A stretch of 64,000 nt of DNA from contig JBAYIQ010000004.1 in NCBI GenBank assembly GCA_041665545.1, forward strand, positions 18,132 through 82,131, given 5' to 3'. This document shows positions 1-64,000 of the stretch, piece after piece. The notes beneath the pieces were generated by a model, which was not told the origin of the DNA, made no database searches, and saw nothing but the letters and a program-made list of their open reading frames with translations. Both the position numbers and the translations under genes were made by a program. How positions within the stretch are numbered: the first letter of the stretch is position 1; every line of letters starts with the position of its first letter. Source of the stretch: Patescibacteria group bacterium (GTDB lineage Bacteria > Patescibacteriota > Patescibacteriia > UBA1558 > GWA2-36-10).

Positions 1-1410
1 TAAATCACCCGCCTTAAAATCTATTGGTTTAATGTCGGTCAACTTCAAATCAACTGTTTTATTTTCTACCACAATATTTTTGGTGACTTCGTTGCTTAGA
101 CCAGCCGAATCGGTGACTTTTAATTTAATTAAATAATTACCAGCTTTTTCGTAAACATGATTTTCTTTAGCTTCATCACCATTTTGATTATCGCCAAAAT
201 CCCAAAAATATTTTAACTCCCCTTCTTCAGGGTCAATGGACTCACTGCCTGAAAAAATAATTTTTGTATTAGCAAAAAATTTATCACCTTCAATTTTTAA
301 CATTGCTTGCGGTGCTTGATTTTCAGGCAAAACATTGGCCTGTCCTGGTGTGGGACTTGGCGTCCAAGCAAACGAACCATTTATCAAGGCCAGACTTTTT
401 CCCTCTGGCGCCGAAGCATCATAAATAGCGCTGTCTAATAAATTATTGTCCGGCGAATAAACTTTCACACTATCACCGCCAGTATTATTCAGTGATATTT
501 TTGTTTGATTTTTGTAGAGTACTAAGTACGAATTGCCAGCCAAAAGCAAACCCTGCCCAATAGTATATTGTCCGGCCGAATTATCCTGCACTTTGAAGCC
601 AGACAAGTCAACGGTATTTTGTCCTTGATTAAATAACTCTATCCATTCAGCGTCGTCACTACCTACTGGATTGGGCAACAACTCTGATATTTTTATCTGC
701 GACCAATAATTGCTTGGCGCTCTGGTGCCACCGCCAACTGGTGTTTCGGGAGCTGGCGACTGTGGTTCTTCATCATCAGGAGGATCATCATCGCCGCTGT
801 CATCATCTGGTGGCAAGACAGAGCCTTGGCTTTTGACTACACTCGGAGTGCCACCCAATACAAAGCTCTCTTGCCAGTTACTCACCGCGCTTTCTTGGGT
901 CAAATTTATTTTTTCTAGTGTTTTGCCATTGCCATTTGCTCCCCAAGCAGAATCATAATCAGAACTAATACCTTGACTCTGTCCACCATCAAAACTCAGG
1001 GCAACAGTGCTACTAGAATTGCCTAAGCTCATGACTGTATCAAAAACCGCTAATGCAAATCCCGGATGCTCGGTCAAAAAATTTTGCGCATCAGAGGCAA
1101 TGATAAAATATTCGCTCACGGCAATAGTGCTAGTGCCATTGACCAAATTCAAAATGTGATTTGAGCCATCAAAAAAACGCCAAGTATTAGCGCCCGACCC
1201 AGCCAAAACTTCGACGGCTTCCGAACCAGCATTATAGACCTCAATCCACTCACGACCGCTATCTGATCCGTCCAAATCGTACATGATTTCAGAAATCACC
1301 AAATCGCCACTCCCTGCTTGACTAGCTTGCGGACAAATCAAAACAAATATTAAAATAACAAGCGCCCAAAGGGCGGTCGCCCTTTGGGCGGAAATCGCTT
1401 TTCTTTTCAT
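1..1410 (-). CDS. Large secreted surface protein with two lamin-tail-like (LTD) domains and a PKD-like repeat; C-terminal part lies outside the window
   Basis: Minus-strand reading frame is open from the window start up to an ATG at about 1408-1410, so it is absent from the ORF track. The N-terminus (MKRKAISAQRATALWALVILIFVLICPQASQA) looks like a signal peptide. The motifs LVISEIMYDLDGSDSGREWIEVYN and ISELLPNPVGSDDAEWIELFNQGQNTVDLSGFKV resemble lamin-tail domains. The motif GELKYFWDFGDNQNGDE...KVTDSAGLSNE resembles a PKD repeat. Confidence 0.55.
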   Translation of the reverse strand, partial: MKRKAISAQRATALWALVILIFVLICPQASQAGSGDLVISEIMYDLDGSDSGREWIEVYNAGSEAVEVLAGSGANTWRFFDGSNHILNLVNGTSTIAVSEYFIIASDAQNFLTEHPGFALAVFDTVMSLGNSSSTVALSFDGGQSQGISSDYDSAWGANGNGKTLEKINLTQESAVSNWQESFVLGGTPSVVKSQGSVLPPDDDSGDDDPPDDEEPQSPAPETPVGGGTRAPSNYWSQIKISELLPNPVGSDDAEWIELFNQGQNTVDLSGFKVQDNSAGQYTIGQGLLLAGNSYLVLYKNQTKISLNNTGGDSVKVYSPDNNLLDSAIYDASAPEGKSLALINGSFAWTPSPTPGQANVLPENQAPQAMLKIEGDKFFANTKIIFSGSESIDPEEGELKYFWDFGDNQNGDEAKENHVYEKAGNYLIKLKVTDSAGLSNEVTKNIVVENKTVDLKLTDIKPIDFKAGDL

Positions 1411-1429
1411 ATTTAATTGTTAATTATAA

Positions 1430-2083
1430 TTATTGACTAAACTCTAAGGTCTCCAACATATCATTAAAAATTTTTCTATTTTTTTCGTTATATTCTTTTT
1501 CATAATAACTAAAAGTCATGACCTGATTGGTAATATTATTTAATAAATAAACCGTGTCCGAATAAACCCAATCTCGCTGACTACTGTCTCTATAATTTCC
1601 TTTAATCCTATAATCCTCTAGGCTTCTAAAATGATCTATCTTTGGATCTTTCAATAATGCCACGTCAGCAACAAGACCAATTGGATAATCAATATAGCTG
1701 TTGATTACTATTTTATTTTTATCTTTAAAAAAATCATCTACAACTCCGTCATTAAAACCAATTGATAATAGACTAGTAGATTCTATTTGTTCATTATATT
1801 CTCTATAATTCCAGTCACTTGGATATTGCACTCTAAAACAGCCCGCTTTATTTACATAAATTTTCCAACTAGCTATTTTGGCATTGCTTTCAAATCTACA
1901 ATTACCCACTATTACCGGTCTAAAAATAAAATTACTAGCGTCCTCTTGTTTTTTTTCATCGAGGATAATAATATTTTTATTTACTTGATCATTTTTAATT
2001 TTTACTTGCCACATCAAAAATAAATTTAAAAACAAAATTGGAAGCAAAACGATTAACAAAAAATATTTTTTCATAATATTCAT
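1430..2083 (-). CDS. Hypothetical membrane-anchored or secreted protein
   Basis: ORF track 1430..2149. The likely true start is the internal Met MNIMKKYFLLIVLLPILFLNLFLMW (hydrophobic N-terminus), because the first 22 codons of the tracked ORF overlap a terminator hairpin. I recognise no conserved motifs. Confidence 0.4.
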   Translation of the reverse strand: MNIMKKYFLLIVLLPILFLNLFLMWQVKIKNDQVNKNIIILDEKKQEDASNFIFRPVIVGNCRFESNAKIASWKIYVNKAGCFRVQYPSDWNYREYNEQIESTSLLSIGFNDGVVDDFFKDKNKIVINSYIDYPIGLVADVALLKDPKIDHFRSLEDYRIKGNYRDSSQRDWVYSDTVYLLNNITNQVMTFSYYEKEYNEKNRKIFNDMLETLEFSQ

Positions 2084-2151
2084 ATTTAATCTAAAAATTA
2101 TAACAAAGTTTTGGGGAGCATGAAAGGTTTTCCTCTCATGCTCCTCCACGC

Positions 2152-2871
2152 CTACGCGCCGTAGACCAACAAAGAACGAATGGTGCCGTACAATGCCCTA
2201 CTGCTCTGACCCCAAGGATCGCGAACCAGGTAATTCGTGCCATCATAGGCATAAATCACCAAGTAATGACTGGGGGTAGTGCCAAAACTGACCCTTGCAA
2301 CGACTGGCCTACCAGTGGCCAGCTCTTTATAGATTTGGGTGTAAGCAATGTTGCGGTACGGCCTACTCACATAGCCATACTGCAGCGCTTCTGGCAAGCG
2401 AATAAGATCTCCGCATTCAGAGGTGGAAAAGGCATAGTGAGCCCTACCCTGGTAACTCCAGTTGTTAAGCACAACCGGCGTCATCGATGAGTAGCCCCAC
2501 CTCTTGTACAGCATGGCCAGGCAGGTGAGGTGACAGCCATACTTACCGATGGTCGAATTGCCGCAAGGGTAATTGAAACCAAGGGCAACATCCTTCCATG
2601 CCGGATCCAGCTGGCTGAAGTAAGGCACGTTCAGATAGATGCAGGCATTGGCCTTGTTCGGACTGACCTGCTCGGACGCCGCTCTGCCAGCAGCATTAAC
2701 CTCATCGGCAGAAATGTTGAGTTCGATGGGATCGTCGACCCCAGTATTCGGGTCAAAACTTCCGACTATCGGAGCCGTGACCATCGGCTCCTCCCTGTCA
2801 CAGCCCGCCATCCACGACAGCAGGCCCAGCGCCAGCAGTACGCTGACCAACAAACTCACTCGGCTCTTCAT
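2152..2871 (-). CDS. High-GC lipoprotein with a peptidase C39-like (papain-like cysteine peptidase) domain
   Basis: ORF track 2152..2904; the probable start is MKSRVSLL, with a GGAAGGA Shine-Dalgarno about 7 nt upstream. The signal peptide ends in LSWMAGC, a lipobox-like Cys. YFSQLDPAWKD...CGNSTIGKYGCHLTCLAMLY resembles the Peptidase_C39_2 (YvpB/BtrH-like) catalytic region. Local GC is about 50-60% against a roughly 37% background. Confidence 0.5.
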   Translation of the reverse strand: MKSRVSLLVSVLLALGLLSWMAGCDREEPMVTAPIVGSFDPNTGVDDPIELNISADEVNAAGRAASEQVSPNKANACIYLNVPYFSQLDPAWKDVALGFNYPCGNSTIGKYGCHLTCLAMLYKRWGYSSMTPVVLNNWSYQGRAHYAFSTSECGDLIRLPEALQYGYVSRPYRNIAYTQIYKELATGRPVVARVSFGTTPSHYLVIYAYDGTNYLVRDPWGQSSRALYGTIRSLLVYGA

Positions 2872-3104
2872 GACAAGTCCTTCCATGAAAAAGTCCAAGA
2901 ACAAACACGCGACTTGCTTTGAGGGTAATCCGCAAATAAACCTCCTTGGTTGTAAAGAACAAGTGCTCGTTCTTTTGCCCTCACAAAAGATTGAGCCAGC
3001 TAAAAATTTTCGCTTTTCTTAGCTTGGACAAGGCCCGAAAGATACAGGCAAACTTTTTAGGCCTTGCTCCAAGATAAAAAAATATCTTAAAAAATTATGA
3101 TAAA

Positions 3105-3518
3105 TTAATTATCTTCTTCAATTTGAATTTCCTCGATGTCAATTTCTTCCTCTTTGGCGTTTTCATCCCCTTTAGATTCCTTTTTTTGACTACCACCGAG
3201 CATGATCAAGTCAGAGGCCACAATCTCGGTCATATATTTTTTGACCTTATTCTTATCTTCCCAAGATCTGTTCTGCAAACGACCCTCGATAAAAACTTTG
3301 GAGCCCTTTTTCAAATAGACGGTGATGATTTCGGCCAAATGCCCCCAAGCCACCACCCGATGAAACTCAGCTCGATTCTTTTTTTCCTTGGTCTTGGCAT
3401 CGCGCCACACATAATTGGTAGCCAAAGTCATAGTGGCCACGGCTTGCCCGCTGGGCAAATTTTTACTGATCGGGTCTTTGGTAATGTTGCCGATCATACT
3501 AACCTTGTTTAGGTCCAT
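3105..3518 (-). CDS. ssb: Single-stranded DNA-binding protein
   Basis: OB-fold SSB signatures are present: MDLNKVSMIGNITKDP, EFHRVVAWG, KGSKVFIEGRLQNRSWEDKNKVKKYMTEIVA. The acidic C-terminal tail is EEIDIEEIQIEEDN. Confidence 0.9.
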   Translation of the reverse strand: MDLNKVSMIGNITKDPISKNLPSGQAVATMTLATNYVWRDAKTKEKKNRAEFHRVVAWGHLAEIITVYLKKGSKVFIEGRLQNRSWEDKNKVKKYMTEIVASDLIMLGGSQKKESKGDENAKEEEIDIEEIQIEEDN

Positions 3519-3582
3519 ATCGCTTTTCCTTTCTTTGTCTGCCGTTTTTCGACAGAATAATTATTAAGGCCAAACCAAAAAC

Positions 3583-3612
3583 CCCTATTTAACCCATGCC
3601 AAAATAGGGGTA
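3583..3612 (-). terminator. Rho-independent terminator-like hairpin, minus-strand orientation
   Basis: CCCCTATTT-12 nt loop-AAATAGGGG is a 9 bp stem. On the minus strand it is followed by TTTTTGGTTTGG. It lies just upstream of the ssb start, i.e. downstream of the rnhB transcription unit. Confidence 0.4.
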
Positions 3613-3919
3613 GTTGGATTGACAAAAATGATTATTTATTTTAGAATTCAAATTGAGGTTAACCATTCCTTCAGGGGATATGGCAATCTCAAAATCGCTT
3701 TTCTTAACAAAGTCCCGCCCATAAAGCGGGGTTTTGTTTTTTATGTAAAATAAATAATCGTAAAAAATGTTATTAATCCAAGTGGATTTAGCAGAAAAAT
3801 TTGTTTTATTGTTAAAAATATAAAACATCGCTTTTCTTTACCTTGTTTATAGCCGTCTATAAAAACAATGACGGCTTACCATGCCGTCATATTATCACCC
3901 GTTATTTTATTGTCAAGAC

Positions 3920-4522
3920 CTAGCCCAAATATCTTCCCAAAAAACTACGCCGATGCAGCGGACACAAGCCGTGCTCTTTTATTAATCGTAAATGTTCCTT
4001 GGTGCCATAGCCCTTATGTTGATAAAAATTATAAGCTGGAAACTCTTTGTGCCAATCTGTCATTAATTTGTCGCGATATACTTTGGCAATAATTGAGGCG
4101 GCGGCAATTTCTTCATGTCTGCTTTCACCGTGCTGGAAAAATTCAAGCTTAGTGTCGGGCCAATATTTTTTGGCCGCGCCCACATAGTCAGCCACCATGT
4201 TTATTTCTCCATGATTGATGTTAATAATTTTTTTTAATAAATCATTAAGCGCTTCTTGCATGACCAAAATATTAGCCACTTGGATACCGCGTTGATCAAT
4301 AATTTGATTATCAATTATTTTGATGCTAAACAAAAAATTTTCAACTATCAATTCGCTCAAAGCTTCTCTTTTTTTCTGAGACAACAATTTGGAATCACGA
4401 ACTTGTTTTAAAATATTTTTTTGCTCCTCCGAGCCCATAGAAAAAACTGCCGCGCCCACAATTGGCCCAGCCACTGGTCCTCTACCCACTTCGTCAATGC
4501 CAATTTTATATTTACTGATCAT
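3920..4522 (-). CDS. rnhB: Ribonuclease HII
   Basis: N-terminal MISKYKIGIDEVGRGPVAGPIVGAAV is the classic RNase HII catalytic motif (GIDEVGRGP). Confidence 0.9.
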   Translation of the reverse strand: MISKYKIGIDEVGRGPVAGPIVGAAVFSMGSEEQKNILKQVRDSKLLSQKKREALSELIVENFLFSIKIIDNQIIDQRGIQVANILVMQEALNDLLKKIININHGEINMVADYVGAAKKYWPDTKLEFFQHGESRHEEIAAASIIAKVYRDKLMTDWHKEFPAYNFYQHKGYGTKEHLRLIKEHGLCPLHRRSFLGRYLG

Positions 4523-4555
4523 TAAAATACTCTAAGTACCGTTGACGAGTTTTTG

Positions 4556-5779
4556 TTACTCTTTCATAGCTTCAGCTATTCGCTCAATAGCCAGTACAAA
4601 GGCCGCTGTTCGATAATCAATTCTTTTCTCTTTGGCTATATCAAAAACTTTTTGCCAAGCATCAATCATCTTGTCTTTAAGTTTGGTGCTTACTTCTTCT
4701 TCACTCCAATATTGATCAGCTTTGTTTTGCAACCACTCAAAGTATGAAACCGTCACACCACCCGCATTAGCCAAAACATCAGGTATTACCTCCACCCCTT
4801 TAGCAAAAAGTATTTCATCGGCTTCGGGTGTAGTTGGGCCATTGCCCATCTCCAAAATTACTTTGGCTTTGATACTTGGCGCGTTGTCGGCTGTAATTTG
4901 ATTTTCCAAGGCCGCTGGCACCAAAACATCAACTGGTAAGGCAAAAAATTCTTCCAAAGAAATTTCTTTAGTATCAGGTAAACCACTCAATGATTGTTTG
5001 TTTTCTTTGCGTGTCAAAATTTCATTGATGTTTAGTCCGCCTTCTTTATAGATAACATTTTTGGAATCAGCCACGGCTACTACTTTGTAGCCCCCATCAA
5101 ATAAAAACTTGGCCATGCCACCACCGACATTGCCTAGACCTTGGATAGCCACGGACATGTTTTTTGGATTCCAAGATCTTTTGGCCACCAAGTCAGACAA
5201 GACAAACATGCCACCTTTGGCCGTGGCTGGACCCCTTCCTTTTGAGCCACCCATATCTAGGGGCTTGCCAGTGACCACTCCTAACTGTTTTTCACCAACT
5301 AATTTTGAATATTCGTCAGCCATCCAAGCCATAGTTTGAGGATTGGTGTAGACATCTGGCGCTGGGATATCTTTGTCTGGTCCGATTAAGTCTTTGAAAG
5401 CCCCAACCCAAGCGCGAGAAATTTTTTCCAACTCATTGGCGGACAGCGTTTTGGTGTCTATTACCACCCCACCCTTGGCTCCGCCCATAGGTATGTCAAC
5501 CACCGCTGTTTTGATGCTCATCCAAAAAGCCAAGGCCTTGACCTCGGCAATGTCCACCTGCGGATGAAAGCGAATGCCTCCCTTGTATGGACCGCGAGCA
5601 TTGTTGTACTGCACGCGATAGCCCTCGTATATTTCCAAAGTATTGTCGTCTTTTTTTATTGCTAAATTAGCCGTGATTATTTTGTCAGGCACGCTTAATT
5701 TTTTCAATATTTCCGGACTCAATTTAATTATAGCAGCTGCTTTTGTCAGCTGTTGTAAAGCATTGTCAAATGGATTCAT
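4556..5779 (-). CDS. gdhA: NAD(P)-dependent glutamate dehydrogenase (Glu/Leu/Phe/Val dehydrogenase family)
   Basis: ORF track 4556..5938; the probable start is the internal Met MNPFDNALQQ. YKGGIRFHPQVDIAEVKALAFWMSIKTAVVDIPMGGAKGG is the GDH catalytic and dimerisation signature, with the Rossmann motif GLGNVGG. Confidence 0.85.
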   Translation of the reverse strand: MNPFDNALQQLTKAAAIIKLSPEILKKLSVPDKIITANLAIKKDDNTLEIYEGYRVQYNNARGPYKGGIRFHPQVDIAEVKALAFWMSIKTAVVDIPMGGAKGGVVIDTKTLSANELEKISRAWVGAFKDLIGPDKDIPAPDVYTNPQTMAWMADEYSKLVGEKQLGVVTGKPLDMGGSKGRGPATAKGGMFVLSDLVAKRSWNPKNMSVAIQGLGNVGGGMAKFLFDGGYKVVAVADSKNVIYKEGGLNINEILTRKENKQSLSGLPDTKEISLEEFFALPVDVLVPAALENQITADNAPSIKAKVILEMGNGPTTPEADEILFAKGVEVIPDVLANAGGVTVSYFEWLQNKADQYWSEEEVSTKLKDKMIDAWQKVFDIAKEKRIDYRTAAFVLAIERIAEAMKE

Positions 5780-5789
5780 TTTTTTTAGT

Positions 5790-6731
5790 TTATTTACTCC
5801 AGTCTGGACCAGATACCTGGCCCTTCTGAAGATATTTATAAGCTTGCAAGGCGGCCTTGGCTCCTTCGCCAGCCGAGATGACCACCTGCTTGTAGACAAT
5901 CTGAGAAATATCACCGGCCGCAAATATGCCGGGCACATTAGTTTCGCAATCGGCGTTAATTTTAATCTCGTGCAATTCGGTCAAGTCCAACAAATCTTTG
6001 ACCCAGTCGGTTTTGGCAATGTGGCCAATTTCTACAAATACACCGTCAACCTTTATTTCTTTATTCTCGCCCTTTGATTCGTAAATCAAGCTTTCTACTT
6101 TGGAACTGCCTTTAATTTCTTTGCTAACGGCCTCAAATAATATTTCTACCTTGGGATCATGGCTGACACGCTGAATCAAAACATCCTCACCCTTAAGTTG
6201 TGGCTGGCGTACCAAAAGATAAACCTTGGCCACAATTTTACTCAAATATTCAGCTGCATCCATAGCGGAATTTCCACCACCAACCACTACTACTGTTTTG
6301 CCTTTGTATAGCGGACCATCGCAAGTAGCGCAATAGGCCACCCCCCGACCAGTAAGCTCTTTTTCGCCAGGCACGTCTAGATTTCGAGGTGTCAGGCCAA
6401 AGGCCATGATTACTGCTTTGGTCTCAAATTTTTGATTATCGGCTGTCTGTAAAATAAAAAAATCATCTTTTTTTTCGACTCTACTTATTTCCGCTGTAAC
6501 TAGTGTGGCTCCGCTTTTTTCGGCCTGAGCCAACATCTTTTGACCCAAAACCGGTCCCTCTATTTCTTCGTAACCAGGATAATTTTCAATGCTGTTGGTC
6601 AAAGCCATTTGCCCGCCAATATCCATAGAAACTATCAGGGTTTTCAAAGCTCTTCGCGCCGCATAAATAGCGGCCGTAAGCCCTGCCGGTCCTCCGCCAA
6701 CAACCACCACGTCATATTTATTGTCCGTCAT
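5790..6731 (-). CDS. trxB: Thioredoxin-disulfide reductase
   Basis: FAD motif DVVVVGGGPAGLTAAIYAARR, redox-active CATCDG, and a second nucleotide-binding motif VVVGGGNSAMDAAEYL. Confidence 0.9.
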   Translation of the reverse strand: MTDNKYDVVVVGGGPAGLTAAIYAARRALKTLIVSMDIGGQMALTNSIENYPGYEEIEGPVLGQKMLAQAEKSGATLVTAEISRVEKKDDFFILQTADNQKFETKAVIMAFGLTPRNLDVPGEKELTGRGVAYCATCDGPLYKGKTVVVVGGGNSAMDAAEYLSKIVAKVYLLVRQPQLKGEDVLIQRVSHDPKVEILFEAVSKEIKGSSKVESLIYESKGENKEIKVDGVFVEIGHIAKTDWVKDLLDLTELHEIKINADCETNVPGIFAAGDISQIVYKQVVISAGEGAKAALQAYKYLQKGQVSGPDWSK

Positions 6732-6737
6732 AAAAAA

Positions 6738-7061
6738 TTATAATTGTTTATTAATTTTTTCTAACAAAACTTTTTTGGACTGCATACCCACCATATCCTC
6801 TACTACCTTTCCACCTTTAAAAATCTTTAAGGCCGGGATAGACATTATTTCAAACTCTTGGGACTTAAGTGGGTTTTCCTCAACATTAAATTTAGCAATT
6901 TTTATATTGCTTTTGTCTTTCAGCTCTTCGGCTAGCTGGTCAATGATTGGTCCTTGCATTTTGCAAGGCATACACCAAGAGGCCCAAAAATCCACCAAGG
7001 CCACTCCCTCAAAATTTTTTATTTCTTGATCAAAGTTTTGATCGTTTAATTCTAATGCCAT
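6738..7061 (-). CDS. trxA: Thioredoxin
   Basis: A 107 aa protein with active site WASWCMPCK, a variant of WCGPCK. It lies immediately upstream of trxB on the same strand. Confidence 0.85.
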   Translation of the reverse strand: MALELNDQNFDQEIKNFEGVALVDFWASWCMPCKMQGPIIDQLAEELKDKSNIKIAKFNVEENPLKSQEFEIMSIPALKIFKGGKVVEDMVGMQSKKVLLEKINKQL

Positions 7062-7078
7062 AAATTTGTTATTAATTA

Positions 7079-7342
7079 TTAACTAGTTTTAAATAATATT
7101 TCTATTAATTTATTTAATTCTTTTTTCTTATTTTTAGTTCCCGACTGATAACAGCCATTCACCTTGTCAGTAATTAGCAAACGAGTGACCGAGTCCAGTG
7201 AAGCGCGCGCAGCCATCACCACTCGCACCACTTCTTCCACTTCTCTTTTTTCGCCGTACATTTTTTCAATCGCGCGAATCTGACCCTCAATGCGATGAAG
7301 TTGAGAATAGATTTTTTGTGGATGACAGGATTGTTTGCTCAT
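7079..7342 (-). CDS. CsoR/RcnR/FrmR-family (DUF156) metal- or thiol-sensing transcriptional repressor, atypical ligand set
   Basis: QLHRIEGQIRAIEKM...ASL matches the CsoR-family helix alpha1/alpha2. The positions of the canonical Cu ligands (first Cys and His of the C-H-C set) are replaced (REVEEVV ... KVNGC). Only one Cys is retained, plus an N-terminal Cys-His (SCHP). Confidence 0.6.
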   Translation of the reverse strand: MSKQSCHPQKIYSQLHRIEGQIRAIEKMYGEKREVEEVVRVVMAARASLDSVTRLLITDKVNGCYQSGTKNKKKELNKLIEILFKTS

Positions 7343-7351
7343 ATACCCTCT

Positions 7352-7375
7352 GGGGGTATTATATCAAACCAGTAA
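7352..7375. promoter_or_regulatory. Putative CsoR-type operator overlapping the csoR-like start
   Basis: ATATACCCTCTGGGGGTATTATAT is a pseudo-palindrome ATACCC-N5-GGGTAT with a G-tract. It resembles, from memory, described CsoR operators of the TACCC...GGGGTA type. Confidence 0.35.
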
Positions 7376-7713
7376 AAACACGTCAAGTGTGGTGGTGGAA
7401 AATCACTAACCCCTCCAACCTCCCCTTAACAGGGGAGGAACATTTAAGCCCCCCTTGTCTCGCCCACAGGGCGATCACCCTCTGGGTGAAAAGGGGGTTC
7501 CTGCCTGCCGGTAGGCAGGAAGCAATCTACAAGCTTGTGGATTGCCACGCCCCGTCGCGTCAGACGCGACGGGGCTCGCAATGACGAACCGAAAAACTAA
7601 CTTCGGATCAACAAACTTCTCGACTCCCCCTCGACCTGGCTCGGGGTCGCTCGGGATTTCGCGAGACAAACAGGAGGATACTTTTTGTTTGAAGTCATTG
7701 TTAATATTTCAGT

Positions 7714-7780
7714 GTCATTCCTGCGAAGGCAGGAATCTAGCCAGATCCCGCAACAAGTGCGGCAAGTGCGGGATAACAAC
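7714..7780. mobile_element. MITE-like palindromic element, family A, compact copy
   Basis: TGTCATTCCTGCGAAGGCAGGAATCTA ... CAGATCCCGCAACAAGTGCGGCAAGTGCGGGATAACA. Each arm is itself a hairpin. It is homologous to the copy at 9385-9468 (TGTCATTCCCGCGAAAGCGGGAATCTA ... TAGATCCTGGATCAAGTCCGGGATGACA), with terminal inverted repeats TGTCAT/ATGACA. Confidence 0.5.
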
Positions 7781-7864
7781 ATGGTTGGGGGGTTTGTTTT
7801 AAATCCTCCTTGTCAAACGGCCCTGCCCGAGCTTGCTCGAAGAAATAGACCCTTGTGCGATATT

Positions 7865-7893
7865 TGACAATAATCTTAATAGGTGATATAATA
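7865..7893 (+). promoter_or_regulatory. Exact consensus sigma70 promoter (TTGACA-17-TATAAT) for the 7923 gene
   Basis: TTGACAATAATCTTAATAGGTGATATAAT sits about 30 nt upstream of a GGGAGG Shine-Dalgarno and the ATG. Confidence 0.6.
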
Positions 7894-7922
7894 TAGTGTT
7901 TCCATAACCGGGAGGTTCTTTC

Positions 7923-8183
7923 ATGGCAGACCGTAAGGGTCCTTCGGCTGTAAGCTCGGTCTTCATCTGGCTGGCGTATTTGTCGGCAATTGCCGGCGAA
8001 TCCCTTCTTCTCTGCAAGACTTGGTGGGAGTTTGCGGCGCTTGTGGGCATTGGCGTCGCTGTTTTCTTCCTCGTCGCGTTCTTCATTGGCCTATTTAGCA
8101 TCAAGCGCCACGGCGCCGTCCATGTCCTGCTGATAGCAGTACTCGTGCTTTCGGCAATGACTCACCTGGCCATCTTCGCGTGA
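7923..8183 (+). CDS. Small high-GC membrane protein (two predicted TM helices), unknown function
   Basis: An 86 aa ORF with its own consensus promoter, Shine-Dalgarno and terminator. It has two hydrophobic segments (VSSVFIWLAYLSAIAG, VGIGVAVFFLVAFFIGLF...VLLIAVLVLSAM). GC is well above the flanking DNA. Confidence 0.5.
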   Translation: MADRKGPSAVSSVFIWLAYLSAIAGESLLLCKTWWEFAALVGIGVAVFFLVAFFIGLFSIKRHGAVHVLLIAVLVLSAMTHLAIFA

Positions 8184-8211
8184 CAACACATCACCCAGAA
8201 TGGAGAATCGG

Positions 8212-8257
8212 CCCCGTAAGTGTACGCAACGCTACGGGGTCTTAATTTTGTTTAATT
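8212..8257 (+). terminator. Rho-independent terminator of the 7923 gene
   Basis: CCCCGTAAGTGTACGCAACGCTACGGGG hairpin followed by TCTTAATTTTGTTTAATTT. Confidence 0.6.
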
Positions 8258-8274
8258 TATCATGAGTTAGCTAA

Positions 8275-8385
8275 CCCAGTTAGAAATTTACCTTAGTTGG
8301 CATATGAGATAAACTTATATAAGCAACTAAGTGACAATTTTACTAATAATACGGCATAAAATATTCAAAATAATTTCTAACTGGG
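8275..8385. repeat. Inverted-repeat element of the CCCGTTAGAAATT family (copy E1)
   Basis: CCCAGTTAGAAATT at 8275-8288 and its reverse complement AATTTCTAACTGGG at 8372-8385 flank a 83 bp AT-rich interior. The arms match copies E2-E5 at 34666-34745, 46548-46626, 47786-47889 and 47896-48044. Confidence 0.5.
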
Positions 8386-8439
8386 CTAATATTAGCCAAA
8401 AGTATTGCTTCTGTAAAGAAATGGCAGTAAATATAGGGA

Positions 8440-8468
8440 TTGACAAAATTTGATAAAGGGTGTATAAT
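8440..8468 (+). promoter_or_regulatory. Exact consensus sigma70 promoter with extended -10 (TTGACA-17-TGTATAAT) for the 8652 gene
   Basis: TTGACAAAATTTGATAAAGGGTGTATAAT. It is followed by a leader of about 180 nt containing the palindromes TATCTATTATATAGATAG and CTTTACATGGTGTAAAG, then the Shine-Dalgarno AAAAGGAGAG and the ATG. Confidence 0.6.
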
Positions 8469-8651
8469 TTTATGTTACTTTAAGTACCTTAATATTTACT
8501 TGCAAACAGCCATAATAGCCCCAGCGTTTAGATTATCTATTATATAGATAGTTTAACCGCTGCGGCTATTCGATAGTCGCTTCTACTGGTGTGCCTTGTG
8601 TCTTTACATGGTGTAAAGATAAGAGGTGTACCGAAAAAAGGAGAGAAAACC

Positions 8652-9242
8652 ATGGCTCGTCAGAAGAGTGAGTTCGTGAGTGCCCTGGGCACGGCCTTCG
8701 AGATGATCAAGCTGATCGCCGAGGAGGTCTACTTCCTGGGTGGTAACGACAACAACATGCGGACGATCCTCAAGGATCGCAAGCTGCGTCAGCAGATCGC
8801 CAAGTTGTTGGTCGCCAACACCGGTGATGTCTGCGCGTTGGACATCTTCGGCAAGAGCATCGATGAGCTGGTAAGGCAGGGTAACTACGACTGGGCCAAC
8901 AACAGCATCAACGACCACAACTTCAAGGCGGACGAGATGCACCAGACCGAAGTCTTTCTCAAGCACTTCGGCCAGAACATGAGTATGGAGGCCGTGCTCA
9001 ATGCTCTGGATGCCGACGGCCTGCGTCCGGCGACCATGTCCGAGCTGCTCGGGTTCGGCATTCGCTATCCCGAACTGCAGCGGCAGTTCCCCATCGTGGC
9101 CCTCGGCTCTGTCTTGCAGTTTACCGGTGGTGGACGTCGTGCCGGTTGCCTCTACGGCAGTGCTGACGAGCGCAGGCTCGGTCTGAACTGGGTCGACGGT
9201 GACTTGAGCGGTGCCTATCGCGTCGCTGCTGTTCGCAAGTAA
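8652..9242 (+). CDS. High-GC hypothetical cytoplasmic protein (197 aa), unknown function
   Basis: ORF track 8589..9242; the start is set at MARQKSEF, directly after a strong Shine-Dalgarno. There is no TM segment and I recognise no motifs. The clearly elevated GC gives the codon usage of a high-GC organism. Confidence 0.5.
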   Translation: MARQKSEFVSALGTAFEMIKLIAEEVYFLGGNDNNMRTILKDRKLRQQIAKLLVANTGDVCALDIFGKSIDELVRQGNYDWANNSINDHNFKADEMHQTEVFLKHFGQNMSMEAVLNALDADGLRPATMSELLGFGIRYPELQRQFPIVALGSVLQFTGGGRRAGCLYGSADERRLGLNWVDGDLSGAYRVAAVRK

Positions 9243-9313
9243 CTGGCACTTGGCCACTTGTGTCCTCGGGACTTGATTGTCCCTTTGACACTTGGCCTCG
9301 GCCAAATCGCAAG

Positions 9314-9359
9314 ACTCCGCTTTAATCGCTTCAGTGTGATGGGCGGAGTTTTCTTTTTT
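9314..9359 (+). terminator. Rho-independent terminator of the 8652 gene
   Basis: ACTCCGC...GCGGAGT hairpin followed by TTTCTTTTTT. Confidence 0.55.
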
Positions 9360-9384
9360 AAATAAAAAAACGCCAACCCCATAC

Positions 9385-9468
9385 TGTCATTCCCGCGAAA
9401 GCGGGAATCTACTATTATTATACCAATGGCAAATCAATGGTAGATCCTGGATCAAGTCCGGGATGACA
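9385..9468. mobile_element. MITE-like palindromic element, family A, full copy
   Basis: An 84 bp element with terminal inverted repeats TGTCATTCCCGCGAAAGCGGGAATCTAC / GTAGATCCTGGATCAAGTCCGGGATGACA. Each arm is a GC-rich hairpin. A second copy lies at 7714-7780. Confidence 0.5.
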
Positions 9469-9528
9469 ATGAAAAACGGCGAATTAAAAGTCTAGTATTC
9501 TTGCGAGAAACCAAAACCCCGCACCAAC

Positions 9529-9603
9529 TGGTCCCCTCACCAGGAATCGAACCTGGATCTAGAGCTTAGGAGTCTCTTGTTCTATCCATTGAACTATGAG
9601 AGG
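9529..9603 (-). tRNA. tRNA-Arg (anticodon CCU)
   Basis: A manual cloverleaf fits. The acceptor stem is CCTCTCA/TGAGGGG, followed by T8 A9. The D-stem is GTTC/GAAC. The anticodon loop CTCCTAA gives anticodon CCT. The T-arm is CCAGG-TTCGATT-CCTGG, and the discriminator A and CCA are encoded. The plus strand shows the diagnostic GGAATCGAACC. Confidence 0.8.
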
Positions 9604-9722
9604 GTCAAGTGGTGCGGGGCAAACTCCAATCCAATCTACAAAGCACACGAGTGCCCTGTTTATTAAAAATAAGGGCTAGTTGTTTGTCCCTAATATTAGC
9701 TAATAGTTTGAGTCGTAATATA

Positions 9723-9851
9723 TTACTGAAGCATTTTGGTCAAAAACTGAGTACGGCTCTCAATCATATAAACTACCAAATAAATTACTAGGATTGCTCC
9801 AACAATAATTCCCAACCTTTTTAGTTCTGCTTTAATATTTTTGTCAGTCAT
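9723..9851 (-). CDS. Possible small single-TM protein (42 aa)
   Basis: ATG...TAA ORF MTDKNIKAELKRLGIIVGAILVIYLVVYMIESRTQFLTKMLQ on the minus strand, not in the track because it is under 60 aa. It has a hydrophobic core and no obvious Shine-Dalgarno. Confidence 0.2.
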   Translation of the reverse strand: MTDKNIKAELKRLGIIVGAILVIYLVVYMIESRTQFLTKMLQ

Positions 9852-9985
9852 AATAGTGTTTATTAATTAATGCCGTGTAATTTTAGTATATACGGCTGTT
9901 TTTGTCCATGGTTTTTTGTATTTCTTTGACAATTTTGGCTCCTTAAACTAAAATTAAGGTCGTTAATTTATAATAAAAAAATAAT

Positions 9986-10429
9986 ATGTTTGGTAAAAAA
10001 GAAGCAGTAGTAAGCACAAAAAATATTGAAACAATAATCGGCCCCTCGGTAAAAGTAGAGGGTAATTTTGCGGGTGAAGGAGATTTGGTCATTGAAGGTA
10101 TGCTGGTTGGCACCCTAAACACCAAAAATAACCTCAAAATCGGCTCTAGTGCCGTAGTAGAGGCCACTGTCCGGGCCAATAACGCCTTTATTGCTGGCCG
10201 AGTCAAGGGCAATATCACTATCAAAGGGCGACTAGAAATCACTAGCTCAGCCGTAATTGTCGGCGACATCAAGGCCGCGGTTCTGTCCATAGAGAGTGGC
10301 GCCTTGATTCAGGGCAATGTGGCTATGCCTTTCGGCGAAGCAAAACACGAGGAACACCGCCCTAATCCCAAAAAAGAAGTGAAGCGAGCTGAAAATGAGT
10401 TGCCCGAAGAAAAACCTTTGGAGTCATAA
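9986..10429 (+). CDS. Bactofilin (polymer-forming cytoskeletal protein)
   Basis: Repetitive beta-helical bactofilin (DUF583) core GNFAGEGDLVIEGMLVGTLNTKNNLKIGSSAVVEATVRANNAFIAGRVKGNITIKGRLEITSSAVIVGDI, with a charged C-terminal tail. Confidence 0.7.
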   Translation: MFGKKEAVVSTKNIETIIGPSVKVEGNFAGEGDLVIEGMLVGTLNTKNNLKIGSSAVVEATVRANNAFIAGRVKGNITIKGRLEITSSAVIVGDIKAAVLSIESGALIQGNVAMPFGEAKHEEHRPNPKKEVKRAENELPEEKPLES

Positions 10430-10437
10430 ATTTTGTT

Positions 10438-11184
10438 ATGTATCTTTACATATACGATTCATTTTTGAGTGACAAAAAATATTCTGACCTCTTAGCCCAA
10501 ATTGAAAAACGCGTTACTGACTTGGGCATCAAGGGAAGAATTGCGCGTCTTTCGATTCTAAAAAATATGAAGGAGTTGATCACCGACGGAATCAAGTCTG
10601 GTGTTCAGACTGTGGTGGTCATTGGCAATGTTCAAACTTTTGCCAAAGTTATTAATATTGTGGCTGGCTTGGAAGTGGTGCTTGGTTTGATACCAGTGGA
10701 GAACGACAACAAGATTGCTAAGATGCTGGGCATACCACCAAAACTTTTGGCCTGCGATGTTATTGCTTCGCGCATTATAAAAAAAATTGACCTCGGTCTA
10801 ATCAATGGTCATTTTTTTGTGGGGCAAGCAGAAATTAATGATGCCAATGTTTTGATTGAGTATGACGGCTACAATGTGCGACCAACTACGGCTAATAATA
10901 ATATTACTATTTATAATTTTGCCGAGCGTTGTATAATACCAAATTCAACACCAGTTGATGGCGTGCTGGAGGTAGTGATCACACCAATGAAGTCTGGCGT
11001 CTTTGGTAAAAAAAATATTACTGGCACTATTTTACCTTTTTCCAAAATTAAAATAAGCACCGAGGGCGAGGAGCAGGTCTCCATCTTGACTGACGAACAG
11101 GTGATCATGAAGACGCCGGCTGAGATAAGTGTGGCGCCCCAAAAACTCCGAGTGATAGTGGGTCCAGAAAGATGTTTTGAATAA
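10438..11184 (+). CDS. Diacylglycerol-kinase catalytic-domain (DAGK_cat/YegS-like) family protein, divergent
   Basis: N-terminal fold pattern ...GVQTVVVIGNVQTFAKVINIVAG... resembles the DAGK_cat GGDGT region, with the motif degenerate. Confidence 0.4.
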   Translation: MYLYIYDSFLSDKKYSDLLAQIEKRVTDLGIKGRIARLSILKNMKELITDGIKSGVQTVVVIGNVQTFAKVINIVAGLEVVLGLIPVENDNKIAKMLGIPPKLLACDVIASRIIKKIDLGLINGHFFVGQAEINDANVLIEYDGYNVRPTTANNNITIYNFAERCIIPNSTPVDGVLEVVITPMKSGVFGKKNITGTILPFSKIKISTEGEEQVSILTDEQVIMKTPAEISVAPQKLRVIVGPERCFE

Positions 11185-11211
11185 AACCTAGTTTAGATAA
11201 CTAGTTTAGAT

Positions 11212-11251
11212 GTGCAAAAAAACCGCCTAAATTGAGGCGGTCTTTTTTTTG
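11212..11251. terminator. Bidirectional rho-independent terminator between convergent genes
   Basis: A-run, hairpin ACCGCC-TAAATTG-AGGCGGT, then TCTTTTTTTTG. It serves the plus-strand gene ending at 11184 and minus-strand yidC, whose stop lies within the stem. Confidence 0.7.
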
Positions 11252-11922
11252 AAACCCAGCACCATATATTGCTGGAGTATTGAGAAAAGTGTAGTAAATA
11301 GCCAATAAAGCGTCAAGCCAGCCGGCAAATTGCCACCGATGACGATCGTAAAAATCGGCATAAAATAAATCATCTGATTGGTCATTATTTTGGACATGCC
11401 GGTTTGTTGTGATTTGCCCATCAACATCTTGGACTGCCAAAATTGAGCCACTCCGGCTAATATAGCAATGATCCAATTCTTGCTAGCCAAATTAATAAAG
11501 CCAAAAGCAATTATGTTTAGTTGGCCGGGATTTTGAACAAAAGAATACAAGGCGCCATTGCTGTTGTCTTTGGTCAAGCCGTTTAAAAAAACTTGGTACA
11601 GGGCAATCAAAAATGGTAATTGTATTAAGGTTGGCAAACAAGAAGAAAAGGGATTTATTTTTCTTTCTTTGTAGAGGGCCATAAGCTCAGGCGCCATCTT
11701 TTCTTTGTCATCTTTGTATTTTTCTTTGATCTTTTCTATTTCCGGTTGAATGGTTTGCAATTCTTTTTGCGACTTGATGGCTTTTTGAGAAAAGGGATAT
11801 AAGGCCAATCTAATAACCAAAGTGATTAGAATGATGGCCACGCCCAAATCCTTACCAGGAACCAGGTTGTACAAAAAAATCAGTAAGTTGTAAATTGGTT
11901 GATAAAAAATTGTGTAAAACAT
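11227..11922 (-). CDS. yidC: Membrane protein insertase YidC (short form)
   Basis: AIILITLVIRLALYPFSQKAIKSQKELQTIQPEIEKIKEKYKDDKEKMAPELMALYKERKINPFSSCLPTLIQLPFLIALY matches the YidC/Oxa1 conserved core. Genomic context is rpmH-rnpA-yidD-yidC. Confidence 0.85.
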   Translation of the reverse strand: MFYTIFYQPIYNLLIFLYNLVPGKDLGVAIILITLVIRLALYPFSQKAIKSQKELQTIQPEIEKIKEKYKDDKEKMAPELMALYKERKINPFSSCLPTLIQLPFLIALYQVFLNGLTKDNSNGALYSFVQNPGQLNIIAFGFINLASKNWIIAILAGVAQFWQSKMLMGKSQQTGMSKIMTNQMIYFMPIFTIVIGGNLPAGLTLYWLFTTLFSILQQYMVLGFKKKTASI

Positions 11923-11925
11923 ATT

Positions 11926-12201
11926 TTATTTGATTGGATCAATTCCGCCCTTTGACCAGGGGTTACAGCGCGCTATGCGCCAAAGCGATAAATAAATTCC
12001 TTTTATGGTTCCGTGTTTTTCAAACGCCTGTCGACTATATTCCGAACAATGCGGATGAAAGCGACAAAAACCATGGGGGAAAAATATTTTTAAGTATCCT
12101 TGGTCTGGCGAAAATATTTTTTGATAAATTTTAATTAAAAAAATAAATATACTAGCCAACAAGTGGTCGATTATCTTTATTGCTCTTAACATTGCTTTCA
12201 A
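11926..12201 (-). CDS. yidD: Membrane protein insertion efficiency factor YidD
   Basis: A 91 aa protein with FCRFHPHCSEYSRQAFEKHG...RCNPWSKGGIDP (YidD signature). It overlaps the rnpA 3' end. Confidence 0.8.
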   Translation of the reverse strand: MKAMLRAIKIIDHLLASIFIFLIKIYQKIFSPDQGYLKIFFPHGFCRFHPHCSEYSRQAFEKHGTIKGIYLSLWRIARCNPWSKGGIDPIK

Positions 12202-12538
12202 TATACAGGCGAGTTGTTTTTAAAGCAAATTGGAATTGCTTCTGCAAATCTGGCAGAGTAAGCCCAACACAGCTTTTTTTGGCTATAAACAAAATGTCTA
12301 CTCCGACTTTAATTTTGCTTAGTTCTGGTCTAATGGCCTCCCGCATACGACGCTTGGTCTTGTTTCTAACAACGGCCCGCTTATCCACCTTAGTAGAAAC
12401 AACAAAGCCCAGACGTAGCAAATTTTGGTTATTATATTGATATTTGAGGGTTAATTGGGGTAAAAAAAAAGTTTTGCCCCCACGGACCAAGTTTTTGATA
12501 TCCTTATCTGCGTGTAGCCTAAATTTTTTAGGCAACAT
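12152..12538 (-). CDS. rnpA: Ribonuclease P protein component
   Basis: KRAVVRNKTKRRMREAI matches the RnpA RNR motif. It is positioned between rpmH and yidD. Confidence 0.85.
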   Translation of the reverse strand: MLPKKFRLHADKDIKNLVRGGKTFFLPQLTLKYQYNNQNLLRLGFVVSTKVDKRAVVRNKTKRRMREAIRPELSKIKVGVDILFIAKKSCVGLTLPDLQKQFQFALKTTRLYIESNVKSNKDNRPLVG

Positions 12539-12541
12539 AAT

Positions 12542-12682
12542 TTAGAGACTTATTTTCTTTCGGCCCCTGGCTTTTCGTCTTTTCAAGACTTTTCGACCAT
12601 CTTTGGTGGCCATGCGCTTCATAAAGCCGTGCTTTCTGGCTCTTTTTCTTTTTTTTGGTTGGTATGTCCTTTTTGTTGCCAT
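12542..12682 (-). CDS. rpmH: 50S ribosomal protein L34
   Basis: A 46 aa ORF missed by the 60 aa track cutoff: [46 protein letters not shown], near-consensus L34. It is immediately upstream of rnpA. Confidence 0.85.
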
Positions 12683-12841
12683 ATAAAATTAAATTACCTA
12701 AATAAAATAACATATTTACTTAATTTAATCAAGGGGAGTCACCAACTTGATTATACCCACATTTTATTAACAATTTATGCACTCTCGGTCTTATTTGAGC
12801 ATTTAAAAATATGTGGTATATTTACTGCAGTTTGTAAAAAC

Positions 12842-14212
12842 ATGGATAATTACGAAAAAATTTGGCAAAGTGTCCTGGGTCAACTGGAGTTATTGATCAG
12901 TAGGGCTAATTTTACCACCTGGTTCAAAAATACCTTTTTGGCCGAGTTTGATAACCAGCAAGTTGTGGTTGGGGTACCCAATTCCTTTACCAAGGTTTGG
13001 TTAGAAAAGAAGTATCACGATCACATTACTAAGGCCCTGGAAGACACCTTATCAAAAAGTAATCTACAAGTTATCTACAGGGTGGAAAATAGGGAAAGTT
13101 TAGCTAATATTAGCAAAAATGTTGAGATTGTTGACAAGCCAAGCGAGGAGCTTGTGCACAACCAAAGCCCACAGCCAAAGGCAAGTAATAAGTATGGTTT
13201 AAACCAAAATTATACCTTTAATTCCTTTGTTGTTGGCCCAGGCAATGAGCTGGCCCAGGCAGCAGCTATGGCCGCAGCCCAAAAACCCGGCGAAATGTAT
13301 AACCCTTTGTTTATATACGGGGGTGTGGGTTTGGGCAAAACCCATCTAGCCCAGGCCGTTGGTAACTATATTTTGGCTAAAAATCCACAAAAAAAGGTCC
13401 TTTATATCAATAGCGAAAAATTCACTAATGACTTTATTTTTGCTATAAAAAGGGGCCAAACAGATGAATTTAAGAACATTTATCGCAATGTGGATGTCTT
13501 ATTGATAGATGATATTCAGTTTATTGCTGGAAAAGAGCAGACCCAAGAGGAGTTTTTTCACACCTTCAACGCTCTACACCAAAATAACAAGCAAATTGTG
13601 CTTTCTTCTGATCGACCACCCAAAGCGCTGGGTGGGGTGGAAAATCGTTTGATTTCCCGTTTTGAGTGGGGCATGATTGCTGATATTTCTTTTCCTGACT
13701 TAGAAACCAGGGTGGCTATTTTGGAAATAAAATGCCAACAAAAAAATTATCATTTAGAAAAAGCCCTAGTACAACTGGTGGCCGAAAGTATTCAAGAAAA
13801 TATCCGCGAGCTAGAAGGAGCACTAAACAGGATTATTGCTTTTCATCAACTGAACAATACGCGACCTTCTTTGGAAAGTGTGCGCTCACTTTTGGGTGGC
13901 ATTTCCGCCAATCCAAAAAAAGCCGGACTAACTACTAAAAAATTATTAAAAACTGTTATTGAATTTTTTGATATTAGTATGGATGAGTTGCTTGGTGCCA
14001 GTCGCAAAAAAGAATTGGTCATGCCGCGACAAATTGCCATGTACTTGATGCGCGAACAACTAAAATCATCCTTCCCAAACATTGGACACGAAATTGGTAG
14101 TCGCGATCACACCACAGCCATGCATGCTTGTGTGAAAATATCTGAATTAGTAGCGACTGATGAACGCGTAAAAAATGATATTGCTGTACTCAAACAAAAG
14201 CTCTATGAATAA
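12842..14212 (+). CDS. dnaA: Chromosomal replication initiator protein DnaA
   Basis: ORF track 12629..14212; the start is set at MDNYEKIWQ, because the upstream part overlaps rpmH. AAA+ Walker A GVGLGKTHLAQA, sensor motifs, and a C-terminal DNA-binding domain (IAMYLMREQLKSSFPNIGHEIGSRDHTTAMHACVKI). Confidence 0.9.
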   Translation: MDNYEKIWQSVLGQLELLISRANFTTWFKNTFLAEFDNQQVVVGVPNSFTKVWLEKKYHDHITKALEDTLSKSNLQVIYRVENRESLANISKNVEIVDKPSEELVHNQSPQPKASNKYGLNQNYTFNSFVVGPGNELAQAAAMAAAQKPGEMYNPLFIYGGVGLGKTHLAQAVGNYILAKNPQKKVLYINSEKFTNDFIFAIKRGQTDEFKNIYRNVDVLLIDDIQFIAGKEQTQEEFFHTFNALHQNNKQIVLSSDRPPKALGGVENRLISRFEWGMIADISFPDLETRVAILEIKCQQKNYHLEKALVQLVAESIQENIRELEGALNRIIAFHQLNNTRPSLESVRSLLGGISANPKKAGLTTKKLLKTVIEFFDISMDELLGASRKKELVMPRQIAMYLMREQLKSSFPNIGHEIGSRDHTTAMHACVKISELVATDERVKNDIAVLKQKLYE

Positions 14213-14445
14213 ACTGTTGACTAGTTGGTGGGCGCTTGTGTAAATCTCCTGGAAAATAATTTTTTTTAAAAGACAAGATTAAAATCGCGACTTTCTGCAC
14301 AGAGTTATCAGGTGGTCGTGCACAAGACAAATAGATAAATAAACACAAAATCACTGAACAAATACTTTATACAGCTCAAACTTATCAACATATGCACCGC
14401 GCCTACTACGGCTATATAATATATATATAAATTAATAATAAGTAT

Positions 14446-15552
14446 ATGAAAATTATTTGCACGCAAGAAAATTTAAATTACGGATTGGGATTAGTTTCAC
14501 ATATCGCCAATAAAAACAGTAATTTGCCCATATTAAACAATGTTTTGATTAAAGCGGAGAAAGAGGGCATTACTCTAATAACCACTGATCTAGAAATCGG
14601 CGTAAAGGTTTTTGTGCGTAGCAAAGTAGAGGAGGAAGGCGCCTTTACCGTGGATGCTAAACTGTTAAATAGTTTTATTAATTTATTACCAAAAGAAAAC
14701 ATTACCCTGACCTTGGGCGAGGATAATAGTTTGGAAGTGAAAAGTAAAAATCAAGACACGGCCATTCGCGGCATGGAAGCCGAAGACTTTCCACTCATAC
14801 CAGAAATTTCTAAAGACAATGAAATTGAAGTGTCGTCTTTGGATCTCAAAAAAAGCTTGAGCCAAGTAATATTTGCCGCTTCACTGGACAACACTAGAAT
14901 AGAAATAAACGCGGTCAATTTTAATTTCAAGGGAGAGCAATTAACCTTGGCCGCCACTGATAGTTATCGTCTAGCCGAAAAGAAAATAAAAATTGCCAAC
15001 CAAAGTAAAGAAAGCAATTTAATAATCCCCCTAAAAACCCTACAAGAATTATTGCGCATTTTAAATGAAAATTCTGAAAAAAATCTAAAAATATATTTTA
15101 ACGAAAATCAAATAATGTTTTCACTGGATGGTGTGGAGCTAGTCTCCAGAGTAATTGACGGCAACTATCCAGACTACAAGCAAATTATTCCCGACAAATT
15201 TAATACCAACATCAAGTGCGATGCTGATAAATTATTGCCAGCCATCAAAGCAGTTTCTCTTTTTTGTAAGCAGGGGATTAACGACATTAGGGTAAGCTTC
15301 GACAACGCTACCAATGAAATTGTTATTACCACCGCCTCATCGCACGCTGGAAAAAGTCTGGCCAAGGTGCCAGCCGAAATAAGCGGAGAAAACAACGACA
15401 TTGTTTTCAATTATCGTTATATTATAGACGGATTAAACAATATTGATCAAAAAGAGGTGTTTATTAATATAAACAACAACACTTCGCCGGGATTGATAGG
15501 GCCAGTGGGCCATGACGACTATATTTACCTGGTTATGCCGATTAGACAATAG
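14446..15552 (+). CDS. dnaN: DNA polymerase III beta subunit (sliding clamp)
   Basis: N-terminal MKIICTQENLNYGLGLVSHIANKNSNLPILNNVLIKAEKEGITLITTDLEIG is the typical DnaN domain I. It follows dnaA. Confidence 0.85.
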   Translation: MKIICTQENLNYGLGLVSHIANKNSNLPILNNVLIKAEKEGITLITTDLEIGVKVFVRSKVEEEGAFTVDAKLLNSFINLLPKENITLTLGEDNSLEVKSKNQDTAIRGMEAEDFPLIPEISKDNEIEVSSLDLKKSLSQVIFAASLDNTRIEINAVNFNFKGEQLTLAATDSYRLAEKKIKIANQSKESNLIIPLKTLQELLRILNENSEKNLKIYFNENQIMFSLDGVELVSRVIDGNYPDYKQIIPDKFNTNIKCDADKLLPAIKAVSLFCKQGINDIRVSFDNATNEIVITTASSHAGKSLAKVPAEISGENNDIVFNYRYIIDGLNNIDQKEVFININNNTSPGLIGPVGHDDYIYLVMPIRQ

Positions 15553-15721
15553 CTTGTGGAAATGTTTTTTGGCAAATTATTATAAATTTGCTATAATATA
15601 TTGACACTCGAAAATACCTGCGTCGAACAGGGATTTGTCGGGCGCTATAGAGATATGTAATTTCAGAAATGAAGCAAGAAACATCCGTGCGCGATCTAGG
15701 GTGTTTTTTGTTTTATATAAA

Positions 15722-15756
15722 TGAAACCCGCCCACAGAACCGTAGTTCTGGGGCGG
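15722..15756 (-). terminator. Rho-independent terminator of the 15778..16248 gene
   Basis: ACCCGCCCACAGAAC-CGTA-GTTCTGGGGCGGGT hairpin. On the minus strand it is followed by TTTCATTTATATAAAACAAAA (T-rich). Confidence 0.55.
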
Positions 15757-15777
15757 GTGAGGGGTGGAAGTGGGGTC

Positions 15778-16248
15778 CTACTTCTTGGGCTTGATCTTGG
15801 CCAGGCTGGCGGTCTTGAAGCGCCCGAAGGCGCGCTTGACCTGGCGCTTGTAGTCCAGGCCATAGTGGACGGCCAACCACTGTCCCTGAAGCGCGAGCAC
15901 TTCGGGGTCGAGATGGAATTTCTTCCAATCCCTGAGAAGGTGGGCGGTCATGGCCGGCTTGATCCGAGTCACGCGGCGTCGGTTCTTGCTAGCGTCAGGC
16001 TTGACGCGGGCCAGCCGTTTGCGCAGCTTGCCCTGCCTGGAATGCAAGCCGCGAACCTCTTGTCGCAGACGAGAGCGCTGGGCGGATTGACGTCTGTTGG
16101 CCAACTCCAGGCGCGAGATCCTGGCCTGAGACGCTGCCAAACCGGCGGCCAGGTCTTTGAGCGCTTTGTCCACACGGCGCTCGAAGCGGGTCTGTGCTGC
16201 TGCTGTTGAGCGACGCAACGCTGGTAAGGATTGTTTTCGACGGGTCAC
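15778..16248 (-). CDS. High-GC basic coiled-coil-like hypothetical protein (156 aa), GTG start
   Basis: A strong Shine-Dalgarno (AAGGAGGA) lies 7 nt upstream of the GTG, with its own terminator and its own TTGACA-17-TATAAA promoter. GC is about 60%. The protein is very basic (RRKQSLPALRRS...RRQSAQRSRLRQEVRGLHSRQGKLRKRLARVKP). Confidence 0.5.
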   Translation of the reverse strand: MTRRKQSLPALRRSTAAAQTRFERRVDKALKDLAAGLAASQARISRLELANRRQSAQRSRLRQEVRGLHSRQGKLRKRLARVKPDASKNRRRVTRIKPAMTAHLLRDWKKFHLDPEVLALQGQWLAVHYGLDYKRQVKRAFGRFKTASLAKIKPKK

Positions 16249-16301
16249 GTAAGGTCCTCCTTGTGTTTGGGCGGAACAGCGGCTGAATTGCCGAACACTA
16301 T

Positions 16302-16330
16302 TTTATACACCATAATCACATTTTTGTCAA
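16302..16330 (-). promoter_or_regulatory. Near-consensus sigma70 promoter (TTGACA-17-TATAAA) for the 15778..16248 gene
   Basis: Minus-strand reading TTGACAAAAATGTGATTATGGTGTATAAA. Confidence 0.5.
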
Positions 16331-16372
16331 CAGTAAATTGCCCAGATATTTTAAATTTGTTATTATAAGGGC

Positions 16373-16939
16373 ATGATAGCTTATCTGAAGGGTAGTGTAT
16401 TAAAAAAAGACCAAAAAGCCACCATTATAAACGTTAATGGCGTTGGCTATGAGGTTTTTTTGAAAAATAAGGACATTGCCAATCTCCAAATCAACGAATT
16501 TGTGGAGTTTTTCATTCATTCTTATATAAAAGAAGACGCCTTAGACCTATACGGCTTTGTTAATCCAGAAGAATTAGCTTTTTTCAAGCAACTACTTCAG
16601 GTGTCTGGTGTTGGCCCAAGGACGGCCATGAGCGTCATGTCTTTGGCTGAAGTGTTGGATTTGAAGAGGGCCATTACCAGTGGCAATCCCAGCTTCTTAC
16701 AACAAGTCTCTGGTATTGGCAAAAAAACAGCCGAGCGCCTGGTGGTGGAGCTGAAGGAAAAATTTATTGATGAGGTGTCGGCCGACGGTGCTCTTATCAA
16801 CACGGACCAGCAAGTAATATCGGCCCTAGTCTCCTTGGGCTACAAAGAGCGCGAGGTCATGGACATGACCAGGGGCCTGGAACTAGAAGGCGATTTGTCA
16901 GACAAAATAAAACAAGTTTTAAAAAATACCAAAAAATAA
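16373..16939 (+). CDS. ruvA: Holliday junction DNA helicase RuvA
   Basis: MIAYLKGSVLKKDQKATIINVNGVGYEVFL (domain I), followed by the helix-hairpin-helix motifs LLQVSGVGPRTAMSVMS and VSGIGKKTAERLVVEL. Confidence 0.85.
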   Translation: MIAYLKGSVLKKDQKATIINVNGVGYEVFLKNKDIANLQINEFVEFFIHSYIKEDALDLYGFVNPEELAFFKQLLQVSGVGPRTAMSVMSLAEVLDLKRAITSGNPSFLQQVSGIGKKTAERLVVELKEKFIDEVSADGALINTDQQVISALVSLGYKEREVMDMTRGLELEGDLSDKIKQVLKNTKK

Positions 16940-16941
16940 TT

Positions 16942-17961
16942 ATGAACATAGTTGTTGACCAAGAAAAAAACTATGATAATTTGTTGTATCGAAATTTTAT
17001 TTCGAGCAACTTTTTGCAGAGCAGTATTTGGAAAGATTTTTTAAAAAGACAGAATAAAAAATATTGGCCACTAGTAGCCACAGATGACGGTGTTGTTTTA
17101 GCCCTGTGCTTAATGTATGAGACCGACCTACCATTGGGCTTGAGTTATTTGACAGCCCCCAAGGGCCCAATTTTTTTAAAAAAAATAAGTGAAGAAAAAA
17201 AACAAGAATTAAGTAAACTACTTTTATCAAAGGCCAGAGACATTTGTTTGTCAACAAAAAAAAGAGAAGAAATATTTTGTCGTTTGGAGCCAAATACGGA
17301 TATCAAAATTCCTAAATTAAGAAAAAGCAGAGACATTCACCCGCGTGATACTTGGATTTTAGACTTGCAACAAAGTGAAGAAGAAATTTTGAACAAGATG
17401 CATCCCAAAGCCAGATACAATATTTCTTTGGCCAAAAAAAATGGTGTCCAAATAAAATTTAGTAAAGAAAAAAATGATCTTAACGAATTTTTGCGCTTGA
17501 TAAAACTAACTGCGACGCGCAATCAGATTTCTGTACACAGCGAGGAGTATTATAAATTACTATGGGAAACATTGGTGGACAATCGGGCCGGCGTTTTGGC
17601 TGTGGCCGAATACCATAGCGAGGTAATTGCCGCCAACCTTTTGGTAAATTTTGGTCAGAGTTGCACCTATTTGCATGGCGGTTCAGATTATAAACACAGA
17701 CACTTGATGGCCCCACACCTTTTGCAGTGGGAGAGTATTAGGCAAGCCAAGCAGGCCGGCTTTCTGGTTTATGATTTTTGGGGTATTGCGCCCAAGGATT
17801 CAAGCCAACCTCGCTGGGAAGGCATTACGCGCTTTAAGAAGGGCTTTGGTGGGCAACGCGTAGCTTCGCCGGGGGCTTACGATTTTATTTATCATCCCAC
17901 CTGGTATCAGGTCTATCATCATGGTCGAATGTTAGCTAATAAAATAAGAAATTTCCGATGA
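16942..17961 (+). CDS. FemAB-family peptidoglycan aminoacyltransferase (FemX-like)
   Basis: C-terminal YDFWGIAP...RFKKGFGG matches the FemAB (PF02388) catalytic region. The length is about 340 aa. Confidence 0.55.
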   Translation: MNIVVDQEKNYDNLLYRNFISSNFLQSSIWKDFLKRQNKKYWPLVATDDGVVLALCLMYETDLPLGLSYLTAPKGPIFLKKISEEKKQELSKLLLSKARDICLSTKKREEIFCRLEPNTDIKIPKLRKSRDIHPRDTWILDLQQSEEEILNKMHPKARYNISLAKKNGVQIKFSKEKNDLNEFLRLIKLTATRNQISVHSEEYYKLLWETLVDNRAGVLAVAEYHSEVIAANLLVNFGQSCTYLHGGSDYKHRHLMAPHLLQWESIRQAKQAGFLVYDFWGIAPKDSSQPRWEGITRFKKGFGGQRVASPGAYDFIYHPTWYQVYHHGRMLANKIRNFR

Positions 17962-18680
17962 TCAAAAAAGTTTTGATTTCCGCCGCTGGTCGTGGCACCC
18001 GCATGCTTGATTTAGGTAAAGACAAACCCAAGCACTTAATTGAGGTTAATAATAAGCCCTTTTTGTATTATTTATTAAGTAATTTGAAAAAGGCTGGTTT
18101 TACCGACATAACCATGGTGGTTGGCTACAAGAAAGAATTTATGGAAAAATTTTTTAGTCAGCACCAGGATGAGTTTAACATTACTCTAGTGAATCAGTTT
18201 GAAATTTTGGGAGACCAGCGCTATGGTACGGCCTGTCCACTAGAGTGCGTTCGCCAACTGATGAGCGCGGACAATTTTTTGTCAGTGAATGGTGACAATA
18301 TTTATGCGGTGGAAGATTTGGCCAATCTAAACACAGACGACGGCTTTTCTTATGTGGCTGGTTTCCCGCACCCTGAGCCCCAAAATTACGGCGTCTTACA
18401 AGTAGATGAAAATGGTTTGTTAAAAAATATTATTGAAAAGCCAAAAGAATTTGTTGGCAACTTGATTAACACCGGTCTTTACAAATTTAGCTACGAGGTA
18501 TTTAATTATTTAGATAAAATTGGTTTGTCACCGCGCGGTGAGTATGAGCTGACCGACGTCGTCAATCTGATGGCCAAAGACGGCAAGGTTAAGGCAATGA
18601 GCGTCAAGGGAATTTGGTTAGATTTTGGAAAACCAACCGACATACCAAAAGTGGAAAACTATTTGAACGGGCATGATTAA
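17958..18680 (+). CDS. Sugar-phosphate nucleotidyltransferase (NTP_transferase family)
   Basis: N-terminal LISAAGRGTRMLDLGKDKPKHLIEVNNKPFLYYLL carries the G-x-G-T-R-M nucleotide-binding signature of sugar-1-phosphate nucleotidylyltransferases. It is translationally coupled to its neighbours. Confidence 0.6.
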   Translation: MIKKVLISAAGRGTRMLDLGKDKPKHLIEVNNKPFLYYLLSNLKKAGFTDITMVVGYKKEFMEKFFSQHQDEFNITLVNQFEILGDQRYGTACPLECVRQLMSADNFLSVNGDNIYAVEDLANLNTDDGFSYVAGFPHPEPQNYGVLQVDENGLLKNIIEKPKEFVGNLINTGLYKFSYEVFNYLDKIGLSPRGEYELTDVVNLMAKDGKVKAMSVKGIWLDFGKPTDIPKVENYLNGHD

Positions 18681-19983
18681 AAAAATAATAAAAAAATTAA
18701 TCGGAAAAAAAACATTGTCACGTTACCATTATTTTTTGGCGCGAACCGCCTCTTTTGTTTATGGATCGCCGAGCGAAAAAATGATTGTTATTGGTGTGAC
18801 GGGTACCAACGGCAAAACCACCACTGTAAATATTATTTCTCAATATTTGGATTGTCTGAATAAGAAAAATGGTTTGGCCTCAACGGTAAATTTTAAAATC
18901 AACGACAAGAAGTGGCTCAATAAAAAAAAGATGACCATGCTCGGTCGTTTTCAAACCCAGAGATTACTCAGACAAATGTTAAAAGCTGGTTGTGAATATG
19001 CCATCATTGAAACCTCTTCACAAGGTATTGAACAACACCGTCAGATTGGTATCAATTACGATGTGTTACTTTTTACTAATTTAAGTCCCGAGCACATTGA
19101 GGCACACGGCAGTTTTGAAAATTATCGAGCAGCCAAAGAAAAACTTTTTTCAGAATTTGCTTCCTTGCCAAAGAAAAATATCAATGGCCAGGAAATAAAA
19201 AAAATTATAATCAGCAATATTGATGATCCAGAAACAGCTCGTTTGAAAAAATATCAGGCGGACAAATTTTTAACCTATGGATTTGAAAATAGCGGTGATT
19301 ATCAGGGGAAGGATTTGCAAGCAGGAGAAGGCAGGATTTCTTTCAAGTTGGGTGGTCAGGAAATTAGTGCTAGATATTTGGGTAAATTCAATGGCTATAA
19401 TATTTTGGCTGCCCTAGCCTGTTTGGATGCCCTGGGATTAAACACCAAACAAGCAATTTCTTGTGGCCTGCGCAACATACCTGGTCGCCAAGAGTGGATT
19501 AAATTGGGGCAAAATTTCAAAATAATGGTTGATTATGCTCCAGAGCCAGAGAGCTTAAAACAACTTTATGAGGCCATCAAAGAGGTAAAGAGAAACAAAC
19601 TTATTCATGTTTTGGGCTCTTGTGGTGGTGGTCGGGATCAAGCTAGGCGCCCGATTTTGGGTAAAATGGCCGGCGAAACAGCTGATTTAGTGATAGTGAC
19701 CAATGAGGATCCCTATGACGAAGATCCGCAAATGATTATTGATAATGTGGCCCAAGGAGCATTGGAGGCTGGAAAAGAGCTTAATAAGACACTGTTAAAA
19801 TACTTAGATCGTAGAAAAGCCATTAAAAAAGCCCTGTCAGAGGCCAAGGAAAATGACCTGGTTCTAATAACTGGCAAGGGTGCCGAGCAGTTTATTTGTG
19901 TGGCCAATGAAAAAAAGATTCCCTGGGACGATAGGACAGTTGTCAAGGAAGAGCTGAAAAACCTTGATTCATCAATAAAATAG
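18673..19983 (+). CDS. Mur ligase family protein lacking the usual N-terminal domain
   Basis: The P-loop VIGVTGTNGKTTT sits at residue ~40, and MVDYAPEPESL matches the Mur ligase DYAHNP motif. The early P-loop position resembles FolC or CapB-like short forms rather than MurE. Confidence 0.55.
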   Translation: MIKKIIKKLIGKKTLSRYHYFLARTASFVYGSPSEKMIVIGVTGTNGKTTTVNIISQYLDCLNKKNGLASTVNFKINDKKWLNKKKMTMLGRFQTQRLLRQMLKAGCEYAIIETSSQGIEQHRQIGINYDVLLFTNLSPEHIEAHGSFENYRAAKEKLFSEFASLPKKNINGQEIKKIIISNIDDPETARLKKYQADKFLTYGFENSGDYQGKDLQAGEGRISFKLGGQEISARYLGKFNGYNILAALACLDALGLNTKQAISCGLRNIPGRQEWIKLGQNFKIMVDYAPEPESLKQLYEAIKEVKRNKLIHVLGSCGGGRDQARRPILGKMAGETADLVIVTNEDPYDEDPQMIIDNVAQGALEAGKELNKTLLKYLDRRKAIKKALSEAKENDLVLITGKGAEQFICVANEKKIPWDDRTVVKEELKNLDSSIK

Positions 19984-20016
19984 GGGTTTTTTAGTAAAAT
20001 AAAGTTTTTAAAGCAC

Positions 20017-20056
20017 GTGGCGGTGCTTGCACCGTTAGACGCAAGGCGTCTAACGG
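20017..20056 (+). terminator. Rho-independent terminator after the Mur-ligase operon
   Basis: GCACCGTTAGACGC-AAGG-CGTCTAACGGTGTG is a strong hairpin. A T-run (GGTTTTTGTGG) lies slightly downstream. Confidence 0.5.
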
Positions 20057-20215
20057 TGTGGATAAAGTGTGTGCAAAGAGTGGTTTTTGTGGATATTTTA
20101 GCAAAAACTAGTTAAAATTTGACAAACGTAAAAAATTGTATATACAGTATTTTTAGCTAATATTGGCGATTTATTTACAAAAAAAATATTTATAGCAAAA
20201 AAATGGGTTAAATCC

Positions 20216-20244
20216 TTGACATGGACCCTAAATTTTGTTATCAT
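20216..20244 (+). promoter_or_regulatory. Putative rpoB promoter (TTGACA-17-TATCAT)
   Basis: TTGACATGGACCCTAAATTTTGTTATCAT lies about 150 nt upstream of the rpoB ATG. Confidence 0.4.
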
Positions 20245-20395
20245 CCAGACATGAATTTTTTCGCGACTAATATAGATTAGTCAATTTGTAATCAAAGACT
20301 GACCCAAAATATATGGGTGAGCTTCTTTTTTTATGCTACAAAATAAGCAATTTTGTGACTGTTAGCTAAATATTTATTACTAAATATAAAGGTTT

Positions 20396-23300
20396 ATGTC
20401 CCAAACCAAGCTTGCGACCTCTCGTAAATATTTCACACCATTACGCGAGGCCATTCCCTTGCCCGACTTGATAGAAATCCAAAAAAAATCATATCATTGG
20501 TTTTTTCAAGATGGCTTAAAAGAATTATTTGATGAGATTTCGCCCATTAAAGATTTTATTGGTCGAGATTTAGAATTGTTCTTTTTAGAATATTATTTAG
20601 ATGAGCCGAAGTTTGATGAGGTGACTGCTAAAAGCAAGAACCTTACTTTTGAGGCGCCACTGAGGGTTAATGTTCGTTTATCAAACAAGCGCACCAATGA
20701 GGTCAAGGAGCAAGAGATTTATTTGGGAGATTTTCCTCTAATGACTGACCGAGGCACCTTCATAGTTAATGGTGTAGAAAGAGTAGTGGTGTCTCAATTG
20801 ATTCGCAGCGCTGGAGTTTTCTTTTCTTCAGAAGTACATCGTGGTCGTCGTTACTATGGCGCCAAAATTATTCCTAATCGTGGAGCTTGGTTAGAAATAG
20901 AGACCGATGCTAGCAATGTTATTTATGTAAAAATTGATCGCAAGCGCAAAGTACCAGTTACTTCGCTGTTGCGAGCTTTTGGTGTTTCTAGTGACGAAGA
21001 AATATTAAAATTATTTTCTGATGTCGATACTCACCCAGAAGTGAAGTTTATCAAAGCAACTGTTGCCAAAGATATTGCGCACAATGAAGCTGATGGTTTG
21101 CGGGAAGTATATCGTCGTATTAGACCGGGCGATCTAGCCACGGTTGATAACGCGCGCAGTTTGATCCGCTCCATATTTTTTAATTTTGATCGTTATGATT
21201 TTGGACGCGTGGGTCGCTACAAAATAAACGCCCGTTTTAGTTTGGATATTCCTAACAACAAAGAAACCAGAGTATTGCGCGTGGAAGATTTGGTTTTGGT
21301 TATTAAAGAAATTATTAGATTAAACCTGACCCAAGACGAAGCTGATGACATTGATCATTTGGGAAATCGTCGTGTCAGAGCAGTTGGCGAGTTGGTGCAA
21401 AACAGATTCCGCATTGGTTTGGCTCGTATGGAGCGCATTGTCAAAGACCGCATGAGTACTTTGGACATCAATAATTTGACACCCAGTCAATTGATTAATG
21501 CTCGACCGGTTATTGGTGTGATAAAGGAGTTTTTTATGAGCTCCCAACTTTCACAATTCATGGATCAAGTTAATCCTTTGGCCGAGCTAGAACACAAGCG
21601 CCGACTGTCAGCCATGGGACCAGGGGGCCTTTCTCGCGAAAGAGCGGGCTTTGAAGTCCGTGATGTGCACCGCACACACTATGGTCGCATTTGTCCAATT
21701 GCCACACCCGAAGGACCAAACATTGGTTTGGTGGGACACTTGGCCTCTTATGCCAGAGTCAATGATTTTGGTTTTATTGAAACACCATTTAGAAAAGTTT
21801 TGCACGACATTGAAAATGATCCAAAAATTACCGAAGGCAAGATTGCCAGAGTAGACATCAAGGATCCCAAGGGCAAAAAAGTTTTAATAAGTGCCAACGA
21901 AGTTATTAGCGCCAGCCAAGCCAGGGAACTAGCCAAAATAAAAGAGATAGAACTAGTGCCGATTAAACCACTGGTTACCAAAGAAATTGTTTATTTGGAC
22001 GCCTTTGAAGAAGAGAAATACAATACCTGCGCCTCAACCGCGGCTATAGATGAAAATGGTTATTTTGAAAATGGGTTTGCCGAAATAAGAATAAAAGGCA
22101 ACCCAACTTTTGATACAGTTGATAAAATAGACTTGATGGATGTGGCACCACATCAGATTATTAGTATTGCCACAGCATTGATTCCATTCCTAGAAAATGA
22201 CGATGCTACTCGCGCTTTGATGGGCACCAATATGCAACGTCAGTCTGTTTCCTTGATTAAGCCCGAAGCGCCAATTGTGGGCACCGGCGTTGAAGCCAAG
22301 GCCGCCATTGACTCAGGACAAGTAGTGGTGACCAAAGAGGATGGTGAAATTACCATGGTTGATGGACGTCGTATTGAGGTGACCAATAAAGATAAAGTTT
22401 CTACTATTTATCACTTGAATAAATTTGCTCGTTCCAATACCTCAACCAGCATGAATCAGCACCCTATAGTCAACAAGGGTGAGCATGTTAAAAAAGGCCA
22501 AGCCATTGCCGATGGCGCCGCCACTGATCAGGGCGAGCTAGCCCTAGGTCGCAATGTTTTGGTGGCCTACATGACTTGGGATGGTGGAAATTATGAAGAT
22601 GCTATTTTAATTTCGGAGCGAGTGGTCAAGGAAGATTTTTATACTTCAATTAGTATTGAAGATTATTCTATTGATGTGCGCGACACCAAATTGGGGCCAG
22701 AAATGGTTACCAGAGATATTCCGAACGTTAGTGAAGAAAAATTGAAAGATTTAGATCGCGAGGGGGTGGTCCGCATTGGCGCCAACGTTTCTTCCGGAGA
22801 TATTTTGGTTGGCAAGATTACGCCTAAAGGCGAGACCGAGCTTTCGGCTGAAGAAAAATTGTTACGCGCTATTTTTGGAGAAAAAGCCAAAGACGTTCGC
22901 GACACTTCATTGTATATAAAACATGGTGAGCGCGGAAAAGTAATTGATATAAAAATATTTTCCAGAGACAAGGGCGATAAGTTACCAGCTGGTGTTATTA
23001 AAACAATTCAGATTACCATTGCTCAACTTAGAAAAATTCAGGTTGGCGATAAAATGGCTGGTCGTCATGGTAACAAAGGAGTTATTTCTAGAGTAGTGGC
23101 TGATGCCGATATGCCTTTCTTGGCTGACGGTACTCCGGTGGATATTATTTTAAACCCCCTAGGTGTTATTTCTCGTATGAACCTAGGCCAGCTACTGGAA
23201 ACCCATCTTGGCTTGGCGGCTAGAACACTGGGCTACAAGGTGGCCAGCCCATCTTTAAATAGCGTGCCCGAAGAAATAATTCGCACCGAACTGAAGCGTG

Positions 23301-23833
23301 CTGGTTTACCAGAAAGCGGTAAATTACAACTTTATGATGGTCGTAATGGTCGGGCTTTTGAACACCAAACAACTATTGGTGTGGCCTACATGATGAAGTT
23401 GAATCACTTAGTAGAAGACAAGATTCACCAAAGATCAATTGGACCATACTCCTTGGTCACTCAGCAACCTTTGGGTGGTAAAGCTCAATTTGGTGGACAG
23501 CGTTTTGGTGAAATGGAAGTTTGGGCTCTTGAGGCCTATGGTGCTTCCAATACTTTGCAAGAAATGATTACCATCAAATCCGATGATGTACCTGGTCGCT
23601 CCAAGGCCTATGAATCAATTATTAAGGGTGAACCTATAACTCGTTTGAATATACCAGAGTCGTTCAATGTCTTGGTCAGGGAGTTAAAAGGCCTAGGTCT
23701 TGAAGTTGAGTTGATTGGTCAGCGAGAAAGAAAGATTGAGGAAGTAGACTACGAGACTAGAGAAATTTTGGATGAGCAGGCCCCAATCATTTTGGATGCG
23801 CCAGCTAGTGGTCCGGTTGAGAGCGAAGAATAA
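20396..23833 (+). CDS. rpoB: DNA-directed RNA polymerase subunit beta
   Basis: A 1145 aa protein with conserved RpoB blocks (GFEVRDVHRTHYGRICPIATPEGPNIGL, NMQRQSVSLI, KLNHLVEDKIHQRSIGPYSLVTQQPLGGKAQFGGQRFGEMEVWALEAYGA). Confidence 0.95.
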   Translation: MSQTKLATSRKYFTPLREAIPLPDLIEIQKKSYHWFFQDGLKELFDEISPIKDFIGRDLELFFLEYYLDEPKFDEVTAKSKNLTFEAPLRVNVRLSNKRTNEVKEQEIYLGDFPLMTDRGTFIVNGVERVVVSQLIRSAGVFFSSEVHRGRRYYGAKIIPNRGAWLEIETDASNVIYVKIDRKRKVPVTSLLRAFGVSSDEEILKLFSDVDTHPEVKFIKATVAKDIAHNEADGLREVYRRIRPGDLATVDNARSLIRSIFFNFDRYDFGRVGRYKINARFSLDIPNNKETRVLRVEDLVLVIKEIIRLNLTQDEADDIDHLGNRRVRAVGELVQNRFRIGLARMERIVKDRMSTLDINNLTPSQLINARPVIGVIKEFFMSSQLSQFMDQVNPLAELEHKRRLSAMGPGGLSRERAGFEVRDVHRTHYGRICPIATPEGPNIGLVGHLASYARVNDFGFIETPFRKVLHDIENDPKITEGKIARVDIKDPKGKKVLISANEVISASQARELAKIKEIELVPIKPLVTKEIVYLDAFEEEKYNTCASTAAIDENGYFENGFAEIRIKGNPTFDTVDKIDLMDVAPHQIISIATALIPFLENDDATRALMGTNMQRQSVSLIKPEAPIVGTGVEAKAAIDSGQVVVTKEDGEITMVDGRRIEVTNKDKVSTIYHLNKFARSNTSTSMNQHPIVNKGEHVKKGQAIADGAATDQGELALGRNVLVAYMTWDGGNYEDAILISERVVKEDFYTSISIEDYSIDVRDTKLGPEMVTRDIPNVSEEKLKDLDREGVVRIGANVSSGDILVGKITPKGETELSAEEKLLRAIFGEKAKDVRDTSLYIKHGERGKVIDIKIFSRDKGDKLPAGVIKTIQITIAQLRKIQVGDKMAGRHGNKGVISRVVADADMPFLADGTPVDIILNPLGVISRMNLGQLLETHLGLAARTLGYKVASPSLNSVPEEIIRTELKRAGLPESGKLQLYDGRNGRAFEHQTTIGVAYMMKLNHLVEDKIHQRSIGPYSLVTQQPLGGKAQFGGQRFGEMEVWALEAYGASNTLQEMITIKSDDVPGRSKAYESIIKGEPITRLNIPESFNVLVRELKGLGLEVELIGQRERKIEEVDYETREILDEQAPIILDAPASGPVESEE

Positions 23834-23854
23834 ATAAATTAGAGAATAAAATAT

Positions 23855-26800
23855 ATGCCAACTCCATCGTCAACCAAAACAACCTTTGTCGGTAATGACA
23901 AAAATACGGTTTTGGAATTTGATGCCATAAAATTACGCCTGGCCTCACCAGAAGATATTCATGGCTGGTCACATGGCGAAGTTTTAAAACCAGAGACACT
24001 GAATTATCGCACCCAAAAGCCGGAAAAAGACGGGTTGTTTTGCGAAAAAATATTTGGACCCACCAAAGATTGGGAGTGTTATTGTGGCAAATACAAGCGC
24101 ATCAGATACAAGGGCATTGTTTGCGACAAATGCGGAGTGGAAGTTACCAGAGCCGTAGTTCGTCGTGAGCGCATGGGTCACATTGATTTGGCTGCCCCAG
24201 TGTCTCACATTTGGTTTTTACGAGGCATCCCCTCAAAAATTGGTTTGGTGCTTGATTTGAGCATTCAGTCATTGGAAAAAATAATTTATTTTGCTTCTTT
24301 TATTGTGATCAAAATTGATGAGCCAGCTCGTCAAGAAACGCTAGAGCAAATAAAAACCGAATTAAAAAGTAAGCGCAAACAAATTGATAATGAGTTCAAT
24401 CAGCGCTCTCAGGAAATAAATAAAAGTAAAGTAAAAATGTTGGCCGACGGTGAAGCCAAAGAAAAAGTAGATAAAAAAACTGAACAGGAATTGTTAGCCC
24501 TAAATGTTGCTAAAATTGATAAAATTAAAACTCTAGAAGAAGCCGCTGAAACCGCCATTAAGGAGCTGAAAGATCTGCACGAATTACAAATTGTTTCTGA
24601 AAATAAATATCAAGAACTTTCTTTGCGCTATGGGCATGTTTTTGAGGCAGGCATTGGCGCGGAAGCAATTTTTGATTTACTCAAAAAAATTAGCTTGCCA
24701 AAATTGTTGAGCGACCTAGAAGAAGAAATCAAAACAGCTCTACCATCTAAGACAAAAAAACTCATTAGACGCTCACGCCTGATTAAGAGTTTGATCATCA
24801 ACAAAATCAGACCAGAGTGGATGATAATGTCAGCCATACCAGTCATACCTCCGGATTTGCGTCCTATGGTTCAGTTGGACGGCGGACGCTTTGCTTCCTC
24901 CGATCTTAATGATTTGTATCGTCGAGTAATCAATCGCAACAATCGTTTGAAGAGATTGAAGGAATTGAATGCCCCAGAAGTTATACAGCGCAATGAAAAA
25001 AGAATGTTGCAAGAGGCTGTTGACGCCTTGATAGATAATAATGCCAGACACGGCAAAACAGTTACGGCCTCAACTGGTCAAAAACGCATGCTCAAGAGCA
25101 TTGCCGACATGTTGAAGGGTAAGCAGGGTCGTTTTCGACAGAACTTACTTGGCAAAAGGGTTGACTACTCTGGTCGCTCAGTCATTGTTGTTGGTCCGCA
25201 TTTAAAATTGCACCAATGCGGTTTGCCAAAAATAATGGCCTTGGAACTATTCAGACCATTTGTAATTTCCAAATTAATCAAAGCCGAACTAGTGCATAAT
25301 GTGCGTAGCGCTAACAAATATATTGAAGCCGGACATCCAGAGGTTTGGGCCATCTTGGAAGATATTATTAAAGACGCCCACGTGCTACTTAACCGCGCTC
25401 CAACTTTGCATCGTTTGGGCATTCAAGCTTTTCGGCCAATATTAATTGAGGGCAAAGCCATACAACTGCACCCACTTGTCTGCACAGCTTTCAACGCTGA
25501 CTTTGATGGCGACCAAATGGCCGTACACGTGCCTTTGACTGAAGAAGCCAAGGCCGAAGCATCAAGCTTAATGCTTTCATCTAACAACTTATTAAAACCA
25601 GCTACTGGTGAACCAGTAACCATGCCAACACAAGACATGGTCTGGGGTGGCTACTATATGACCTATATTCGTAAAGACGCTAAGGTAGTTAAGGTATTTA
25701 CCGATGAAGATGAGGCCGAGAAAGTTTTTACCCTGGGTTTGATAAAATTGCAAGATTTGATAAAGGTAAGAGTTGAAAAGATAAATGATCAAATTATAGA
25801 AACCTCAATTGGTCGTATTTTATTTAATAAAATTTTGCCAAAAGAAATTTCTTTTGTGAATCACGCTGTGGACAAGAAAGCTATGAAAAATATTGTGGCC
25901 GAAGCTTTCCGCATTTTGCCACACGACAGAACCGTTCGCTTGTTAGACGACATTAAAGATTTGGCCTTCCGCTATATTACTGATTCTGGTATGTCCTGGG
26001 GCATGGATGATATACCGCGGGTAGAAGCCAAAGCGGCCCTGATCAAGGAAGCGGAAAAACAGGTGGAAGAAATAAAGGAACAATATAATAATGGTTTGTT
26101 GACTAACCACGAGCGTTATATAAAAGTAATTGAAGTTTGGAATGAAATTAAAAATCGTATTAGTGAACAGTGCAAATTAGTGTTTAACCAAGAAAATTCC
26201 ATTGCTTCAATCATTAACTCTGGTGCCCGCGGTACTTGGTCACAGATGTTGCAGATCATGGGTTTGAAGGGCACGGTTATTAATCCAGCTGGTGAGGTTA
26301 TCGAATTACCCATCAAGGCCAGTTTCCGAGAAGGTTTGGACGTTTTGGAATATTTTATTTCCACTCACGGCACTAGAAAAGGACTTTCTGATACGGCCTT
26401 GCGTACGGCCAGCGCTGGTTATTTGACCAGACGCTTGGTTGATGTTTCTCAAGACGTGGTGGTTTTGGAAGAAGACTGTGGAGACAAGGAGGGTTTACTT
26501 ATCGACAGAGAGGAGAGTGCCAATTTTAATGAGCCGTTGCATGAGCGCATTATTGGTCGTACTTTGGTGAATGATATCAAGGATCCAAATAGCAAAAAAG
26601 TTTTAATTAAAAAAGGAATATTAGTTACCAAAGAATTGGCCGATCATGTTGCCAAAGTCGACTTAGAATCTATCCGTATTCGTTCTGTCTTAACTTGTAA
26701 AGCCATACGTGGCGTGTGTCAAAAGTGCTATGGTTATGACCTGGGTTACAATCGTTTGGTAGAAAAAGGCACGGCCGTTGGTATCGTGGCCGCTCAAAGT

Positions 26801-27745
26801 ATTGGTGAGCCCGGTACGCAGTTGACTATGCGCACCTTCCACACTGGCGGTGTGTCCGAAGGTGACATCACCCAAGGTTTGCCTAGGGTTGAAGAATTAT
26901 TTGAAGCCCGCTTACCAAAGAAGCCGGCTATCATTGCTCCAGTCAATGGTGTGGTTTTGATTACGGAAACAAACAAATTGATTAGCAAGGATAATCAAGT
27001 TATTAAAATAGAACCACAGGGTGCGCGTATTGCTAGGTATGATTTGGACAAGTCCACAGAGCTCAAAGTCAAAGACGGAGAAGAAGTGGCCAAAGAACAA
27101 TTATTAATCATCAATGAAGAGCAAGAAATAAGAGCCACCTTTGCTGGTGTTGCCAAATTGACAGACGATCAATTACAAATAATCAGTCACAAAAATGAAG
27201 TGATTGACGTTATTATACCAGCCGGCTACAAACTTTATGTAAAAAATAAAGACATAGTAGTTGAGGGTCAATCCATGACCGAGGGTAGTGTTGATTTGCA
27301 CGAATTGTATCAGATCAAGGGCCAGTTGGCAGTGCAAAAATATATTATTAAAGAGATTAAAAGTATTTATTCTTTGCAAGGTCAAAATTTAAATGATAAG
27401 CACGTCGAGCTTATTGTTAAACAAATGTTTTCTCGAATTTTTATCAAGGATATTGGTGATACCGATTTATTACCCGGAGAAATTATTACCAGTACGCAGT
27501 TTAGTGAGGCCAATCTCAAGACCAAGGGCCAAGAGGCCAAGGGAGAGGTTTTATTGATGGGTATTACTAAGGCCGCCTTGACCTCAGATTCATTTTTGTC
27601 AGCGGCCTCGTTTCAAGAAACAGCCAGGGTCTTAATTGATGCCGCTATTTCTGGTCGCGTTGATCATCTCAAGGGATTGAAAGAGAATGTGATTATTGGT
27701 CGTAAAATACCAGCTGGCACAGGATTTATAGATAAGACTAAATAA
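23855..27745 (+). CDS. rpoC: DNA-directed RNA polymerase subunit beta'
   Basis: A 1296 aa protein with zinc motif [23 protein letters not shown], catalytic [15 protein letters not shown], and trigger-loop regions. Confidence 0.95.
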
Positions 27746-27747
27746 AA

Positions 27748-27777
27748 AAAGCCCCCAATATTGGGGGCTTTTTTGTT
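27748..27777 (+). terminator. Rho-independent terminator after rpoC
   Basis: AAAAAAAGCCCCCAATATTGGGGGCTTTTTTGTT. Confidence 0.8.
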
Positions 27778-27852
27778 AGGGATGGGTTTTATTTTTATAC
27801 TAGATTGTGATAAAATACACTGATAAGATAGCTGTATAATAAGCTTTTTATT

Positions 27853-30084
27853 ATGTCTAGAAAAAACAAGCGAAAGCAGGAGGAAAAATTGAACCAAGAT
27901 CTGGCCGCGGGCTTTAGTATGTCGCCAGATACCAAGGGCGCCATAATTACTATTGTGGTATTTTTGGTGGCTTTTTTGTCCATCTTGTCATTTTTTAATT
28001 TAGCCGGACCATTTGGCCGAGCGCTAAATTATGGTCTGGGGTTTTTATTTGGTTGGGCCGATTGGTTGTTTATTATCATTCTATTGTTAGTTGGTTATTT
28101 TCTTTTGCGTAGCCAAAGCCATCGCCTGAAGTTTGTAACCTACTTAGGTTTATTTTTATTGATATTGGCTCTCACTGGTTTACTTAATTTTCTGGTGCCA
28201 GATTATACCTTTTCTGAAATCAGCAAAACTGGGATTGGCGGCGGTTCTTTGGGCTTTGGGGTTGCTTATCTTTTTTCTACTTTTTTAGGTTTTTGGGGGT
28301 CGTTGGCAGTCTTGGTGGCCATGATGATTATTGGTTTGTTTATTAGTTTCAATACCTCATTCAAGGATATTAGCGCCAGAGCCAGATCCTTTGGTTTGTT
28401 GAAAGAAAAAATAATTCCCCCCACTCCTCAAGAAGAGGAAGACGAGGAAGAATTTGTGCCCGAAGAAATATTGAACACAGAAAAAGAAGCGTCTCTTGAG
28501 CCCGAAGAAATAATTAGAGCTGATAGTGGTGGCGAGACAAACGTTGAACCAAATGAGCCCAGTCGTAGGCCTAGGAAAAAGATTGTGATACCCATGGACC
28601 TACTGACCAGGTCAAATACCAAACCAGACTCCGGAGACATCGACGCTAACACTCAAAAAATAAAAAAAACATTTGAGAATTTTGGTATTGAAGTCACTAT
28701 GGGCGAAGTCAATGTTGGTCCAACCGTCACTCAATATACTTTGCGCCCAGCTGAGGGGGTGCGCTTGGCTCAAGTTTTGACCTTACAAAATGATTTGGCC
28801 TTGGCTTTGGCCGCGCATCCTATCAGAATGGAAGCCCCTATCCCCGGAAAATCTTTGGTGGGCATAGAGGTACCAAACCAGAGTATTTCTATAGTTAAGG
28901 TTAGAGATGTGTTGGAAAGTCCAGCCTACACTAGGCGCAAGAGCAACCTGAGCATTGTCTTGGGTAAGGATGTTTCTGGTACAGCCGTAATGGCTAATTT
29001 GGCTAGCATGCCCCATCTTTTGATAGCTGGTTCCACTGGCTCAGGAAAATCTATTTGCATCAACAGCATTATTTTGAGTTTGATGTATCAAAACTCACCC
29101 GATGATTTGCGTTTTATTTTGATTGATCCCAAGCGAGTGGAGCTTTCAATTTACAATGACATTATTTATTTGGAGTCGCCAGTTATTACTGATACTGATA
29201 AAATTATTAATGCTTTGCGTTTTGTGGTTAATGAAATGCATGAGCGTTATAAATTATTACAGGCGGCCAACAAAAAAAATATTGACTCTTATAACAAAGC
29301 AGTGATCGTCAATCGTTTGCCATATTACGTGGTAATAGTTGATGAATTTGCCGCTCTGATGTCACTGGCCTCCAAAGAAGTAGAGGCAGCCGTAGTCAGT
29401 CTGGCTCAATTAGGTCGAGCCGCTGGTATTCATTTAATTTTGGCCACCCAGCGTCCTTCGGTTGATGTTATTACCGGCTTAATTAAGGCCAACATCACTT
29501 CACGCATTGCTTTTGCGGTGGCCTCGGCCATGGATTCGCGAACCATCTTAGACTCATCGGGTGCTGACAAATTACTTGGCAAGGGAGACATGTTGTTCAT
29601 GACTTCGGATTCATCAAAATTAAAACGCATCCAAGGCGCTTATGTTACTGATGAGGAAATTTCTGATGTGGTGGCCTTCTTAAAAGAACAGGGCGAGCCA
29701 CAATACAATCCCAAAGTTACTGAGCACCAAGGCGGAGCAACTATTGTTGGTGGGGGATACAACAACCAAGACGACACTCTTTCCCAAGAAGCCAAGGAAG
29801 TAGTAATCAGGGCTGGCAAGGCCTCGGCCACTCTATTACAGCGTCGTTTGAGAGTCGGCTATGCACGAGCCGCTAGGTTGCTAGATATTTTGGAAGAAAT
29901 GGGAGTGGTGGGTCCGGCTGATGGCTCCAAGGCCAGAGACGTTTTGATCAAACAAAGTGATTTGGAAGAAAATTTTTCATCGGCCTTGGACGAAGAAGTG
30001 GTGGCCGATGATGAAATAAGTGAAGATGAAAAAGAGGATGGCGGAGAAGATTATTTGGCCAGCCAAGATCATAAAAATTATTAA
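27853..30084 (+). CDS. ftsK: DNA translocase FtsK/SpoIIIE
   Basis: N-terminal TM helices, a long acidic linker, the motor domain (Walker A GSTGSGKS, ILATQRPSVDVITG), and a C-terminal gamma winged-helix (LLQRRLRVGYARAARLLDILEEMGVVGP). Confidence 0.9.
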   Translation: MSRKNKRKQEEKLNQDLAAGFSMSPDTKGAIITIVVFLVAFLSILSFFNLAGPFGRALNYGLGFLFGWADWLFIIILLLVGYFLLRSQSHRLKFVTYLGLFLLILALTGLLNFLVPDYTFSEISKTGIGGGSLGFGVAYLFSTFLGFWGSLAVLVAMMIIGLFISFNTSFKDISARARSFGLLKEKIIPPTPQEEEDEEEFVPEEILNTEKEASLEPEEIIRADSGGETNVEPNEPSRRPRKKIVIPMDLLTRSNTKPDSGDIDANTQKIKKTFENFGIEVTMGEVNVGPTVTQYTLRPAEGVRLAQVLTLQNDLALALAAHPIRMEAPIPGKSLVGIEVPNQSISIVKVRDVLESPAYTRRKSNLSIVLGKDVSGTAVMANLASMPHLLIAGSTGSGKSICINSIILSLMYQNSPDDLRFILIDPKRVELSIYNDIIYLESPVITDTDKIINALRFVVNEMHERYKLLQAANKKNIDSYNKAVIVNRLPYYVVIVDEFAALMSLASKEVEAAVVSLAQLGRAAGIHLILATQRPSVDVITGLIKANITSRIAFAVASAMDSRTILDSSGADKLLGKGDMLFMTSDSSKLKRIQGAYVTDEEISDVVAFLKEQGEPQYNPKVTEHQGGATIVGGGYNNQDDTLSQEAKEVVIRAGKASATLLQRRLRVGYARAARLLDILEEMGVVGPADGSKARDVLIKQSDLEENFSSALDEEVVADDEISEDEKEDGGEDYLASQDHKNY

Positions 30085-30087
30085 GCC

Positions 30088-30765
30088 ATGTCAAACTTTG
30101 AACGCAAAGAACTTCGGCGCACACACACCATGGCTGACAAGCTAAAAAATTTGCGGCTAAACAAGGAAATCACCGTAGAAGCTTTAGCCAAAAAAATAAA
30201 CATTCCGACTAAATATATTGTCAGTTTGGAAAATGGTCAGCACGATAATTTGCCGGGAGATATTTATGTGCGCGCTTGGCTAAAAAAAATAGCTAGTTTT
30301 TATGAAGTTGATGCTAATGGTTTGCTAGTGGACTATCATTTAGAAAAAAAGATAAATCACAAGATCAACAAAGACATAAAAACAGAAAACAAGAAGGCGG
30401 TCAAAAGCAGTCGATTTTTAAGGCCAAGAACTTTGCGTTGGTTAGTAGTCGGAGGAGTAGTTTTATCTTTGTTAGTCTATTTGGCTTTTGAAATAGTTAA
30501 TATTATTTTTCCACCATATTTAAACATCACTCAACCCAGTAACAATTTCAGAACCAAAGAAGCCAGCGTAGAAATAATCGGTCAAACAAAAAAAGAGGCC
30601 CAATTAATGATCAATGGAGAGTTGATAGCCCTAGATCAAGAAGGAAAGTTCAAAAAAGCGGTTAATTTGACGATTGGCTTGAATAATTTACAGATTAGTG
30701 CTAAAAAGAAGCATAGTCGAACCAAATATTTAGAATTATTAATTTTAAGAGAATCATTAGAATAA
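30088..30765 (+). CDS. rodZ: RodZ-like cytoskeleton-associated protein (N-terminal XRE-type HTH, single TM)
   Basis: LRLNKEITVEALAKKINIPTKYIVSLENGQHDNLPGDIYVRAWLKKIASFYEVDANGLL matches the RodZ HTH_25 region. The TM segment is LRWLVVGGVVLSLLVYLAFEI. Confidence 0.6.
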   Translation: MSNFERKELRRTHTMADKLKNLRLNKEITVEALAKKINIPTKYIVSLENGQHDNLPGDIYVRAWLKKIASFYEVDANGLLVDYHLEKKINHKINKDIKTENKKAVKSSRFLRPRTLRWLVVGGVVLSLLVYLAFEIVNIIFPPYLNITQPSNNFRTKEASVEIIGQTKKEAQLMINGELIALDQEGKFKKAVNLTIGLNNLQISAKKKHSRTKYLELLILRESLE

Positions 30766-30814
30766 TTAATAGCAAGCTTTCGCAGGCAGGTTTGCAGAAA
30801 GGAGCTATTTGTAT

Positions 30815-31840
30815 ATGGCGCAAGAGAAAGAGAAAAAAGTAAAGAATAACTTTGATCAGGCCACCAAGACGGCTATTGATCAGATACGGGAGCGTTTTGG
30901 TGAGGGCGCGATCATGAGTTTGGGTGATGCTAAAGCCATGAATGTTGACACCATTAGCACGGGTTGTTTGTCTTTGGATTTGGCCTTGGGTGTAGGTGGT
31001 GTGCCAAAGGGTAGGATTATTGAAATATATGGTCCAGAGGCCTCAGGTAAGACCACCTTAGCCCAACACATTGTGTCTGAAGCCCAAAAAGCTGGCATAG
31101 TAGCCGCCTTTATTGACGCTGAACATGCCCTAGACCCAGATTACGCTAAGCGCATTGGAGTAAATGTCAACGAGTTGTTGATTTCCCAGCCCGATACTGG
31201 TGAGCAGGCCTTGGAAATAGTAGAGGCCCTGGTCAGATCCGGAGGCGTAGGGGTCATTGTGGTTGACTCAGTGGCTGCTCTAGTGCCTAAGGCAGAGATA
31301 GAGGGTGAGATGGGCGCCCAACACATGGGTTTGCAAGCCAGATTGATGAGCCAGGCTTTGCGTAAATTAGCCGGCATAGTTAGCAAGAGCAATACTTTGG
31401 TAATTTTTATCAATCAAATTAGGATGAAAATTGGAGTATTTTTTGGCAACCCCGAAACCACTACCGGCGGTAATGCTTTAAAATTTTATTCTTCAGTCAG
31501 GATAGAAGTCAGGCGTTCGGCTCAAATCAAGCAGGGTGAGAAGATTATTGGCAATCAAGTCAAGGCCAAGGTAGTAAAAAATAAAGTAGCCGCTCCATTT
31601 AAGGCCTGTACTTTTGACATCATGTATAATGAGGGTATTTCTGTAGCTGGCGATGTCTTGGATATGGGCTTGGAATATCACATTATTAATAAGAGTGGCA
31701 ATTCTTATTCTTACGGGGAGACCAAGCTAGGAGTCGGTCGTGAAAATGCTAAGAGCTACTTGAAAGAAAATCCCGATTTGATGGCCACTATAAAAAAAGA
31801 AGTTTGGAAAGTGCATAAGGCCGCAGAAACAGAAGTTTAA
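30815..31840 (+). CDS. recA: Recombinase RecA
   Basis: Walker [10 protein letters not shown], with the L1 and L2 loops and other conserved blocks ([42 protein letters not shown]). The ORF track starts at 30809 (MYMAQ); MAQEKEK is the more likely start. Confidence 0.95.
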
Positions 31841-31867
31841 ATTTTTTTACAAAACATTCCCGCCGTA

Positions 31868-31915
31868 GTTGATCGTGCTTGACGCGATGACGCGGCGGGT
31901 TTGTTTTATTCGCGA
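31868..31915 (+). terminator. Rho-independent terminator after recA
   Basis: CCCGCCG...CGCGGCGGG is a long GC stem, followed by TTTGTTTTATT. Confidence 0.6.
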
Positions 31916-31935
31916 CAAATTAGTATAATAGACTC

Positions 31936-33357
31936 ATGTCTGTAATGAGTAAAATATTTACCAATACTATTTGGCAGATAGTAATAAGGTTTTTTGATGT
32001 TATTGTTGGGGTTGTAAACATCGGCATAATTACCCGTGTTTTGGGTCAAACACAATTTGGATTTTATACCACAATTTTTGTGTTCTTGCAGACAGTAATG
32101 ACCATAGGCGATTTTGGCCTGTATTTGACCCTATTGAACGAAGTGTCGGCTACTCAAGACAAAAAAGAGGAGAAAAAAAGGATTGATAATATTTTTACCA
32201 TTCGCTTGGTTTCATCGCTGATAATTTTTGCTCTAGCGCCACTGTTGATAAAATTTTTCCCCTACGATCAAGCAGTAAAGGTCGGGGTTATTTTTTTGGC
32301 CGGCGCATTTTTTTGGCAAAGCTTGGTTTCTACTTTGACAGCGGTGTTTGCCAAATATTTGGACATGGCCAAGGCAACGCTAGTTTATCTGATTGCAAGA
32401 TTGGTTTATTTGTGGCCCCTCATATATATTTATCAACACAGCGGTACCTTAAATCAAGTACTTTTTTGGAATACACTTAGCACCGCCGTTGGTTTTTTTG
32501 CTTTATTGATTTTTATACAAAAGCACCAGCGCTTAGGGATGGGCTGGAATTTTGCCTATTGGAAAAAAGTTTTTAAAATTGCTTGGCCATTGTCTTTGGG
32601 TGTAGTACTTAATCTGGTTTATTTCAAGGCCGACACTCTTATTTTGTCGGCCTATCATTCAGCGGAAAAAGTCGGTCTCTATGGCGCGGCCTACAAAGTA
32701 TTGGAGGTTTTGGTGACCTTCCCACACATGTTTATGGGTTTGATTTTACCCCTTTTTGTAGCCTCTTGGGTGAAAAAAGATTTTGAAAAGTTGAGAGTAA
32801 TTCAACAGAGTACTTTTAACTTTTTTTCTATCATCAATATTTGGATGATTTTGATTGTTTGGTTGATGAGCAGAAAAATAATGTTGTTAATCACTGGACC
32901 AGAGTTTGTCCAGTCAGCGCCGATTCTAAATATTTTGGTTTTGGCTGTGGTGGCCATATTTTTTGGCACCATGTTCACCTACTTAGTCGTGGCCATGGGT
33001 TTGCAGAAAAAAATGCTTAAATTTTATTTTTTGACAGCTGTTTTTGGTCTGACCGCTTATTTTTTATTTATTCCCGAATATGGCTATTGGGCCGCGGCTA
33101 TTATTACGGTGCTAGCCGAAGTTTTTGTTTGGGTAGCCGCTTACTTTTTGGTCAAAAAAAGTGCCAATTTTAGCTTAAAAACAGGAATTATGTGGCGTTC
33201 TGTGCTGGCGGCGATATTAAGTTTTGTTTTGTTTTGGCCACTGCGTGGTTGGCCAGTTATATTTTTGGGACTTGGCGTTTCAGTCTTTTATTTCTTGATG
33301 CTTTTTGTTTTGCGGGCCATCAAAAAAGATGAGCTAAAAATTATATTAAATAAGTAA
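31936..33357 (+). CDS. Polysaccharide-biosynthesis or flippase family membrane protein (Wzx/MurJ-like MOP superfamily)
   Basis: A 473 aa polytopic protein (about 12-14 TM). The N-terminus (IWQIVIRFFDVIVGVVNIGIITRVLGQTQFGFY) and overall pattern are typical of Wzx-type oligosaccharide flippases. Confidence 0.5.
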   Translation: MSVMSKIFTNTIWQIVIRFFDVIVGVVNIGIITRVLGQTQFGFYTTIFVFLQTVMTIGDFGLYLTLLNEVSATQDKKEEKKRIDNIFTIRLVSSLIIFALAPLLIKFFPYDQAVKVGVIFLAGAFFWQSLVSTLTAVFAKYLDMAKATLVYLIARLVYLWPLIYIYQHSGTLNQVLFWNTLSTAVGFFALLIFIQKHQRLGMGWNFAYWKKVFKIAWPLSLGVVLNLVYFKADTLILSAYHSAEKVGLYGAAYKVLEVLVTFPHMFMGLILPLFVASWVKKDFEKLRVIQQSTFNFFSIINIWMILIVWLMSRKIMLLITGPEFVQSAPILNILVLAVVAIFFGTMFTYLVVAMGLQKKMLKFYFLTAVFGLTAYFLFIPEYGYWAAAIITVLAEVFVWVAAYFLVKKSANFSLKTGIMWRSVLAAILSFVLFWPLRGWPVIFLGLGVSVFYFLMLFVLRAIKKDELKIILNK

Positions 33358-33358
33358 A

Positions 33359-34648
33359 ATGTTGAATTTATTTTTTATTTTAATCGCTGGATTTATCTTC
33401 GCTTACGTCGCTAAAAAAAATATTTTGTGGGGCCTGTCATTAATTATTATTTTTTTGCCAAGTTATCTTTGGCGTTTCCAGATATTGTCCTTGCCCTCAA
33501 CTTTTTTAGAGCTGATGATTTTGATATTATTTTTTATTTGGCTGATTTATTCTAAGCCCTATAAAAAAGAATTTTGGTTGGCACAAAAAATAGAAAAAAA
33601 ATGGTTTTATTTATCAATACTTTGGCTAATAGTTAGCTTTGTAGCTTGGCTGTATAATCCAACCATAAAATCTTTGGGTCTTTGGCGCGCTTATTTCTTG
33701 GAGCCGTTGTTATTTTTTGCGGTGCTTATCACCAGCTTGAAAAATGCCAAAGATTACCAGATAATAATAAAATCAACAGCCATTTTAATTTTCTGGTTGG
33801 CTATTTTTGCTATCATCCAAAATTTTACCGGCGCTAATTTACCAGCAGCCTTCGATTTCCCGAAAACCAAGAGATTAACCAGTGTCTTTTTGTATCCCAA
33901 CTCTTTGAGCCTGTTGACGGCCGGTATTAGCGGATTTTTGGTGGCCTATTATATTTATGTTCAGCGGAGGTGGGAATATTTAGCTATTGGGATCTTAGGA
34001 ATTTTTTTATCTTGGTGGGCAGTGAGCCAAGGGGCTCTAATGGCAATATTTTTCGCTTTTATTTTATTTGGGGCAGTGAAATTATATAAAAGATTAAAAA
34101 ATAAAAAACAAAAATATTTATTTTTTTTAATAATCATTTCTTTGCTGTTAATATTTTTTAATAGTCGCTTATGGACTGATGTTAATCAACAGCTTTTTCA
34201 TCCAACTCTTGATTTGCAGGCTACTTCATTAGAAATACGCAGTAGCCAGTGGCAAGAAACTTATGTTTTGCTTAAAGACAATTGGTTTAAGGGCGCAGGA
34301 CTCAATGCTTATCAAATCAAATTTATACCGTATCACAAAATAGCTTGGTTAGAAATATTTTTATATCCACATGATATATTTTTAAATTTTTGGGTTGAGT
34401 TGGGACTCCTTGGCTTGTTGACTTTTTTACTTATTTTGTATTTTATTGGTCAGGAAATAAAAAAATTGTTTTTTGAAAAAAATAATTTAGCTTGGCCACT
34501 GCTTATTTTCTGGCTTATCTGGCTGATTCAGGGTTTAGTAGATGCACCTTATTTTAAAAACGATTTGAGTTTATTGTTTTTTATATTTTTGGCTCTGACC
34601 ACGCAAGCTAGAAACATAAAAACAATTTACAAGGAAGCTGAATTTTAG
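33359..34648 (+). CDS. O-antigen ligase / O-oligosaccharyltransferase family (Wzy_C, WaaL/PglL-like) membrane protein
   Basis: A polytopic protein with a periplasmic-loop region resembling the Wzy_C domain (AYYIYVQRRWEYLAIGILGIFLSWWAVSQGALMAIFFAFILFGA). It is translationally coupled to the upstream flippase gene. Confidence 0.45.
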   Translation: MLNLFFILIAGFIFAYVAKKNILWGLSLIIIFLPSYLWRFQILSLPSTFLELMILILFFIWLIYSKPYKKEFWLAQKIEKKWFYLSILWLIVSFVAWLYNPTIKSLGLWRAYFLEPLLFFAVLITSLKNAKDYQIIIKSTAILIFWLAIFAIIQNFTGANLPAAFDFPKTKRLTSVFLYPNSLSLLTAGISGFLVAYYIYVQRRWEYLAIGILGIFLSWWAVSQGALMAIFFAFILFGAVKLYKRLKNKKQKYLFFLIIISLLLIFFNSRLWTDVNQQLFHPTLDLQATSLEIRSSQWQETYVLLKDNWFKGAGLNAYQIKFIPYHKIAWLEIFLYPHDIFLNFWVELGLLGLLTFLLILYFIGQEIKKLFFEKNNLAWPLLIFWLIWLIQGLVDAPYFKNDLSLLFFIFLALTTQARNIKTIYKEAEF

Positions 34649-34665
34649 TATAATATACACATGTA

Positions 34666-34745
34666 CCCCGTTAGAAATTCACGGGGATTAAATAATTGCC
34701 AAGCAAGTAGTATATTAGCTTATTATAATGATGATTTCTAACGGG
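34666..34745. repeat. Inverted-repeat element of the CCCGTTAGAAATT family (copy E2), ending at the galU start
   Basis: CCCCGTTAGAAATT at 34666-34679 is itself a local hairpin (CCCCG-TTAGAAATTCA-CGGGG). Its partner ATTTCTAACGGG at 34734-34745 is followed immediately by GTGAAAAAGAT. The 25-mer ATTTCTAACGGG[G/A]TGAAAAAGAT is nearly identical to the one at 46615-46639. Confidence 0.5.
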
Positions 34746-35612
34746 GTGAAAAAGATTAGGAAGGCAGTAATTCCGGTGGCGGGATTTGGCACTAGATTTT
34801 TACCAGCCACCAAGGCTCAGCCCAAGGAAATGTTGACCGTGGTTGACAAGCCGATCATCCAATATATTGTGGAAGAAGCCGTGCAATCGGGCATTGAAGA
34901 GATAATTTTTGTTACTTCAGCTAATAAACGCGCTATTGAAGATCACTTTGATCGCAATTTCGAGCTAGAATACCGCTTGCGACAAAAAGGGAAAAAAACC
35001 GAGCTGGCCGAGATGCTGAAAATTTCGGACATGGCCAAATTTATTTATGTCCGCCAAAAAACACCAAAGGGCTTGGGGCATGCCGTACTGACTGCTCGAG
35101 AGCTGATCGGCGATGAGCCGTTTGTGGTGATTGCTGGTGATGACATTATTGACTCTAAGGTGCCGGCCATAAAACAACTAATGCGGGTTTATGAAAGGTA
35201 TGAAGATATAGTTTTGGGCGTCACCAAAGTAGATAAAAAAGAAACTTACAAATACGGCATTATTGATCCTATAAAAATTGACGAGCGCACAGTCGAGATA
35301 AGAAGGCTGGTCGAAAAACCCGCTTCCAACAAAGCGCCTTCTAACTTGGCAGTCACTGGTCGCTATATATTGACCCCAGAAATATTTGATTTTTTAGCCA
35401 AACAAAAGCCCGGTGCTGGTGGTGAAATACAATTGACTGACGCCATTGCCCGCTATATCAAAGAACGGGCTGGCTACGCCTGTCTTTATGAGGGAGATTA
35501 TTATGACTGTGGTAACAAACTAGAGTTTATGAAGGCCATTATAAATTTTGGTCTAAAAAGATCGGCCTTTAAGAAAGAGTTAAAAAAATATTTACGTCAA
35601 ATAGTAAATTAA
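34728..35612 (+). CDS. galU: UTP--glucose-1-phosphate uridylyltransferase
   Basis: KAVIPVAGFGTRFLPATKAQPKEMLTVVDKPIIQYIVEEA is the GalU N-terminal signature. An alternative in-frame GTG start at 34746 directly follows the repeat element. Confidence 0.85.
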   Translation: MMISNGVKKIRKAVIPVAGFGTRFLPATKAQPKEMLTVVDKPIIQYIVEEAVQSGIEEIIFVTSANKRAIEDHFDRNFELEYRLRQKGKKTELAEMLKISDMAKFIYVRQKTPKGLGHAVLTARELIGDEPFVVIAGDDIIDSKVPAIKQLMRVYERYEDIVLGVTKVDKKETYKYGIIDPIKIDERTVEIRRLVEKPASNKAPSNLAVTGRYILTPEIFDFLAKQKPGAGGEIQLTDAIARYIKERAGYACLYEGDYYDCGNKLEFMKAIINFGLKRSAFKKELKKYLRQIVN

Positions 35613-35613
35613 T

Positions 35614-36978
35614 ATGCGTGGCTACAAAATAATTACATTATTATTAATCGGGGTGTTTGTCATTACCTCTGGTTTTGGTTGCAAGGGTTTGGGCTGTTCT
35701 ACAGATAGCGCTAGTCAGCCCGTAGCCCTTACTTACTGGGGAGTTTGGGACAGTCCCACGCAAGTTTCTGGTTTGATTCAAGAATATCAGTCCAGTCACC
35801 CGACCGTAAAAGTCATCTACAAACAACTTCGCTATGAAGAGTACGAAAGAAAACTATTGGAAGCCTGGGCTGATGATAGAGGGCCAGATATTTTTGCCAT
35901 TCCAGCCAGCTGGCTCAATAAATATCAAAACCGCATCGTGCCCATGCCCAGTGTTGTCCAAATTCCAGTGCAGGAAATAAAAGGCACATTAAAAAAAGAA
36001 ACAGTCGTGACCGTACAAACAGTAAAAGGGCTTAAGGCCGATGAGGTTAAGGACCAATACGTTGATGTGGTCTACAACAACGTTGTTAAGAACAACCAAA
36101 TATATGCCCTACCCTATTCGCTAGACACGCTAGTCACTTTTTACAATGAAGATTTACTTGATCAGGCCAGCTTGCCAGAAAAAATTGTTACCTTCAATGA
36201 TCTAGTGGATCAGACTAGCCAGCTGACCAAAGTGACTACGGACAACAAAATAGTTCAATCAGGCGTGGCCTTGGGTACGGCTGACAACATACCAAGATTT
36301 TTTGACATAGTTTCTAGTTTGATGCTTCAAACCGAGGTCAATCTGAAAGGGACAAAATTTAATCCAAGTAGTGGAGAGCAATCAGCTGCTCGTTTTCAGG
36401 AGGCCATAAATTTTTATATTAGTTTTGCTCGTCCGGGCTTGGCTTCGTATTCTTGGGACAAAAGTCTGCCCAATGCTTTTGATATGTTTAGCTCTGGTAA
36501 ATTAGCTTATTTTTTTGGCTATAGCTATCACGCGGATGCTTTGCGTAAAGCGGGCGTGCCATTTGAGTGGGGTATTACCAATTTCCCACAAACCGAAGGG
36601 TCGCAAGGCACAAAATACTACGCTGATTACTGGGTCAATGTTGTAGCCAAAAAATCCAAGAATCAAGGCGTGGCTTGGAACTTTGTGCAAAATACAGCCA
36701 GCGCCCAAAATGTCAAAAAATATTTGGATCAAAATAAAAAACCAACTGCCTTGCGCTCTTTGATTACTGGTCAAAAAAATGATCCTGACATTGCCCCTTT
36801 TGCCAATCAGGTTTTGACAGCCGACAACTGGTACACTGGCTATGATTACCCCAAAGCCGAGGCGTACATGGCCGAGTTTATCAATGGACTAGCTGACAAC
36901 AAGATTGACATCAACAACCAAGCTGATTTGAAATTATTTATTGATAGAATAAATCAAACCTATCAACCCAATCAATGA
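35614..36978 (+). CDS. Secreted or lipoprotein-like protein resembling family 1 extracellular solute-binding proteins
   Basis: Signal peptide with Cys residues (ITSGFGCKGLGCS). LTYWGVWDSP...YEEYERKLLEAWADDRGPDIFAIPASW is typical of ABC sugar-binding proteins, but no permease or ATPase genes are adjacent. The stop overlaps the next ATG (ATGA). Confidence 0.45.
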   Translation: MRGYKIITLLLIGVFVITSGFGCKGLGCSTDSASQPVALTYWGVWDSPTQVSGLIQEYQSSHPTVKVIYKQLRYEEYERKLLEAWADDRGPDIFAIPASWLNKYQNRIVPMPSVVQIPVQEIKGTLKKETVVTVQTVKGLKADEVKDQYVDVVYNNVVKNNQIYALPYSLDTLVTFYNEDLLDQASLPEKIVTFNDLVDQTSQLTKVTTDNKIVQSGVALGTADNIPRFFDIVSSLMLQTEVNLKGTKFNPSSGEQSAARFQEAINFYISFARPGLASYSWDKSLPNAFDMFSSGKLAYFFGYSYHADALRKAGVPFEWGITNFPQTEGSQGTKYYADYWVNVVAKKSKNQGVAWNFVQNTASAQNVKKYLDQNKKPTALRSLITGQKNDPDIAPFANQVLTADNWYTGYDYPKAEAYMAEFINGLADNKIDINNQADLKLFIDRINQTYQPNQ

Positions 36979-37667
36979 AATACTTTAAAATAATAATTTT
37001 AGTAGCCGTTACTTTGCCCTTGCTAGCTTTTGCCCAAACAACACCACCAGGGTTTTTGGACACCTTGGGGGGAGATTGTATGAAAAACGGCGACTGTCAA
37101 CTAGCCGACGTAGCCACTGGTTTTATTTTGTTGACCAAGTTACTGCTCGGGGCTATGGGAGCCGTGGCTTTGCTGTATTTTGTAATTGGTGGCTTCCAGT
37201 GGATGACTTCCCAAGGCAACCAGGAAAGAGTGCGTAAGGGCCAGCAGACCATGACCAACACTGTTATTGCTTTGTGTATTGCCTTTACTAGTTATTTACT
37301 ATTGAACTTTTTTGTTAATGATATTTTGGGAGTAAAAAGTGATTACATGATTGGCGATGCTCCAACTCAGTGTGAAGGTAAGTCAGATGGGACGGCTTGT
37401 AATGTGGTTGCTGGTAGCACATATATAAACCCCTATGAATGTTTTTCGGGAGAGTGCGTCACTAAGTGTAAAGTAAAAGCCAACATGACCAGTTTGAATT
37501 GGCAGTGCTATACTGTGCCAAATCCAGAATTAATATCAACAGACACTACTTATTATGAAAGAAATTTGTGCCCCGGTGATGAATACACTGTTTGCACCTT
37601 GTTAAATGCCAGTGGAGAACCAGCTGATCCAGCTTATCAAGCGTTCCTACATCGTTTTGTTCCTTGA
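36975..37667 (+). CDS. TrbC/VirB2-like T4SS-pilin-family paralog 1, with Cys-rich C-terminal extension
   Basis: Signal peptide, then the conserved core GAMGAVALLYFVIGGFQWMTSQGNQERVRKGQQTMTNTVIALCIAFTSYLLLNFF (two TM helices around a GGFxWxTSxGN loop). A roughly 110 aa tail carries 10 Cys (QCEGKSDGTACN...ECFSGECVTKCK...WQCY...NLCPGDEYTVCTLL). Confidence 0.55.
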   Translation: MKYFKIIILVAVTLPLLAFAQTTPPGFLDTLGGDCMKNGDCQLADVATGFILLTKLLLGAMGAVALLYFVIGGFQWMTSQGNQERVRKGQQTMTNTVIALCIAFTSYLLLNFFVNDILGVKSDYMIGDAPTQCEGKSDGTACNVVAGSTYINPYECFSGECVTKCKVKANMTSLNWQCYTVPNPELISTDTTYYERNLCPGDEYTVCTLLNASGEPADPAYQAFLHRFVP

Positions 37668-37785
37668 TTATAAAATTATGCACATTCACTCCGTTAAATA
37701 AAATTTAAACACAGTTTAAATTTTAAATTTGCTACATGACCACATATAAATTATACGCCAATGAAAAATATAAAAAATAAATCTG

Positions 37786-37866
37786 TCATTGCGAGTCCCG
37801 TCGAGCTGAGCTCGACGGGATGTGGCAATCCCGATGAGATTGCTTCGCTCCGCTCGCAATGACAAT
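37786..37866. mobile_element. MITE-like palindromic element, family B
   Basis: An 81 bp element with perfect 12 bp terminal inverted repeats TGTCATTGCGAG / CTCGCAATGACA. It contains an 11 bp-stem hairpin TCCCGTCGAGC-TGA-GCTCGACGGGA. A related fragment (CCCCGTCGCG-TCAGA-CGCGACGGGG followed by CTCGCAATGAC) is at 7551-7583. It lies 10 bp upstream of the pilin paralog 2 start. Confidence 0.5.
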
Positions 37867-37875
37867 CATAAATAT

Positions 37876-38205
37876 ATGAAAAAAATAATAAATTTATTTT
37901 GGTTAGCCACTCTTCCTCTATCTGCTTGGTCGGCAACAGACGGGAAAATTGAGCTTGAAAACCCCGTATCAGCAGATAGTGTGCCAGAACTTATCAATAC
38001 TGTAATTAAAGCAATTTTAGGCATAGTCGGCGCCGTAGCTTTGTTGTATTTGGTGTTGGGTGGTTTCACTTGGCTGACTTCCCAAGGCAATCCGGAAAAA
38101 GTAAAAAAAGGCCGAGAGACATTGGTTTGGGCGATCTTTGGTCTAGCTATGATTTTCTTTAGCTACGTGATATTGAATTATGTCTTTACCGAATTTTTAA
38201 AATAA
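37876..38205 (+). CDS. TrbC/VirB2-like T4SS-pilin-family paralog 2
   Basis: ORF track 37822..38205; the true start is MKKIINLF, because the upstream part is the MITE. Signal peptide LATLPLSAWSA, then the core ILGIVGAVALLYLVLGGFTWLTSQGNPEKVKKGRETLVWAIFGLAMIFFSYVILNYVF. Confidence 0.55.
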   Translation: MKKIINLFWLATLPLSAWSATDGKIELENPVSADSVPELINTVIKAILGIVGAVALLYLVLGGFTWLTSQGNPEKVKKGRETLVWAIFGLAMIFFSYVILNYVFTEFLK

Positions 38206-38223
38206 ATATAATTTTTTTGGTTC

Positions 38224-38252
38224 TTGATGTTTTGTGGTTTTTAGACTATAAT
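38224..38252 (+). promoter_or_regulatory. Putative promoter for pilin paralog 3 (TTGATG-17-TATAAT)
   Basis: TTGATGTTTTGTGGTTTTTAGACTATAAT lies about 65 nt upstream of a strong Shine-Dalgarno (AGGGGGTGA) and the ATG at 38317. Confidence 0.4.
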
Positions 38253-38316
38253 ATTATTAGTAAAAAGTACCTTGTTATTAATTATTAAAATCCTAAAAAT
38301 GAAAGGGGGTGAAGAA

Positions 38317-38682
38317 ATGAAAAAATTATTAGTTTCATTAATGCTTTTAGCGCCATCAATGGCCATGGCTCAAGCTCCTGTTGTGGAAGATGACCCATTT
38401 GGTCGAAACACCTTACAAGAGCTTTCAACAGCTGGTGAAAGTAAAGATATATTTGTGGTTATTTCAAACATTGTTAATATTATCTTGACTTTCTTAGGCG
38501 CTATTGCTGTGTTGTTATTCCTTTATGGTGGATTCAAGTGGTTCACCTCTCAAGGTAATAGTGAGCAAATTGAAGCTGCCAAGAAAATCATGGGCGCTGC
38601 CGTTGTTGGCTTGGCCATTATTTTCGCTTCATACGCCGCCGCTCAATACATCTTCGATCAGTTGTCGAATCAACTTTTATAG
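38317..38682 (+). CDS. TrbC/VirB2-like T4SS-pilin-family paralog 3
   Basis: Start MKKLLVSLMLLAPSMAMAQA (signal peptide) after the Shine-Dalgarno. Core LTFLGAIAVLLFLYGGFKWFTSQGNSEQIEAAKKIMGAAVVGLAIIFASYAAAQYIF. Confidence 0.55.
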   Translation: MKKLLVSLMLLAPSMAMAQAPVVEDDPFGRNTLQELSTAGESKDIFVVISNIVNIILTFLGAIAVLLFLYGGFKWFTSQGNSEQIEAAKKIMGAAVVGLAIIFASYAAAQYIFDQLSNQLL

Positions 38683-38756
38683 TGGTATATTTGGATTCAA
38701 GACATATAGTCTAGACTATAGTAGGCAAGCTTTTTGCCTACTAAGGTGTGAATTAT

Positions 38757-39146
38757 ATGTATAAATATATTATTTCATTATTTCTATTGTTGCCCTTTAC
38801 TGTCCTAGCAGTGAATCCTTTGGATTCTTTGAATGAGGCAGCCGGAGGCACTGGCTTGGTGAGTAATAAAACTCCGATTCAGATTGTTACTAGCATCATC
38901 AACACCATCCTTTATTTTGTGGGGGCTATAGTTATTGTCCTGATGCTTTGGGCGGGCTTCAAGTGGATGACTTCAGCTGGCAACACTGAAGCCATCAAAA
39001 AATCTAGAGAAACTATTATCAATGCCGTGATTGGCTTGGTAATTATTTTTGCGTCTTATGTGATAGTCAATTTTGTGATGTTAAGACTTATTGAGGGTAT
39101 TGGTGTTGGTGGCACTGGAGGTTCTCCGGCGACAGTTGCTGATTAA
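38757..39146 (+). CDS. TrbC/VirB2-like T4SS-pilin-family paralog 4, Gly/Thr/Ser/Pro-rich C-terminal tail
   Basis: ORF track 38748 (GTG); the ATG at 38757 has the better Shine-Dalgarno (AAGGTG). Signal peptide ISLFLLLPFTVLA. Core LYFVGAIVIVLMLWAGFKWMTSAGNTEAIKKSRETIINAVIGLVIIFASYVIVNFV. Tail GIGVGGTGGSPATVAD. Confidence 0.55.
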   Translation: MYKYIISLFLLLPFTVLAVNPLDSLNEAAGGTGLVSNKTPIQIVTSIINTILYFVGAIVIVLMLWAGFKWMTSAGNTEAIKKSRETIINAVIGLVIIFASYVIVNFVMLRLIEGIGVGGTGGSPATVAD

Positions 39147-39169
39147 GGGTTCTAGTTAAATTTTTATAA

Positions 39170-39215
39170 AATAAAGCGGCTCCAGTCCATTGCGACTAGA
39201 GCCGTTTTTTCGATG
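39170..39215. terminator. Bidirectional terminator between pilin paralog 4 (+) and the 39230 lipoprotein (-)
   Basis: CGGCTCCAGTCCATTGCGACTAGAGCCG hairpin with an A/T-run on the upstream side and GTTTTTTCG on the downstream side. Confidence 0.5.
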
Positions 39216-39229
39216 AGGTGTGTGTTTTT

Positions 39230-39913
39230 TTATAGCCTGATACAGCCACCCCTGTCCAGCAGCATACCCTGATTGTTGTTGGGGATAAAGTCATTGATCA
39301 AGAAGACAGCGTCAACTGACCGACCCTGCCACGGCACCTTGTGTCCGGGCGCAAGATTTCGACAGCCACGGATGACTCGTCCTCTGTCTTCCCAAACCAG
39401 TACGAAGTCGCCAGCTGCGATGAAGATGATTTTCTCTTCGTGGGGACGAAGAGTAAACACCGGCCCTTGTATGTTTTGGAAGGTTTTGGTCTGAGAGCTG
39501 ATGTTTTTTACCACTACCTCTAGCCGCGCCCAGCCTTGCACGAGGAATTCATCAACGATAATTGGCTCGCCAGTGTACAGACCGACTACGTGGTTTTCTT
39601 CCCCGTGTAGCACCTGGTCATTTCCTACCCATGGAGCCGTCCAGATTTCGTAACGTATGTATTTTTGTGCTCTCGTTTCTACAGGGAAGTCCCTTCCGTA
39701 GGGGAGTGGGATCTTGGGTCCACCGTTGACTGACACAACGGCCCAGCCAATGTAGTGCCGTTGGAAGGTCAATGTGACGGTGGGTGGGTTATCGCCGTAG
39801 GGATGATCGAGAGCGCGACCCTGTTCGTCGCGGAACTCGGTGCCGAGGCCCAAGCAGCCACAAAGGGGCAACAGGGCCATCAGGCACAGGGAGATAAGCA
39901 CATAGCGACGCAT
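39230..39913 (-). CDS. High-GC lipoprotein, unknown function
   Basis: ORF track 39230..39925 (GTG); the ATG at 39913 (MRRYVLISLCLMALLPLCGC lipobox-like) is preceded by Shine-Dalgarno GTGAGGTG. GC is about 53%. It has its own exact TTGACA-17-TATAAT promoter. I recognise no domain. Confidence 0.5.
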   Translation of the reverse strand: MRRYVLISLCLMALLPLCGCLGLGTEFRDEQGRALDHPYGDNPPTVTLTFQRHYIGWAVVSVNGGPKIPLPYGRDFPVETRAQKYIRYEIWTAPWVGNDQVLHGEENHVVGLYTGEPIIVDEFLVQGWARLEVVVKNISSQTKTFQNIQGPVFTLRPHEEKIIFIAAGDFVLVWEDRGRVIRGCRNLAPGHKVPWQGRSVDAVFLINDFIPNNNQGMLLDRGGCIRL

Positions 39914-39976
39914 ATAGCACCTCACTTGTTGAATGTTCTTTTTTTAGGCCCAAAATAGGGCTTTTACTAACACTAT

Positions 39977-40005
39977 ATTATACACCACATAGCCAAAATT
40001 GTCAA
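39977..40005 (-). promoter_or_regulatory. Exact consensus sigma70 promoter (TTGACA-17-TATAAT) for the 39230..39913 lipoprotein gene
   Basis: Minus-strand reading TTGACAATTTTGGCTATGTGGTGTATAAT. Confidence 0.6.
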
Positions 40006-40042
40006 TGTCTAGTTTTGAAAACAACCCGTCGGGTTGAATTAG

Positions 40043-41950
40043 TTGTGCTATAATTATTGTATGAATTTTGTTAGTAAAATAAAATTGGCTATAGCCAAAC
40101 ATAGCCAAAGATATTTGTGGGTTAGCATTTTAGCTTTTATTTTGCTATTTACTTTTTTGGTTCTTAAGAAATATTATTATTTTGGCTACAATATTTCTGA
40201 TTTGGGAATTTTTAATCAAACCTTTTTTAATACTTTGCAGGGGCGCTGGTTTGCTGAAACTATTACTTTGAACAATTATCTAGCTGATCATTTTTCACCT
40301 GGCTTGATTTTTTTATTGCCATTTTACGCTATCAAGCCATCAGCTATTACTCTGTTAATTATTCAGGTAGTGATTACCGCCCTATGCGCTTGGCCAATTT
40401 ATCTTATTGCCAAAAAATATTCCAGCAATGTTATTTTCGCTTATGGTGCAGCTTTTTTGTGGCTGATTAATCCTTTTGTTCATCGTCAGGTGTTATTTGA
40501 GTTTCACATGTTGCACCTGATGGTCTTTTTATTTTTTTGGGCTTTTTATTTTTATCAACAAAAAAAGATTAAGTGGTTTGTATTATTTTTTATTCTTACC
40601 CTACTTACTCGTGAAGATGCTGTTTTTTTATTTTTGGGTCTGGCCCTGTTTAATGTGCTAGAAAAAAGATCACTAAAGTTTAGTGTTAATATTTTTACTT
40701 GTTCACTAATATATTTTTTTGTGGCCACTTATATTATTCATTTGATTTCGCCAGCTGGTAGTTTCAAATTTTTGGTATATTATGATTGGCTAGGAGGCAA
40801 TAGTTTTGTTAGCATTATTTTTAATTGGTTAAAGCACCCTCTGGCCGTGCTTGGCCATATTTTTACCATAAATAATATTATTCTTATTTTTTATTATTTT
40901 TTGCCATTTCTTTTTATTCCTTTTTTAGCCAAGAAATATTTACTTTTGTCATTAGTTCCATTTTCGCTATATCTGATGAAGAACGGCGGTATCAATGGTG
41001 TCCAGTTACAAACGCATTATGTCATGTTTTTGATGCCCGGAATTTTCTTGGCCTATATTTTTGGGCTTTGGGGTATATTTAGTAAAAAAAATGATCGAAA
41101 ATTAAGATTGGTTTATAAGCACCAGCCGTTTTTTATTGCTTTATTTATTTTTTCGATTTTATTTTTTTTGATATTTGACACACCCATTCCTTCATTATTT
41201 AGCAAGAAATTTTTACCAAATTATCACCAAGATCGGCAAAAAATAATTGACTTGATTCCACCCCAGTCAGCAGTATGCGCCGATTCATCATTTTTGCCGG
41301 CCCTGAGCTTACGCGAGAAGCTTTATAATATTGATTATGCTTATTATGGCAAAACAATATTTGCGGAAAGAGATTTTAGCTTGCCAAAAGTAGACTATAT
41401 ATTGATGGACATGAGCCAGTTTATTTCCACCAAAAATGACAGTAATGGTCCACTGTATTGGAAGCACGGTGATCCGCTGACTATGCCGGATCGTTGGGGG
41501 GCTGTTTTGGCAGATTATGATTTGACTTATGCTCAAGACAATATTTTTTTGTGGCAGAGCAAAGATGCTTTTGTTAGAAAAAGCTTGCCGTATTTTGAGC
41601 TTAGACCAGTGGAGGGCGGAGAAGGTGATCTGCTCACAAATTGGTCATTGACCCAGTCGGCTGAGGCGCAGATATTGAAAATAAATTACAACAAGTTGGA
41701 CACCAATTATTATTTAGTTAGATTTTATCAGAATGATCAATACTGGGAAACACTTTTTGATTATGGGCTTTACTCAAAAGCGCAAAATGAAGCTGGTCAA
41801 ACAGCAACAGTTTATTATTATTTAAACAGTGCAGTGGATTCTTTTGAGATTTATCATTATGAAAGTCGCAATGTTTTGGGTGACTGGAGTAATCTTGGTC
41901 TGCTTATCAAAAGAGAAAAAGTATTTGATAGGACTTATTTTAGTAAATAA
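40043..41950 (+). CDS. Large polytopic membrane protein (about 14 TM), DUF2079-like; possible GT-C-fold glycosyltransferase
   Basis: A 635 aa protein with N-terminal FGYNISDLGIFNQTFFNTLQGRWF, then many TM helices and a about 250 aa extracytoplasmic C-terminal domain. The family assignment is from memory of DUF2079-type N-termini. Confidence 0.35.
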   Translation: MCYNYCMNFVSKIKLAIAKHSQRYLWVSILAFILLFTFLVLKKYYYFGYNISDLGIFNQTFFNTLQGRWFAETITLNNYLADHFSPGLIFLLPFYAIKPSAITLLIIQVVITALCAWPIYLIAKKYSSNVIFAYGAAFLWLINPFVHRQVLFEFHMLHLMVFLFFWAFYFYQQKKIKWFVLFFILTLLTREDAVFLFLGLALFNVLEKRSLKFSVNIFTCSLIYFFVATYIIHLISPAGSFKFLVYYDWLGGNSFVSIIFNWLKHPLAVLGHIFTINNIILIFYYFLPFLFIPFLAKKYLLLSLVPFSLYLMKNGGINGVQLQTHYVMFLMPGIFLAYIFGLWGIFSKKNDRKLRLVYKHQPFFIALFIFSILFFLIFDTPIPSLFSKKFLPNYHQDRQKIIDLIPPQSAVCADSSFLPALSLREKLYNIDYAYYGKTIFAERDFSLPKVDYILMDMSQFISTKNDSNGPLYWKHGDPLTMPDRWGAVLADYDLTYAQDNIFLWQSKDAFVRKSLPYFELRPVEGGEGDLLTNWSLTQSAEAQILKINYNKLDTNYYLVRFYQNDQYWETLFDYGLYSKAQNEAGQTATVYYYLNSAVDSFEIYHYESRNVLGDWSNLGLLIKREKVFDRTYFSK

Positions 41951-41954
41951 TCAA

Positions 41955-43556
41955 CTAGTAAGTTATTTTATAAATTAGAAAATATTTATCTTCATAAGAC
42001 AGGGAAATATTCCGGTCTTTTTTTATATTGGCAATCAGGTTTTCGTGTCGATTTTTTTCCACGAAAATATAGCTACTCTTGAAATTACTTTTAATTTCCC
42101 AAGCCAAGTTGTCTTTTAGGTCACCCCTGGCGATATCAATGTATTTTTTTTGTAAATCAGGATGCGAAAAATACATAAAAGAAAAGTCTAAACCAACAAT
42201 GTAATAATTGTGGTCGTTATAATAAAAAAGCATTGGCCACTCATCCCAATCTTCGTGAAAGACTATACTATTTTTGGGGGTATTATTTTTTAACCAATTA
42301 GCGCTTGGCTGATAGCGATCAATTGGGAGATCTTTAGGCGTTTTGGTATCCAAGATTTTTTTGTAAATATTTGGTTGCGCAAGAATACAAAAAATAGCTA
42401 AATAAATTAGCAAGAAAGTTTTTTGCCACCTCAGTAGAGATTTGAAATACTTAGTAATTGTTTTAAGGCCAATTTTTTTTATAATATCGGTCCAAGCGCT
42501 GGCTGTAAAAATTAATAAAAAAGGCAGATAATATTCAATAAAACGATATGATTTTATGGTCAATAACAAAAATAAAAAACTTAGTAAAAAACTGAACCAG
42601 CTCAAATGGCTTATTTTTTTGTAGTTGAAAAACAAAATTATTATAGCAATTACCCCTAGGATAAAAAAATAGTCTCCCGCAGAGATTACTTGCGGAATTG
42701 AGCGACCATACCACTCACCGCCAACGGAAAAAAGATAGCCATAGTTGATGACGCCAATTAGAAAAAATTGCTCGTAATAAAACTTTAAATTGTGGGGGAA
42801 ATAGGGGTTGATTATTACTCCTGCTAATAAACCACCCACCAAGAATAGCAAGGTTTTTTTATCAGCAATGAATTTATTTTTATCATCCCAAGATATGAGC
42901 AGGCGTTGGTGAAAAAGCTTGATTTTTTTGTGGTGTATAAAATCATAAATAGCCGTAGCCAGCAAAAAAATAAGGCCTATTAACATGGCGATTGGCCAGC
43001 CACCATATAGCCAGACAAAAAGAAAACACAGAATGAAAATTAGCCAGCGTTTTTTGTAATATAAGGCATAAATTAAAAAACAGACAAATATTAAAGACAA
43101 GCTATTTACCTTGATTAAGGTCAGGCGAAAAGTAAGGTCAGGCAAGCTGATGAGTAAAAAAGTCCACAGCCATGGCCAGATAATACTTAGCTTTTTAAAC
43201 AGCCAGTAGAAAGTGAGTCCCATTAAAGCGGCAAAAAATATTGTGGCCACCTTGACTCCGATTAGCGGTGATTGGATATAAGTAAAAGGCACTAATAATA
43301 AGTGATAAAGCAGGTGATGGTCAGTAAAGTGCTCAGTAATTGAGCTGTATTGCATCCACGGCAAGCTTTTGAGTAATATACCGTGTCTTAGGAAATCAGC
43401 CACCTTGGCGTGGTAAAAGCCGTCAGGATCGCCTATATAGCCACCCCACTGCAAACAAGCATAATAAAACGCTAAAACCAAAAAAATCAGCCAATAATCT
43501 AATTTGAGCTGGAAGAATATTTTTTTAAATTTTAGCCATTTTTCTTCAGCTGTCAT
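41955..43556 (-). CDS. Large polytopic membrane protein, GT-C-like (PMT/ArnT-type) candidate glycosyltransferase
   Basis: A 533 aa protein. The first extracytoplasmic loop carries a GDPDGFYHAKVA acidic motif reminiscent of the GT-C DxD/DE...Y motif. It has many TM helices and a C-terminal soluble domain. Confidence 0.35.
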   Translation of the reverse strand: MTAEEKWLKFKKIFFQLKLDYWLIFLVLAFYYACLQWGGYIGDPDGFYHAKVADFLRHGILLKSLPWMQYSSITEHFTDHHLLYHLLLVPFTYIQSPLIGVKVATIFFAALMGLTFYWLFKKLSIIWPWLWTFLLISLPDLTFRLTLIKVNSLSLIFVCFLIYALYYKKRWLIFILCFLFVWLYGGWPIAMLIGLIFLLATAIYDFIHHKKIKLFHQRLLISWDDKNKFIADKKTLLFLVGGLLAGVIINPYFPHNLKFYYEQFFLIGVINYGYLFSVGGEWYGRSIPQVISAGDYFFILGVIAIIILFFNYKKISHLSWFSFLLSFLFLLLTIKSYRFIEYYLPFLLIFTASAWTDIIKKIGLKTITKYFKSLLRWQKTFLLIYLAIFCILAQPNIYKKILDTKTPKDLPIDRYQPSANWLKNNTPKNSIVFHEDWDEWPMLFYYNDHNYYIVGLDFSFMYFSHPDLQKKYIDIARGDLKDNLAWEIKSNFKSSYIFVEKNRHENLIANIKKDRNISLSYEDKYFLIYKITY

Positions 43557-43859
43557 GGGTCAATTCTAGCAGAAAAAAAATAAACAATAAAGAAAAAATA
43601 TCTCCGCCCATTCGATCTGGTTCGACTTCGCTCACCACAAGCCACTCAGGGCGTCGATAACAAAATATCTCCGCCAGGCATGGGCGCGGAGATATGGTAG
43701 TTTTGGGATATGGGCGTTTTGCTCAAGAGCAAGGAGTTTGTAACTGCTTCTAGTTTATTATTATTCAAAAGCGAAGTCAAGTGCATAAGTAAAAATGGTT
43801 GATTTTTTACCCCAATATTGTTAAGATACCTACATAAATTAAGATTATATTTTTCTTTT

Positions 43860-44564
43860 ATGAGCGGACATTCCAAGTGGGCAACAACCAAAAGAGCCAA
43901 ATCAGCCATTGACGCTAAGCGGGGCAATATTTTTACTAAATTGTCCAAAAATATCACCATTGCTGCCAGGAGCGGTGTTGATCCGGAAACAAATTTTAAA
44001 TTGCGCATTGCCATTGATAAGGCCAGGGGTTTTAATATGCCCAAAGACAATATTGAGCGGGCTGTCAAAAGAGCCACCGGAATAGGTGGTGATAGCAATA
44101 TTGAAAATTTATTGTACGAAGCTTATGGTCCAGAGGGAGTCGCTATATTGATAGAAGCCATTACTGATAATAAAAACCGAGCCGTGGCTACTCTCAAGCA
44201 GTCATTGGGAAAACACGACGGTAGCTTGGCCGGCAGTGGTAGCGTGTTGTGGATGTTTGATATGAGAGGCGAGATAATTTTGAATAAAAAAAACCTCAAT
44301 GAGCAAGAGGAACTGCAAGTCATTGAAATGGGTATTATTGATGTTGTCAATGAAGAACCAGTCAAGCTGATTACAGAAATAAATGACTTAGAAAAAATAA
44401 AAAATAATTTGCAAGCCAAGGGTTTTGAAATCAGTTCTTCGGAAATGGTTTATTTATCAAAAAATAAAGTAGAAGTAAAGGATAGTGAAAAATTGATAAA
44501 ATTATTGGATGAATTAGACGAGCTGGATGATGTCAACAACATCTACACCAACGCCAATATATAA
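43860..44564 (+). CDS. yebC: YebC/PmpR-family transcriptional regulator
   Basis: MSGHSKWATTKRAKSAIDAKRGNIFTKLSKNITIAARSGVDPETNFKLRIAIDKARGFNMPKDNIERAVKRATG is a near-consensus YebC N-terminus. The ORF track starts at 43818. Confidence 0.85.
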   Translation: MSGHSKWATTKRAKSAIDAKRGNIFTKLSKNITIAARSGVDPETNFKLRIAIDKARGFNMPKDNIERAVKRATGIGGDSNIENLLYEAYGPEGVAILIEAITDNKNRAVATLKQSLGKHDGSLAGSGSVLWMFDMRGEIILNKKNLNEQEELQVIEMGIIDVVNEEPVKLITEINDLEKIKNNLQAKGFEISSSEMVYLSKNKVEVKDSEKLIKLLDELDELDDVNNIYTNANI

Positions 44565-44567
44565 ATC

Positions 44568-45062
44568 ATGACAAAAAAATTTACTATTTTAGGATTTGAT
44601 CCGGGTCTGGCTGATACTGGTTTTGGTGTGATTTGTCGGGAAAACAATAAATTGCAGTATTTGACCTGTGGTAGTATAAAAACCAGAGCTGGGGAAAGTT
44701 TTTCTAGCCGAATATTGGAGATATATCAAGAAGTGAGTGGATTGCTTGGGGAATATAAACCAGATTTGGTGGCTGTAGAAAAGCTTTTTTTTGCCAAAAA
44801 CACTAAGACAGCCATTGATGTCAGTCAGGCCAGAGGAGTGCTGTTGCTAGCCATCGTTGAGCAGAAAAAAACTTTGGTAGAACTGACGCCTTTGCAGGTG
44901 AAGCAGGCAGTGACTGGCTCGGGGCAGGCCAGTAAACGGCAGATTGGTGTCATGGTCAAGACTTTGCTACAGTTATCAGCCGTGCCAAAGTCCGATGATG
45001 CGGCCGATGCTTTGGCCATTGCTATTGCTGGCGCTTCGTTTAATACATTGTTAAGAAAATAA
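44568..45062 (+). CDS. ruvC: Crossover junction endodeoxyribonuclease RuvC
   Basis: ILGFDPGLADTGFGVI (catalytic Asp), and C-terminal DDAADALAIAIAG. Confidence 0.85.
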   Translation: MTKKFTILGFDPGLADTGFGVICRENNKLQYLTCGSIKTRAGESFSSRILEIYQEVSGLLGEYKPDLVAVEKLFFAKNTKTAIDVSQARGVLLLAIVEQKKTLVELTPLQVKQAVTGSGQASKRQIGVMVKTLLQLSAVPKSDDAADALAIAIAGASFNTLLRK

Positions 45063-45076
45063 TTTATCCTATTAGG

Positions 45077-46555
45077 ATGAAAAAATTAAAAATAGTTTCA
45101 ATTTCAGCCGAGGTCCATCCCTATTCCAAGACCGGTGGTTTGGGTGATGTAGCTAGATCACTGCCCAAGGCCTTTCATCGTTTGGGGCACGAGGTTATTA
45201 TTATCACTCCGTTTTATGCTAAGGTCATAGATCAGGGAAAGTTTAAGATTGAAAAAATTTTTAGCGATGTCAAATTAAGTATTGATGCCGAAAATGAAGA
45301 ATCGGTCAGCTACTATCGCACCGAATTATTGTCCGGATTGAAAGTATATCTTATTGGTAATGAAAAATATTTTTCTCGTCACAAAAAATTATATGGTTCG
45401 GAGCACGAAAATGCCCGTTTTTATCTTTTTGACATAGCGGCTCTCAAGTTGATATCGTTGTTAAAATTTAAAGCGGACATTATTCATTGTCACGACTGGC
45501 ACTCAGGACTAGTGCCCTATTTGAAACAAAATCGTTTCAAAAAAAGCGAAACACTGTCTAAGGCGGCCACGGTTTATACTATTCATAATTTAGTATTTCA
45601 GCTGGGGCACAATTGGTGGGAAGTGCCAGAGAAATATAAGGACAAAGGAGTCAAATCTTTGCCACTATTTGATGATAAAAAAATTGAGTATATCAATTTT
45701 GCTAAGCGGGGCATTCTCAATGCCGATGTTATCAACACGGTTTCCGAAACTTACGCCGAAGAAATATTGCGACCAAGTTTTGGACAGGATTTACATCGTA
45801 TTTTGAGGAACAGAAAAGAAAATTTATTTGGCATCGTCAATGGTATTGATTACAAGGATTATAATCCCATCAACGATCCTAATTTGGTGCTGAATTATGA
45901 TCACAAAAAAATTCAACGAAAAAAAGTGAACAAAGAGCACATCCAAAAATTATTTAATCTTAAAGTTGATCAAGATGCGCCAGTGTTGTGCACCACTTCG
46001 CGAGTCACTTACCAGAAGGGTTTTGAATTAATATTGAATACCATCAATAATATCATGGATATGGGTGCTCAGCTGATTGTCATCGGCGCTGGTGATAAAA
46101 GCTACATCAATGAATTCATGAAGCTGGCCAAAAAGTATCCCAAACAATTGGCAGTCATACCCTCACACAAGGAAAACCAAAAATATGAGACTTTAGTTTA
46201 TGCTGGCTCAGATATGTTTTTATTGCCTTCACACCATGAGCCCTGTGGCATCAACCAGCTTATTAGTTTTCGTTATGGTTGCGTACCCATTGTCAGGCAA
46301 ACTGGTGGCTTGAATGACACGGTAGAAAATTTTGAACCAAACAATGAAGCCAGTAATGGTTTTACTTTCAAAAATTACGATCAAAAAGAATTTTTGATTG
46401 CCTTGACTAGGGCCTTGGAAACCTACAAACATAAGAAGGTCTGGCGCGACTTGGCTTGTCGTGGCATGAAGGCCTCCTATTCCTGGGAAATACCAGCCAA
46501 AGAATATTTAGAACTTTATCAGCACGCCATTAAGATAAAAAATGATTCCCGTTAG
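45077..46555 (+). CDS. glgA: Glycogen/starch synthase (GT5), paralog 1
   Basis: KIVSISAEVHPYSKTGGLGDVARSLPKAFHRLGHEVIIITPFY is the GlgA N-terminal ADP-glucose-binding signature, with the C-terminal GT-B domain. Confidence 0.8.
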   Translation: MKKLKIVSISAEVHPYSKTGGLGDVARSLPKAFHRLGHEVIIITPFYAKVIDQGKFKIEKIFSDVKLSIDAENEESVSYYRTELLSGLKVYLIGNEKYFSRHKKLYGSEHENARFYLFDIAALKLISLLKFKADIIHCHDWHSGLVPYLKQNRFKKSETLSKAATVYTIHNLVFQLGHNWWEVPEKYKDKGVKSLPLFDDKKIEYINFAKRGILNADVINTVSETYAEEILRPSFGQDLHRILRNRKENLFGIVNGIDYKDYNPINDPNLVLNYDHKKIQRKKVNKEHIQKLFNLKVDQDAPVLCTTSRVTYQKGFELILNTINNIMDMGAQLIVIGAGDKSYINEFMKLAKKYPKQLAVIPSHKENQKYETLVYAGSDMFLLPSHHEPCGINQLISFRYGCVPIVRQTGGLNDTVENFEPNNEASNGFTFKNYDQKEFLIALTRALETYKHKKVWRDLACRGMKASYSWEIPAKEYLELYQHAIKIKNDSR

Positions 46556-46626
46556 AAATTTTCGATATCTAGCGGGTAGATAGGCATATTTTTTAATGAA
46601 TAAATTTTACGATAATTTCTAACGGG
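46548..46626. repeat. Inverted-repeat element of the CCCGTTAGAAATT family (copy E3), ending at the ATG of the GH57-like gene
   Basis: CCCGTTAGAAATT at 46548-46560 overlaps the last codons and stop of glgA. Its partner AATTTCTAACGGG at 46614-46626 is followed directly by the ATG at 46627. Confidence 0.5.
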
Positions 46627-47778
46627 ATGAAAAAGATAACTTGGGTTAATTTTTTACACATCTACCAGCCACCATGGCAGACAGTCGGAGTGGTACAGCA
46701 GATAGCTAGTCAGAGCTACGAGTACTTGGTTTATCTTTTTAAAAAATATTCAAAATATCGAGCCACTATAAATATTAGTGGGTGTTTGCTGGACATGCTT
46801 TTCGAAATTCGACCAGACTTGGTCAAAGAATTGCAAAAATTGGTGAGTAATAAACAAATTGAATTAACAGCCACAGCTAAATTTCATCCGCTTTTGCCAC
46901 TGCTTGAGCAAGAAGAAGTAATTAGGCAAATACAATTGAACGCCGAGACCTTAAAAAAGTTTTTTCCCAATTTGAAGCCAAGTGGTTTTTATTTGCCGGA
47001 AATGGCTTACAGCTTAGGGGTGGCAAAGATTATTAAACAATTAGGTTATAAATGGATAATATTAGACCCAATATGCGCTAATGAAAAAATTGATAATAAT
47101 ACACATTACAGTATTAAAAATATTGGGTTGACAGTTGTTTTTCGCGATAGAATAATATCAAAAAAATATCCAGCTGAAGAAATTTATAATAAACTAGAGA
47201 AACTAACAGCCAATGAAACAATAATTACAGCTACTGATGGTGAAATATACGGTCATCACCATGAAGATTGGCAAGGACATATTGAAAAAGTGATTTCTCA
47301 TAAAGATTTGGAAAGCAAAACAGTGTCTCAATATATACTTGGGTTAGTCAAGAAAAAAACCATTGCCTTGCGCTCCGGAACTTGGGAGTCGACCTTACAG
47401 GAGATAAAAGCTGATAAGCCATTTGTCATGTGGGCGGATCCGCATAATAAAATTCAGCAAGATTTGTGGGCCTTAGTTAATTTGGCCAGTAAATTGCTAA
47501 AAAAATACAAAAAAGATCCAAATTTTCAATGGGCCAGAATGCACCTTGATCAGGGTTTGATTTCTTGTACTTTTTGGTGGGCTTCGGCTCGTAAACCATC
47601 AGACTTTTCACCGCTGACTTGGCATCCGGACATGATTGACAATGGCGTGGAAGAGTTGGTGCGTAGTGTGCGCTCTTTACAACGAGCAACAACTAAAGAA
47701 AAAATGCAGGCCGAGAAGTTATATCTAGAAGTTAAAAAAAATACCTGGATGACTCATTGGAAAAAATATAGCAAATAA
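46627..47778 (+). CDS. Glycoside hydrolase family 57-like alpha-glucan-active enzyme
   Basis: N-terminal FLHIYQPPWQ (GH57 H-x-HQP region), TATAKFHPLLPLL (region II-like), and EMAYS. The size is 383 aa. Confidence 0.5.
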   Translation: MKKITWVNFLHIYQPPWQTVGVVQQIASQSYEYLVYLFKKYSKYRATINISGCLLDMLFEIRPDLVKELQKLVSNKQIELTATAKFHPLLPLLEQEEVIRQIQLNAETLKKFFPNLKPSGFYLPEMAYSLGVAKIIKQLGYKWIILDPICANEKIDNNTHYSIKNIGLTVVFRDRIISKKYPAEEIYNKLEKLTANETIITATDGEIYGHHHEDWQGHIEKVISHKDLESKTVSQYILGLVKKKTIALRSGTWESTLQEIKADKPFVMWADPHNKIQQDLWALVNLASKLLKKYKKDPNFQWARMHLDQGLISCTFWWASARKPSDFSPLTWHPDMIDNGVEELVRSVRSLQRATTKEKMQAEKLYLEVKKNTWMTHWKKYSK

Positions 47779-47785
47779 TATTTAT

Positions 47786-47889
47786 CCCGTTGCAAATTCA
47801 CTACACAATGTAACGGGCAAAAATAGGAATTAGAAATAATTGTTTTACCTTTATTTTTTTAAACATTTTATCAAATAATTTGCAACGGG
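47786..47889. repeat. Inverted-repeat element of the CCCGTTAGAAATT family (copy E4), with compensatory G/C variants
   Basis: CCCGTTGCAAATT at 47786-47798 pairs with AATTTGCAACGGG at 47877-47889, both carrying the same two-base variant. An internal hairpin CCCGTT-20 nt-AACGGG is present. An ATG follows at 47890, opening a 21-codon ORF. Confidence 0.5.
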
Positions 47890-47895
47890 ATGGAT

Positions 47896-48044
47896 CCAGT
47901 TAGAAATTCACGATATTTAGCCATTGTGGTAAGGTGTAGTGGTATAAGATAAATTTACATTACCACATAAGAGACAAGCTAATGCTTAGAAACAATTATT
48001 TTACTTTAATTTTTTAAATATTTTATTAGATAATTTGTAACTGG
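47896..48044. repeat. Inverted-repeat element of the CCCGTTAGAAATT family (copy E5), ending at the ATG of the kinase-like gene
   Basis: CCAGTTAGAAATT at 47896-47908 pairs with AATTTGTAACTGG at 48032-48044, with a compensatory CCAG/CTGG change. It is followed directly by the ATG at 48045. Confidence 0.5.
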
Positions 48045-49106
48045 ATGGAAATCACAAGCATCAAACGATACATGGACAAATTGCTGAACTTGGATTTTAT
48101 TACTACTTTGTTTAATCAAGGTCTTAATAAATTTTATCCAGATTTCAAGCAAGTGGATGGTCTGGTTTTTCACCCCTACAAGCGCCATGTTGGCAAAACC
48201 AGCATGATAATGGTGGTGGAATATGTCTTGAGTTATTTAACAATTGATGAAAAAATAAAAACAATCAGTCTATTTTCTTCAGCGCACTCGGACGGCTCTA
48301 GAACTAGGTCTTTTTATGGTCAAAGTTATTTATATGATCACGGTTTTGGTCAAGGCAATTTCTTAGTTGGTCGACCCCTGTTTTATCTTGATGAGCAGTT
48401 TGCCTTTTTTTATGAAGCAGTGCTGGGTCGTACTTTTCGTAAAGTTATGCAGGAAAAACCAAATGAAGATTTTTCCGTTATTTTGGATTTGGCAGCTAAG
48501 TGGATAAAAAAAATGCACGATTGTCCCATTGATAAAGAAAATAAATTTGTCTCTTTTGATTTCAGTGAAATGTCGCCCAAGCCACAAAGATTTTTGGATG
48601 ATATGACCAAAGTTTATCCAGAATTAGGTCAGCGTCTGGACAGCACCTTTCATCGTTTAGCTGATTTGAAGAAAAAAAATTTCAATACCTTTCCGGTGTC
48701 GATTATACACGGCGATTATCATCCAGAAAATATTATTGTAAAGAGCGCGGAGCCAGATAAAATAAAAGTTATTGACTTTACTGATTTATCTTTGGGTGAT
48801 CCTATGGTGGACTTGGGGTCATTCATCCAGCAGATAGATTTTATGGGCTTTGAGTGTTTGAGTAGAGGTAATATAAATAAGTATAAAACTATTTTTTTGG
48901 AATATTATTTTAATAAAAAATTTGAGGACATTGATATTAACGATTTAAACAGAATAAATTTGTATCAAGCTTGGGTAGTTTTGCGCACTACTTTGTTGCT
49001 TTTTTATGCTAAGTCAGCCAGTCACCCGCTTGGCGAGTTGATTGAAGAGATAGATCGCTACTTGAGCTTGGCGGAGGGCAGTCAAAGAAAAATAAACTTG
49101 TATTAA
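48045..49106 (+). CDS. Protein-kinase-like (APH/maltokinase-type) phosphotransferase
   Basis: Catalytic loop IIHGDYHPENIIV (HGDxHxxN) and activation motif VIDFTDLSLGDPMVDLG (DFxxxxxGDPxxDL), as in aminoglycoside phosphotransferase and maltokinase-fold enzymes. Confidence 0.5.
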   Translation: MEITSIKRYMDKLLNLDFITTLFNQGLNKFYPDFKQVDGLVFHPYKRHVGKTSMIMVVEYVLSYLTIDEKIKTISLFSSAHSDGSRTRSFYGQSYLYDHGFGQGNFLVGRPLFYLDEQFAFFYEAVLGRTFRKVMQEKPNEDFSVILDLAAKWIKKMHDCPIDKENKFVSFDFSEMSPKPQRFLDDMTKVYPELGQRLDSTFHRLADLKKKNFNTFPVSIIHGDYHPENIIVKSAEPDKIKVIDFTDLSLGDPMVDLGSFIQQIDFMGFECLSRGNINKYKTIFLEYYFNKKFEDIDINDLNRINLYQAWVVLRTTLLLFYAKSASHPLGELIEEIDRYLSLAEGSQRKINLY

Positions 49107-49115
49107 TTTTTAGCT

Positions 49116-50612
49116 ATGCCAAACAAAAATAAAACTAATACTACCAGCCAAGTGAAGCGAATAAAAATACTATTTTGCGCTGCCGAAGCCAACCCTCTAG
49201 CCAAGGTGGGTGGTTTGGCAGACGTGGTTGGTTCTCTGCCCAAAGCGCTCAATAAGATCGGCCTAGAAGTGCGCTTGATTTTGCCATATTATGCTGTCAT
49301 CAGAGGAAAATATAAAACCAAGTTAGTAAAAAAAGATTTGCCCATTAGCTTGGATGGTCAGCAACAGCGTTTTGATCTTTATCAAACTACATTGCCAAAT
49401 AGCAAAGTACCAGTGTATTTAGTCAAACACAAATTTTTTGATTATCCAGAAATATATTTTGGCACTAAAAAAATTAGTTTAAATAAAAGATTAATAGGCG
49501 ACGTCGAGCGCTATACTTTTTTTTCTAAGGCCGTGGTTGAGGTTATGAAAGCGCTCAATTGGCAAATAGACATAGTTCACTGCCATGATTGGCACACTGC
49601 TTTAGTGCCAACTTTCATTGATGAATACTCGGTGAAATATAGTAGTTTTCCCAATACCAAGACACTGCTGACTATACACAATTTAGCTAATCAAGGTCTT
49701 AGCCCTTTGGACATATTAGACTACGCTGGTTTGCATCACGATCTGACTCCGGCCGTGATGGAAGATTATTATGATCAAGATGGTCAGATTTTGGATTTGA
49801 TGAAAATCGGCATTTTGTCGGCTGACCACATAAATACGGTCAGTCCCAGCTATGCCCAAGAAATATTGACCAAGCAATATGGCGAGCATTTGGAAAAGTA
49901 TTTACTGAGGCGCCATAAAAATCTTAGTGGTATAGTCAATGGTATTGATGTTGATTTTTTTGATCCCAATAAAGACAAATTAATTTATCAAAAATATAAT
50001 TACAAAAATTTTGGAACTGGCAAGAAAACAAATAAACAAAAATTACAAAAATCTCTGGACTTAAGCCCTGATCAGAGCGTACCGCTATTTGGTCTGGTGA
50101 CACGCCTATTTAAGCAAAAGGGTTTGGACATTATACTTCCGGCCATTGAAGAGCTTTTGAAAAAAACCAAGTTTCAACTAGTGGTCTTAGGTTCTGGCCA
50201 AGCAGAGTATGAAAAAGCTTTGCAAAATTTGCAAATCAAATACCCAAAAACAGTGGCTGTCAAAATTGGCTTTGATGCTCGTTTGGCGCAAAAAATTTAC
50301 GCAGCTTCGGATTTTTTCTTAATGCCTTCTTTTTTTGAGCCCTGTGGCTTGGGACAGATGATTGCCATGCGCTATGGCTCTATACCCATTGTCAGGGCAA
50401 CTGGCGGTCTCAAAGACACAGTCACCAGCCAGAGCGGTTTGGTTTTCAAAAATTATAGCCAAAGCGAATTACAAAGAATGATTAAAAAAGCCCTAAGACT
50501 ATATAGCGCCCCTCGGATGTTTAATGGTATGGTAAAATACGATATGCAGTTGGATTTTTCTTGGAAAAAATCAGCCCTCGCTTACCAAAAACTTTATCAA
50601 AAATTAATTTAG
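49116..50612 (+). CDS. Glycogen/starch synthase (GT5), paralog 2
   Basis: ILFCAAEANPLAKVGGLADVVGSLPKALNKIGLEVRLILPYY is the GT5 signature. About 25-30% identity to paralog 1 by eye. Confidence 0.75.
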   Translation: MPNKNKTNTTSQVKRIKILFCAAEANPLAKVGGLADVVGSLPKALNKIGLEVRLILPYYAVIRGKYKTKLVKKDLPISLDGQQQRFDLYQTTLPNSKVPVYLVKHKFFDYPEIYFGTKKISLNKRLIGDVERYTFFSKAVVEVMKALNWQIDIVHCHDWHTALVPTFIDEYSVKYSSFPNTKTLLTIHNLANQGLSPLDILDYAGLHHDLTPAVMEDYYDQDGQILDLMKIGILSADHINTVSPSYAQEILTKQYGEHLEKYLLRRHKNLSGIVNGIDVDFFDPNKDKLIYQKYNYKNFGTGKKTNKQKLQKSLDLSPDQSVPLFGLVTRLFKQKGLDIILPAIEELLKKTKFQLVVLGSGQAEYEKALQNLQIKYPKTVAVKIGFDARLAQKIYAASDFFLMPSFFEPCGLGQMIAMRYGSIPIVRATGGLKDTVTSQSGLVFKNYSQSELQRMIKKALRLYSAPRMFNGMVKYDMQLDFSWKKSALAYQKLYQKLI

Positions 50613-50624
50613 CCGGATACAAAT

Positions 50625-51113
50625 ATGGATCAAAATTTGATTGTTGTAAATGAAAATAACGAAGTTGTTAAAATAGTTGATTCAGTTGAAGTACATCATA
50701 GCAATTTATTACATCGCTCAGTACACGTTATTGTTGTTGGCAAAGGAGAAAAATTTTTTTGTCGGCAAATTAGTTCCACCAGTTCCCTTTATGCAAATTA
50801 TTGGTCAACGGCCACAGGTGCTCATATATTGGCTAATCATGAGCCACTTGAGACAGCGCAGTATTCTTTAAAAGATTTATTGGGCATATCTATGGATTTA
50901 GAATTTATTGGAGATGTACGCATTAACGATGGTGTTGAAAATGAAATAAGTTCAACATACGTGGGTTATTACGATGGGATATTTAATTTAAATAAGAGTA
51001 AGTTGACCGACGGCAAATTTTTTACCGATGAAGAATTAAGTATTCTTTTTGAGTCAGAAAAAGTTACACCACACTTAGTTAAATCAATTGAATTATATAG
51101 AAAAATTAAATAA
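50625..51113 (+). CDS. NUDIX-fold protein (IPP-isomerase-like), Nudix box degenerate
   Basis: LHRSVHVIVVGKGEKFFCRQIS...YANYWSTATGAHILANHEPLETAQYSLKDLLGI matches the Nudix-fold topology. The catalytic REx2EE positions are not conserved. Confidence 0.4.
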   Translation: MDQNLIVVNENNEVVKIVDSVEVHHSNLLHRSVHVIVVGKGEKFFCRQISSTSSLYANYWSTATGAHILANHEPLETAQYSLKDLLGISMDLEFIGDVRINDGVENEISSTYVGYYDGIFNLNKSKLTDGKFFTDEELSILFESEKVTPHLVKSIELYRKIK

Positions 51114-51121
51114 ACAAAAAT

Positions 51122-52054
51122 ATGCGTTCAGAATTTAGAAAAGATTATATTCAAGAAAAATATGTAATCATTGCTCCACGGCGGATAAGGCGCCCCAATG
51201 ATGTCAGGGTACCAGTCGATCAAACTACCAAGCAATTTGATGATGCTTGTCAGTTTTGCCCTGATCATCTGAAAGGCGAAAAACTTCTCTATCATCTTGG
51301 ACCAGCCAAAAATTGGCGCATTGCCACCAAGGCCAACAAATATCCAGTAGTGACTCTCAATAACCCCTTGGCCTATGGTCAGCAGGAAGTGGTTATAGAA
51401 ACACCAGATCATCTTAGGGAGCTTGAAGACTTGCCAGTGGAGCATTTGGCCGAGTTGCTGACAACTTATGCGGAAAGAACCAAGGCCATTACCAAAAATA
51501 AAAAAATTGAATATATTTTGATATTCAAAAATAATGGTGGCACAGCTGGCGCCTCTCTACAACACTCGCATTCGCAAATTTTTGCTACTAATTTTCTACC
51601 GCCACATTTGGCTGACAAATCACAGCGCCAGCAAGCTTATAAATTGCAAAAAGGTACTTGTGTTTATTGCGATGTAATAAAAAAAGAAAAAAAGGGTCCG
51701 CGCTTTGTCTGGCAGGACAAAAATATTATTGCCTTCACGCCTTATGCTTCGATGTTTAATTATGAAATATGGATTATGCCCAAAAGGCACATTGATAATA
51801 TTACTTTACTTACTGCCGAGGAAAAGTTATCTTGGGCTAAGATTTTAAAACACAGCTTGAAAAAAATCAGTTTGCTCAACCTGCCTTACAATTATTATTT
51901 TCATCAGGTGATTCACGATGAGGACCAGCATTTATATATGAAGATAGTGCCTCGTGGCTCGGTCTGGGCGGGAGTAGAGATTGGTTCAGGATTGATAATC
52001 AATCCAATTGCTCCAGAGGAAGCGGCTAAGTTTTATAGATTGGGATTGAAATAA
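51122..52054 (+). CDS. Galactose-1-phosphate uridylyltransferase family (GalT-like, HIT superfamily) protein
   Basis: Zinc-knuckle CQFCPDH, and the histidine motif LQHSHSQIFA (HxHxQ) as in GalT-type nucleotidyltransferases. Confidence 0.55.
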   Translation: MRSEFRKDYIQEKYVIIAPRRIRRPNDVRVPVDQTTKQFDDACQFCPDHLKGEKLLYHLGPAKNWRIATKANKYPVVTLNNPLAYGQQEVVIETPDHLRELEDLPVEHLAELLTTYAERTKAITKNKKIEYILIFKNNGGTAGASLQHSHSQIFATNFLPPHLADKSQRQQAYKLQKGTCVYCDVIKKEKKGPRFVWQDKNIIAFTPYASMFNYEIWIMPKRHIDNITLLTAEEKLSWAKILKHSLKKISLLNLPYNYYFHQVIHDEDQHLYMKIVPRGSVWAGVEIGSGLIINPIAPEEAAKFYRLGLK

Positions 52055-52221
52055 TACCGCCCATAGGGCGACCGTCCTTTGGACGGGAAAGTTGAAAGTA
52101 AAAAGTAGAAAGTTAATAGCTTTCTACTTTTTTTGGCTAATATTAGGTAAATATTTATTTAATATTATCAATAGTTATTATATAATCCTTAAAATCTATA
52201 TAATTATTTTTTTGGTATTTT

Positions 52222-52650
52222 TTATTGGTTAATATTTTGAGCAATAAATTGATAAAGCGCCATTGCAGCGTATTCTGCATAGGTATTGTTGGTGCAACTG
52301 AAGCGATAGTAATCATCGATTGATCGTATAATATTATCGGGAGCAGTAGACCCTATTCTTTTGGTCCGCTCTAAAATATAATTAAGCTTTTCAATGATTT
52401 TTTCTATAGTCGTGCCAGAGTCTTTTTCTTTTTGTAATTCAGCAGTAACTTCTTGAATAATGTTTAGATATTTTTGGTAAATTGGTTTTAAATGTTTTTC
52501 TATTAGCAAGTCTTTTTCACTCGCCTGAATCCACCCGATATCTAGAGCATAAGTAAGGCATTCTTCGTAATATGTATTTTCATCCAGGATTTTTCCCCTG
52601 TCTTCATTTTGTATTTCTGGCCATTGTCCTGGTAATCTTGTTTTTTCCAT
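52222..52650 (-). CDS. Hypothetical cytoplasmic protein (142 aa)
   Basis: The ORF is preceded by a 104 bp sequence identical to the one upstream of the 52745..53308 gene. I recognise no motifs. Confidence 0.4.
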   Translation of the reverse strand: MEKTRLPGQWPEIQNEDRGKILDENTYYEECLTYALDIGWIQASEKDLLIEKHLKPIYQKYLNIIQEVTAELQKEKDSGTTIEKIIEKLNYILERTKRIGSTAPDNIIRSIDDYYRFSCTNNTYAEYAAMALYQFIAQNINQ

Positions 52651-52745
52651 ATTTTATTATTTCACTTTTCCAAATTTCCTTTTTCCAGCTTGCACCACAT
52701 CGCCGGATTTGATGATGATATCTTTGTCCCAAGCTGATATTTTTT
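52642..52745. repeat. 104 bp perfect direct repeat, copy 1 (contains a duplicated fragment of the tyrS 3' end)
   Basis: Identical to 53300-53403. It comprises the last ~29 codons of tyrS (...SGDVVQAGKRKFGKVK*), plus the intergenic ATAAAAT and a start codon. Confidence 0.8.
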
Positions 52746-53308
52746 TATATTACCATTGCTATCCCCATAGCCATTAGAGTATTCCACCATATATATAAAT
52801 AAGCAAATCCTATTTCAGGATGCAATTCCTTATATTCTAAAAAATCATTAATAGTACTTGTATAGATGGGGTTCTGTAGAGGGGTTGTGTTATATTCAGC
52901 TAGTAGCCACACAAAAGCAATTACCCCAGCCAATAAAGATAAAAATATTATACTGTTTTTTGAAATTTTGGTTATAGATCCTAAGCCAATAAGCATAATC
53001 AATCCACCCACAAAACCAGCTACTAGGAAAGAAAAAGGTGGTTTTATAATAGCTTCAGCTATGACCACCCAAAAAGATGCATGATAAGCAATAGCGCAAC
53101 AGGCGAGCCATATTAAGGTATTCTCAGGATTCTTTTTTTCTTTTTTAATAATAAATATGGCCGGAAATATAAAAATCCCAAAAATTAATCCTGGCAATAG
53201 AGATAAGGCATAAAAGTTATGGGTAACATCAAAGAGCAGAATATAGTTAACTACTAGTGCGGACATAAGGCCAAACAGTGGCAAAATAATAAATTTTAAT
53301 TTTTCCAT
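52745..53308 (-). CDS. Hypothetical polytopic membrane protein (187 aa, about 6 TM)
   Basis: The gene is flanked by the two copies of the 104 bp direct repeat. It has a hydrophobic profile throughout. Confidence 0.45.
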   Translation of the reverse strand: MEKLKFIILPLFGLMSALVVNYILLFDVTHNFYALSLLPGLIFGIFIFPAIFIIKKEKKNPENTLIWLACCAIAYHASFWVVIAEAIIKPPFSFLVAGFVGGLIMLIGLGSITKISKNSIIFLSLLAGVIAFVWLLAEYNTTPLQNPIYTSTINDFLEYKELHPEIGFAYLYIWWNTLMAMGIAMVI

Positions 53309-53403
53309 ATTTTATTATTTCACTTTTCCAAATTTCCTTTTTCCAGCTTGCACCACATCGCCGGATTTGATGATGATATCTTTGTCCCAAGCTGATATTT
53401 TTT
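53300..53403. repeat. 104 bp perfect direct repeat, copy 2 (authentic tyrS 3' end plus downstream start region)
   Basis: Identical to 52642-52745. Confidence 0.8.
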
Positions 53404-54523
53404 CGTGGTTTAATTTAAAACCACCACCATCAATCAGGCGCCTGGCTTCACCTTTTGAATTTACTAATTTCATTTGTAATAGCAAATCAATAGGATTTAT
53501 TTTATTTTTGCCAATAATAAATTCAGGCATTTCGTCAGGATTGGCTTTTTTAGCAAAAATGTTGGTGAATTCTTGGCCAGCTTTTGTAGCCACATTTTCA
53601 CCAAAATAAATTTTTACAACTTCATTGGCTAGCTGGAATTTTATGTCGCGGGGATTTTTGCCAGCCCGCAAATCTTTAGCAAGCTGTTTTATTTCATTCA
53701 GCGGCACTCTAGTACAGAGCTCAAAGCCGGAAATAATCATACCGTCAGTCCAAGACATAATTTTGCCAAACATATCTTGAGCTGTATCTGATAGGGCGAC
53801 CATGTTGCCCTCGGATTTACCCATTTTTTTGCCACTGGTGTCAGTCAGTAGGCGCATGGTAATGACAAACTTTTCCTTGTGTTTCAGTTCTTTCATAAGA
53901 TCGCGGCCAGCCAACATATTGAAAGTCTGGTCATTGCCACCTATTTCGCCATCAACATCCATAGCCACGCAGTCATAGGCCTGCAGGACTGGATACATGA
54001 ATTCGTGTAAGTAGATCGGCTTAGCTGATTTGATGCGCTCTTGGAACATATCTCGCTCTAGCAAGCGCTGGACAGTAAAGTGTTTGGCCAAATCCATGAC
54101 TTGATTAAAATTCATTTTGCTCTGCCACTGGCTATTGAATTTTATTTCCGCCTTATTACTGCCCGAAAAGTTTATTAGTTTGCTAGCTTGATTTTTGTAG
54201 CTTTTGGCATTTGTCAAAACCTGCTCCCTAGTCAAGGCTTGGCGGGCGGCTGTTTTATCTGTCGGGTCACCAACCATGCCAGTAAAATCGCCAATCAATA
54301 ATATTATTTTATGACCCAATTCTTGGAATTGTCGGAGCTTCTCTATGGTTATGGCATGACCCAAATGCAGTGTCGGGCCAGTAGGATCAACACCCAAATA
54401 CAAGGTTAGCTGTTTGCCAGAGGACAACTGTTTTTTTAGGTATTCCTTATTAGGGTAGACATTTTCCATACCCCTTTCCAATAGTTCTTGAATTTTTGCT
54501 TGATCCGTGCTAATTTTAGCCAT
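53315..54523 (-). CDS. tyrS: Tyrosine--tRNA ligase
   Basis: Class I motifs HLGH (HIGH) and KMGKSEGN (KMSKS), and a C-terminal S4-like domain. Confidence 0.9.
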   Translation of the reverse strand: MAKISTDQAKIQELLERGMENVYPNKEYLKKQLSSGKQLTLYLGVDPTGPTLHLGHAITIEKLRQFQELGHKIILLIGDFTGMVGDPTDKTAARQALTREQVLTNAKSYKNQASKLINFSGSNKAEIKFNSQWQSKMNFNQVMDLAKHFTVQRLLERDMFQERIKSAKPIYLHEFMYPVLQAYDCVAMDVDGEIGGNDQTFNMLAGRDLMKELKHKEKFVITMRLLTDTSGKKMGKSEGNMVALSDTAQDMFGKIMSWTDGMIISGFELCTRVPLNEIKQLAKDLRAGKNPRDIKFQLANEVVKIYFGENVATKAGQEFTNIFAKKANPDEMPEFIIGKNKINPIDLLLQMKLVNSKGEARRLIDGGGFKLNHEKISAWDKDIIIKSGDVVQAGKRKFGKVK

Positions 54524-54680
54524 AGTTTCGATTTTTCTTAATTTCAGCCCGTGGAATAATCCCGCCTAAGCGGGATTAGTGCCACGTTATGATTATTAAT
54601 TATATTTTATTTTACATTACTATAAAACCCAAATTTAGCAAAATAGTGTTCAGTGGCACTATTCCACGGGCTAAAGTATA

Positions 54681-54714
54681 TTCAAATTATAGCTTATTTT
54701 TGCTATAATTCAAA
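54681..54714. promoter_or_regulatory. Overlapping divergent promoters for tyrS (-) and the PBP gene (+)
   Basis: Plus strand reads TTCAAA-17-TATAAT (54681-54709), with a about 13 nt leader to the ATG at 54729. Minus strand reads TTGAAT-16-TATAAT (54687-54714). Confidence 0.4.
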
Positions 54715-54728
54715 TACTAATTACAAAT

Positions 54729-57611
54729 ATGCCTATCCCCCAATTAGAACCAACTTTTCAACATAAAAAAATAGACCAAAAGCCAAGTTTTTTTTCCAAA
54801 GGACTGGTCGGCTCTGGTCACAGACAATCCAAGGCCCCGAAGAAGGGATTTTTTGGAAGATGGTTTAAAAAATATTGGCTACATATTGTTGCCCTGATTT
54901 TGTTACTGGGCATTGCTTTTATTGCTCTGGTGGCCTGGTATTCCAAGGACTTGCCAGATGTCAACAAATTGATTGACCGTAGCTCACCTTTGAGCACCAA
55001 GATTTATGACAGCAAGGGCGAGACACTGCTTTATGAAGTGCATGGACCAGAGCAAAGAACTTTGGTGACTATTAGCGAGTTGCCCGACTATATCAAACAA
55101 GCCACCATTGCTATTGAAGATAAAGATTTTTATAACCATAGCGGAATTTCTATCAAGGGGATTATTCGCGGGCAGATTGTACCCCGCTTAAGCGGACAAA
55201 GAGCGCAGGGTGGCTCGACCTTGACTCAGCAATTTGTAAAAAATGCTATTTTGACTAATGAGCGTCGCGTGTCCAGAAAAATAAAAGAATGGGTTTTGTC
55301 TTATCGCATTGAACAAAAATTTACCAAAGATGAAATCCTACAAATGTATTTGAATGAAATTCCTTATGGCGGATCAGCTTATGGCATTGAGTCTGCGGCG
55401 CATTATTATTTTGACAAGTCAGCCAAAGATTTGACCCTAGGCGAAGCCGCAGTGTTGGCTGCTCTACCGCAGTCACCAACATATTTGTCGCCATTTGGCA
55501 ACAACAAAGATAAATTAATTACTCGTCAGCACACAGTTTTGAATTTGATGGTTGATCAAGGATATATTACTAAAGAAAAAGCCGAAGAAGCCAAACAGCA
55601 AGAATTAAAATTTAAAAAAAGAGCGGAGAATATGCGCGCCCCGCATTTTGTCACCTATGTCAAACAGCAGTTAGAGGAAGAATATGGTACTACCATGGTT
55701 GAACAAAGCGGTTGGAAAATAACCACTTCGCTAGATTGGGAAATGCAACAAGCTGCCGAACGAGCTGTGGCTGAAGTGGCGCCAAAGAATAAAGAAAAAT
55801 ACGACGCTGATAATGCCGCTCTAGTGGCTATTGATGTGGCTACTGGTGATATCAAGGCCATGGTGGGCTCCAAAGACTTTTTTGATGATACGATTGATGG
55901 ACAGGTCAATGTGGCCATAGCCGATAGACAGCCCGGTAGCTCCATCAAACCAATTGTCTATTTAACAGCTTTTATCAAGGGTTATAGACCTGACACTATT
56001 CTTTTTGACTTGGCTACCAAGTTTGGCATCAAGGCCGATGGCACACCCTACAAGCCACTGGACTACGACGGCAAAGAAAGAGGCCCAGTTTCTATTAGGC
56101 AGGCCTTAGCCGGCTCATTGAATATTCCAGCAGTTAAAGTACTGTATCTAGCTGGAGTAAAAAGTGTCACTGATTTGGCTACTCAACTCGGCTATACTAC
56201 CCTGACCAATCCAGATCGTTATGGCTTGTCACTAGTCTTGGGAGGAGCAGAAGTGAAATTATTGGAGCACGTCAATGCTTATGCGGCTATTGCCAGAGAA
56301 GGAGTAGCTCAAGATTATCGCTCGGTATTGAAGATAGAAGACTCTAAGGGTGAGATAGTCAAAGAAAATAAAGAAAACAAAGGACGCCGAGTAGTTGATA
56401 AAAAATATACTAGAATTTTGTCTGATGTTATGTCAGACAATTCAGCTCGCGCCTTTATTTTTGGGGAAGCAAACTTTTTAACCTTGCCAGATAGACCAGT
56501 GGCGGCCAAGACTGGTACTACCAATGATTACCATGATGCTTGGACAGTGGGCTTTACGCCTGATATTGCGGCTGGCGTCTGGGTGGGCAACAGTAATAAT
56601 CGAGCTATGAAGCCAGGGGCTGATGGTTCGATTGTGGCGGCGCCAATTTGGAACAAATTTATGCGCGAGGTGACAGCCAAAATGCCGGTCAAGGGTTTTG
56701 AAAAAGAAGTTTTGGAGCCCTGTGACAAAACTATGCTTTGCGGTCAGCTAGCCAAAGAACAAATTGTAAAAATTGATAAAGTCACTGGCAAACTAGCTAC
56801 GGCCTATACGCCCTATGACCAAATTGAAGAAAAAAAATATTTGGAAGTGCATGAAATTTTACAATATGTAAATATCAACGATCCGTTTGGTCCACCACTT
56901 GATAATCCTAGCAACGATCCACAGTATATGGCTTGGGAAGAGCCAATCAAAAAATGGGCCACCGATAATGGGTACAATACTGATCCCGTGCCAACAGAAT
57001 TTGATGATACTCATAAGCCAGAGAATCAGCCGAGCATCAGCATCCTGTCCCCCAGCGAAAACCAAACCATCAATTCCACTAGTGTTAATATTTCCGTGCA
57101 AGTTAGCGCTCCACTTGGCGTAACAAAAGTAGAATACTTTTTGGACAATGATAAAGTTGGCGAAAGCATTAGCGCGCCGTTTGGTTTGAATTACAGTATC
57201 AATCCATTTGTCAGCAATGGCTCGCATCGTTTGCGGGCAATTGCTTCAGATGATATTGGTGATTACAAAGAAGTTAGTATCAATATCAATATCCAACTTG
57301 ACCCGTCATTAAGACAATTTAATTTGCAATGGGTTGATCCGCAAAATAATGCCAACATCTCTGCTACCAGTCTACCCTACAATCTGCGAGTCAGTTTAGA
57401 CAAGCCACAAAATATAAAAAAAATAGATTTTTATTATAAAGATCAGAGTAATAATTCTCAGTGGTTTGCTTATATTGAAAATCCAAGCAATTCACCGAGC
57501 ACGCTCTGGGGCAAGGGCTTGTTGCCTGGCACTTACCGGCTTTATATGGTGGTTCAGGATCAGGGTAATAGTTTAATGACTACACCGGAAATAAGCGTCA
57601 ATATACAATAA
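54729..57611 (+). CDS. Class A penicillin-binding protein (glycosyltransferase GT51 + transpeptidase) with a about 300 aa C-terminal extension
   Basis: N-terminal TM. GT51 motifs (EDKDFYNHSGISIKGI, QGGSTLTQQFVKN, RKIKEWVLSYRIE). Transpeptidase motifs SSIKP and KTGTT. The C-terminal about 300 residues are Ser/Asn-rich and Ig-like. Confidence 0.85.
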   Translation: MPIPQLEPTFQHKKIDQKPSFFSKGLVGSGHRQSKAPKKGFFGRWFKKYWLHIVALILLLGIAFIALVAWYSKDLPDVNKLIDRSSPLSTKIYDSKGETLLYEVHGPEQRTLVTISELPDYIKQATIAIEDKDFYNHSGISIKGIIRGQIVPRLSGQRAQGGSTLTQQFVKNAILTNERRVSRKIKEWVLSYRIEQKFTKDEILQMYLNEIPYGGSAYGIESAAHYYFDKSAKDLTLGEAAVLAALPQSPTYLSPFGNNKDKLITRQHTVLNLMVDQGYITKEKAEEAKQQELKFKKRAENMRAPHFVTYVKQQLEEEYGTTMVEQSGWKITTSLDWEMQQAAERAVAEVAPKNKEKYDADNAALVAIDVATGDIKAMVGSKDFFDDTIDGQVNVAIADRQPGSSIKPIVYLTAFIKGYRPDTILFDLATKFGIKADGTPYKPLDYDGKERGPVSIRQALAGSLNIPAVKVLYLAGVKSVTDLATQLGYTTLTNPDRYGLSLVLGGAEVKLLEHVNAYAAIAREGVAQDYRSVLKIEDSKGEIVKENKENKGRRVVDKKYTRILSDVMSDNSARAFIFGEANFLTLPDRPVAAKTGTTNDYHDAWTVGFTPDIAAGVWVGNSNNRAMKPGADGSIVAAPIWNKFMREVTAKMPVKGFEKEVLEPCDKTMLCGQLAKEQIVKIDKVTGKLATAYTPYDQIEEKKYLEVHEILQYVNINDPFGPPLDNPSNDPQYMAWEEPIKKWATDNGYNTDPVPTEFDDTHKPENQPSISILSPSENQTINSTSVNISVQVSAPLGVTKVEYFLDNDKVGESISAPFGLNYSINPFVSNGSHRLRAIASDDIGDYKEVSININIQLDPSLRQFNLQWVDPQNNANISATSLPYNLRVSLDKPQNIKKIDFYYKDQSNNSQWFAYIENPSNSPSTLWGKGLLPGTYRLYMVVQDQGNSLMTTPEISVNIQ

Positions 57612-57646
57612 TAAAAAACCCGCGTAAAAAGCGGGTTTTTTGACAA
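57612..57646 (+). terminator. Rho-independent terminator after the PBP gene
   Basis: AAAAAACCCGCGTAAAAAGCGGGTTTTTTG. Confidence 0.8.
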
Positions 57647-57738
57647 ATTTAATTTATAGATTTAAGATACTTTCGGTGTCTTGACGACTGGTTCTAGCGT
57701 CTTGACCGTTTGACCACCCATAACGCGGGAGAATAGAC

Positions 57739-58235
57739 ATGTTGGATTTGACTCGGCCCCGCACTTCGGATGAGGTCTATGTTTCTGGCGCATTGACCAA
57801 TGCCAAGTTGAAAGGAGGAGTCGATCCCAGGGAGCTTTATAAGCTGATCGGCGATCTCTGTCGGCGTAAGGGTCTCAATCCCTACGTACCGCATTTGCAC
57901 ACCGATCCGGTCTTGCACAAGGACATTCATCCCACGTACGTCTACGAAATGGACCATCAGAAGGTGCTGGATGCCTGCCTGCTCATTGCCTATGTGGGCC
58001 AGGCCAGTGGTGTGTTGGTATGGAGATGGAGATGGCCAGAGCCAATTTCACCCCGATCATCGTGCTGTACGAGGCCGATGTTCCGGTCACCAACATCTCA
58101 CGCATGTATCGGGGAAATCGGGCTGTGAAGGCAGTGGTCCGCTTCATGGACATGGATGACGCTTTGGCTAAGCTGGAGCTGGCCATTGAAGTGGTGCTGG
58201 CAAGGTGGGTTCGGTCTCAACCGCTGATCTTCTAG
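57739..58235 (+). pseudogene. High-GC nucleoside 2-deoxyribosyltransferase-family gene, interrupted by a -1 frameshift
   Basis: Two overlapping ORFs in different frames (57739..58128 and 58020..58235) together reconstitute an NDT-like protein. The N-terminus is VYVSGALTN, the catalytic region is ...YVGQASGV(L)GMEMEMARANFTPIIVLYEAD (compare GLGMELGYA...VLLVIPDED), and the frames join at GGTGTGTTGGTATGGAGATGG. GC is about 55-60%. Confidence 0.55.
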
Positions 58236-58282
58236 CGTTTTCTCGAACAAGTTCTTAACCACAGGACACAGTCCTGACCACA

Positions 58283-58322
58283 AGGAGCTCGTCCGCACGG
58301 GCTCCTTTGATTTTGTTTAACA
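58283..58322 (+). terminator. Rho-independent terminator after the NDT-like cassette
   Basis: GGAGCTCGTCCGCACGGGCTCC hairpin followed by TTTGATTTTGTTT. Confidence 0.55.
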
Positions 58323-58361
58323 CTTGCCACATAGCCCAAAAAACACTATTATATCTTAGAT

Positions 58362-60326
58362 ATGGACTTCAAATTGGTTTCACAATTTAAGCCAGCCGGC
58401 CACCAAGCTCCAGCTATCAAAAAGTTGATGCAAGGACTAAAAGCTGGCTATCAGGATCAAACATTGCTGGGAGTCACGGGCTCAGGCAAGACTTTTACTA
58501 TTGCCAATGTGGTAGCGCAAATCAACAAGCCGACTTTAGTAATTTCTCACAACAAGACTTTGGCCGCCCAGCTGGCTTCTGAGTTTCAGGATTTTTTTCC
58601 GGAGAACGCCGTTCATTATTTTGTTTCCTATTATGATTATTATCAACCCGAGGCCTACATACCATCTTCAGATACATATATAGAGAAAGAAACGCAAATC
58701 AATGAAGAAATTGATCGTCTGCGTCATGTCAGTACCCAGAGTTTGTTGACTAGACGCGATGTTTTGATTGTGGCTTCGGTTTCTTGTATTTATAATTTAG
58801 GCAATCCAGCCGAGTATCAGAATTTTAGGATAAATTTGAAAGTCGGTGAGAGCTACAATAGATTTAAGTTGCTCAAGAATTTGAATAATTTACAATATCA
58901 CCGCAATGATTTAGTTTTGACGCGTTCCAATTATACAGTCAAAGGTGAGATCATTGATATTTTTGCTTCCGGTCAAGAAAAAGAATTCTATCGACTAACT
59001 TTTTTTGCTGATGTCTTAGAAAGCATAGAAACAATCAATTTGTTGGGTCACAAAGTAATAGACAAGCCCCAAGAAATATTTATTTTTCCAGCCAAGCATT
59101 TTATGGTCAGTCCGGAAAATATAAAAGACATTGTAGCGGAGATAAGATATGATTTAGATTTGGAATTAGCCGAATTTCAAAAGCAGGGCAAAATTTTGGA
59201 AGCCGAAAGATTGAAAACCAGAGTCAACAATGATTTGGAAATGATTTTGGAAACTGGTTTTTGCAATGGCATTGAAAACTACTCTCGTTATTTTGATGGT
59301 CGGCAAAAAAATGATTCACCCAATAGTTTGATGGATTATTTTCCCGATGATTTTCTATTGATTGTTGATGAATCGCATATGACCTTGCCCCAAATTGGTG
59401 GCATGTATTTGGGAGATAGAGCCCGCAAGAAAAATTTGATTGACTTTGGCTTTCGTCTGCAAGCGGCTTATGACAATCGTCCTTTGAATTTTGAAGAATT
59501 TAATCAACAGTACAAGCAAGCCATATATATTTCCGCTACACCAGCCGAGTATGAATTAAATAAATCGCAAAGTATTGCCGAGCAATTAGTGCGACCGACT
59601 TTTATTTTGGATCCGACTATCGAAATTCGTCCCAGCAAAGATCAGCTGGATGATTTGATTAAAGAAATTAAAACCAGAGTGGCCAAAAAAGAAAGAGTTT
59701 TAGTAGCCACTATCACCAAGAGATTGTCAGAAGATTTGACTGAGATATTGTTGGAAAAAAACATTAAAGTTCAGTATTTGCATTCCGAGGTAAAGACCCT
59801 AGACCGCATTCAGATTTTACATGATTTACGCAGTGGCAAATATGATGTTTTGGTGGGTGTCAATTTATTGCGCGAGGGCTTGGATTTGCCTGAGGTTTCA
59901 CTGGTGGCTATTTTGGATGCGGATAAAGAGGGCTTTTTACGCTCGCGGATGTCATTGATACAGGTAATGGGTCGCGCCGCTAGACACAAAGATGGGCGAG
60001 TGATTATGTATGCTGATAACATTACTGGCTCCATGCAAGCAGCTATTGATGAGACTAATCGCCGAAGAAAAGTGCAGGAGCAATACAATAAAGATAATAA
60101 AGTAGAGCCACAGTCTATCTCCAAGTTGCTTAAGGAAGTTGGCTTGAAAGAACTAGATACCAAAACCAGTTTTGCGGAAAGCATCAAACTGATGTCCAAA
60201 CAGGAAAAACAAGCTCTGTTAGAAACTTTGCGTCAGGAAATGGAGTTGTCAGCCGACAATTGGGACTTTGAAAAAGCTATAATTTTGAGAGACCAGATAG
60301 ACATACTGGCCAATAATAAAAAATAA
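58362..60326 (+). CDS. uvrB: Excinuclease ABC subunit B
   Basis: Walker A GVTGSGKTFT, helicase motifs, and the C-terminal UvrB-UvrC interaction domain. Confidence 0.95.
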   Translation: MDFKLVSQFKPAGHQAPAIKKLMQGLKAGYQDQTLLGVTGSGKTFTIANVVAQINKPTLVISHNKTLAAQLASEFQDFFPENAVHYFVSYYDYYQPEAYIPSSDTYIEKETQINEEIDRLRHVSTQSLLTRRDVLIVASVSCIYNLGNPAEYQNFRINLKVGESYNRFKLLKNLNNLQYHRNDLVLTRSNYTVKGEIIDIFASGQEKEFYRLTFFADVLESIETINLLGHKVIDKPQEIFIFPAKHFMVSPENIKDIVAEIRYDLDLELAEFQKQGKILEAERLKTRVNNDLEMILETGFCNGIENYSRYFDGRQKNDSPNSLMDYFPDDFLLIVDESHMTLPQIGGMYLGDRARKKNLIDFGFRLQAAYDNRPLNFEEFNQQYKQAIYISATPAEYELNKSQSIAEQLVRPTFILDPTIEIRPSKDQLDDLIKEIKTRVAKKERVLVATITKRLSEDLTEILLEKNIKVQYLHSEVKTLDRIQILHDLRSGKYDVLVGVNLLREGLDLPEVSLVAILDADKEGFLRSRMSLIQVMGRAARHKDGRVIMYADNITGSMQAAIDETNRRRKVQEQYNKDNKVEPQSISKLLKEVGLKELDTKTSFAESIKLMSKQEKQALLETLRQEMELSADNWDFEKAIILRDQIDILANNKK

Positions 60327-61084
60327 TGTTAGCCCAAAAGACCAACCAGAAAAAAATTGAGGCAATATTGACTGACGAAAAGGCCGGCCTATATTTAGTC
60401 GATAAACCAAAAAGTTTGCAATCTTTTAGTATTGTGTCTAAAGTCAGAAAAATATTAAATACCAGTCAGGTGGGATTTTCTGGCACCTTAGATCCCTTGG
60501 CTTCTGGCTTGATGATAGTGGCTAGCGGACAAGCTACTAAGCTGTTGGATTTGTTCCACATTTTACCCAAAGAATACGAGGCCGATATTATTTTTGGTAA
60601 AAGTAGTCCTTCTTTTGATTTGGAGCTGGCTACTACCACAAATGAATCAGCCGAAAAATTCAATCAGGCACAACTCAAAGAATCAATAACAAAATTTACA
60701 GGTGAACAATGGCAACAAGTGCCAATATACTCGGCCATAAAAGTAGCTGGCCAAAAATTGCACGAGTCAGCACGACGTGGTAAAAAAGTCGTGGCGCCAA
60801 AAAAGAAAATAAATATTTACAAGATTGATATTTTACAGTTTGATTATCCCAAGGCCAAAATTTTAGTAACTTGTTCAGCTGGCACTTATATCAGAAGTTT
60901 GGTCAATGATTTGGGTCAGGATTTAAAAACCGGAGCGGTTTTGAGTGATCTGCGGCGTACAGCCATCGGCGATTTATCAATAAAAAAAGCCGCCAAATTT
61001 GACGACTTGGATAAAGATAAGCTACTCGGTAGTAGAGTGCCCGAAGAAAAGATTAGAGACTATCTAAGTGAATATTTTGTTTAG
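60326..61084 (+). CDS. truB: tRNA pseudouridine(55) synthase
   Basis: Catalytic motif GFSGTLDPLASGLMIVASGQATKL (TruB Asp). The start overlaps the uvrB stop. Confidence 0.85.
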   Translation: MLAQKTNQKKIEAILTDEKAGLYLVDKPKSLQSFSIVSKVRKILNTSQVGFSGTLDPLASGLMIVASGQATKLLDLFHILPKEYEADIIFGKSSPSFDLELATTTNESAEKFNQAQLKESITKFTGEQWQQVPIYSAIKVAGQKLHESARRGKKVVAPKKKINIYKIDILQFDYPKAKILVTCSAGTYIRSLVNDLGQDLKTGAVLSDLRRTAIGDLSIKKAAKFDDLDKDKLLGSRVPEEKIRDYLSEYFV

Positions 61085-61322
61085 TGACATCGTGGATATG
61101 CTGTTGAATTTGGTGGTGTTCGAAGTGGGGCTTTATGGTGCGAGCAAAATCATGAAGTGACATAGTAACCTTGCCTATGTGATCATTGCCAATTTTGGCT
61201 CTCAAATTGTGTATGGCACTAACGCCATCATCTGAATTATAAAGCATTTTTACGACTTTTTCTTGTTGATCTGGGCTTATTTCTTGGGTCGACATAGTAT
61301 TTTGGCCCGTAAAATCCCGCAA
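61053..61322 (-). CDS. Possible small His-rich hypothetical protein, convergent with and overlapping the truB 3' end
   Basis: An 89 aa ORF with no recognisable motifs. The C-terminal part is His-rich (HFEHHQIQQHIHD). It may be spurious. Confidence 0.2.
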   Translation of the reverse strand: MRDFTGQNTMSTQEISPDQQEKVVKMLYNSDDGVSAIHNLRAKIGNDHIGKVTMSLHDFARTIKPHFEHHQIQQHIHDVTKQNIHLDSL

Positions 61323-61478
61323 TGGATTTTTTCGGGCAAATTAATGATTAAATATTTAGATAATTGTTTATTTTTGTAAAATCTTATTTTCAGGCGGGTA
61401 TTACTGGGCTTGACTAAATTAATTAATTATGTTAATCTCTGGAGAGTCTTATTAATATTATAAGTTAAAAATCGAATT

Positions 61479-61751
61479 ATGCCAAATAAACAAGCTTCTA
61501 TCAAACACCTCAGACAGACTGTGAAACGCACCAAGAGCAATAACTTGGTTAAGCGTAATATTAAACAATTGATAAAATCTGGCCACAAAGCAATTATTGA
61601 GGGCTCAATCAAGGATCAGCATCAAGAAATGGCCAAAAAGCTCCAGAAAGCCGTTGATAAGGCCGTTAAAGCTGGTATTATTAAGAAAAATACCGGCAAT
61701 AGAAAGAAGGCCAGATTTATGAATAGTTTAAATAAAACGGTGGTTAAATAA
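61479..61751 (+). CDS. rpsT: 30S ribosomal protein S20
   Basis: MPNKQASIKHLRQTVKRTKSNNLVKRNIKQLIK... is the typical S20 basic N-terminus. The size is 90 aa. Confidence 0.8.
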   Translation: MPNKQASIKHLRQTVKRTKSNNLVKRNIKQLIKSGHKAIIEGSIKDQHQEMAKKLQKAVDKAVKAGIIKKNTGNRKKARFMNSLNKTVVK

Positions 61752-61769
61752 TAAATTTTTCTAAATAAA

Positions 61770-61803
61770 AATACCCCTTGAATAGTAGGGGGTATTTTTT
61801 TAT
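61770..61803. terminator. Bidirectional rho-independent terminator (rpsT + / holA -)
   Basis: AAAATACCCCTTGAATAGTAGGGGGTATTTTTTTA. Confidence 0.75.
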
Positions 61804-62750
61804 AAATTATTAATCAACTTAGTAAATAGTAGAGAATCGTTGACAGCTGATGATTTTAGTTGCTGATCAAGCTCTAATAATTCCGAATAGATTTTTTTTA
61901 GTTTATCCATGGTATAGAGCTGACTTTGCCGAAAGGCCTTGTCAGCTAGCCAAGGTGGTAATTTCAAGGCCTGGGCTATGGCGCCTGGGTAGCTGGCTTG
62001 TTTGGACAGAGCCTTGACTTTTATAAGCAGTCGATATTGCCTGACCACCATGCTCAAAAGATATTGAGCATTTGTGCCACTGTTAAATTTTTCATCCAAA
62101 AGTTTCAAAGCCAAAGCTTTGTTTTGTTGGCCCAAGGCCTCGACTAAATTAAATATATTATCATCGATTTTGGATACCACAATATTTTTAATATCTTCCA
62201 CGGTAATCTTTTCTTCAGCTAGATGCACCAACTTATCTAGTTCTTGGCTTAATGACCACATATCATTGCCAACATAAGCAATAAGCACATTGGCCGTTTC
62301 ATTATCAAGAGTTCTTTTTTTTAGTTGAGCTTGTTTTTTTAGCCAAGTGATTAGTTCGGCACTGGAAAAATTTTTGAACTCTTCTACAAAGCGAAATTTT
62401 TTTAAAGCTTTGTAGAGCTTAGTGCGTACATCGGGCTTGTCAGTCTGCCAAAAAATAATATAATTTTCATCAGCCGTATCTTTTTGTTGGCTCAAAAAAT
62501 TAAGCAAAGAATCTTGCCAAGCGCTGAGCTTTTTGTTATTAAAAATATTTTTGACAATGATTAGTTTTTTGCTAGCTAAAAATCCATTAGCCGAAGCGGC
62601 TTCAAAAAAATTAGCGGCGCTTATTTCTTCGCCGTCCATATTCAAAATATTGTGACCTTGGGGGTCAACATCTGTTTGGAATTTTTTTTTGATGGCTCGG
62701 ATTTTTTGTCGAGCCAGCCAAGAATTTTCGCCGTAGTAGAAAAAAATCAT
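61800..62750 (-). CDS. holA: DNA polymerase III delta subunit
   Basis: N-terminal MIFFYYGENSWLARQKIRAIKKKF with the HolA-like domain organisation; 316 aa. Confidence 0.65.
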   Translation of the reverse strand: MIFFYYGENSWLARQKIRAIKKKFQTDVDPQGHNILNMDGEEISAANFFEAASANGFLASKKLIIVKNIFNNKKLSAWQDSLLNFLSQQKDTADENYIIFWQTDKPDVRTKLYKALKKFRFVEEFKNFSSAELITWLKKQAQLKKRTLDNETANVLIAYVGNDMWSLSQELDKLVHLAEEKITVEDIKNIVVSKIDDNIFNLVEALGQQNKALALKLLDEKFNSGTNAQYLLSMVVRQYRLLIKVKALSKQASYPGAIAQALKLPPWLADKAFRQSQLYTMDKLKKIYSELLELDQQLKSSAVNDSLLFTKLINNL

Positions 62751-62751
62751 A

Positions 62752-64000
62752 CTATTTAATTTTTTCTAAATTACCCCAATTATCTCCAGTTTCTATATCA
62801 ACTACCAGTGGCACAGTCAAAGTATAAATATTTTCCATGCTGGTTTTGACAAAATTAGCCACTTTTTTTACGTCATTTTTTGGCACTTCCAAGACCAACT
62901 CATCATGAACTTGGAGTATTAGTCTACTTTGGGCACTAATTTTTGGCAAGCCAGCTTGGATGGCAATCATGGCCATTTTCATTAGATCGGCTGCTGTGCC
63001 TTGCAAAGGCATATTGATAGCCATGCGTTCGGCCGCTGATCGCAACATAGGCATAGAAGAGTGAATGTCTGGCAGGTAGCGACGTCGACCAAAGATGGTT
63101 TGAGCATAACCTTGCTGGTAGGCAATTTTTTTGCTGTCGTCAATGTAATCTTTAATTTTTTTGTAAATTGTAAAATATTTTTCTATAAATTCTTTGGCCT
63201 CAGTGCGACTCAAGCCCGTGCGCTGAGCCAGACCCAAAGAGCCCAAACCATAAAGAACACCAAAATTAACTTCTTTGGCTGTGCGGCGAATATCTTTGGT
63301 CACCGCAGTCAGTGGGATTTTGTGAATTTCAGCGGCAGTGCGAGCATGGATGTCTTCATTGTTTTGGAAACTGGCTAGCATTATCGGATCCTTGGACAAA
63401 GCAGCCGCCAAGCGCAGTTCTATTTGTGAATAATCAGCTGATAACAAAATAAAATTTTTGGGGGCCACAAAAGCTTTGCGAATTTCGCGTCCTAATTCGG
63501 TGCGAATAGGAATGTTTTGCAGATTAGGGTCAGAAGAAGATAAACGGCCAGTGGCTGTAATAGTCTGATTGAAGCTGGTATGCACGCGGTGAGTTTTTTG
63601 GTCAGCAATAGCTGGCAGGGCAATGATGTAGGTAGACTGGAGTTTAGTTAATTCACGGTATTCAATTATAAGTGGGATAATAGGGTGAGCGTCAAACATT
63701 TTATCCAATTCTTGGGCGGCAGTTGATAGGCCGGTTTTATTTTTTTTGATACCAACTATACTGATTTTCAAGTCCTCAAAAAGTATGGCTTTTAGTTGCA
63801 GGGGAGAAGAGATGTTAAACTCTTTACCGGCCAGATCATATATTTTTTGGCTGATTTTTTTTATTTCCGACTCAAATTTGACAGCCATTTTTTGTAAGAA
63901 AGGCACATCCAGTAAAATGCCATGTATTTCCATGTCAGCTAAGACTGGGATTAGAGGAATATCAATATTTTCTAGTAAATCAAAGTTTTTGTTGGTTTTG
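62752..64000 (-). CDS. polA: DNA polymerase I, C-terminal polymerase domain (N-terminal part outside window)
   Basis: Family A motifs: motif A region LLSADYSQIELRLAA, RRTAKEVNFGVLYG, and motif C VHDELVLEV. The reading frame continues open past 63933 to the window end. Confidence 0.85.
   Translation of the reverse strand, partial: KTNKNFDLLENIDIPLIPVLADMEIHGILLDVPFLQKMAVKFESEIKKISQKIYDLAGKEFNISSPLQLKAILFEDLKISIVGIKKNKTGLSTAAQELDKMFDAHPIIPLIIEYRELTKLQSTYIIALPAIADQKTHRVHTSFNQTITATGRLSSSDPNLQNIPIRTELGREIRKAFVAPKNFILLSADYSQIELRLAAALSKDPIMLASFQNNEDIHARTAAEIHKIPLTAVTKDIRRTAKEVNFGVLYGLGSLGLAQRTGLSRTEAKEFIEKYFTIYKKIKDYIDDSKKIAYQQGYAQTIFGRRRYLPDIHSSMPMLRSAAERMAINMPLQGTAADLMKMAMIAIQAGLPKISAQSRLILQVHDELVLEVPKNDVKKVANFVKTSMENIYTLTVPLVVDIETGDNWGNLEKIK

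Follow-up and report, generated by a model that had tools for sequence, protein, structure and literature searches.

The combination of a homeodomain-like helix-turn-helix (HTH) with a leucine-zipper-type dimerization helix occurs in plant HD-Zip proteins (PDF2 HDZIP, 9lpe), in IS3-type OrfA/TnpE proteins (2rn7) and, by prediction, in protein X, the product of the gene considered here. The zipper follows the HTH in the two described groups, whereas in X the helix comes first. Unlike the IS3-type proteins, X is accompanied by neither a transposase partner ORF nor inverted repeats. MogR, the Listeria motility gene repressor (PDB 3fdq), carries its head at the N terminus and its coiled coil at the C terminus, which is the reverse of the domain order in X. 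MogR is a Firmicutes protein of ~300 aa compared with 156 aa for X, and no sequence similarity between the two was detected. Eukaryotic homeodomains (PF00046; CRX 9b8u, Engrailed 1du0, Pdx1 2h1k) also resemble the head of X, but X is bacterial, is fused to an N-terminal coiled coil, and has a turn between helices 2 and 3 that is one residue longer.

Two other kinds of system offer useful comparisons. Some small RNAs (sRNAs) arise from mRNA 3' ends, with a promoter of their own and a terminator shared with the mRNA, as in the enterobacterial DapZ/MicL type. A candidate sRNA downstream of dnaN is similar in that its promoter lies just past the upstream stop codon, its terminator would be shared with dnaN, and it is conserved far above the neutral level. 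It differs in having a patescibacterial host and in lacking an Rfam match. Genomic islets of atypical composition are commonly understood through an amelioration model. Gene X has the atypical GC3 and codon usage of such islets, and its synonymous changes run on balance from GC to AT. However, it is syntenic and co-diverges with core genes, no donor or mobility genes were found, its GC excess is kept even where divergence is saturated, and a family unrelated to it behaves alike.

Overall, we consider it fairly probable that the window (the whole 64,000-nucleotide stretch analyzed, from an uncultivated bacterium of the Patescibacteria, or CPR) holds a vertically inherited gene X for a predicted coiled-coil DNA-binding protein, a conserved candidate RNA unit after dnaN, and a leaderless ruvA (Table 1).

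Table 1. Features of the dnaN/ruvA interval, with positions in the window
Feature	Positions	Strand	Details
Candidate sRNA promoter, TTGGCA-17-TGcTATAAT	15569..15597	+	11/12 consensus match, extended -10 (TG)
Candidate sRNA, ~112 nt, ending in GGGTGTTTTTTGTTTT	15604..15716	+	Hairpins 15605-15644 and 15650-15664; terminator 15669-15716
Intrinsic terminator core: ACAUCC, loop with UGCGCGAU, GGGUGU, U-run	15681..15716	+	
Gene X terminator hairpin	15727..15757	-	Stem CCCGCCCACAGAAC/GUUCUGGGGCGGG
Gene X, 156-aa basic protein, GTG start	15778..16248	-	ORF; 28% Lys+Arg
X residues 98-152, three-helix homeodomain-like domain, presumed DNA-binding part	15793..15957	-	
X residues 83-97, basic linker or "arm" KPDASKNRRRVTRIK	15958..16002	-	Alignments; low pLDDT
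X residues 8-82, single long helix, presumed coiled-coil oligomerization region	16003..16227	-	AF2; pLDDT 92-96 at residues 21-70
Shine-Dalgarno AAGGAGG of gene X	16256..16262	-	7 nt 5' of GTG; read from sequence
X/ruvA divergent control region	16249..16372	.	Conserved ~95% (alignment)
Gene X promoter, TTGACA-17-TATAAA	16302..16330	-	-35 at 16325-16330, -10 at 16302-16307; leader ~47 nt
ruvA promoter, TTGCCC-17-TGtTATTAT, then ATG 6 nt on	16338..16375	+	TATTAT 16361-16366, ATG 16373; Shine-Dalgarno absent

Gene X and its expression signals

The GC-rich block measures ~570 bp and has 62% GC, compared with 40% for the genome and 39.7% for the whole window. Windows of 200 nt across ~15700-16300 give 58-65% GC, and those on both sides give 30-45%. 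The original prediction described this block as carrying a very basic 156-aa protein with a GTG start, a Shine-Dalgarno (SD) sequence, a TTGACA-17-TATAAA promoter and a hairpin terminator, all of which are present. Its picture of a single self-contained transcription unit, encoding a long coiled-coil-type helix and foreign-looking in composition, was also borne out.

Judged by its pattern of change, gene X is a real coding gene under selection, because indels come in multiples of three within the ORF only (12, 3, 3, and 6 nt, versus 5, 2, and 1 nt outside it) and dN/dS is 0.17-0.52 overall. In the N-terminal half the ratio is 0.10-0.26, and a GC3>GC1>GC2 pattern fits the frame. The indels in threes, the dN/dS below 1, the codon-position pattern and the existence of a protein family together rule out a structured noncoding RNA as the explanation for the block. 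Rfam gave no match to it, and the mRNA of gene X has a fold z-score of merely -0.43. A 162-aa ORF on the + strand (15721-16209) was rejected as a true gene, being broken in L003 and L006 and not conserved.

The gene X promoter is without any change in an alignment of five genomes, the TTGACA-17-TATAAA arrangement recurs in the distant relative L088, and a TTGACA box is found in L092. At the terminator, the relatives carry a different, equally complementary stem followed by T8, its arms varying in a compensatory way. When the X/ruvA control region was used as an nhmmer model, high-scoring matches covering at least 121 of 124 positions were obtained in all relatives, and no repeated operator motif was found in this region. 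Promoter-like sites are abundant in this 1.1 kb, where eight were observed and 1.3 expected from shuffles.

An SD sequence precedes all X homologs but is rare elsewhere in the window. Most host genes lack one, and -10-like hexamers cluster 5-13 nt 5' of their start codons. That a near-consensus promoter and a strong SD occur together in a genome that hardly uses SDs suggests that the expression of gene X is handled apart from that of other genes. The features behind the proposal of a leaderless ruvA, with TATTAT ending 6 nt before the ATG, are likewise present, and in L088 ruvA is preceded by TGcTAAGAT and 7 nt despite the diverged sequence. A leaderless ruvA mRNA is plausible on this basis. 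Many genes of this genome appear to be leaderless, with ruvA typical rather than special.

Residence, composition, and origin of gene X

Gene X occupies the same dnaN/ruvA site in all five of the close relatives. The order dnaA-dnaN-X-ruvA-femAB is identical in L001 and L003, and on the shorter contigs (L004-L007) X adjoins ruvA, and those of L006 and L007 take in dnaN as well. Synonymous divergence (dS) between the window and the others is 0.6-0.9 for both X and ruvA. A homolog that is 28% identical adjoins ruvA in a relative with 32% GC. In L088, whose RuvA and DnaN are 56% and 70% identical to those of the window, ruvA and the homolog P0007 are divergently arranged. The ruvA flanks (up to 5 kb on each side) of 80 more distant genomes contain no X homolog. 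A scan of GTDB species representatives with RuvA returned nothing closer than 46% identity, and no close relative without the block was found.

On this comparative evidence, gene X is vertically inherited, lineage-restricted, and long-resident rather than recently inserted, because five of five relatives carry it between dnaN and ruvA, its dS equals that of ruvA, and a homolog sits beside ruvA in the 32%-GC relative. The original prediction had implied an inserted cassette. A foreign segment that recently entered between two core genes could account for the sharp compositional boundaries, for the promoter, SD, and terminator that X has of its own, and for the sole flanking repeat, a 30-nt direct repeat with 77% identity (15569-15598 and 16338-16367). 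However, the two copies of this repeat are promoters, and in L088 the repetition is absent; no mobility genes, integrase, or tRNA junction were found at the block; and every relative has X, at a dS equal to that of its core neighbor. Recent insertion is largely refuted by these observations, and we give it almost no credence. Relatives holding the block with native composition would have counted against the original prediction; the relatives do hold it, yet its composition is non-native in every one, an outcome of a third kind. Two other candidates were considered and rejected. No repeat of a mobile element or diversity-generating (DGR) type involves the GC block, and DnaA boxes do not cluster in the conserved flanks as an oriC or DnaA-box cluster would demand.

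The GC3 of gene X is 0.745, against 0.37-0.49 in six neighboring genes and 0.43 expected for the same amino acids with native codon usage. Every X homolog is GC-richer than its own genome, as in L088, where GC3 is 0.48 for the homolog versus 0.21. An excess of GC relative to the host characterizes the X family as a whole. An unrelated, Patescibacteria-only family (window 8652-9242) shows the same pattern. Further GC-rich ORFs are scattered through the window.

One possible but rather unlikely explanation is that X is a xenolog, gained by horizontal transfer from a GC-rich donor or mobile pool that has not been sampled. On this view it would have entered the dnaN/ruvA gap ahead of the divergence of these genomes, and its composition would still be approaching that of the host. 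The excess of GC3 over the native expectation would be accounted for, as would the SD and 47-nt leader that distinguish X from native genes, and the scatter of other GC-rich ORFs in the window fits as well. Polarized synonymous changes point the same way, with 12 GC>AT versus 3 AT>GC in X and 17 versus 9 in ruvA, although the counts for X are small (15 sites). Against this, searches of 1.8-5.8 billion proteins yielded no homolog from a GC-rich organism or from any family of phages or plasmids, and neither an integrase, a tRNA junction, nor flanking repeats other than the promoter pair were found. Furthermore, the locus is already occupied in L088, and because synonymous sites must be saturated at this distance (RuvA 56% identical), amelioration should be complete there; the homolog nevertheless keeps its elevated GC3. 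The xenolog explanation concerns the origin of X and is compatible with a DNA-binding function.

The predicted protein and the candidate RNA unit downstream of dnaN

A HMMER search of 1.84 billion representative proteins recovered just 10 members of the X family, which have in common the motif RHVxHRISxxEKAHLLxxWxxxRHDxxALxREGRxLAKRYxLDYxRQVxRWF. X is a small uncharacterized family, predicted to consist of an N-terminal helix, an Arg/Lys-rich arm, and a C-terminal homeodomain-like three-helix domain. The AF2 models of the family have pLDDT values of 83.6 and 82.7, and the alignments behind them are shallow, with 5 and 10 sequences. The N-terminal helix of ~75 residues has weak Pfam and NCBIfam matches to coiled-coil families only, and it would form a coiled-coil dimer or oligomer. 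The basic arm precedes helix 1, with the family consensus RKRxRHVxHRI and the sequence NRRRVTRIK in the window.

Searches of Pfam, NCBIfam, and PDB sequences with X gave nothing above threshold. Neither the C-terminal Zn-binding domain of YabA nor the ATPase heads of SMC proteins were found in X, the similarities to YabA (E 0.0057-0.17) being sub-threshold and those to SMC reaching 12-13 bits where cut-offs exceed 560, with coiled-coil matches only. The JGI annotation speaks of a "chromosome segregation ATPase", but X cannot hold an ATPase domain because it has only 156 aa. A phage origin was also considered and rejected, as PHROGs yielded weak coiled-coil matches only and a fold search of BFVD gave no match with E below 0.6.

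The predicted head shows a three-helix HTH fold with the long recognition helix that is a homeodomain feature. Its fold matches are DNA-binding domains, HD-Zip and IS3-type OrfA/TnpE among them, and Foldseek agrees with the homeodomain-like picture at nonsignificant E-values. An hhalign comparison of the family with the homeodomain gave P=3.8e-4 and a probability of 36%, with L16, F/W20, LA34-35, V45, and W48-F49 in register. The Pfam Homeodomain model matches one of the 10 family members at E=0.011, which is below the Pfam gathering threshold, and does not match the window protein; homology to PF00046 is unproven. The helix 3 signature W48/F49/N51/R53 is not seen in the family as a whole. Distant members have W-F (RWF), the window clade has A-F throughout (Trp48 replaced by Ala), the position of Asn51 holds F, L, I, or R, and Arg53 is not conserved either. 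The window allele is the most divergent allele in this domain, where its dN/dS against the relatives is 0.57-0.87, with HLD in place of RHD and LAVHY in place of LAKRY. The predicted DNA-binding domain may be relaxed in constraint in the window allele. No account of bacterial homeodomains or of leaderless translation in Patescibacteria was found in the literature.

Most likely, the coiled coil would join two or more DNA-binding heads. Their contacts with DNA would follow those of homeodomains and MogR, with the third helix reading the major groove and the basic arm the minor groove next to it. Such a protein would either regulate locally, by acting on the highly conserved X/ruvA control region, or serve as an abundant nucleoid-type protein.

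A separate sRNA-like unit downstream of dnaN had also been proposed, and its promoter, its terminator, and 97% identity among genomes support this. The proposal specified TTGGCA and TATAAT hexamers and ~115 nt ending in a U-run; these elements are present, but the spacer is 17 rather than 18 nt and the length is nearer 112 nt. The promoter core AATTTGCTATAATAT is identical 3' of dnaN in the distant relative L088/L102, where the same terminator hairpin and loop sequence are found as well. Alignment columns from five genomes average 97% identity over 123 nt, whereas ruvA synonymous sites differ by 29-52%. The fold z-score is -2.7, and substitutions are either located in loops or preserve pairing on the + strand (U-A/U-G/C-G, G-U/A-U). 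Covariation is not significant, with one pair changed on both sides and the observed score reached in 199 of 500 shuffles. There is no conserved ORF inside the stretch, which is bounded by the promoter and terminator and could double as the dnaN 3'UTR. Searches gave no Rfam match, and a metagenome scan for the 3' motif returned one true homolog (L102, of the L088 lineage) plus 20 chance matches. Target prediction with RNAduplex produced long, uninterpretable duplexes, and no complement of the conserved loop was found near start codons.

This unit most likely yields a small RNA or an RNA derived from the dnaN 3'UTR. Alternatively, 15553-15716 might comprise the dnaN terminator and conserved signals in the DNA itself, for example a protein-binding site that resembles a promoter, with no stand-alone sRNA. 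This alternative is doubtful, although several observations fit it. The hairpin and U-run lie 130-165 nt past the dnaN stop and would end dnaN transcripts, L088 shares the promoter and terminator but not the body, covariation is not significant, and no Rfam family matched. However, only one column varies among five genomes in the 75-nt body from the 5' hairpin to the terminator, at a neutral divergence of 30-50%, the 11/12 extended -10 promoter is kept across family-level divergence, and all substitutions, G-U pairs included, fall in loops or preserve pairing.

The adjacency of the two units raises the question of whether X could be an RNA-binding protein or chaperone, Arg-rich, elongated, and FinO/ProQ-like in spirit, that partners the sRNA. 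X is indeed very basic and helical, and in the window clade its gene is convergent with the candidate sRNA at a distance of ~10 nt. In L088, though, the sRNA-like unit stays beside dnaN, and X lies beyond three other genes at a distance of 2 kb. Homologs of X also occur in L092 and L093, where such an RNA is absent. Moreover, X matches no ProQ/FinO, Hfq, or other RNA-binding family, and its fold matches are DNA-binding domains. A chaperone role is very improbable.

Implications for Patescibacteria

Patescibacteria have tiny genomes with few recognizable regulators. Protein X, being conserved, having strong expression signals and a predicted homeodomain-like head, and lying by replication and repair genes, is a candidate lineage-specific regulator or chromosome-organizing protein. 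The sRNA candidate would rank among the very few conserved sRNAs proposed for these bacteria.

The locus also carries a caution, which is that a GC island need not equal recent horizontal transfer. The GC excess has stayed with the X family during its long vertical descent, and another family, not related to it, behaves likewise, which points to selection on codons or DNA, or to recurrent exchange with an unseen pool. A more far-reaching proposal, which we put forward as speculative and improbable, is that the X family, restricted to a few Patescibacteria lineages and joined to a coiled coil, is truly related to the eukaryotic homeodomain and stands nearer to it than the usual HTH domains of bacteria do, and that together with at least one unrelated family (8652-9242) it marks a hidden class of GC-rich, SD-led genes in AT-rich, SD-less, largely leaderless genomes. 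If true, this class would imply a separate regime of expression or maintenance. X would add a bacterial data point on the origin of the homeodomain fold.

A GC-rich coding gene between dnaN and ruvA

In 200-nt windows, GC content reaches 58-65% across positions ~15700-16300, compared with 30-45% outside this block and 39.7% for the window overall. As originally predicted, the block carries a single basic-protein ORF, here called X, and the GTG start, strong Shine-Dalgarno (SD) motif, promoter and terminator hairpin assigned to it were all confirmed in the sequence. Its near-perfect promoter, ~47-nt leader and strong SD recur in distant homologs.

Features of the dnaN-ruvA region (window coordinates)
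Feature	Coordinates	Strand	Details
ORF X	15778..16248	minus	156 aa; GTG start; 28% Lys+Arg
SD of X	16256-16262	minus	AAGGAGG, 7 nt 5' of GTG; read from sequence
Promoter of X	16325-16330 (TTGACA), 16302-16307 (TATAAA)	minus	17-nt spacer; read from sequence
GC-rich hairpin	15727-15757		3' of X stop codon
Candidate sRNA promoter	15569-15597	+	TTGGCA-17-TGcTATAAT; 11/12 matches
ruvA start	ATG 16373	+	6 nt after TATTAT, part of TTGCCC-17-TGtTATTAT site

X is a protein-coding gene. Its codon-position order (GC3>GC1>GC2, GC3 being GC at third codon positions) is that of a coding frame, indels among the aligned loci of five homologs measure 12, 3, 3 and 6 nt within the ORF and 5, 2 and 1 nt outside it, and dN/dS is 0.17-0.52 for the whole gene and 0.10-0.26 for its N-terminal half. 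An antisense ORF (15721-16209) was rejected as a gene, being interrupted in two close relatives (L003 and L006), and predicted structure in the X mRNA does not exceed that of shuffled sequences (z = -0.43). GC3 is 0.745 in X versus 0.37-0.49 in dnaA, dnaN, ruvA, femAB and the NTP-transferase and Mur ligase genes. With its own amino acids but codons chosen as in 18 native genes, X would have 49% GC and a GC3 of 0.43 rather than the observed 62% and 0.74; amino-acid content thus accounts for less than half of the GC excess.

Long-term residence and persistent GC excess

The inserted cassette implied by the original prediction gives way to a different history: X is an old, lineage-restricted resident of the dnaN/ruvA locus, as argued by shared synteny, co-divergence, a distant homolog beside ruvA and the lack of mobility traits. 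All close homologs are divergent from ruvA-femAB, and on contigs long enough to include it, dnaN flanks X on the opposite side (L001, GCA_964540095.1; L003; L006; L007). Synonymous divergence (dS) of X is 0.60-0.87 in comparisons with the window and 0.39-0.66 among the remaining genomes, comparable to that of ruvA (0.69-0.90 and 0.36-0.56), so X has co-diverged with its neighbors. The distant homolog P0007, 28% identical to X, is likewise divergent from ruvA-femAB-NTP transferase-Mur ligase-rpoB, with three additional genes between it and dnaN; its host genome (L088) has 32% GC, and its RuvA, DnaN and FemAB are 56%, 70% and 51% identical to the window proteins. No repeats, integrase or tRNA were found flanking the block, and PHROGs and BFVD searches with X gave no significant match. 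Five homologs were found among 5.8 billion proteins, only ten X-family proteins emerged when 1.84 billion cluster representatives were searched with a profile, and none lies near ruvA in 80 more distant ruvA loci (flanks up to 5 kb per side). One neighboring protein has a 100% identical NCBI entry, annotated as from a 'Patescibacteria group bacterium' MAG.

The L003 allele of X (3754-4200) is a mosaic relative to that of L007 (1036-1512), resembling the window allele in its N-terminal part and L007 in its C-terminal half (dS 0.71 and 0.16 versus L007, respectively), a pattern that implies intragenic recombination between lineages. Another metagenome holds a frameshifted 87-aa copy (P0011).

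The block is present in relatives, but not with native composition: GC content is higher in each X homolog than in the genome that carries it. GC3 is 0.48 versus ~0.21 in L088, 0.69 versus ~0.40 and 0.83 versus ~0.44 in two other distant loci (L092 and L093), and 0.68-0.76 versus ~0.40 in the window and its close relatives. Polarized synonymous singletons in X, at only 15 sites, comprise 12 GC>AT and 3 AT>GC changes (17 and 9 in ruvA), which indicates that X is currently losing GC, as an ameliorating xenolog would. However, simple recent transfer is insufficient for the whole pattern: the excess persists beyond divergence that saturates synonymous sites, and the databases searched hold no X homolog in a GC-rich organism. 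The selective explanations tested, mRNA structure and an overlapping gene, are also insufficient.

A second GC-rich ORF (8652-9242, +; 57% GC, GC3 0.75) is unrelated to X and belongs to a Patescibacteria-only hypothetical family, whose Nomurabacteria homolog (L115, 4001-4588) has a GC3 of 0.755 in a 38%-GC genome. That homolog adjoins a DGR-like cluster of bAvd, reverse transcriptase and integrase; no reverse transcriptase was seen near the ORF in the window. Four more ORFs have GC3 of 0.61-0.74 (2152-2904, -; 39230-39925, -; 57739-58235, +; 7923-8183, +). One is Peptidase_C39_2-like with a lipoprotein-like N-terminus, and the other three have no family matches.

A candidate small RNA and possible leaderless starts

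The small RNA proposed just after dnaN (~15604-15716, +) stays a plausible candidate. Its predicted promoter is present, the sole correction being a spacer of 17 rather than 18 nt, and the ~112 nt downstream close with a hairpin and U-run. Identity across five genomes is 97% for positions 15598-15720. Leaving aside the 3' tail after the U-run and the initial five positions, variable columns are confined to the 5' hairpin and a single position of the terminator stem. The predicted fold (z = -2.7) starts with a 5' hairpin, followed by a small one and then a terminator stem of 18 bp. Substitutions lie in loops or preserve pairing (U-A/U-G/C-G at one pair, G-U/A-U at two), and the G-U pairs favor the + strand. 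Covariation is nonsignificant (199 of 500 shuffles equal it), variation being too scarce. L088 and L102, of the same distant lineage, carry a near-identical promoter (TTGCCA-17-TGcTATAAT) directly 3' of dnaN and a predicted 65-nt version whose 5' hairpin differs but whose terminator hairpin and its loop, UGCGCGAU, are unchanged. The motif is absent from L092 and L093, both with X homologs; its place after dnaN in L088/L102 links it to dnaN rather than X. There is no Rfam match and no conserved internal ORF. From sequence, an sRNA or 3'UTR-derived RNA is credible; as a fallback reading, the stretch would combine a dnaN terminator with a conserved promoter-like element.

The 124-bp X-ruvA intergenic region is ~95% conserved across five genomes, whose synonymous sites differ by 29-52%, which would fit a shared control region. 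The leaderless ruvA transcript originally suggested is plausible, but this arrangement recurs throughout the window and does not single out the locus. Most window genes lack an SD, and -10-like hexamers upstream of starts number 17 over the nine offsets of 5-13 nt versus 11 over offsets 14-44, a sign that mRNAs with no leader or a very short one may be widespread. The 6-nt arrangement is shared by ruvA, dnaN and two other genes, and L088 ruvA has TGcTAAGAT 7 nt before its ATG despite diverged sequence. Example starts are 14446, 16373, 31936 and 41955. GC-rich ORFs of the window tend to carry SD-like motifs.

Elsewhere, cumulative GC skew has its minimum at ~7.2-9.6 kb, upstream of rnpA/yidC/dnaA/dnaN (12629-15552), so the replication origin is probably nearby; no consensus DnaA-box cluster was found next to X. 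Four tandem paralogous small genes (37158-38984) share a conserved 30-92-nt segment and form a small multigene family. A 112-nt direct repeat (52634-52745 and 53292-53403; 97% identical), which looks like a recent tandem duplication, makes the upstream regions of two adjacent minus-strand genes (52222-52650 and 52745-53308) identical.

A predicted homeodomain-like protein family

Pfam, NCBIfam, PHROGs and PDB sequence searches with X gave only sub-threshold coiled-coil noise, and SMC-type matches of this kind probably explain the JGI label 'chromosome segregation ATPase'. In the family alignment the N-terminal helical half varies, whereas the C-terminal block is conserved (RKRxRHVxHRIxxAEKAHLLxxWxxxRHDxxALxREGRxLAKRYxLDYxRQVxRWFxRF). 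In the AlphaFold2 model, a single helix spans residues 8-82 (pLDDT 92-96 at 21-70), and a basic linker with little order leads to three further helices at 98-111, 115-129 and 133-152; the isolated C-terminal domain reaches a pLDDT of 82.7.

Foldseek hits to the full-length model are nearly all homeodomains plus the IS-encoded TnpE, with nonsignificant E-values, and Pfam Homeodomain matches one family member (E=0.011). Profile-profile comparison with eight homeodomain sequences places the three helices in register (P=3.8e-4, probability 36%), with L16, F20/W, L34-A35, V45 and W48-F49 coinciding. However, conservation does not extend to Asn51 and Arg53, the turn between helices 2 and 3 has one additional residue, and position 48 holds Ala instead of Trp in the window and its close relatives. 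We therefore call the modeled domain homeodomain-like in fold, and we infer that it may bind DNA, with the coiled coil supplying dimerization. This architecture would resemble MogR and HD-Zip proteins, with the domain order reversed. Within this domain, no allele has diverged more than that of the window (dN/dS 0.57-0.87 versus relatives), which could reflect altered specificity or relaxed constraint.

X thus represents a new family with very few members, which pair a coiled coil with a homeodomain-like, probably DNA-binding domain. Its class of mechanism is familiar; two aspects merit follow-up, namely SD-led orphan genes that keep their GC excess in a genome lacking SDs, and how strongly a bacterial domain resembles the homeodomain.

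Follow-up and report, generated by a model that had tools for sequence, protein, structure and literature searches.

The locus brings together genes for a polysaccharide flippase, a Wzy_C-family protein, GalU, a solute-binding lipoprotein and four tandem pilins within the window, which is the whole stretch of 64,000 nucleotides that was analysed. All nine genes of the locus were found at the positions given in the preliminary description, and the identities assigned there to these proteins were correct as judged by profile scans and fold. The features are as follows.

31936..33357, + strand: Wzx/MOP-type polysaccharide flippase, 473 aa (PF01943, 75 bits, 8.4e-21; PF13440, 2.7e-19)
33359..34648, + strand: Wzy_C ligase/polymerase/O-oligosaccharyltransferase-like membrane protein, 429 aa (PF04932, 55.6 bits, 6.8e-15; gathering score 31.7)
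34626..34654, + strand: promoter-like site 5' of galU, TTTACA-17-TATAAT (11/12 in a consensus scan, a match to consensus only)
34728..35612, + strand: GalU, UTP-glucose-1-phosphate uridylyltransferase, 294 aa (TIGR01099, 378 bits; cut-off 326.8)
35614..36978, + strand: orphan oligosaccharide-type solute-binding lipoprotein, 454 aa, with conserved Cys23 (fold prediction, profile)
36975..37667, + strand: pilin 1, 230 aa, VirB2-like helical hairpin with a Cys-rich C-terminal knob (PF18895, 35.5 bits)
37784..37864, no strand: structured inverted-repeat element in the intergenic region of pilins 1 and 2 (RNA fold -47.5 kcal/mol, z -7.4)
37877..38205, + strand (mechanical ORF from 37822): pilin 2, 109 aa from ATG (PF18895, 58.1 bits; PF04956, 28.7 bits)
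38317..38682, + strand (ORF from 38272): pilin 3, 121 aa from the ATG after AAAGGGGG (PF18895, 33.1 bits)
38757..39146, + strand (ORF from 38748): pilin 4, 129 aa from ATG, with a Gly/Ser/Thr/Pro-rich C-terminal tail (PF18895, 35.9 bits)
39177..39204, no strand: terminator-like element downstream of pilin 4, readable as such on either strand (G+C-rich hairpin, then a T-run)
39230..39925, - strand: predicted lipoprotein, 231 aa, without a Pfam family
40005-39977, - strand: promoter-like site of the 231-aa lipoprotein gene (consensus 12/12)
40043..41950, + strand: DUF2079 polytopic membrane protein, 635 aa, presumed GT-C-type glycosyltransferase (PF09852, 203 bits, 1.5e-59)
41955..43556, - strand: polytopic membrane protein, 533 aa, distant DUF2079 relative (hhalign)

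The galU gene, the solute-binding lipoprotein gene and the gene of the knob-bearing pilin 1 form a single tightly packed unit, followed by three more pilin genes and then the terminator. A single nucleotide separates galU from the solute-binding gene, as it does the flippase gene from the Wzy_C gene. Translational coupling of the lipoprotein and pilin 1 had been proposed from an ATGA stop/start overlap; the overlap is present at 36975-36978 and bears the proposal out. In all 76 species-level loci, which range from 95% to 37% identity, the solute-binding gene is directly followed by a pilin gene, and the distance from its stop to the pilin start is 12 nt or less in 54 of 77 loci. The pair is kept where the remainder of the array is rearranged, and the lipoprotein is the sole invariant partner of the pilin arrays (76/76). 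The galU gene lies directly 5' of the solute-binding gene in 47/73 loci, and the 231-aa lipoprotein gene takes the same position in 16 loci.

The solute-binding lipoprotein has no Pfam match of its own, while its homologues carry PF01547/PF13416. The AF2 model (pLDDT 88.8, pTM 0.84) matched oligosaccharide-binding proteins in Foldseek with an E of about 1e-23 and TM of 0.7-0.8, and the profile reached 9e-23 against the PDB. G20 and the lipobox cysteine, C23, are nearly invariant, and numerous Trp and Tyr residues are invariant. Among the neighbours of the solute-binding gene in 84 loci, no ABC permease or ATPase family was recurrent. An ABC permease for the protein could be encoded elsewhere in the genome.

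The small proteins had been described as VirB2/TrbC-type pilins, and all four pass PF18895 (gathering score 26.6). The PF04956 model (gathering score 27.9) is passed by pilin 2 only. The signal peptides, as read from the sequence, are of the Sec type and not type IV prepilin leaders, and the paralogues are mutually 28-38% identical, compared with a published average of 25% for Patescibacteria T4SS pilin arrays. The true starts of pilins 2-4 are likely the ATG codons at 37877, 38317 and 38757 because of the signal-peptide sequences and, for pilins 2 and 3, also the orthologue lengths. The GTG at 37822, the mechanical start of pilin 2, falls within the inverted-repeat element, which matched no Rfam family. 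A related hairpin occurs at about 7530-7585.

Pilin classes 1 to 3 hold their order from genome to genome. Directly after the solute-binding gene there is in every case the pilin 1 homologue, and the best matches of pilins 2 and 3 in other loci are found at array positions 2 and 3, respectively. TTPP had been noted at the start of the mature part of pilin 1, and it does follow the predicted cleavage site AFA-Q. In the AF2 model of pilin 1, a hairpin (43-77/83-117) precedes the knob (154-210). The C-terminal knob region comprises about 105 aa and is cysteine-rich, and ten cysteines of pilin 1 are invariant or nearly so in 47 sequences. The knob was modelled with moderate confidence (pLDDT 68.9); no structural match was found for this model. 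The knob is lineage-restricted, and relatives of it were found only in the same architecture. Pilin 4 does end in the Gly/Ser/Thr/Pro-rich stretch GIGVGGTGGSPATVAD. Such low-complexity tails are pilin-specific, occurring in 58/411 pilins and 0/431 neighbouring proteins; tailed pilins are present in 31 of 67 arrays and the last pilin is most often the one that carries the tail.

The preliminary description had found no T4SS ATPase in the window. A scan of the 50 larger ORFs agreed: VirB4, VirB11 and VirD4 are absent, and likewise VirB6. The FtsK encoded at 27853 is a genuine one and has the 4TM, alpha and gamma domains. None of the 84 loci has a T4SS ATPase or channel gene within 10 kb. It had been proposed from the lack of an ATPase in the window that the locus may not be a classical T4SS. 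However, publications on Patescibacteria assign tandem VirB2-like arrays to their monoderm-type T4SS (PMC12102498, PMC10633639). Published arrays comprise 2-11 genes and are essential in Southlakia. The genomes with this locus belong to class ABY1, and among the published ones VirB4 is encoded elsewhere in four of six; therefore, the absence of a T4SS does not follow from the window. The two relatives without a detected VirB4 are both drafts. In GCA_000991205.1, VirB4 is CDS 234 and a VirB2 tandem, flagged as not near virB4, is CDS 464-466. The putative T4SS link is drawn from the pilin family and from the co-occurrence seen in four draft genomes.

The preliminary description proposed the Wzy_C protein as a candidate PglL/PilO-type enzyme, which would glycosylate the Ser/Thr-rich ends of the pilins with a Wzx-flipped glycan in a filament independent of a T4SS. 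The closely spaced Wzx and Wzy_C genes do lie just upstream of the array unit, R294 is invariant and H338 nearly so in the orthologue profile, and the Gly/Ser/Thr/Pro tails are confined to pilins. Pseudomonas PilO/TfpO, which glycosylates a C-terminal pilin serine, offers a precedent. Moreover, a monoderm organism such as this one should lack the lipid A-core to which WaaL transfers its substrate. However, profile scans found no PglL_A or other PglL/PilO-type match in the Wzy_C protein, and by a profile of 27 orthologues it is equally distant from the solved WaaL ligase (7tpg, 3.1e-11) and a solved oligosaccharyltransferase (9rmk, 1.4e-9). The flippase gene is 5' of the solute-binding gene in 29/55 related loci and the Wzy_C gene is within 10 kb upstream in 29/55; the latter is missing from the upstream side of the Komeilibacteria locus L004, comes after recA in the second architecture, and is linked to the pilins no more tightly than recA or rodZ. 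The TTPP motif of pilin 1 is not kept outside close relatives, and VirB4 was found in relatives. Pilin glycosylation is possible, but the data point weakly to the Wzy_C protein as a PglL-like pilin O-oligosaccharyltransferase, and the scheme as a whole is unlikely.

The GT-C-like membrane proteins are tighter neighbours of the pilin arrays than Wzy_C (24/38 arrays vs 29/55 loci). Two such proteins had been reported to follow the cluster; two large membrane proteins are indeed there, but the GT-C-like character of the 533-aa protein, for which neither Pfam nor the PDB gave a sequence match, is deduced from hhalign only (88.6% probability, E 2.7e-6 against DUF2079). It is conceivable, if doubtful, that the GT-C-like proteins (DUF2079, the 533-aa relative, PMT_2) and not Wzy_C glycosylate the pilins or the solute-binding protein, the donor being a polyprenyl-phosphate sugar derived from the UDP-glucose of GalU. 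By analogy, TfpW acting on Pseudomonas group IV pilins and Pmt on actinobacterial lipoproteins could serve as models. In many related loci the DUF2079 gene adjoins the end of the array, and in 24/38 arrays, including relatives at 38-45% identity, a GT-C-like gene is no more than 1.5 kb away from this end, although 14/38 have no such neighbour. The 533-aa gene occurs in 34/84 loci and in the second architecture is placed within the pilin cluster; in its product D44 and D78 are invariant and D42 and H79 nearly so, D44 and D42 being located in the first loop. The frequent position of galU upstream also suits this proposal, as do the GT2 genes that in about 12 loci adjoin the gene of the 533-aa protein, but no GT2 was found among the scanned window ORFs. 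The GT-C fold is itself presumed, and a wall glycopolymer would be just as plausible an acceptor. A further alternative, that the solute-binding protein is a conventional receptor for a sugar ABC importer whose genes lie elsewhere and that it shares the operon for co-regulation only, with no physical or functional link to the pilins, is very unlikely. Its typical CUT1-type oligosaccharide-binding fold, its invariant aromatic residues and the glycogen and galactose genes downstream in the window would fit a receptor; against this stand the unfailing adjacency to a pilin gene, with overlapping or nearly overlapping stop and start in very divergent genomes, the survival of the pair through rearrangement and the lack of a recurrent permease or ATPase family nearby.

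The reading we favour, with a probability of about 0.55, is that the locus represents the VirB2-like pilin array of Patescibacteria in the form that it takes in the ABY1 lineage. The pilins would be exported by Sec and inserted into the membrane as helical hairpins, and a monoderm-type T4SS (VirB4, TrsD, VirB6) with its genes in another part of the genome would assemble them. Their roles would differ by conserved class: pilins 2 and 3 may be shaft subunits, pilin 1 would set its disulfide-rich knob outside the cell and pilin 4 would bear the flexible tail. The lipoprotein, made in step with pilin 1, would bind a glycan of a host or of the cell's own envelope, and together with the knob pilin it may serve the apparatus in recognition or gating, and not act as an ABC importer receptor. 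GalU, Wzx, Wzy_C, DUF2079 and the 533-aa relative would make or attach an extracytoplasmic glycan. Counting against this explanation, the binding protein is lipid-anchored and would therefore sit at the membrane and not at the pilus tip.

Pilin arrays of this kind, catalogued in PMC12102498, are already known; what is new is the constant union, in one operon, with a sugar-binding lipoprotein among cell-surface glycan enzymes. The published survey of Patescibacteria pilin arrays does not mention a solute-binding protein, galU or DUF2079 (PMC12102498). Like the array of Southlakia epibionticum (SEML1_0014-0019), the present one belongs to a monoderm and consists of tandem, divergent PF18895/VirB2-like pilins that carry Sec signal peptides; it is also chromosomal, about 20 kb from dnaA. 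However, the Southlakia array lies inside a VirB4/VirB6/PrgI cluster without a solute-binding protein, whereas here the array has no T4SS gene within 25 kb, is led by the coupled oligosaccharide-binding lipoprotein and the knob pilin, and is flanked by GT-C-like genes.

In the Agrobacterium VirB2/VirB5/VirB7 T-pilus, too, the major pilin is a two-helix hairpin, and it is accompanied by a specialised minor component and a lipoprotein. Unlike that system, the locus shows no VirB5 or VirB7 homology and the cell has no outer membrane; the minor component is itself a pilin of the VirB2-like kind, bearing a knob at its C-terminal end, and the lipoprotein has a 450-aa solute-binding fold. Among pilin O-glycosylation systems, PglL of Neisseria and PilO/TfpO and TfpW of Pseudomonas resemble the locus in that Wzy_C-family and GT-C-like enzymes adjoin pilin genes and the pilin ends are rich in Ser/Thr. 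However, these enzymes act on type IV pilins, while the present pilins are VirB2-type and the linkage of enzyme to pilin is partial. In the Sulfolobus bindosome (Bas system), there is a functional link between sugar-binding proteins and pilin-like surface proteins (PMC3047682), as may be the case here, by analogy only, in another cell without an outer membrane. The bindosome binding proteins bear type IV prepilin leaders and are assembled by a type IV pilus-like ATPase, whereas the present binding protein is a lipoprotein and its partner pilins are VirB2-type.

The pilin array lies in a locus that runs from a flippase gene to two GT-C-like candidates. Family-model matches agreed with the gene identities and gene order of the preliminary description, and the features are as follows.

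31936-33357, Polysacc_synt/Wzx flippase, as described previously
33359-34648, Wzy_C protein, beginning 1 nt past the flippase (PF04932, 55.6 bits)
34728-35612, GalU (TIGR01099 equivalog, 378.3 bits; cut-off 326.8)
35614-36978 (+), 454-aa lipoprotein, beginning 1 nt past GalU
36975-37667 (+), VirB2-like pilin 1
37822-38205 (+), VirB2-like pilin 2, true start 37877
38272-38682 (+), VirB2-like pilin 3, true start 38317
38748-39146 (+), VirB2-like pilin 4, true start 38757
39230-39925 (-), 231-aa predicted lipoprotein
40043-41950 (+), DUF2079 protein
41955-43556 (-), 533-aa protein

The likely true starts of pilins 2, 3 and 4 were taken from their signal-peptide sequences, and the choice for pilins 2 and 3 matches the lengths of their orthologues as well. 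The lipoprotein gene and pilin 1 are joined by an ATGA overlap, and the coupling claimed earlier was thus found in the sequence itself. Pilin 4 is followed by a hairpin and then a T-run.

The window covers part of the core chromosome of a bacterium with a small genome. Ahead of the locus, the order is rnpA, yidC, dnaA (12.6 kb), dnaN, ruvA, a FemAB-family gene, a Mur-ligase gene, rpoB, rpoC, ftsK, a RodZ-like gene and recA, and past it lie yebC, ruvC, glycogen genes, a class A PBP and uvrB. The dnaA and dnaN genes occupy 12629-15552, some 20 kb ahead of the pilin operon, so the locus is near the likely replication origin; T4SS genes near the origin have been reported in several Patescibacteria classes. 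The RodZ-like protein (30088-30765) combines an HTH_25 domain with a Glucodextran_B-like domain and, judging from its sequence, a membrane helix.

The lipoprotein was used to find related loci. A total of 733 homologues were detected, and the named organisms were all Patescibacteria, Parcubacteria or a generic 'bacterium'. Scanning a single genome from each species gave at least 577 relatives, of which the best 80 loci (95% to 37% identity) were fetched; these were labelled Komeili-, Falkow-, Uhr-, Magasanik-, Buchanan- and Nomurabacteria, and all six relatives present in Table S1 of a published survey belong to the GTDB class ABY1 (PMC12102498). Many of the GTDB records with the locus (L005, L008, L016, L018 and others) are titled 'uncultured Gammaproteobacteria bacterium', and these titles look wrong because the gene content and the relatives are those of Patescibacteria.

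Neighbouring genes in the related loci were labelled by profile HMMs made from the window proteins. Among the best 80 of at least 577 loci, the lipoprotein gene was followed by a pilin in all 76 species-level loci with at least 700 bp downstream; the gap between lipoprotein stop and pilin start was at most 12 nt in 54 of 77 and at most 50 nt in 69 of 77; GalU was directly upstream of the lipoprotein gene in 47 of 73; and in 29 of 55 the 10 kb upstream included both Wzx and Wzy_C. Of 38 arrays, 24 had a GT-C-like gene (for DUF2079, PMT_2 or the 533-aa protein) no more than 1.5 kb from one of their ends. A second architecture, seen in about 22 loci, consists of the solute-binding gene, a pilin and rodZ, followed either by the 533-aa gene with about six pilins or by recA and Wzy_C. 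The RodZ-like gene, which keeps to the neighbourhood, directly follows the lipoprotein/pilin 1 pair in these loci. All other genes are shifted and the lipoprotein and first pilin remain unseparated, indicating that these two genes are the invariant unit.

The AlphaFold2 (AF2) model of the lipoprotein (pLDDT 88.8, pTM 0.84) has the two-lobe sugar-binding fold of the SBP_bac_1/CUT1 type. The best Foldseek matches in the PDB were proteins that bind cycloalternan and sophoro-, cello- and malto-oligosaccharides, with E values of about 1e-23 and TM scores of 0.7-0.8, and a sequence profile search against the PDB (9e-23) agreed with the fold. The window protein has no Pfam match of its own, although its homologues have such matches. 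The lipobox Cys23 is nearly invariant, and many Trp and Tyr residues are invariant. At about residues 114-138, the model contains a beta-hairpin with an invariant E129 and a nearly invariant K127, which is skipped in most sequence alignments to solved binding proteins; judged from the model, this hairpin might be a docking element particular to the family. Among the recurrent neighbours in 84 loci, no ABC permease or ATPase genes were found; the only such genes, upstream in a few loci, are MacB/FtsX genes, which are unrelated. The lipoprotein is an orphan sugar-binding fold dedicated to the pilin operon.

Its partner, pilin 1, is a distinct orthologue with two Cys ahead of the first helix and eight more in a C-terminal domain that spans about 105 residues. 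Across 47 sequences with identities down to 26%, each of these ten Cys is invariant or almost so. The AF2 model, of moderate confidence, consists of helices 43-77 and 83-117 as a hairpin and a small alpha/beta knob, which by the positive-inside rule would face the cell exterior. When the pilin 1 model was compared with the PDB by Foldseek, there was no significant match for the knob, and the best match overall, an archaeal conjugation pilin, was not significant (E 1.2). When the knob alone was searched against 1.84 billion representatives, the only convincing relatives were proteins that resemble pilin 1 in size and layout. The other matches were giant cysteine-rich repeat proteins and were read as compositional.

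All four pilins scored above the PF18895 gathering score of 26.6 (35.5, 58.1, 33.1 and 35.9 bits for pilins 1-4), bearing out their earlier assignment as VirB2/TrbC-like. With the other model proposed for that assignment, PF04956, only pilin 2 exceeded the gathering score (28.7 against 27.9); pilins 1, 3 and 4 did not, pilin 4 scoring 26.3. Each pilin has a Sec signal peptide, with cleavage motifs AFA, AWS, AMA and VLA, followed by two hydrophobic helices with a short basic loop between them, as in VirB2/TrbC. The possibility that the proteins are type IV pilins was rejected, since none has a prepilin leader and all four signal peptides are of the Sec type. Pilins 1, 2 and 3 match best to array positions 1, 2 and 3 elsewhere, and recent duplication or antigenic variation, considered for all four pilins, was rejected for these three classes because order and orthology are kept across genomes; pilins 1-3 are old paralogues without redundancy and not recent variants. 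The related arrays contain 1 to 12 pilins each. The low-complexity Ser/Thr-type tails pointed out previously proved to be pilin-specific by count: Gly/Ser/Thr/Pro-rich C-termini were counted in 58 of 411 pilins, and none of 431 neighbouring proteins had one. Tailed pilins are present in 31 of 67 arrays, and the last pilin is most often the tailed one.

Tandem VirB2-like arrays in Patescibacteria have already been published, and an array of this kind is not new. Across 3,035 genomes, the survey recorded 1,948 assemblies with VirB2-like pilins, which lay near virB4 in 1,135 of them, as well as 441 arrays (2-11 genes each) whose members are about 25% identical to one another; it makes no mention of a solute-binding protein, galU or DUF2079 (PMC12102498). 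In Southlakia epibionticum, six PF18895 pilins lie within a VirB4/VirB6/PrgI cluster and are essential (PMC10633639), and a 2025 review regards such arrays as the T4SS pili of a monoderm.

The preliminary description had noted that VirB4, VirB11 and VirD4 are missing from the window and proposed that the pilins might not belong to a classical T4SS. The absence was confirmed, since a Pfam scan of the 50 larger window ORFs showed no VirB4, VirB6, VirB11 or VirD4. Likewise, when unlabelled neighbours were clustered and examined with Pfam, no T4SS ATPase or channel genes were present within 10 kb in 84 related loci; the clusters consisted of genes for housekeeping or for the envelope (SMC, ComM, cytidylate kinase, PPDK, UvrA, GT2, sulfatase-type and PMT_2). 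However, VirB4 is encoded elsewhere in 4 of the 6 locus-bearing genomes listed in Table S1 of the survey (PMC12102498). In GCA_000991205.1, which carries related locus L029, TrsD and VirB4 are CDS 233-234 (Table S3, PMC12102498), while a VirB2 tandem at CDS 464-466, a candidate for the L029 array, is flagged as not near virB4 (PMC12102498). The virB4 loci of ABY1 accompany comF, recG and radA (PMC12102498), none of which was among the window ORFs scanned. An ATPase-free window is therefore normal for the lineage and is not evidence against a T4SS, and it gives the earlier proposal no support.

Known pilin glycosylation is carried out by Wzy_C-type enzymes (PglL, PilO/TfpO) or by a GT-C enzyme (TfpW). 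In the Wzy_C protein, R294 is invariant and H338 nearly invariant, and both align to WaaL and oligosaccharyltransferase motifs; the domain and the Arg/His pair are features common to WaaL and Wzy too. The Wzy_C profile scored similarly against the WaaL structure 7tpg (3.1e-11) and the oligosaccharyltransferase 9rmk (1.4e-9), and no match to PglL_A or any other PglL/PilO-type model was obtained at E values up to 0.1. Assignment to PglL or WaaL by sequence failed, as the protein is equidistant from both; there was no specific similarity to O-oligosaccharyltransferases over WaaL/Wzy. The gene is linked to recA and rodZ as much as to the pilins, and its link to the array is part of a looser envelope/recA neighbourhood. 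The GT-C-like genes are better-linked glycosylation candidates. The DUF2079 protein matched its model with 203 bits, and the 533-aa protein has a distant relationship to DUF2079 (hhalign, 88.6%) as its sole family link. The first loop of the 533-aa protein contains an acidic pair, with D44 invariant and D42 nearly invariant. Profile searches of PDB sequences gave no match for either protein, and those of Pfam gave none for the 533-aa family. To our knowledge, glycosylation of VirB2-type pilins has not been described. By analogy, pilin glycosylation would be a fair hypothesis here, since Wzy_C and GT-C-like genes flank an array with tailed pilins, and these neighbours and the pilin-specific tails make it worth testing.

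The observations of the preliminary description thus held, and its interpretation as a glycosylated surface filament only in part. The locus is best explained as the form that the T4SS pilin array of Patescibacteria takes in ABY1, set apart by an oligosaccharide-binding lipoprotein that is invariably present and translationally coupled, by a knob pilin specific to the lineage and by recurrent glycan-enzyme neighbours. For Patescibacteria, contact with host cells is a necessity. The T4SS is essential in the sole species tested, and we know of no adhesin or substrate for it. The possibility was considered that the lipoprotein and the disulfide-knob pilin together form a glycan-recognition module of the ABY1 T4SS pilus, that is, the adhesin reported missing from Patescibacteria T4SSs, with the other pilins perhaps decorated by the adjacent GT-C/Wzy_C enzymes. 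We give this reading a chance of roughly one in four. Such a module would work somewhat like the archaeal bindosome and would be the first example of a solute-binding fold taken over as a dedicated partner of a T4SS pilus. If the pair is only co-regulated, the locus is an ordinary envelope/pilin neighbourhood. Kept in at least 76 species-level genomes, the pair is a concrete and testable candidate for recognising hosts, or for controlling how pili are assembled, in ABY1, a large class that is uncultured.

Additional features were observed around the array. The 231-aa predicted lipoprotein between the array and DUF2079 keeps its position in 16 related loci and has a promoter-like site at 40005-39977 (-) with a perfect TTGACA-17-TATAAT; its sole family match, to TraV, was not significant (E 0.06). 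Downstream, at 45077-52054, a glycogen/galactose cluster comprises two GlgA-like synthases, a GH57 protein, an APH-like kinase and a GalT-like gene, and may be related to the sugar ligand of the 454-aa lipoprotein. The gap between pilins 1 and 2 contains an 81-nt inverted repeat (37784-37864, ends GTCATTGCGAG...CTCGCAATGAC) with a fold energy of -47.5 kcal/mol (z -7.4) and no family in Rfam. A similar G+C-rich hairpin near 7.5 kb (about 7530-7585) shares its end motif, and the repeat looks like a dispersed palindromic element.

Follow-up and report, generated by a model that had tools for sequence, protein, structure and literature searches.

Tandem VirB2 arrays in Patescibacteria are of a kind already published. 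In one survey, 441 such arrays of 2–11 genes were found in 383 Patescibacteria assemblies with a mean intra-array identity of 25%, and no more than 1135/1948 assemblies had a pilin gene close to virB4 (Quinonero-Coronel et al. 2025, PMC12102498). The described arrays include the six-pilin array of Southlakia epibionticum ML1 (Wang et al. 2023, PMC10633639), which is essential (PMC10633639, PMC12857230), and in Saccharimonadia the array lies inside an essential type IV secretion system (T4SS) cluster (PMC10633639). In cultured Minisyncoccaceae, genes for PF18895 pilins rank among the top signal-peptide genes by expression level (PMC10936435), and a pilus of such proteins is unseen in any Patescibacterium (PMC10633639, PMC12857230). 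Related proteins are VirB2 (A. tumefaciens T-pilin), TrbC (RP4) and TraA (F), all of PF04956, and the small VirB2-like two-helix protein Mbov_0395 / MMCAP2_0565 of Mycoplasma ICEs (NF045849), a single gene in the cluster of a monoderm-type (MPF-FATA-like) transfer system. Several tandem virB2-like genes are also found in the host-dependent Bartonella, Anaplasma and Rickettsia, where the copies are thought to vary in connection with immune evasion or host range.

We analysed a window of 64 kb from the chromosome of an ultra-small Patescibacterium (CPR) related to Komeilibacteria (GTDB class ABY1), in which four open reading frames on the same strand, P1, P2, P3 and P4 in that order, form an array (Table 1). 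The sequence-only reading had called these four tandem, diverged TrbC/VirB2-like pilins, and this was confirmed: the locus encodes four ancient, non-redundant pilin paralogues of the VirB2/TrbC superfamily (PF18895). All four exceed the Pfam gathering cut-off of PF18895 (T4SS_pilin; 26.6 bits), so the resemblance to pilins is not due to chance, and across the window only these four open reading frames match a profile built from the family. Each protein has a signal peptide with an AXA-type signal-peptidase site (AFA|Q, AWS|A, AMA|Q and VLA|V in P1 to P4) and two predicted hydrophobic segments, the helices being joined by a GGFxWxTSxGN motif and a basic loop. Invariant columns of the four-way alignment include G73, F74, W76, T78, S79, G81 and N82, and further along E84, F104, S106 and Y107. 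The Sec signal, the common GGF-W-TS-GN loop and the two-helix topology that had been read from the letters were all borne out, the topology also by an AlphaFold2 helical hairpin for P1. The mature N-terminal segments and C-termini are unlike between paralogues, as had been noted (12% and 7% identical, respectively), and the other paralogues are 29–36% identical to P1.

Table 1. Features of the array and its surroundings (window coordinates)
Feature	Position	Strand	Evidence or remark
galU-type UTP-glucose-1-phosphate uridylyltransferase, first gene of the module	34728..35612	+	PF00483 NTP_transferase, 8e-36
Orphan sugar-type ABC substrate-binding lipoprotein (SBP)	35614..36978	+	phmmer vs PDB
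P1, long pilin, 230 aa	36975..37667	+	PF18895 35.5 bits
GC-rich nested palindromic repeat between P1 and P2	37784..37864	no strand	inverted repeats I6, I7
P2, short pilin, 109 aa	37876..38205	+	strongest of the four against family models, PF18895 59.1 bits
Sigma-70-type P3 promoter, TTGATG-17-TATAAT	38224..38252	+	10/12 match
Extended, near-perfect Shine-Dalgarno (SD) of P3, AAAGGGGGTGA	38302..38312	+	read from sequence
P3, short pilin, 121 aa, proposed major subunit	38317..38682	+	PF18895 34.2 bits
Predicted intercistronic RNA hairpin, ~60 nt	38695..38773	+	MFE -30.6 kcal/mol, z = -5.7
P4, short pilin, 129 aa, Gly-rich C-terminal tail	38757..39146	+	PF18895 35.9 bits
GC-rich terminator-like hairpin between convergent P4 and lipoprotein genes	39177..39204	no strand	11-bp stem, 7 GC pairs
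Convergent lipoprotein Lp231, likely start ATG 39913	39230..39925	-	positionally conserved array partner
DUF2079 polytopic membrane protein, about 11 TM	40043..41950	+	PF09852, 1.5e-59
533-aa polytopic membrane protein with C-terminal soluble domain	41955..43556	-	about 9 TM segments

P1–P4 have in common with VirB2, TrbC and TraA the signal peptide, the two hydrophobic helices and the short positively charged loop, and P2 (27.0 bits, E = 5e-6) and P4 (26.3 bits, E = 9e-6) match PF04956 just under its curated cut-off of 27.9 bits. However, solved VirB2 gave no significant sequence-profile or fold match: a family profile searched against the PDB gave A. tumefaciens VirB2 no better than E = 0.21, and Foldseek with the P1 model returned nothing significant, the best pilin being 8dfu at E = 1.6. 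The host is monoderm and has not one pilin but four distinct paralogues; virB genes do not adjoin them, and the proteins show no sign of cyclisation. P4 and P2 also fall below the 40-bit cut-off of NF045849 (39.4 and 36.8 bits), and unlike the single gene of the Mycoplasma ICEs, P1–P4 are a chromosomal multi-paralogue array. The described Patescibacteria arrays are likewise tandem, sequence-divergent PF18895/PF04956 genes with Sec signals on a CPR chromosome, with low intra-array identity, no relaxase context and an origin-proximal location (dnaA is 24 kb from the array here). In contrast to those arrays, P1–P4 lie away from a T4SS cluster and are fused to an operon of galU and an orphan SBP gene. 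What is added here is the positional orthology, the purifying selection, the galU-SBP context, the P1 head, the P3 signals and the conserved RNA hairpin. The keyword-matched passages of PMC12102498 and PMC10633639 mention no fixed positional orthology, purifying selection or Cys-rich head on a long first pilin, and no third-gene promoter with SD or conserved RNA hairpin.

P1–P4 have 1:1 orthologues at the same positions in about 50 related loci, including lineages whose RecA is only about 70–80% identical. The order is constant: the long P1 is first in all loci, P2 second, P3 third with the hairpin directly 3′ of it, and P4 is always the first pilin past the hairpin, with P5 and P6 added in some lineages. 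This bears on the possibility that the array is a store of interchangeable variants, their exposed ends changing rapidly for host match or escape from recognition. Such a role has been proposed for the VirB2 copies of Bartonella and Anaplasma, is raised for Patescibacteria in PMC12102498 as speculation, and is matched by the sequence-only reading, which took the exposed parts to be diversifying. The low identity between paralogues and their unrelated termini fit such a picture, as do the variable P1 head (184–334 aa in total P1 length, with varying module number) and the faster evolution of exposed segments among orthologues (41–67% identity, against 63–83% in the helices). However, each position holds a distinct type, no copy-number turnover was seen for P1–P3 among related loci, and ten P1 cysteines are invariant. 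The comparison of orthologous arrays that had been proposed as a check gave gene-wide dN/dS of 0.03–0.20 (P2 0.03–0.10, P3 0.07–0.12, P4 0.10–0.13), indicating purifying selection and resembling the values of neighbouring envelope genes (wzy, DUF2079). The expression signals also differ between array positions, which argues for different roles and against interchangeable variants. Diversification or antigenic variation is therefore largely refuted and very improbable as an account of the array, and P1–P4 are instead an old, conserved four-subunit set under purifying selection. Their stable orthologous types set them apart from the Bartonella, Anaplasma and Rickettsia clusters.

P1 differs from the others in its layout, with a signal peptide, a short Cys-containing N-segment, the VirB2-like helical hairpin and a C-domain of ~115 aa that is rich in cysteine. 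AlphaFold2 places the signal helix at residues 2–21 and the helical hairpin at 43–77 / 83–117 (pLDDT ~78), and models the C-domain as mixed alpha/beta (pLDDT 57–83). The ten invariant cysteines lie in the P1 termini (20 orthologues). The C-domain has no Pfam match, and among 1.84 billion representatives it matched only P1-like pilin fusions and, weakly and over short stretches, very large proteins. These features suggest a lineage-specific, disulfide-rich head that is probably extracellular.

The array belongs to a conserved module of galU, an orphan SBP lipoprotein, the pilins, a convergent lipoprotein and two polytopic membrane proteins. galU is immediately 5′ of the SBP gene in every related locus with sufficient flank, and this adjacency is also found in the more distant loci L057 and L058, despite their differing outer context; the DUF2079 gene is downstream in relatives too, these two included. 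The SBP of the window has no Pfam match, its orthologues match PF01547/PF13416, and phmmer against the PDB found sugar-binding proteins (4r9f MBP1, 2e-12; 4g68, 1e-11). Its N-terminus is a hydrophobic segment followed by cysteine (...SGFGC), and the 64 kb window yielded no permease or ATPase gene for it. In all close relatives the TGA stop of the SBP gene and the ATG of P1 overlap (ATGA), and the junction is retained in relatives down to 40–42% SBP identity. The 533-aa membrane protein has a GT-C-like architecture, orthologues in relatives and no Pfam match. Lp231, a beta-sandwich lipoprotein, is anomalous in composition. At the hairpin between P4 and Lp231 the scan scored the minus strand, and TTTTTT follows the stem 3′ on the plus strand.

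Genes of the VirB4, VirB6, VirB3 and VirD4 types were found neither in the 64 kb window or 4 kb upstream nor adjoining the array in about 50 related loci. The VirB2-like hairpin proteins might have been exapted for an envelope module independent of any T4SS, a surface structure or an uptake or sensing complex tied to surface-glycan metabolism. In it they would work with both lipoproteins, the sugar-binding and the convergent one, and with the two GT-C-like membrane proteins; a filament that captures sugars or glycosylated fibres on the surface are possible products. The module genes travel together though the outer context changes, the P1 start overlaps the SBP stop in close relatives, a virB4-sized gene never adjoins the array, Wzx and Wzy/O-antigen-ligase genes lie just 5′ of the module, and in locus L015 a stand-alone P1-like pilin is beside GtrA and two weak GT-C-like matches (PMT_2, AftA_N). 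All of this is gene neighbourhood, however, and the pilin family is homologous to T4SS pilins, one array of which lies within the essential Saccharimonadia cluster (PMC10633639). Separation of pilin and virB4 genes is common (PMC12102498), and VirB4 is encoded by ABY1 relatives: Table S1 of PMC12102498 lists Komeilibacteria genomes, of class ABY1, as 'VirB4 present'. We regard the envelope module as unlikely, and consider it fairly probable that P1–P4 are pilins of a T4SS encoded elsewhere in the genome, with P3 as the major subunit, P1, P2 and P4 as minor ones and the hairpin setting their stoichiometry.

The signals around P3 are what suggest this division. The P3 promoter element is identical in kind across eight close loci, and of the roughly 40 loci in the wider set, most have a TTGxAA-17-TATAAT counterpart; GAAAGGGGGTGA or GAGAGGAGGTGA stands 6–8 nt upstream of the P3-type ATG in essentially all related loci. 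We place the P3 start at ATG 38317 because it follows AAAGGGGGTGA by 5 nt and the orthologue L006 lacks the ATG further upstream (38299). For P4 the start is ATG 38757, preceded by AAGGTG; its promoter scan gave a single weak 9/12 site (38662–38691), and a -10-like TATAGT was seen by eye at 38717–38722, within the hairpin 5′ arm. P3 and P4 had each been credited with promoter-like and SD signals, which stands for P3 and for the SD of P4, but a separate P4 promoter is not well supported. A conserved sigma-70 promoter with a near-perfect SD is peculiar to P3 in the array.

Between P3 and P4, a 14 bp palindrome and a hairpin had been described as two elements. Both are present, the palindrome ATAGTCTAGACTAT at 38706–38719 (a perfect 16-mer when extended, TATAGTCTAGACTATA, 38705–38720) and the upper stem at 38719–38728 / 38734–38743, but they are not separate: the 16-bp palindrome lies in the 5′ arm of one extended hairpin. 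The 3′ arm in this clade holds the P4 SD and AUG, and the AUG is paired in 10/10 close-clade sequences. The core is identical in ten loci found via protein homology, and a DNA pattern found 40 more metagenome loci, in which every hairpin with long enough flanks lies within an array of pilin genes, oriented as they are and 3′ of a P3-type gene. RNAalifold predicted 13 pairs, four with compensatory changes, 8/13 being fixed by the search pattern in the 40 loci; 98.3% of cells in the alignment are paired, shuffles giving 90.4 ± 0.9 (0/500). In L057 the 5′ box is retained and the stem fully re-coded, and in the more distant L058 another hairpin is found at the same position. There was no Rfam family match. 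From these predicted pairings, we read the spacer element as one conserved RNA hairpin with compensatory changes.

The spacer could instead act as DNA, with the palindrome as the operator of a dimeric regulator and TATAGT as an internal P4 -10. The 12–16 bp perfect dyad symmetry is invariant in all protein-homology loci, including L057 (42% SBP identity), the 5′ arm is more conserved than pairing alone demands, and TAGACTATA(A/G)T is found in the window only at the spacer and the -10 region of the P3 promoter. However, compensatory and G-U changes maintain pairing in the variable part, the G-U pairs are valid only in sense-strand RNA, inspection of the spacers by eye showed no conserved -35 element, and distant clades pair the left half of the palindrome with a distal UAGAYUA. 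A DNA element in place of an RNA hairpin is therefore fairly unlikely, though the two readings are compatible and not exclusive.

If P1–P4 are T4SS pilins, they would insert into the membrane as two-helix hairpins whose loop faces the cytoplasm, and would next be pulled out and polymerised to form the pilus or conduit of a monoderm-type system encoded elsewhere and serving the host-dependent life of the phylum. P3 would be the abundant major subunit because of its own promoter, near-consensus ribosome-binding site and conserved ~60-nt hairpin 3′ of the gene, the expression signals from which the major and minor assignment is wholly inferred. P1, P2 and P4 may be low-abundance subunits (tip, adaptor or base), with P1 bearing the disulfide-rich extracellular head and having its translation coupled to that of the binding lipoprotein. 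The hairpin may terminate or stabilise the P3 message and, by pairing the P4 SD and AUG in this clade, may restrain P4 translation and so fix the stoichiometry. In the pap operon, the strongly expressed papA major subunit gene is followed by a stable stem-loop, giving a high ratio of major to minor subunits. P3 and its hairpin would resemble papA-type pilus operons in design, with unrelated proteins and assembly machinery.

The repeat between P1 and P2 is an insertion outside the pilin system and the source of a spurious upstream start for P2. We place that start at ATG 37876 and not GTG 37822 because the longer GTG open reading frame begins within the repeat. The P1–P2 spacer is ~4–16 nt in loci L005, L006, L007, L011 and L012, L009 has a related insert, and a related copy of the repeat lies at about 7500–7590 in the window.

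Four tandem open reading frames on one strand, P1 to P4, make up the pilin array, in agreement with the sequence-only reading once their gene starts were corrected (see table). By alignment and hydropathy each product has a signal peptide with an AXA-type site, a first long hydrophobic helix closed by the GGFxWxTSxGN motif, a K/R/E-rich loop and a second helix with F..SY, which is the PF18895 architecture of a signal peptide and two hydrophobic helices joined by a short polar/basic loop. The motif held in the four-way alignment, and the helical hairpin was recovered in the AlphaFold2 model of P1 (19 orthologues as input), where a signal helix at residues 2–21 precedes the hairpin helices at 43–77 and 83–117 (pLDDT near 78). 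Membership in PF18895 (T4SS_pilin) is established: P1, P2, P3 and P4 score 35.5, 59.1, 34.2 and 35.9 bits, all above the gathering cut-off of 26.6, and their orthologues bear the same family as precomputed annotation. For PF04956 (TrbC/VirB2), P2 (27.0 bits, E = 5e-6), P4 (26.3 bits, E = 9e-6) and P1 (10.9 bits) fall below the cut-off of 27.9 bits, and P3 has no match. The E-values of P2 and P4 are significant but lie under the curated threshold, pointing to superfamily-level relatedness to classical VirB2/TrbC rather than membership. The original description of TrbC/VirB2-like pilins was essentially right. The closest NCBIfam model is NF045849 (Mycoplasma ICE pilin-like, Mbov_0395 conjugal transfer protein), whose 40-bit cut-off is approached by P4 (39.4) and P2 (36.8) and not by P3 (22.0) or P1 (13.4). 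Judged by their family, the four proteins probably serve as pilus subunits.

Structure searches added little. A 32-member family profile run against the PDB reached A. tumefaciens VirB2 8cue at E = 0.21 and 8exh at E = 8.8; its top matches, designed 'Pizza' proteins, were dismissed as artefactual. Foldseek of the P1 model against the PDB returned nothing at E ≤ 0.001, and the A. pernix conjugation pilin 8dfu matched at E = 1.6 with a TM of 0.61, such hairpins being too simple for a fold search to discriminate. A family profile search of the 64 kb window found no pilin-like open reading frame besides P1–P4.

Features of the pilin array, its surroundings and related loci (window coordinates unless a locus handle is given)
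Feature	Position	Strand	Remark
Peptidase_C39_2-like protein and 239-aa protein	1430-2904		window left edge; L004 8268-10655
GC-rich multi-palindrome stretch	7440-7680		
Kindred copy of GC-rich repeat	~7500-7590		within the stretch 7440-7680
Origin region	8000-15552		
GC skew sign switch	~8-10 kb		
rnpA, yidC, dnaA, dnaN	11.2-15.6 kb		dnaA at 12629
Surface-glycan genes	31936-34648; 40043-43556		
galU	34728-35612	+	
SBP	35614-36978	+	454-aa lipoprotein
Pilin array	36975-39146	+	P1 to P4
P1	36975-37667	+	230 aa, corrected start
GC-rich repeat	37784-37864		between P1 and P2
P2	37876-38205	+	109 aa, corrected start
P3 promoter	38224-38252	+	sigma-70-type, TTGATG-17-TATAAT
P3	38317-38682	+	121 aa, corrected start
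P3-P4 spacer element	38695-38773	+	
Palindrome (16-mer)	38705-38720		in 5′ arm of the hairpin
P4	38757-39146	+	129 aa, corrected start
Lp231	39230-39925	-	convergent lipoprotein
Solitary P1-like pilin, L015	5905-6843		~297-312 aa, 14 Cys
Solitary P1-like pilin, L016	5992-6885		~297-312 aa, 14 Cys
Pilin and glycan-type neighbours, L015	2279-6843		
Alternative hairpin, L058	5690-5760		

The array is an old arrangement rather than a set of interchangeable variants. P1 has 26 full-length homologues at 39–92% identity, and across their loci and nine species-representative genomes the order rpoC, ftsK, HTH, recA, wzx, wzy, galU, SBP (the substrate-binding lipoprotein gene) and P1–P4 is kept, followed after P4 by the convergent lipoprotein, a DUF2079 protein and a 533-aa membrane protein. 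Scanning metagenomes with a DNA pattern of the P3–P4 spacer added 40 loci, most of which carry before the spacer, in this order, a P1-type frame (184–334 aa), a P2-type frame (∼110 aa) and a P3-type frame (∼120 aa), with an extra pilin 5′ of the spacer in some lineages; the frame after it is usually assigned to the P4 type, in distant loci only narrowly, and is sometimes followed by a P5 or P6. This positional orthology across loci indicates that P1–P4 are old, distinct subunit types. The dN/dS ratio (Nei–Gojobori, closest genome pairs, dS 0.4–0.9) was 0.05–0.20 for P1, 0.03–0.10 for P2, 0.07–0.12 for P3 and 0.10–0.13 for P4, beside about 0.11 for both wzy and DUF2079, 0.04 for SBP and 0.01 for recA. 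Exposed segments are 41–67% identical among orthologues versus 63–83% for the helices, and are thus far from free. Neither the suggestion that the surface-exposed parts are diversifying nor a comparison with the diversifying VirB2 families of the Bartonella/Anaplasma type agrees with these low ratios and the stable positional orthology.

Arrays of this type have been described. In 2025, 3,035 Patescibacteria genomes were surveyed with the PF18895 and PF04956 models, which gave 441 'VirB2 arrays' in 383 assemblies, holding 2–11 tandem pilin genes with a between-copy identity of 25% on average and 54% at most (PMC12102498). P2–P4 share 29–36% identity with P1, and the present locus falls under the survey's definition of at least two PF04956/PF18895 genes, in tandem or one gene apart and of low identity, in a Patescibacteria genome. 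With such arrays already in the literature, the overall novelty is modest; the new details are the conserved four-subunit organisation, the coupling to SBP and an unannotated RNA hairpin. A large part of bacterial diversity belongs to the Patescibacteria, which live attached to other microbes, and the T4SS with its pilin array is among the few systems proven essential for that attached life. The pilin array of Southlakia epibionticum is part of the T4SS cluster and is required for epibiotic growth (PMC10633639), PF18895 proteins are among the most strongly expressed secreted-protein genes of cultured Minisyncoccaceae (PMC10936435), and a 2025 review termed a pilus an 'intriguing possibility' (PMC12857230). 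Four fixed, distinct subunits with different expression signals in one large lineage recast the question of why there are so many pilins as a testable model of major and minor subunits. Concrete handles offered by the locus are P3 as candidate shaft, P1 as candidate tip with a disulfide-rich head, the conserved RNA hairpin, and an unexpected but conserved association of the array with a sugar-binding lipoprotein and genes of surface-glycan metabolism.

The expression signals differ along the array. P1 and P2 have no obvious Shine–Dalgarno sequence of their own and follow SBP directly, the stop codon of which overlaps the P1 start (ATGA), an arrangement that predicts translational coupling of SBP to P1. 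P3, in contrast, has its own sigma-70-type promoter and an extended Shine–Dalgarno sequence, AAAGGGGGTGA, as had been noted from the sequence; of ∼40 loci, essentially all keep the Shine–Dalgarno sequence before the P3-type gene, and most keep the promoter. A box shared by the region 5′ of P3 and the hairpin, TAGACTATA(A/G)T, was considered as a common regulatory motif, but P3 promoters of distant clades do not have it, so the sharing may be coincidence.

Between P3 and P4, the palindrome and the hairpin of the sequence-only reading are both present, though the palindrome is a 16-mer rather than 14 bp, and the two belong to a single extended hairpin (−30.6 kcal/mol, z = −5.7). All ten loci reached via protein homology share an identical 5′ arm, UAGUCUAGACUAUAGUAG, and the inner stem covaries, with a UA to CG exchange in 10 sequences and an adjacent pair that occurs as CG, UA, AU, GC or GU. 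Paired cells reach 98.3%, against 90.4 ± 0.9 in shuffles and 23–46% with a slid partner, to be read with the fact that in the 40 pattern-derived loci the search query itself fixed 8 of the 13 hairpin pairs. At L057, a related locus reached through SBP, the 5′ box is kept and the stem is entirely re-coded (ACCCAUCAU/AUGAUGGGU). The palindrome may also act at the DNA level, as an operator and −10 box, possibly alongside an RNA role; the G–U pairs on the sense strand argue for RNA. In the window's clade the P4 Shine–Dalgarno sequence and AUG lie within the 3′ arm, with the AUG paired in 10 of 10 sequences, and the lower stem of more distant clades is UAGUCUAG paired with CUURGAYUA 5′ of P4.

A covariance model matched the window at a single site, where the opposite strand gave a weaker echo. 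Rfam gave no match to the hairpin, its sole match in the window at the gathering threshold being a tRNA and its best overlapping match within 36900–39300 being AaHKsRNA22 at E = 6.3. A canonical intrinsic terminator is ruled out by the lack of a U-tract 3′ of the stem, and integron attC, shufflon and MITE readings by the presence of one copy per array at constant position and strand; no further copy of the element occurs elsewhere in the window. A competing upstream hairpin, GACCTA...TAGGTC, was dropped on inspection for pairing that is inconsistent among lineages. At L058, a related locus of a still more distant lineage, the conserved 5′ box is missing and a different, strong 12-bp GC-rich hairpin, CCCACCCTTCTT / AAGAAGGGTGGG, stands at the same position after a pilin gene, which suggests that a hairpin at this place is an older and more general feature than the box.

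We propose that P1–P4 would be exported by Sec, have their signals cleaved and be held in the membrane as hairpins, from which a T4SS encoded elsewhere would assemble them into a pilus or conduit towards a host cell. P3, with its own promoter, the strongest Shine–Dalgarno sequence and a 3′ hairpin that could stabilise or process its message, would be the major subunit, with the headed pilin P1, P2 and P4 as minor ones; in the window's clade the hairpin would mask the P4 ribosome-binding site and so keep P4 low. Taken as a whole, we regard this scheme as fairly probable. The T4SS of this scheme would lie outside the locus: no VirB4, VirB6, VirB3 or VirD4-type gene was found in the 64 kb window, in the 4 kb 5′ of it or in ∼50 related array flanks, and a Pfam scan of all window frames of at least 90 aa gave no T4SS machinery, its matches being housekeeping genes and a genuine FtsK. 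Related Komeilibacteria/ABY1 genomes are listed as VirB4-positive, a pilin gene lies close to virB4 in just 1135 of 1948 assemblies, and ABY1 T4SS loci lie near comF, recG and radA (PMC12102498), none of which is present at the window locus.

In the main alternative the module would act independently of a T4SS, jointly with the binding lipoprotein and the surrounding glycan machinery. SBP belongs to the sugar-type ABC substrate-binding proteins (PDB 4r9f, 2e-12; orthologues PF01547/PF13416) for which no ABC permease or ATPase gene occurs anywhere in the window. Its family counts at least 733 members (E ≤ 1e-10), the source-named ones from Patescibacteria or unclassified bacteria. SBP and galU always lie 5′ of the array, and the galU–SBP–pilin module is retained at 40–42% SBP identity despite a changed outer neighbourhood (L057 and L058), the predicted coupling of SBP to P1 being conserved down to 40% identity. 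Set against the PF18895 membership of all four proteins and the VirB4-positive listing of ABY1 genomes, we consider this alternative unlikely. A more elaborate version, quite improbable in our judgement, would make galU, SBP, P1–P4, a beta-sandwich lipoprotein and a GT-C-like membrane protein a self-contained ABY1-type surface-fibre system with pilins exapted from a T4SS, in which P3 forms the shaft and the Cys-rich P1 the tip, acting together with the sugar-binding lipoprotein, and a new, family-specific cis-regulatory RNA hairpin sets the subunit ratios.

The glycan genes flanking the array encode a Wzx flippase, a Wzy_C/O-antigen-ligase-like protein, GalU, a DUF2079 protein (∼11 TM) and the 533-aa neighbour, which has ∼9 TM and a soluble C-domain. 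Neither the 533-aa protein nor Lp231, the convergent lipoprotein 3′ of P4, gave anything useful in Pfam at E ≤ 5. Wzy_C-domain proteins include pilin O-glycosyltransferases, so glycosylation of P1–P4 is a possibility.

P1 differs from its paralogs in a ∼115-aa C-terminal domain, which together with the N-segment holds 10 invariant cysteines; P1-type proteins of other lineages have up to 24 cysteines in total. The domain, which the P1 model renders with moderate confidence, has no useful Pfam match at E ≤ 5, and in a phmmer search of 1.84 billion representatives it occurred only in P1-like pilin fusions, apart from matches in very large proteins that look compositional and yield no functional lead. 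Since VirB2 topology places both termini outward, the domain would form an extracellular head, which suggests a tip or adhesin role. Two more long P1-like pilins, in L015 and L016, end in a different C-terminal domain (...HPPSDPPTHIHIS). Each is solitary, outside arrays and in an unrelated context: the L016 gene adjoins MgtE and an ECF sigma factor, and the L015 gene has GtrA and two weak GT-C-like matches (PMT_2, AftA_N) as neighbours. L016 shares one MAG with the L013 array, and L015 belongs to another MAG.

The surroundings are a core chromosomal stretch around the replication origin of a Patescibacteria (CPR) genome, running yidC, rnpA, dnaA, dnaN, ruvA, femAB, a Mur ligase, rpoB, rpoC, ftsK, an HTH protein, recA, a Wzx-type flippase, a Wzy/O-antigen-ligase-like protein, galU and the pilin region, with DUF2079, yebC, ruvC and glycogen-type genes 3′ of it. 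The array lies ∼24 kb from dnaA, which fits a published observation that in Patescibacteria T4SS-related genes tend to lie near the origin. ENA contig ERZ27249449 k141_380813 carries the same sequence, and relatives are labelled Patescibacteria or Ca. Komeilibacteria, the latter being GTDB class ABY1 (PMC12102498). Four MAGs (L008, L010, L011 and L012) have a clearly patescibacterial locus, yet are titled 'uncultured Gammaproteobacteria bacterium', probably a bulk-submission labelling error. At the window's left edge, next to the Peptidase_C39_2-like protein and a 239-aa protein, the sequence just beyond the edge encodes a 795-aa surface protein of the LTD/PKD-domain type.

A GC-rich nested palindromic repeat, TGTCATTGCGAG ... 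TCCCGTCGAGCTGAGCTCGACGGGA ... CTCGCAATGACA, is inserted between P1 and P2, where close relatives have a spacer of ∼4–16 nt and where L009, too, carries a related insert. The repeat generates a spurious start of a reading frame ('MAIPMRLLRSARNDNH') and, with its kindred copy in the window, resembles a small mobile or REP-like element.
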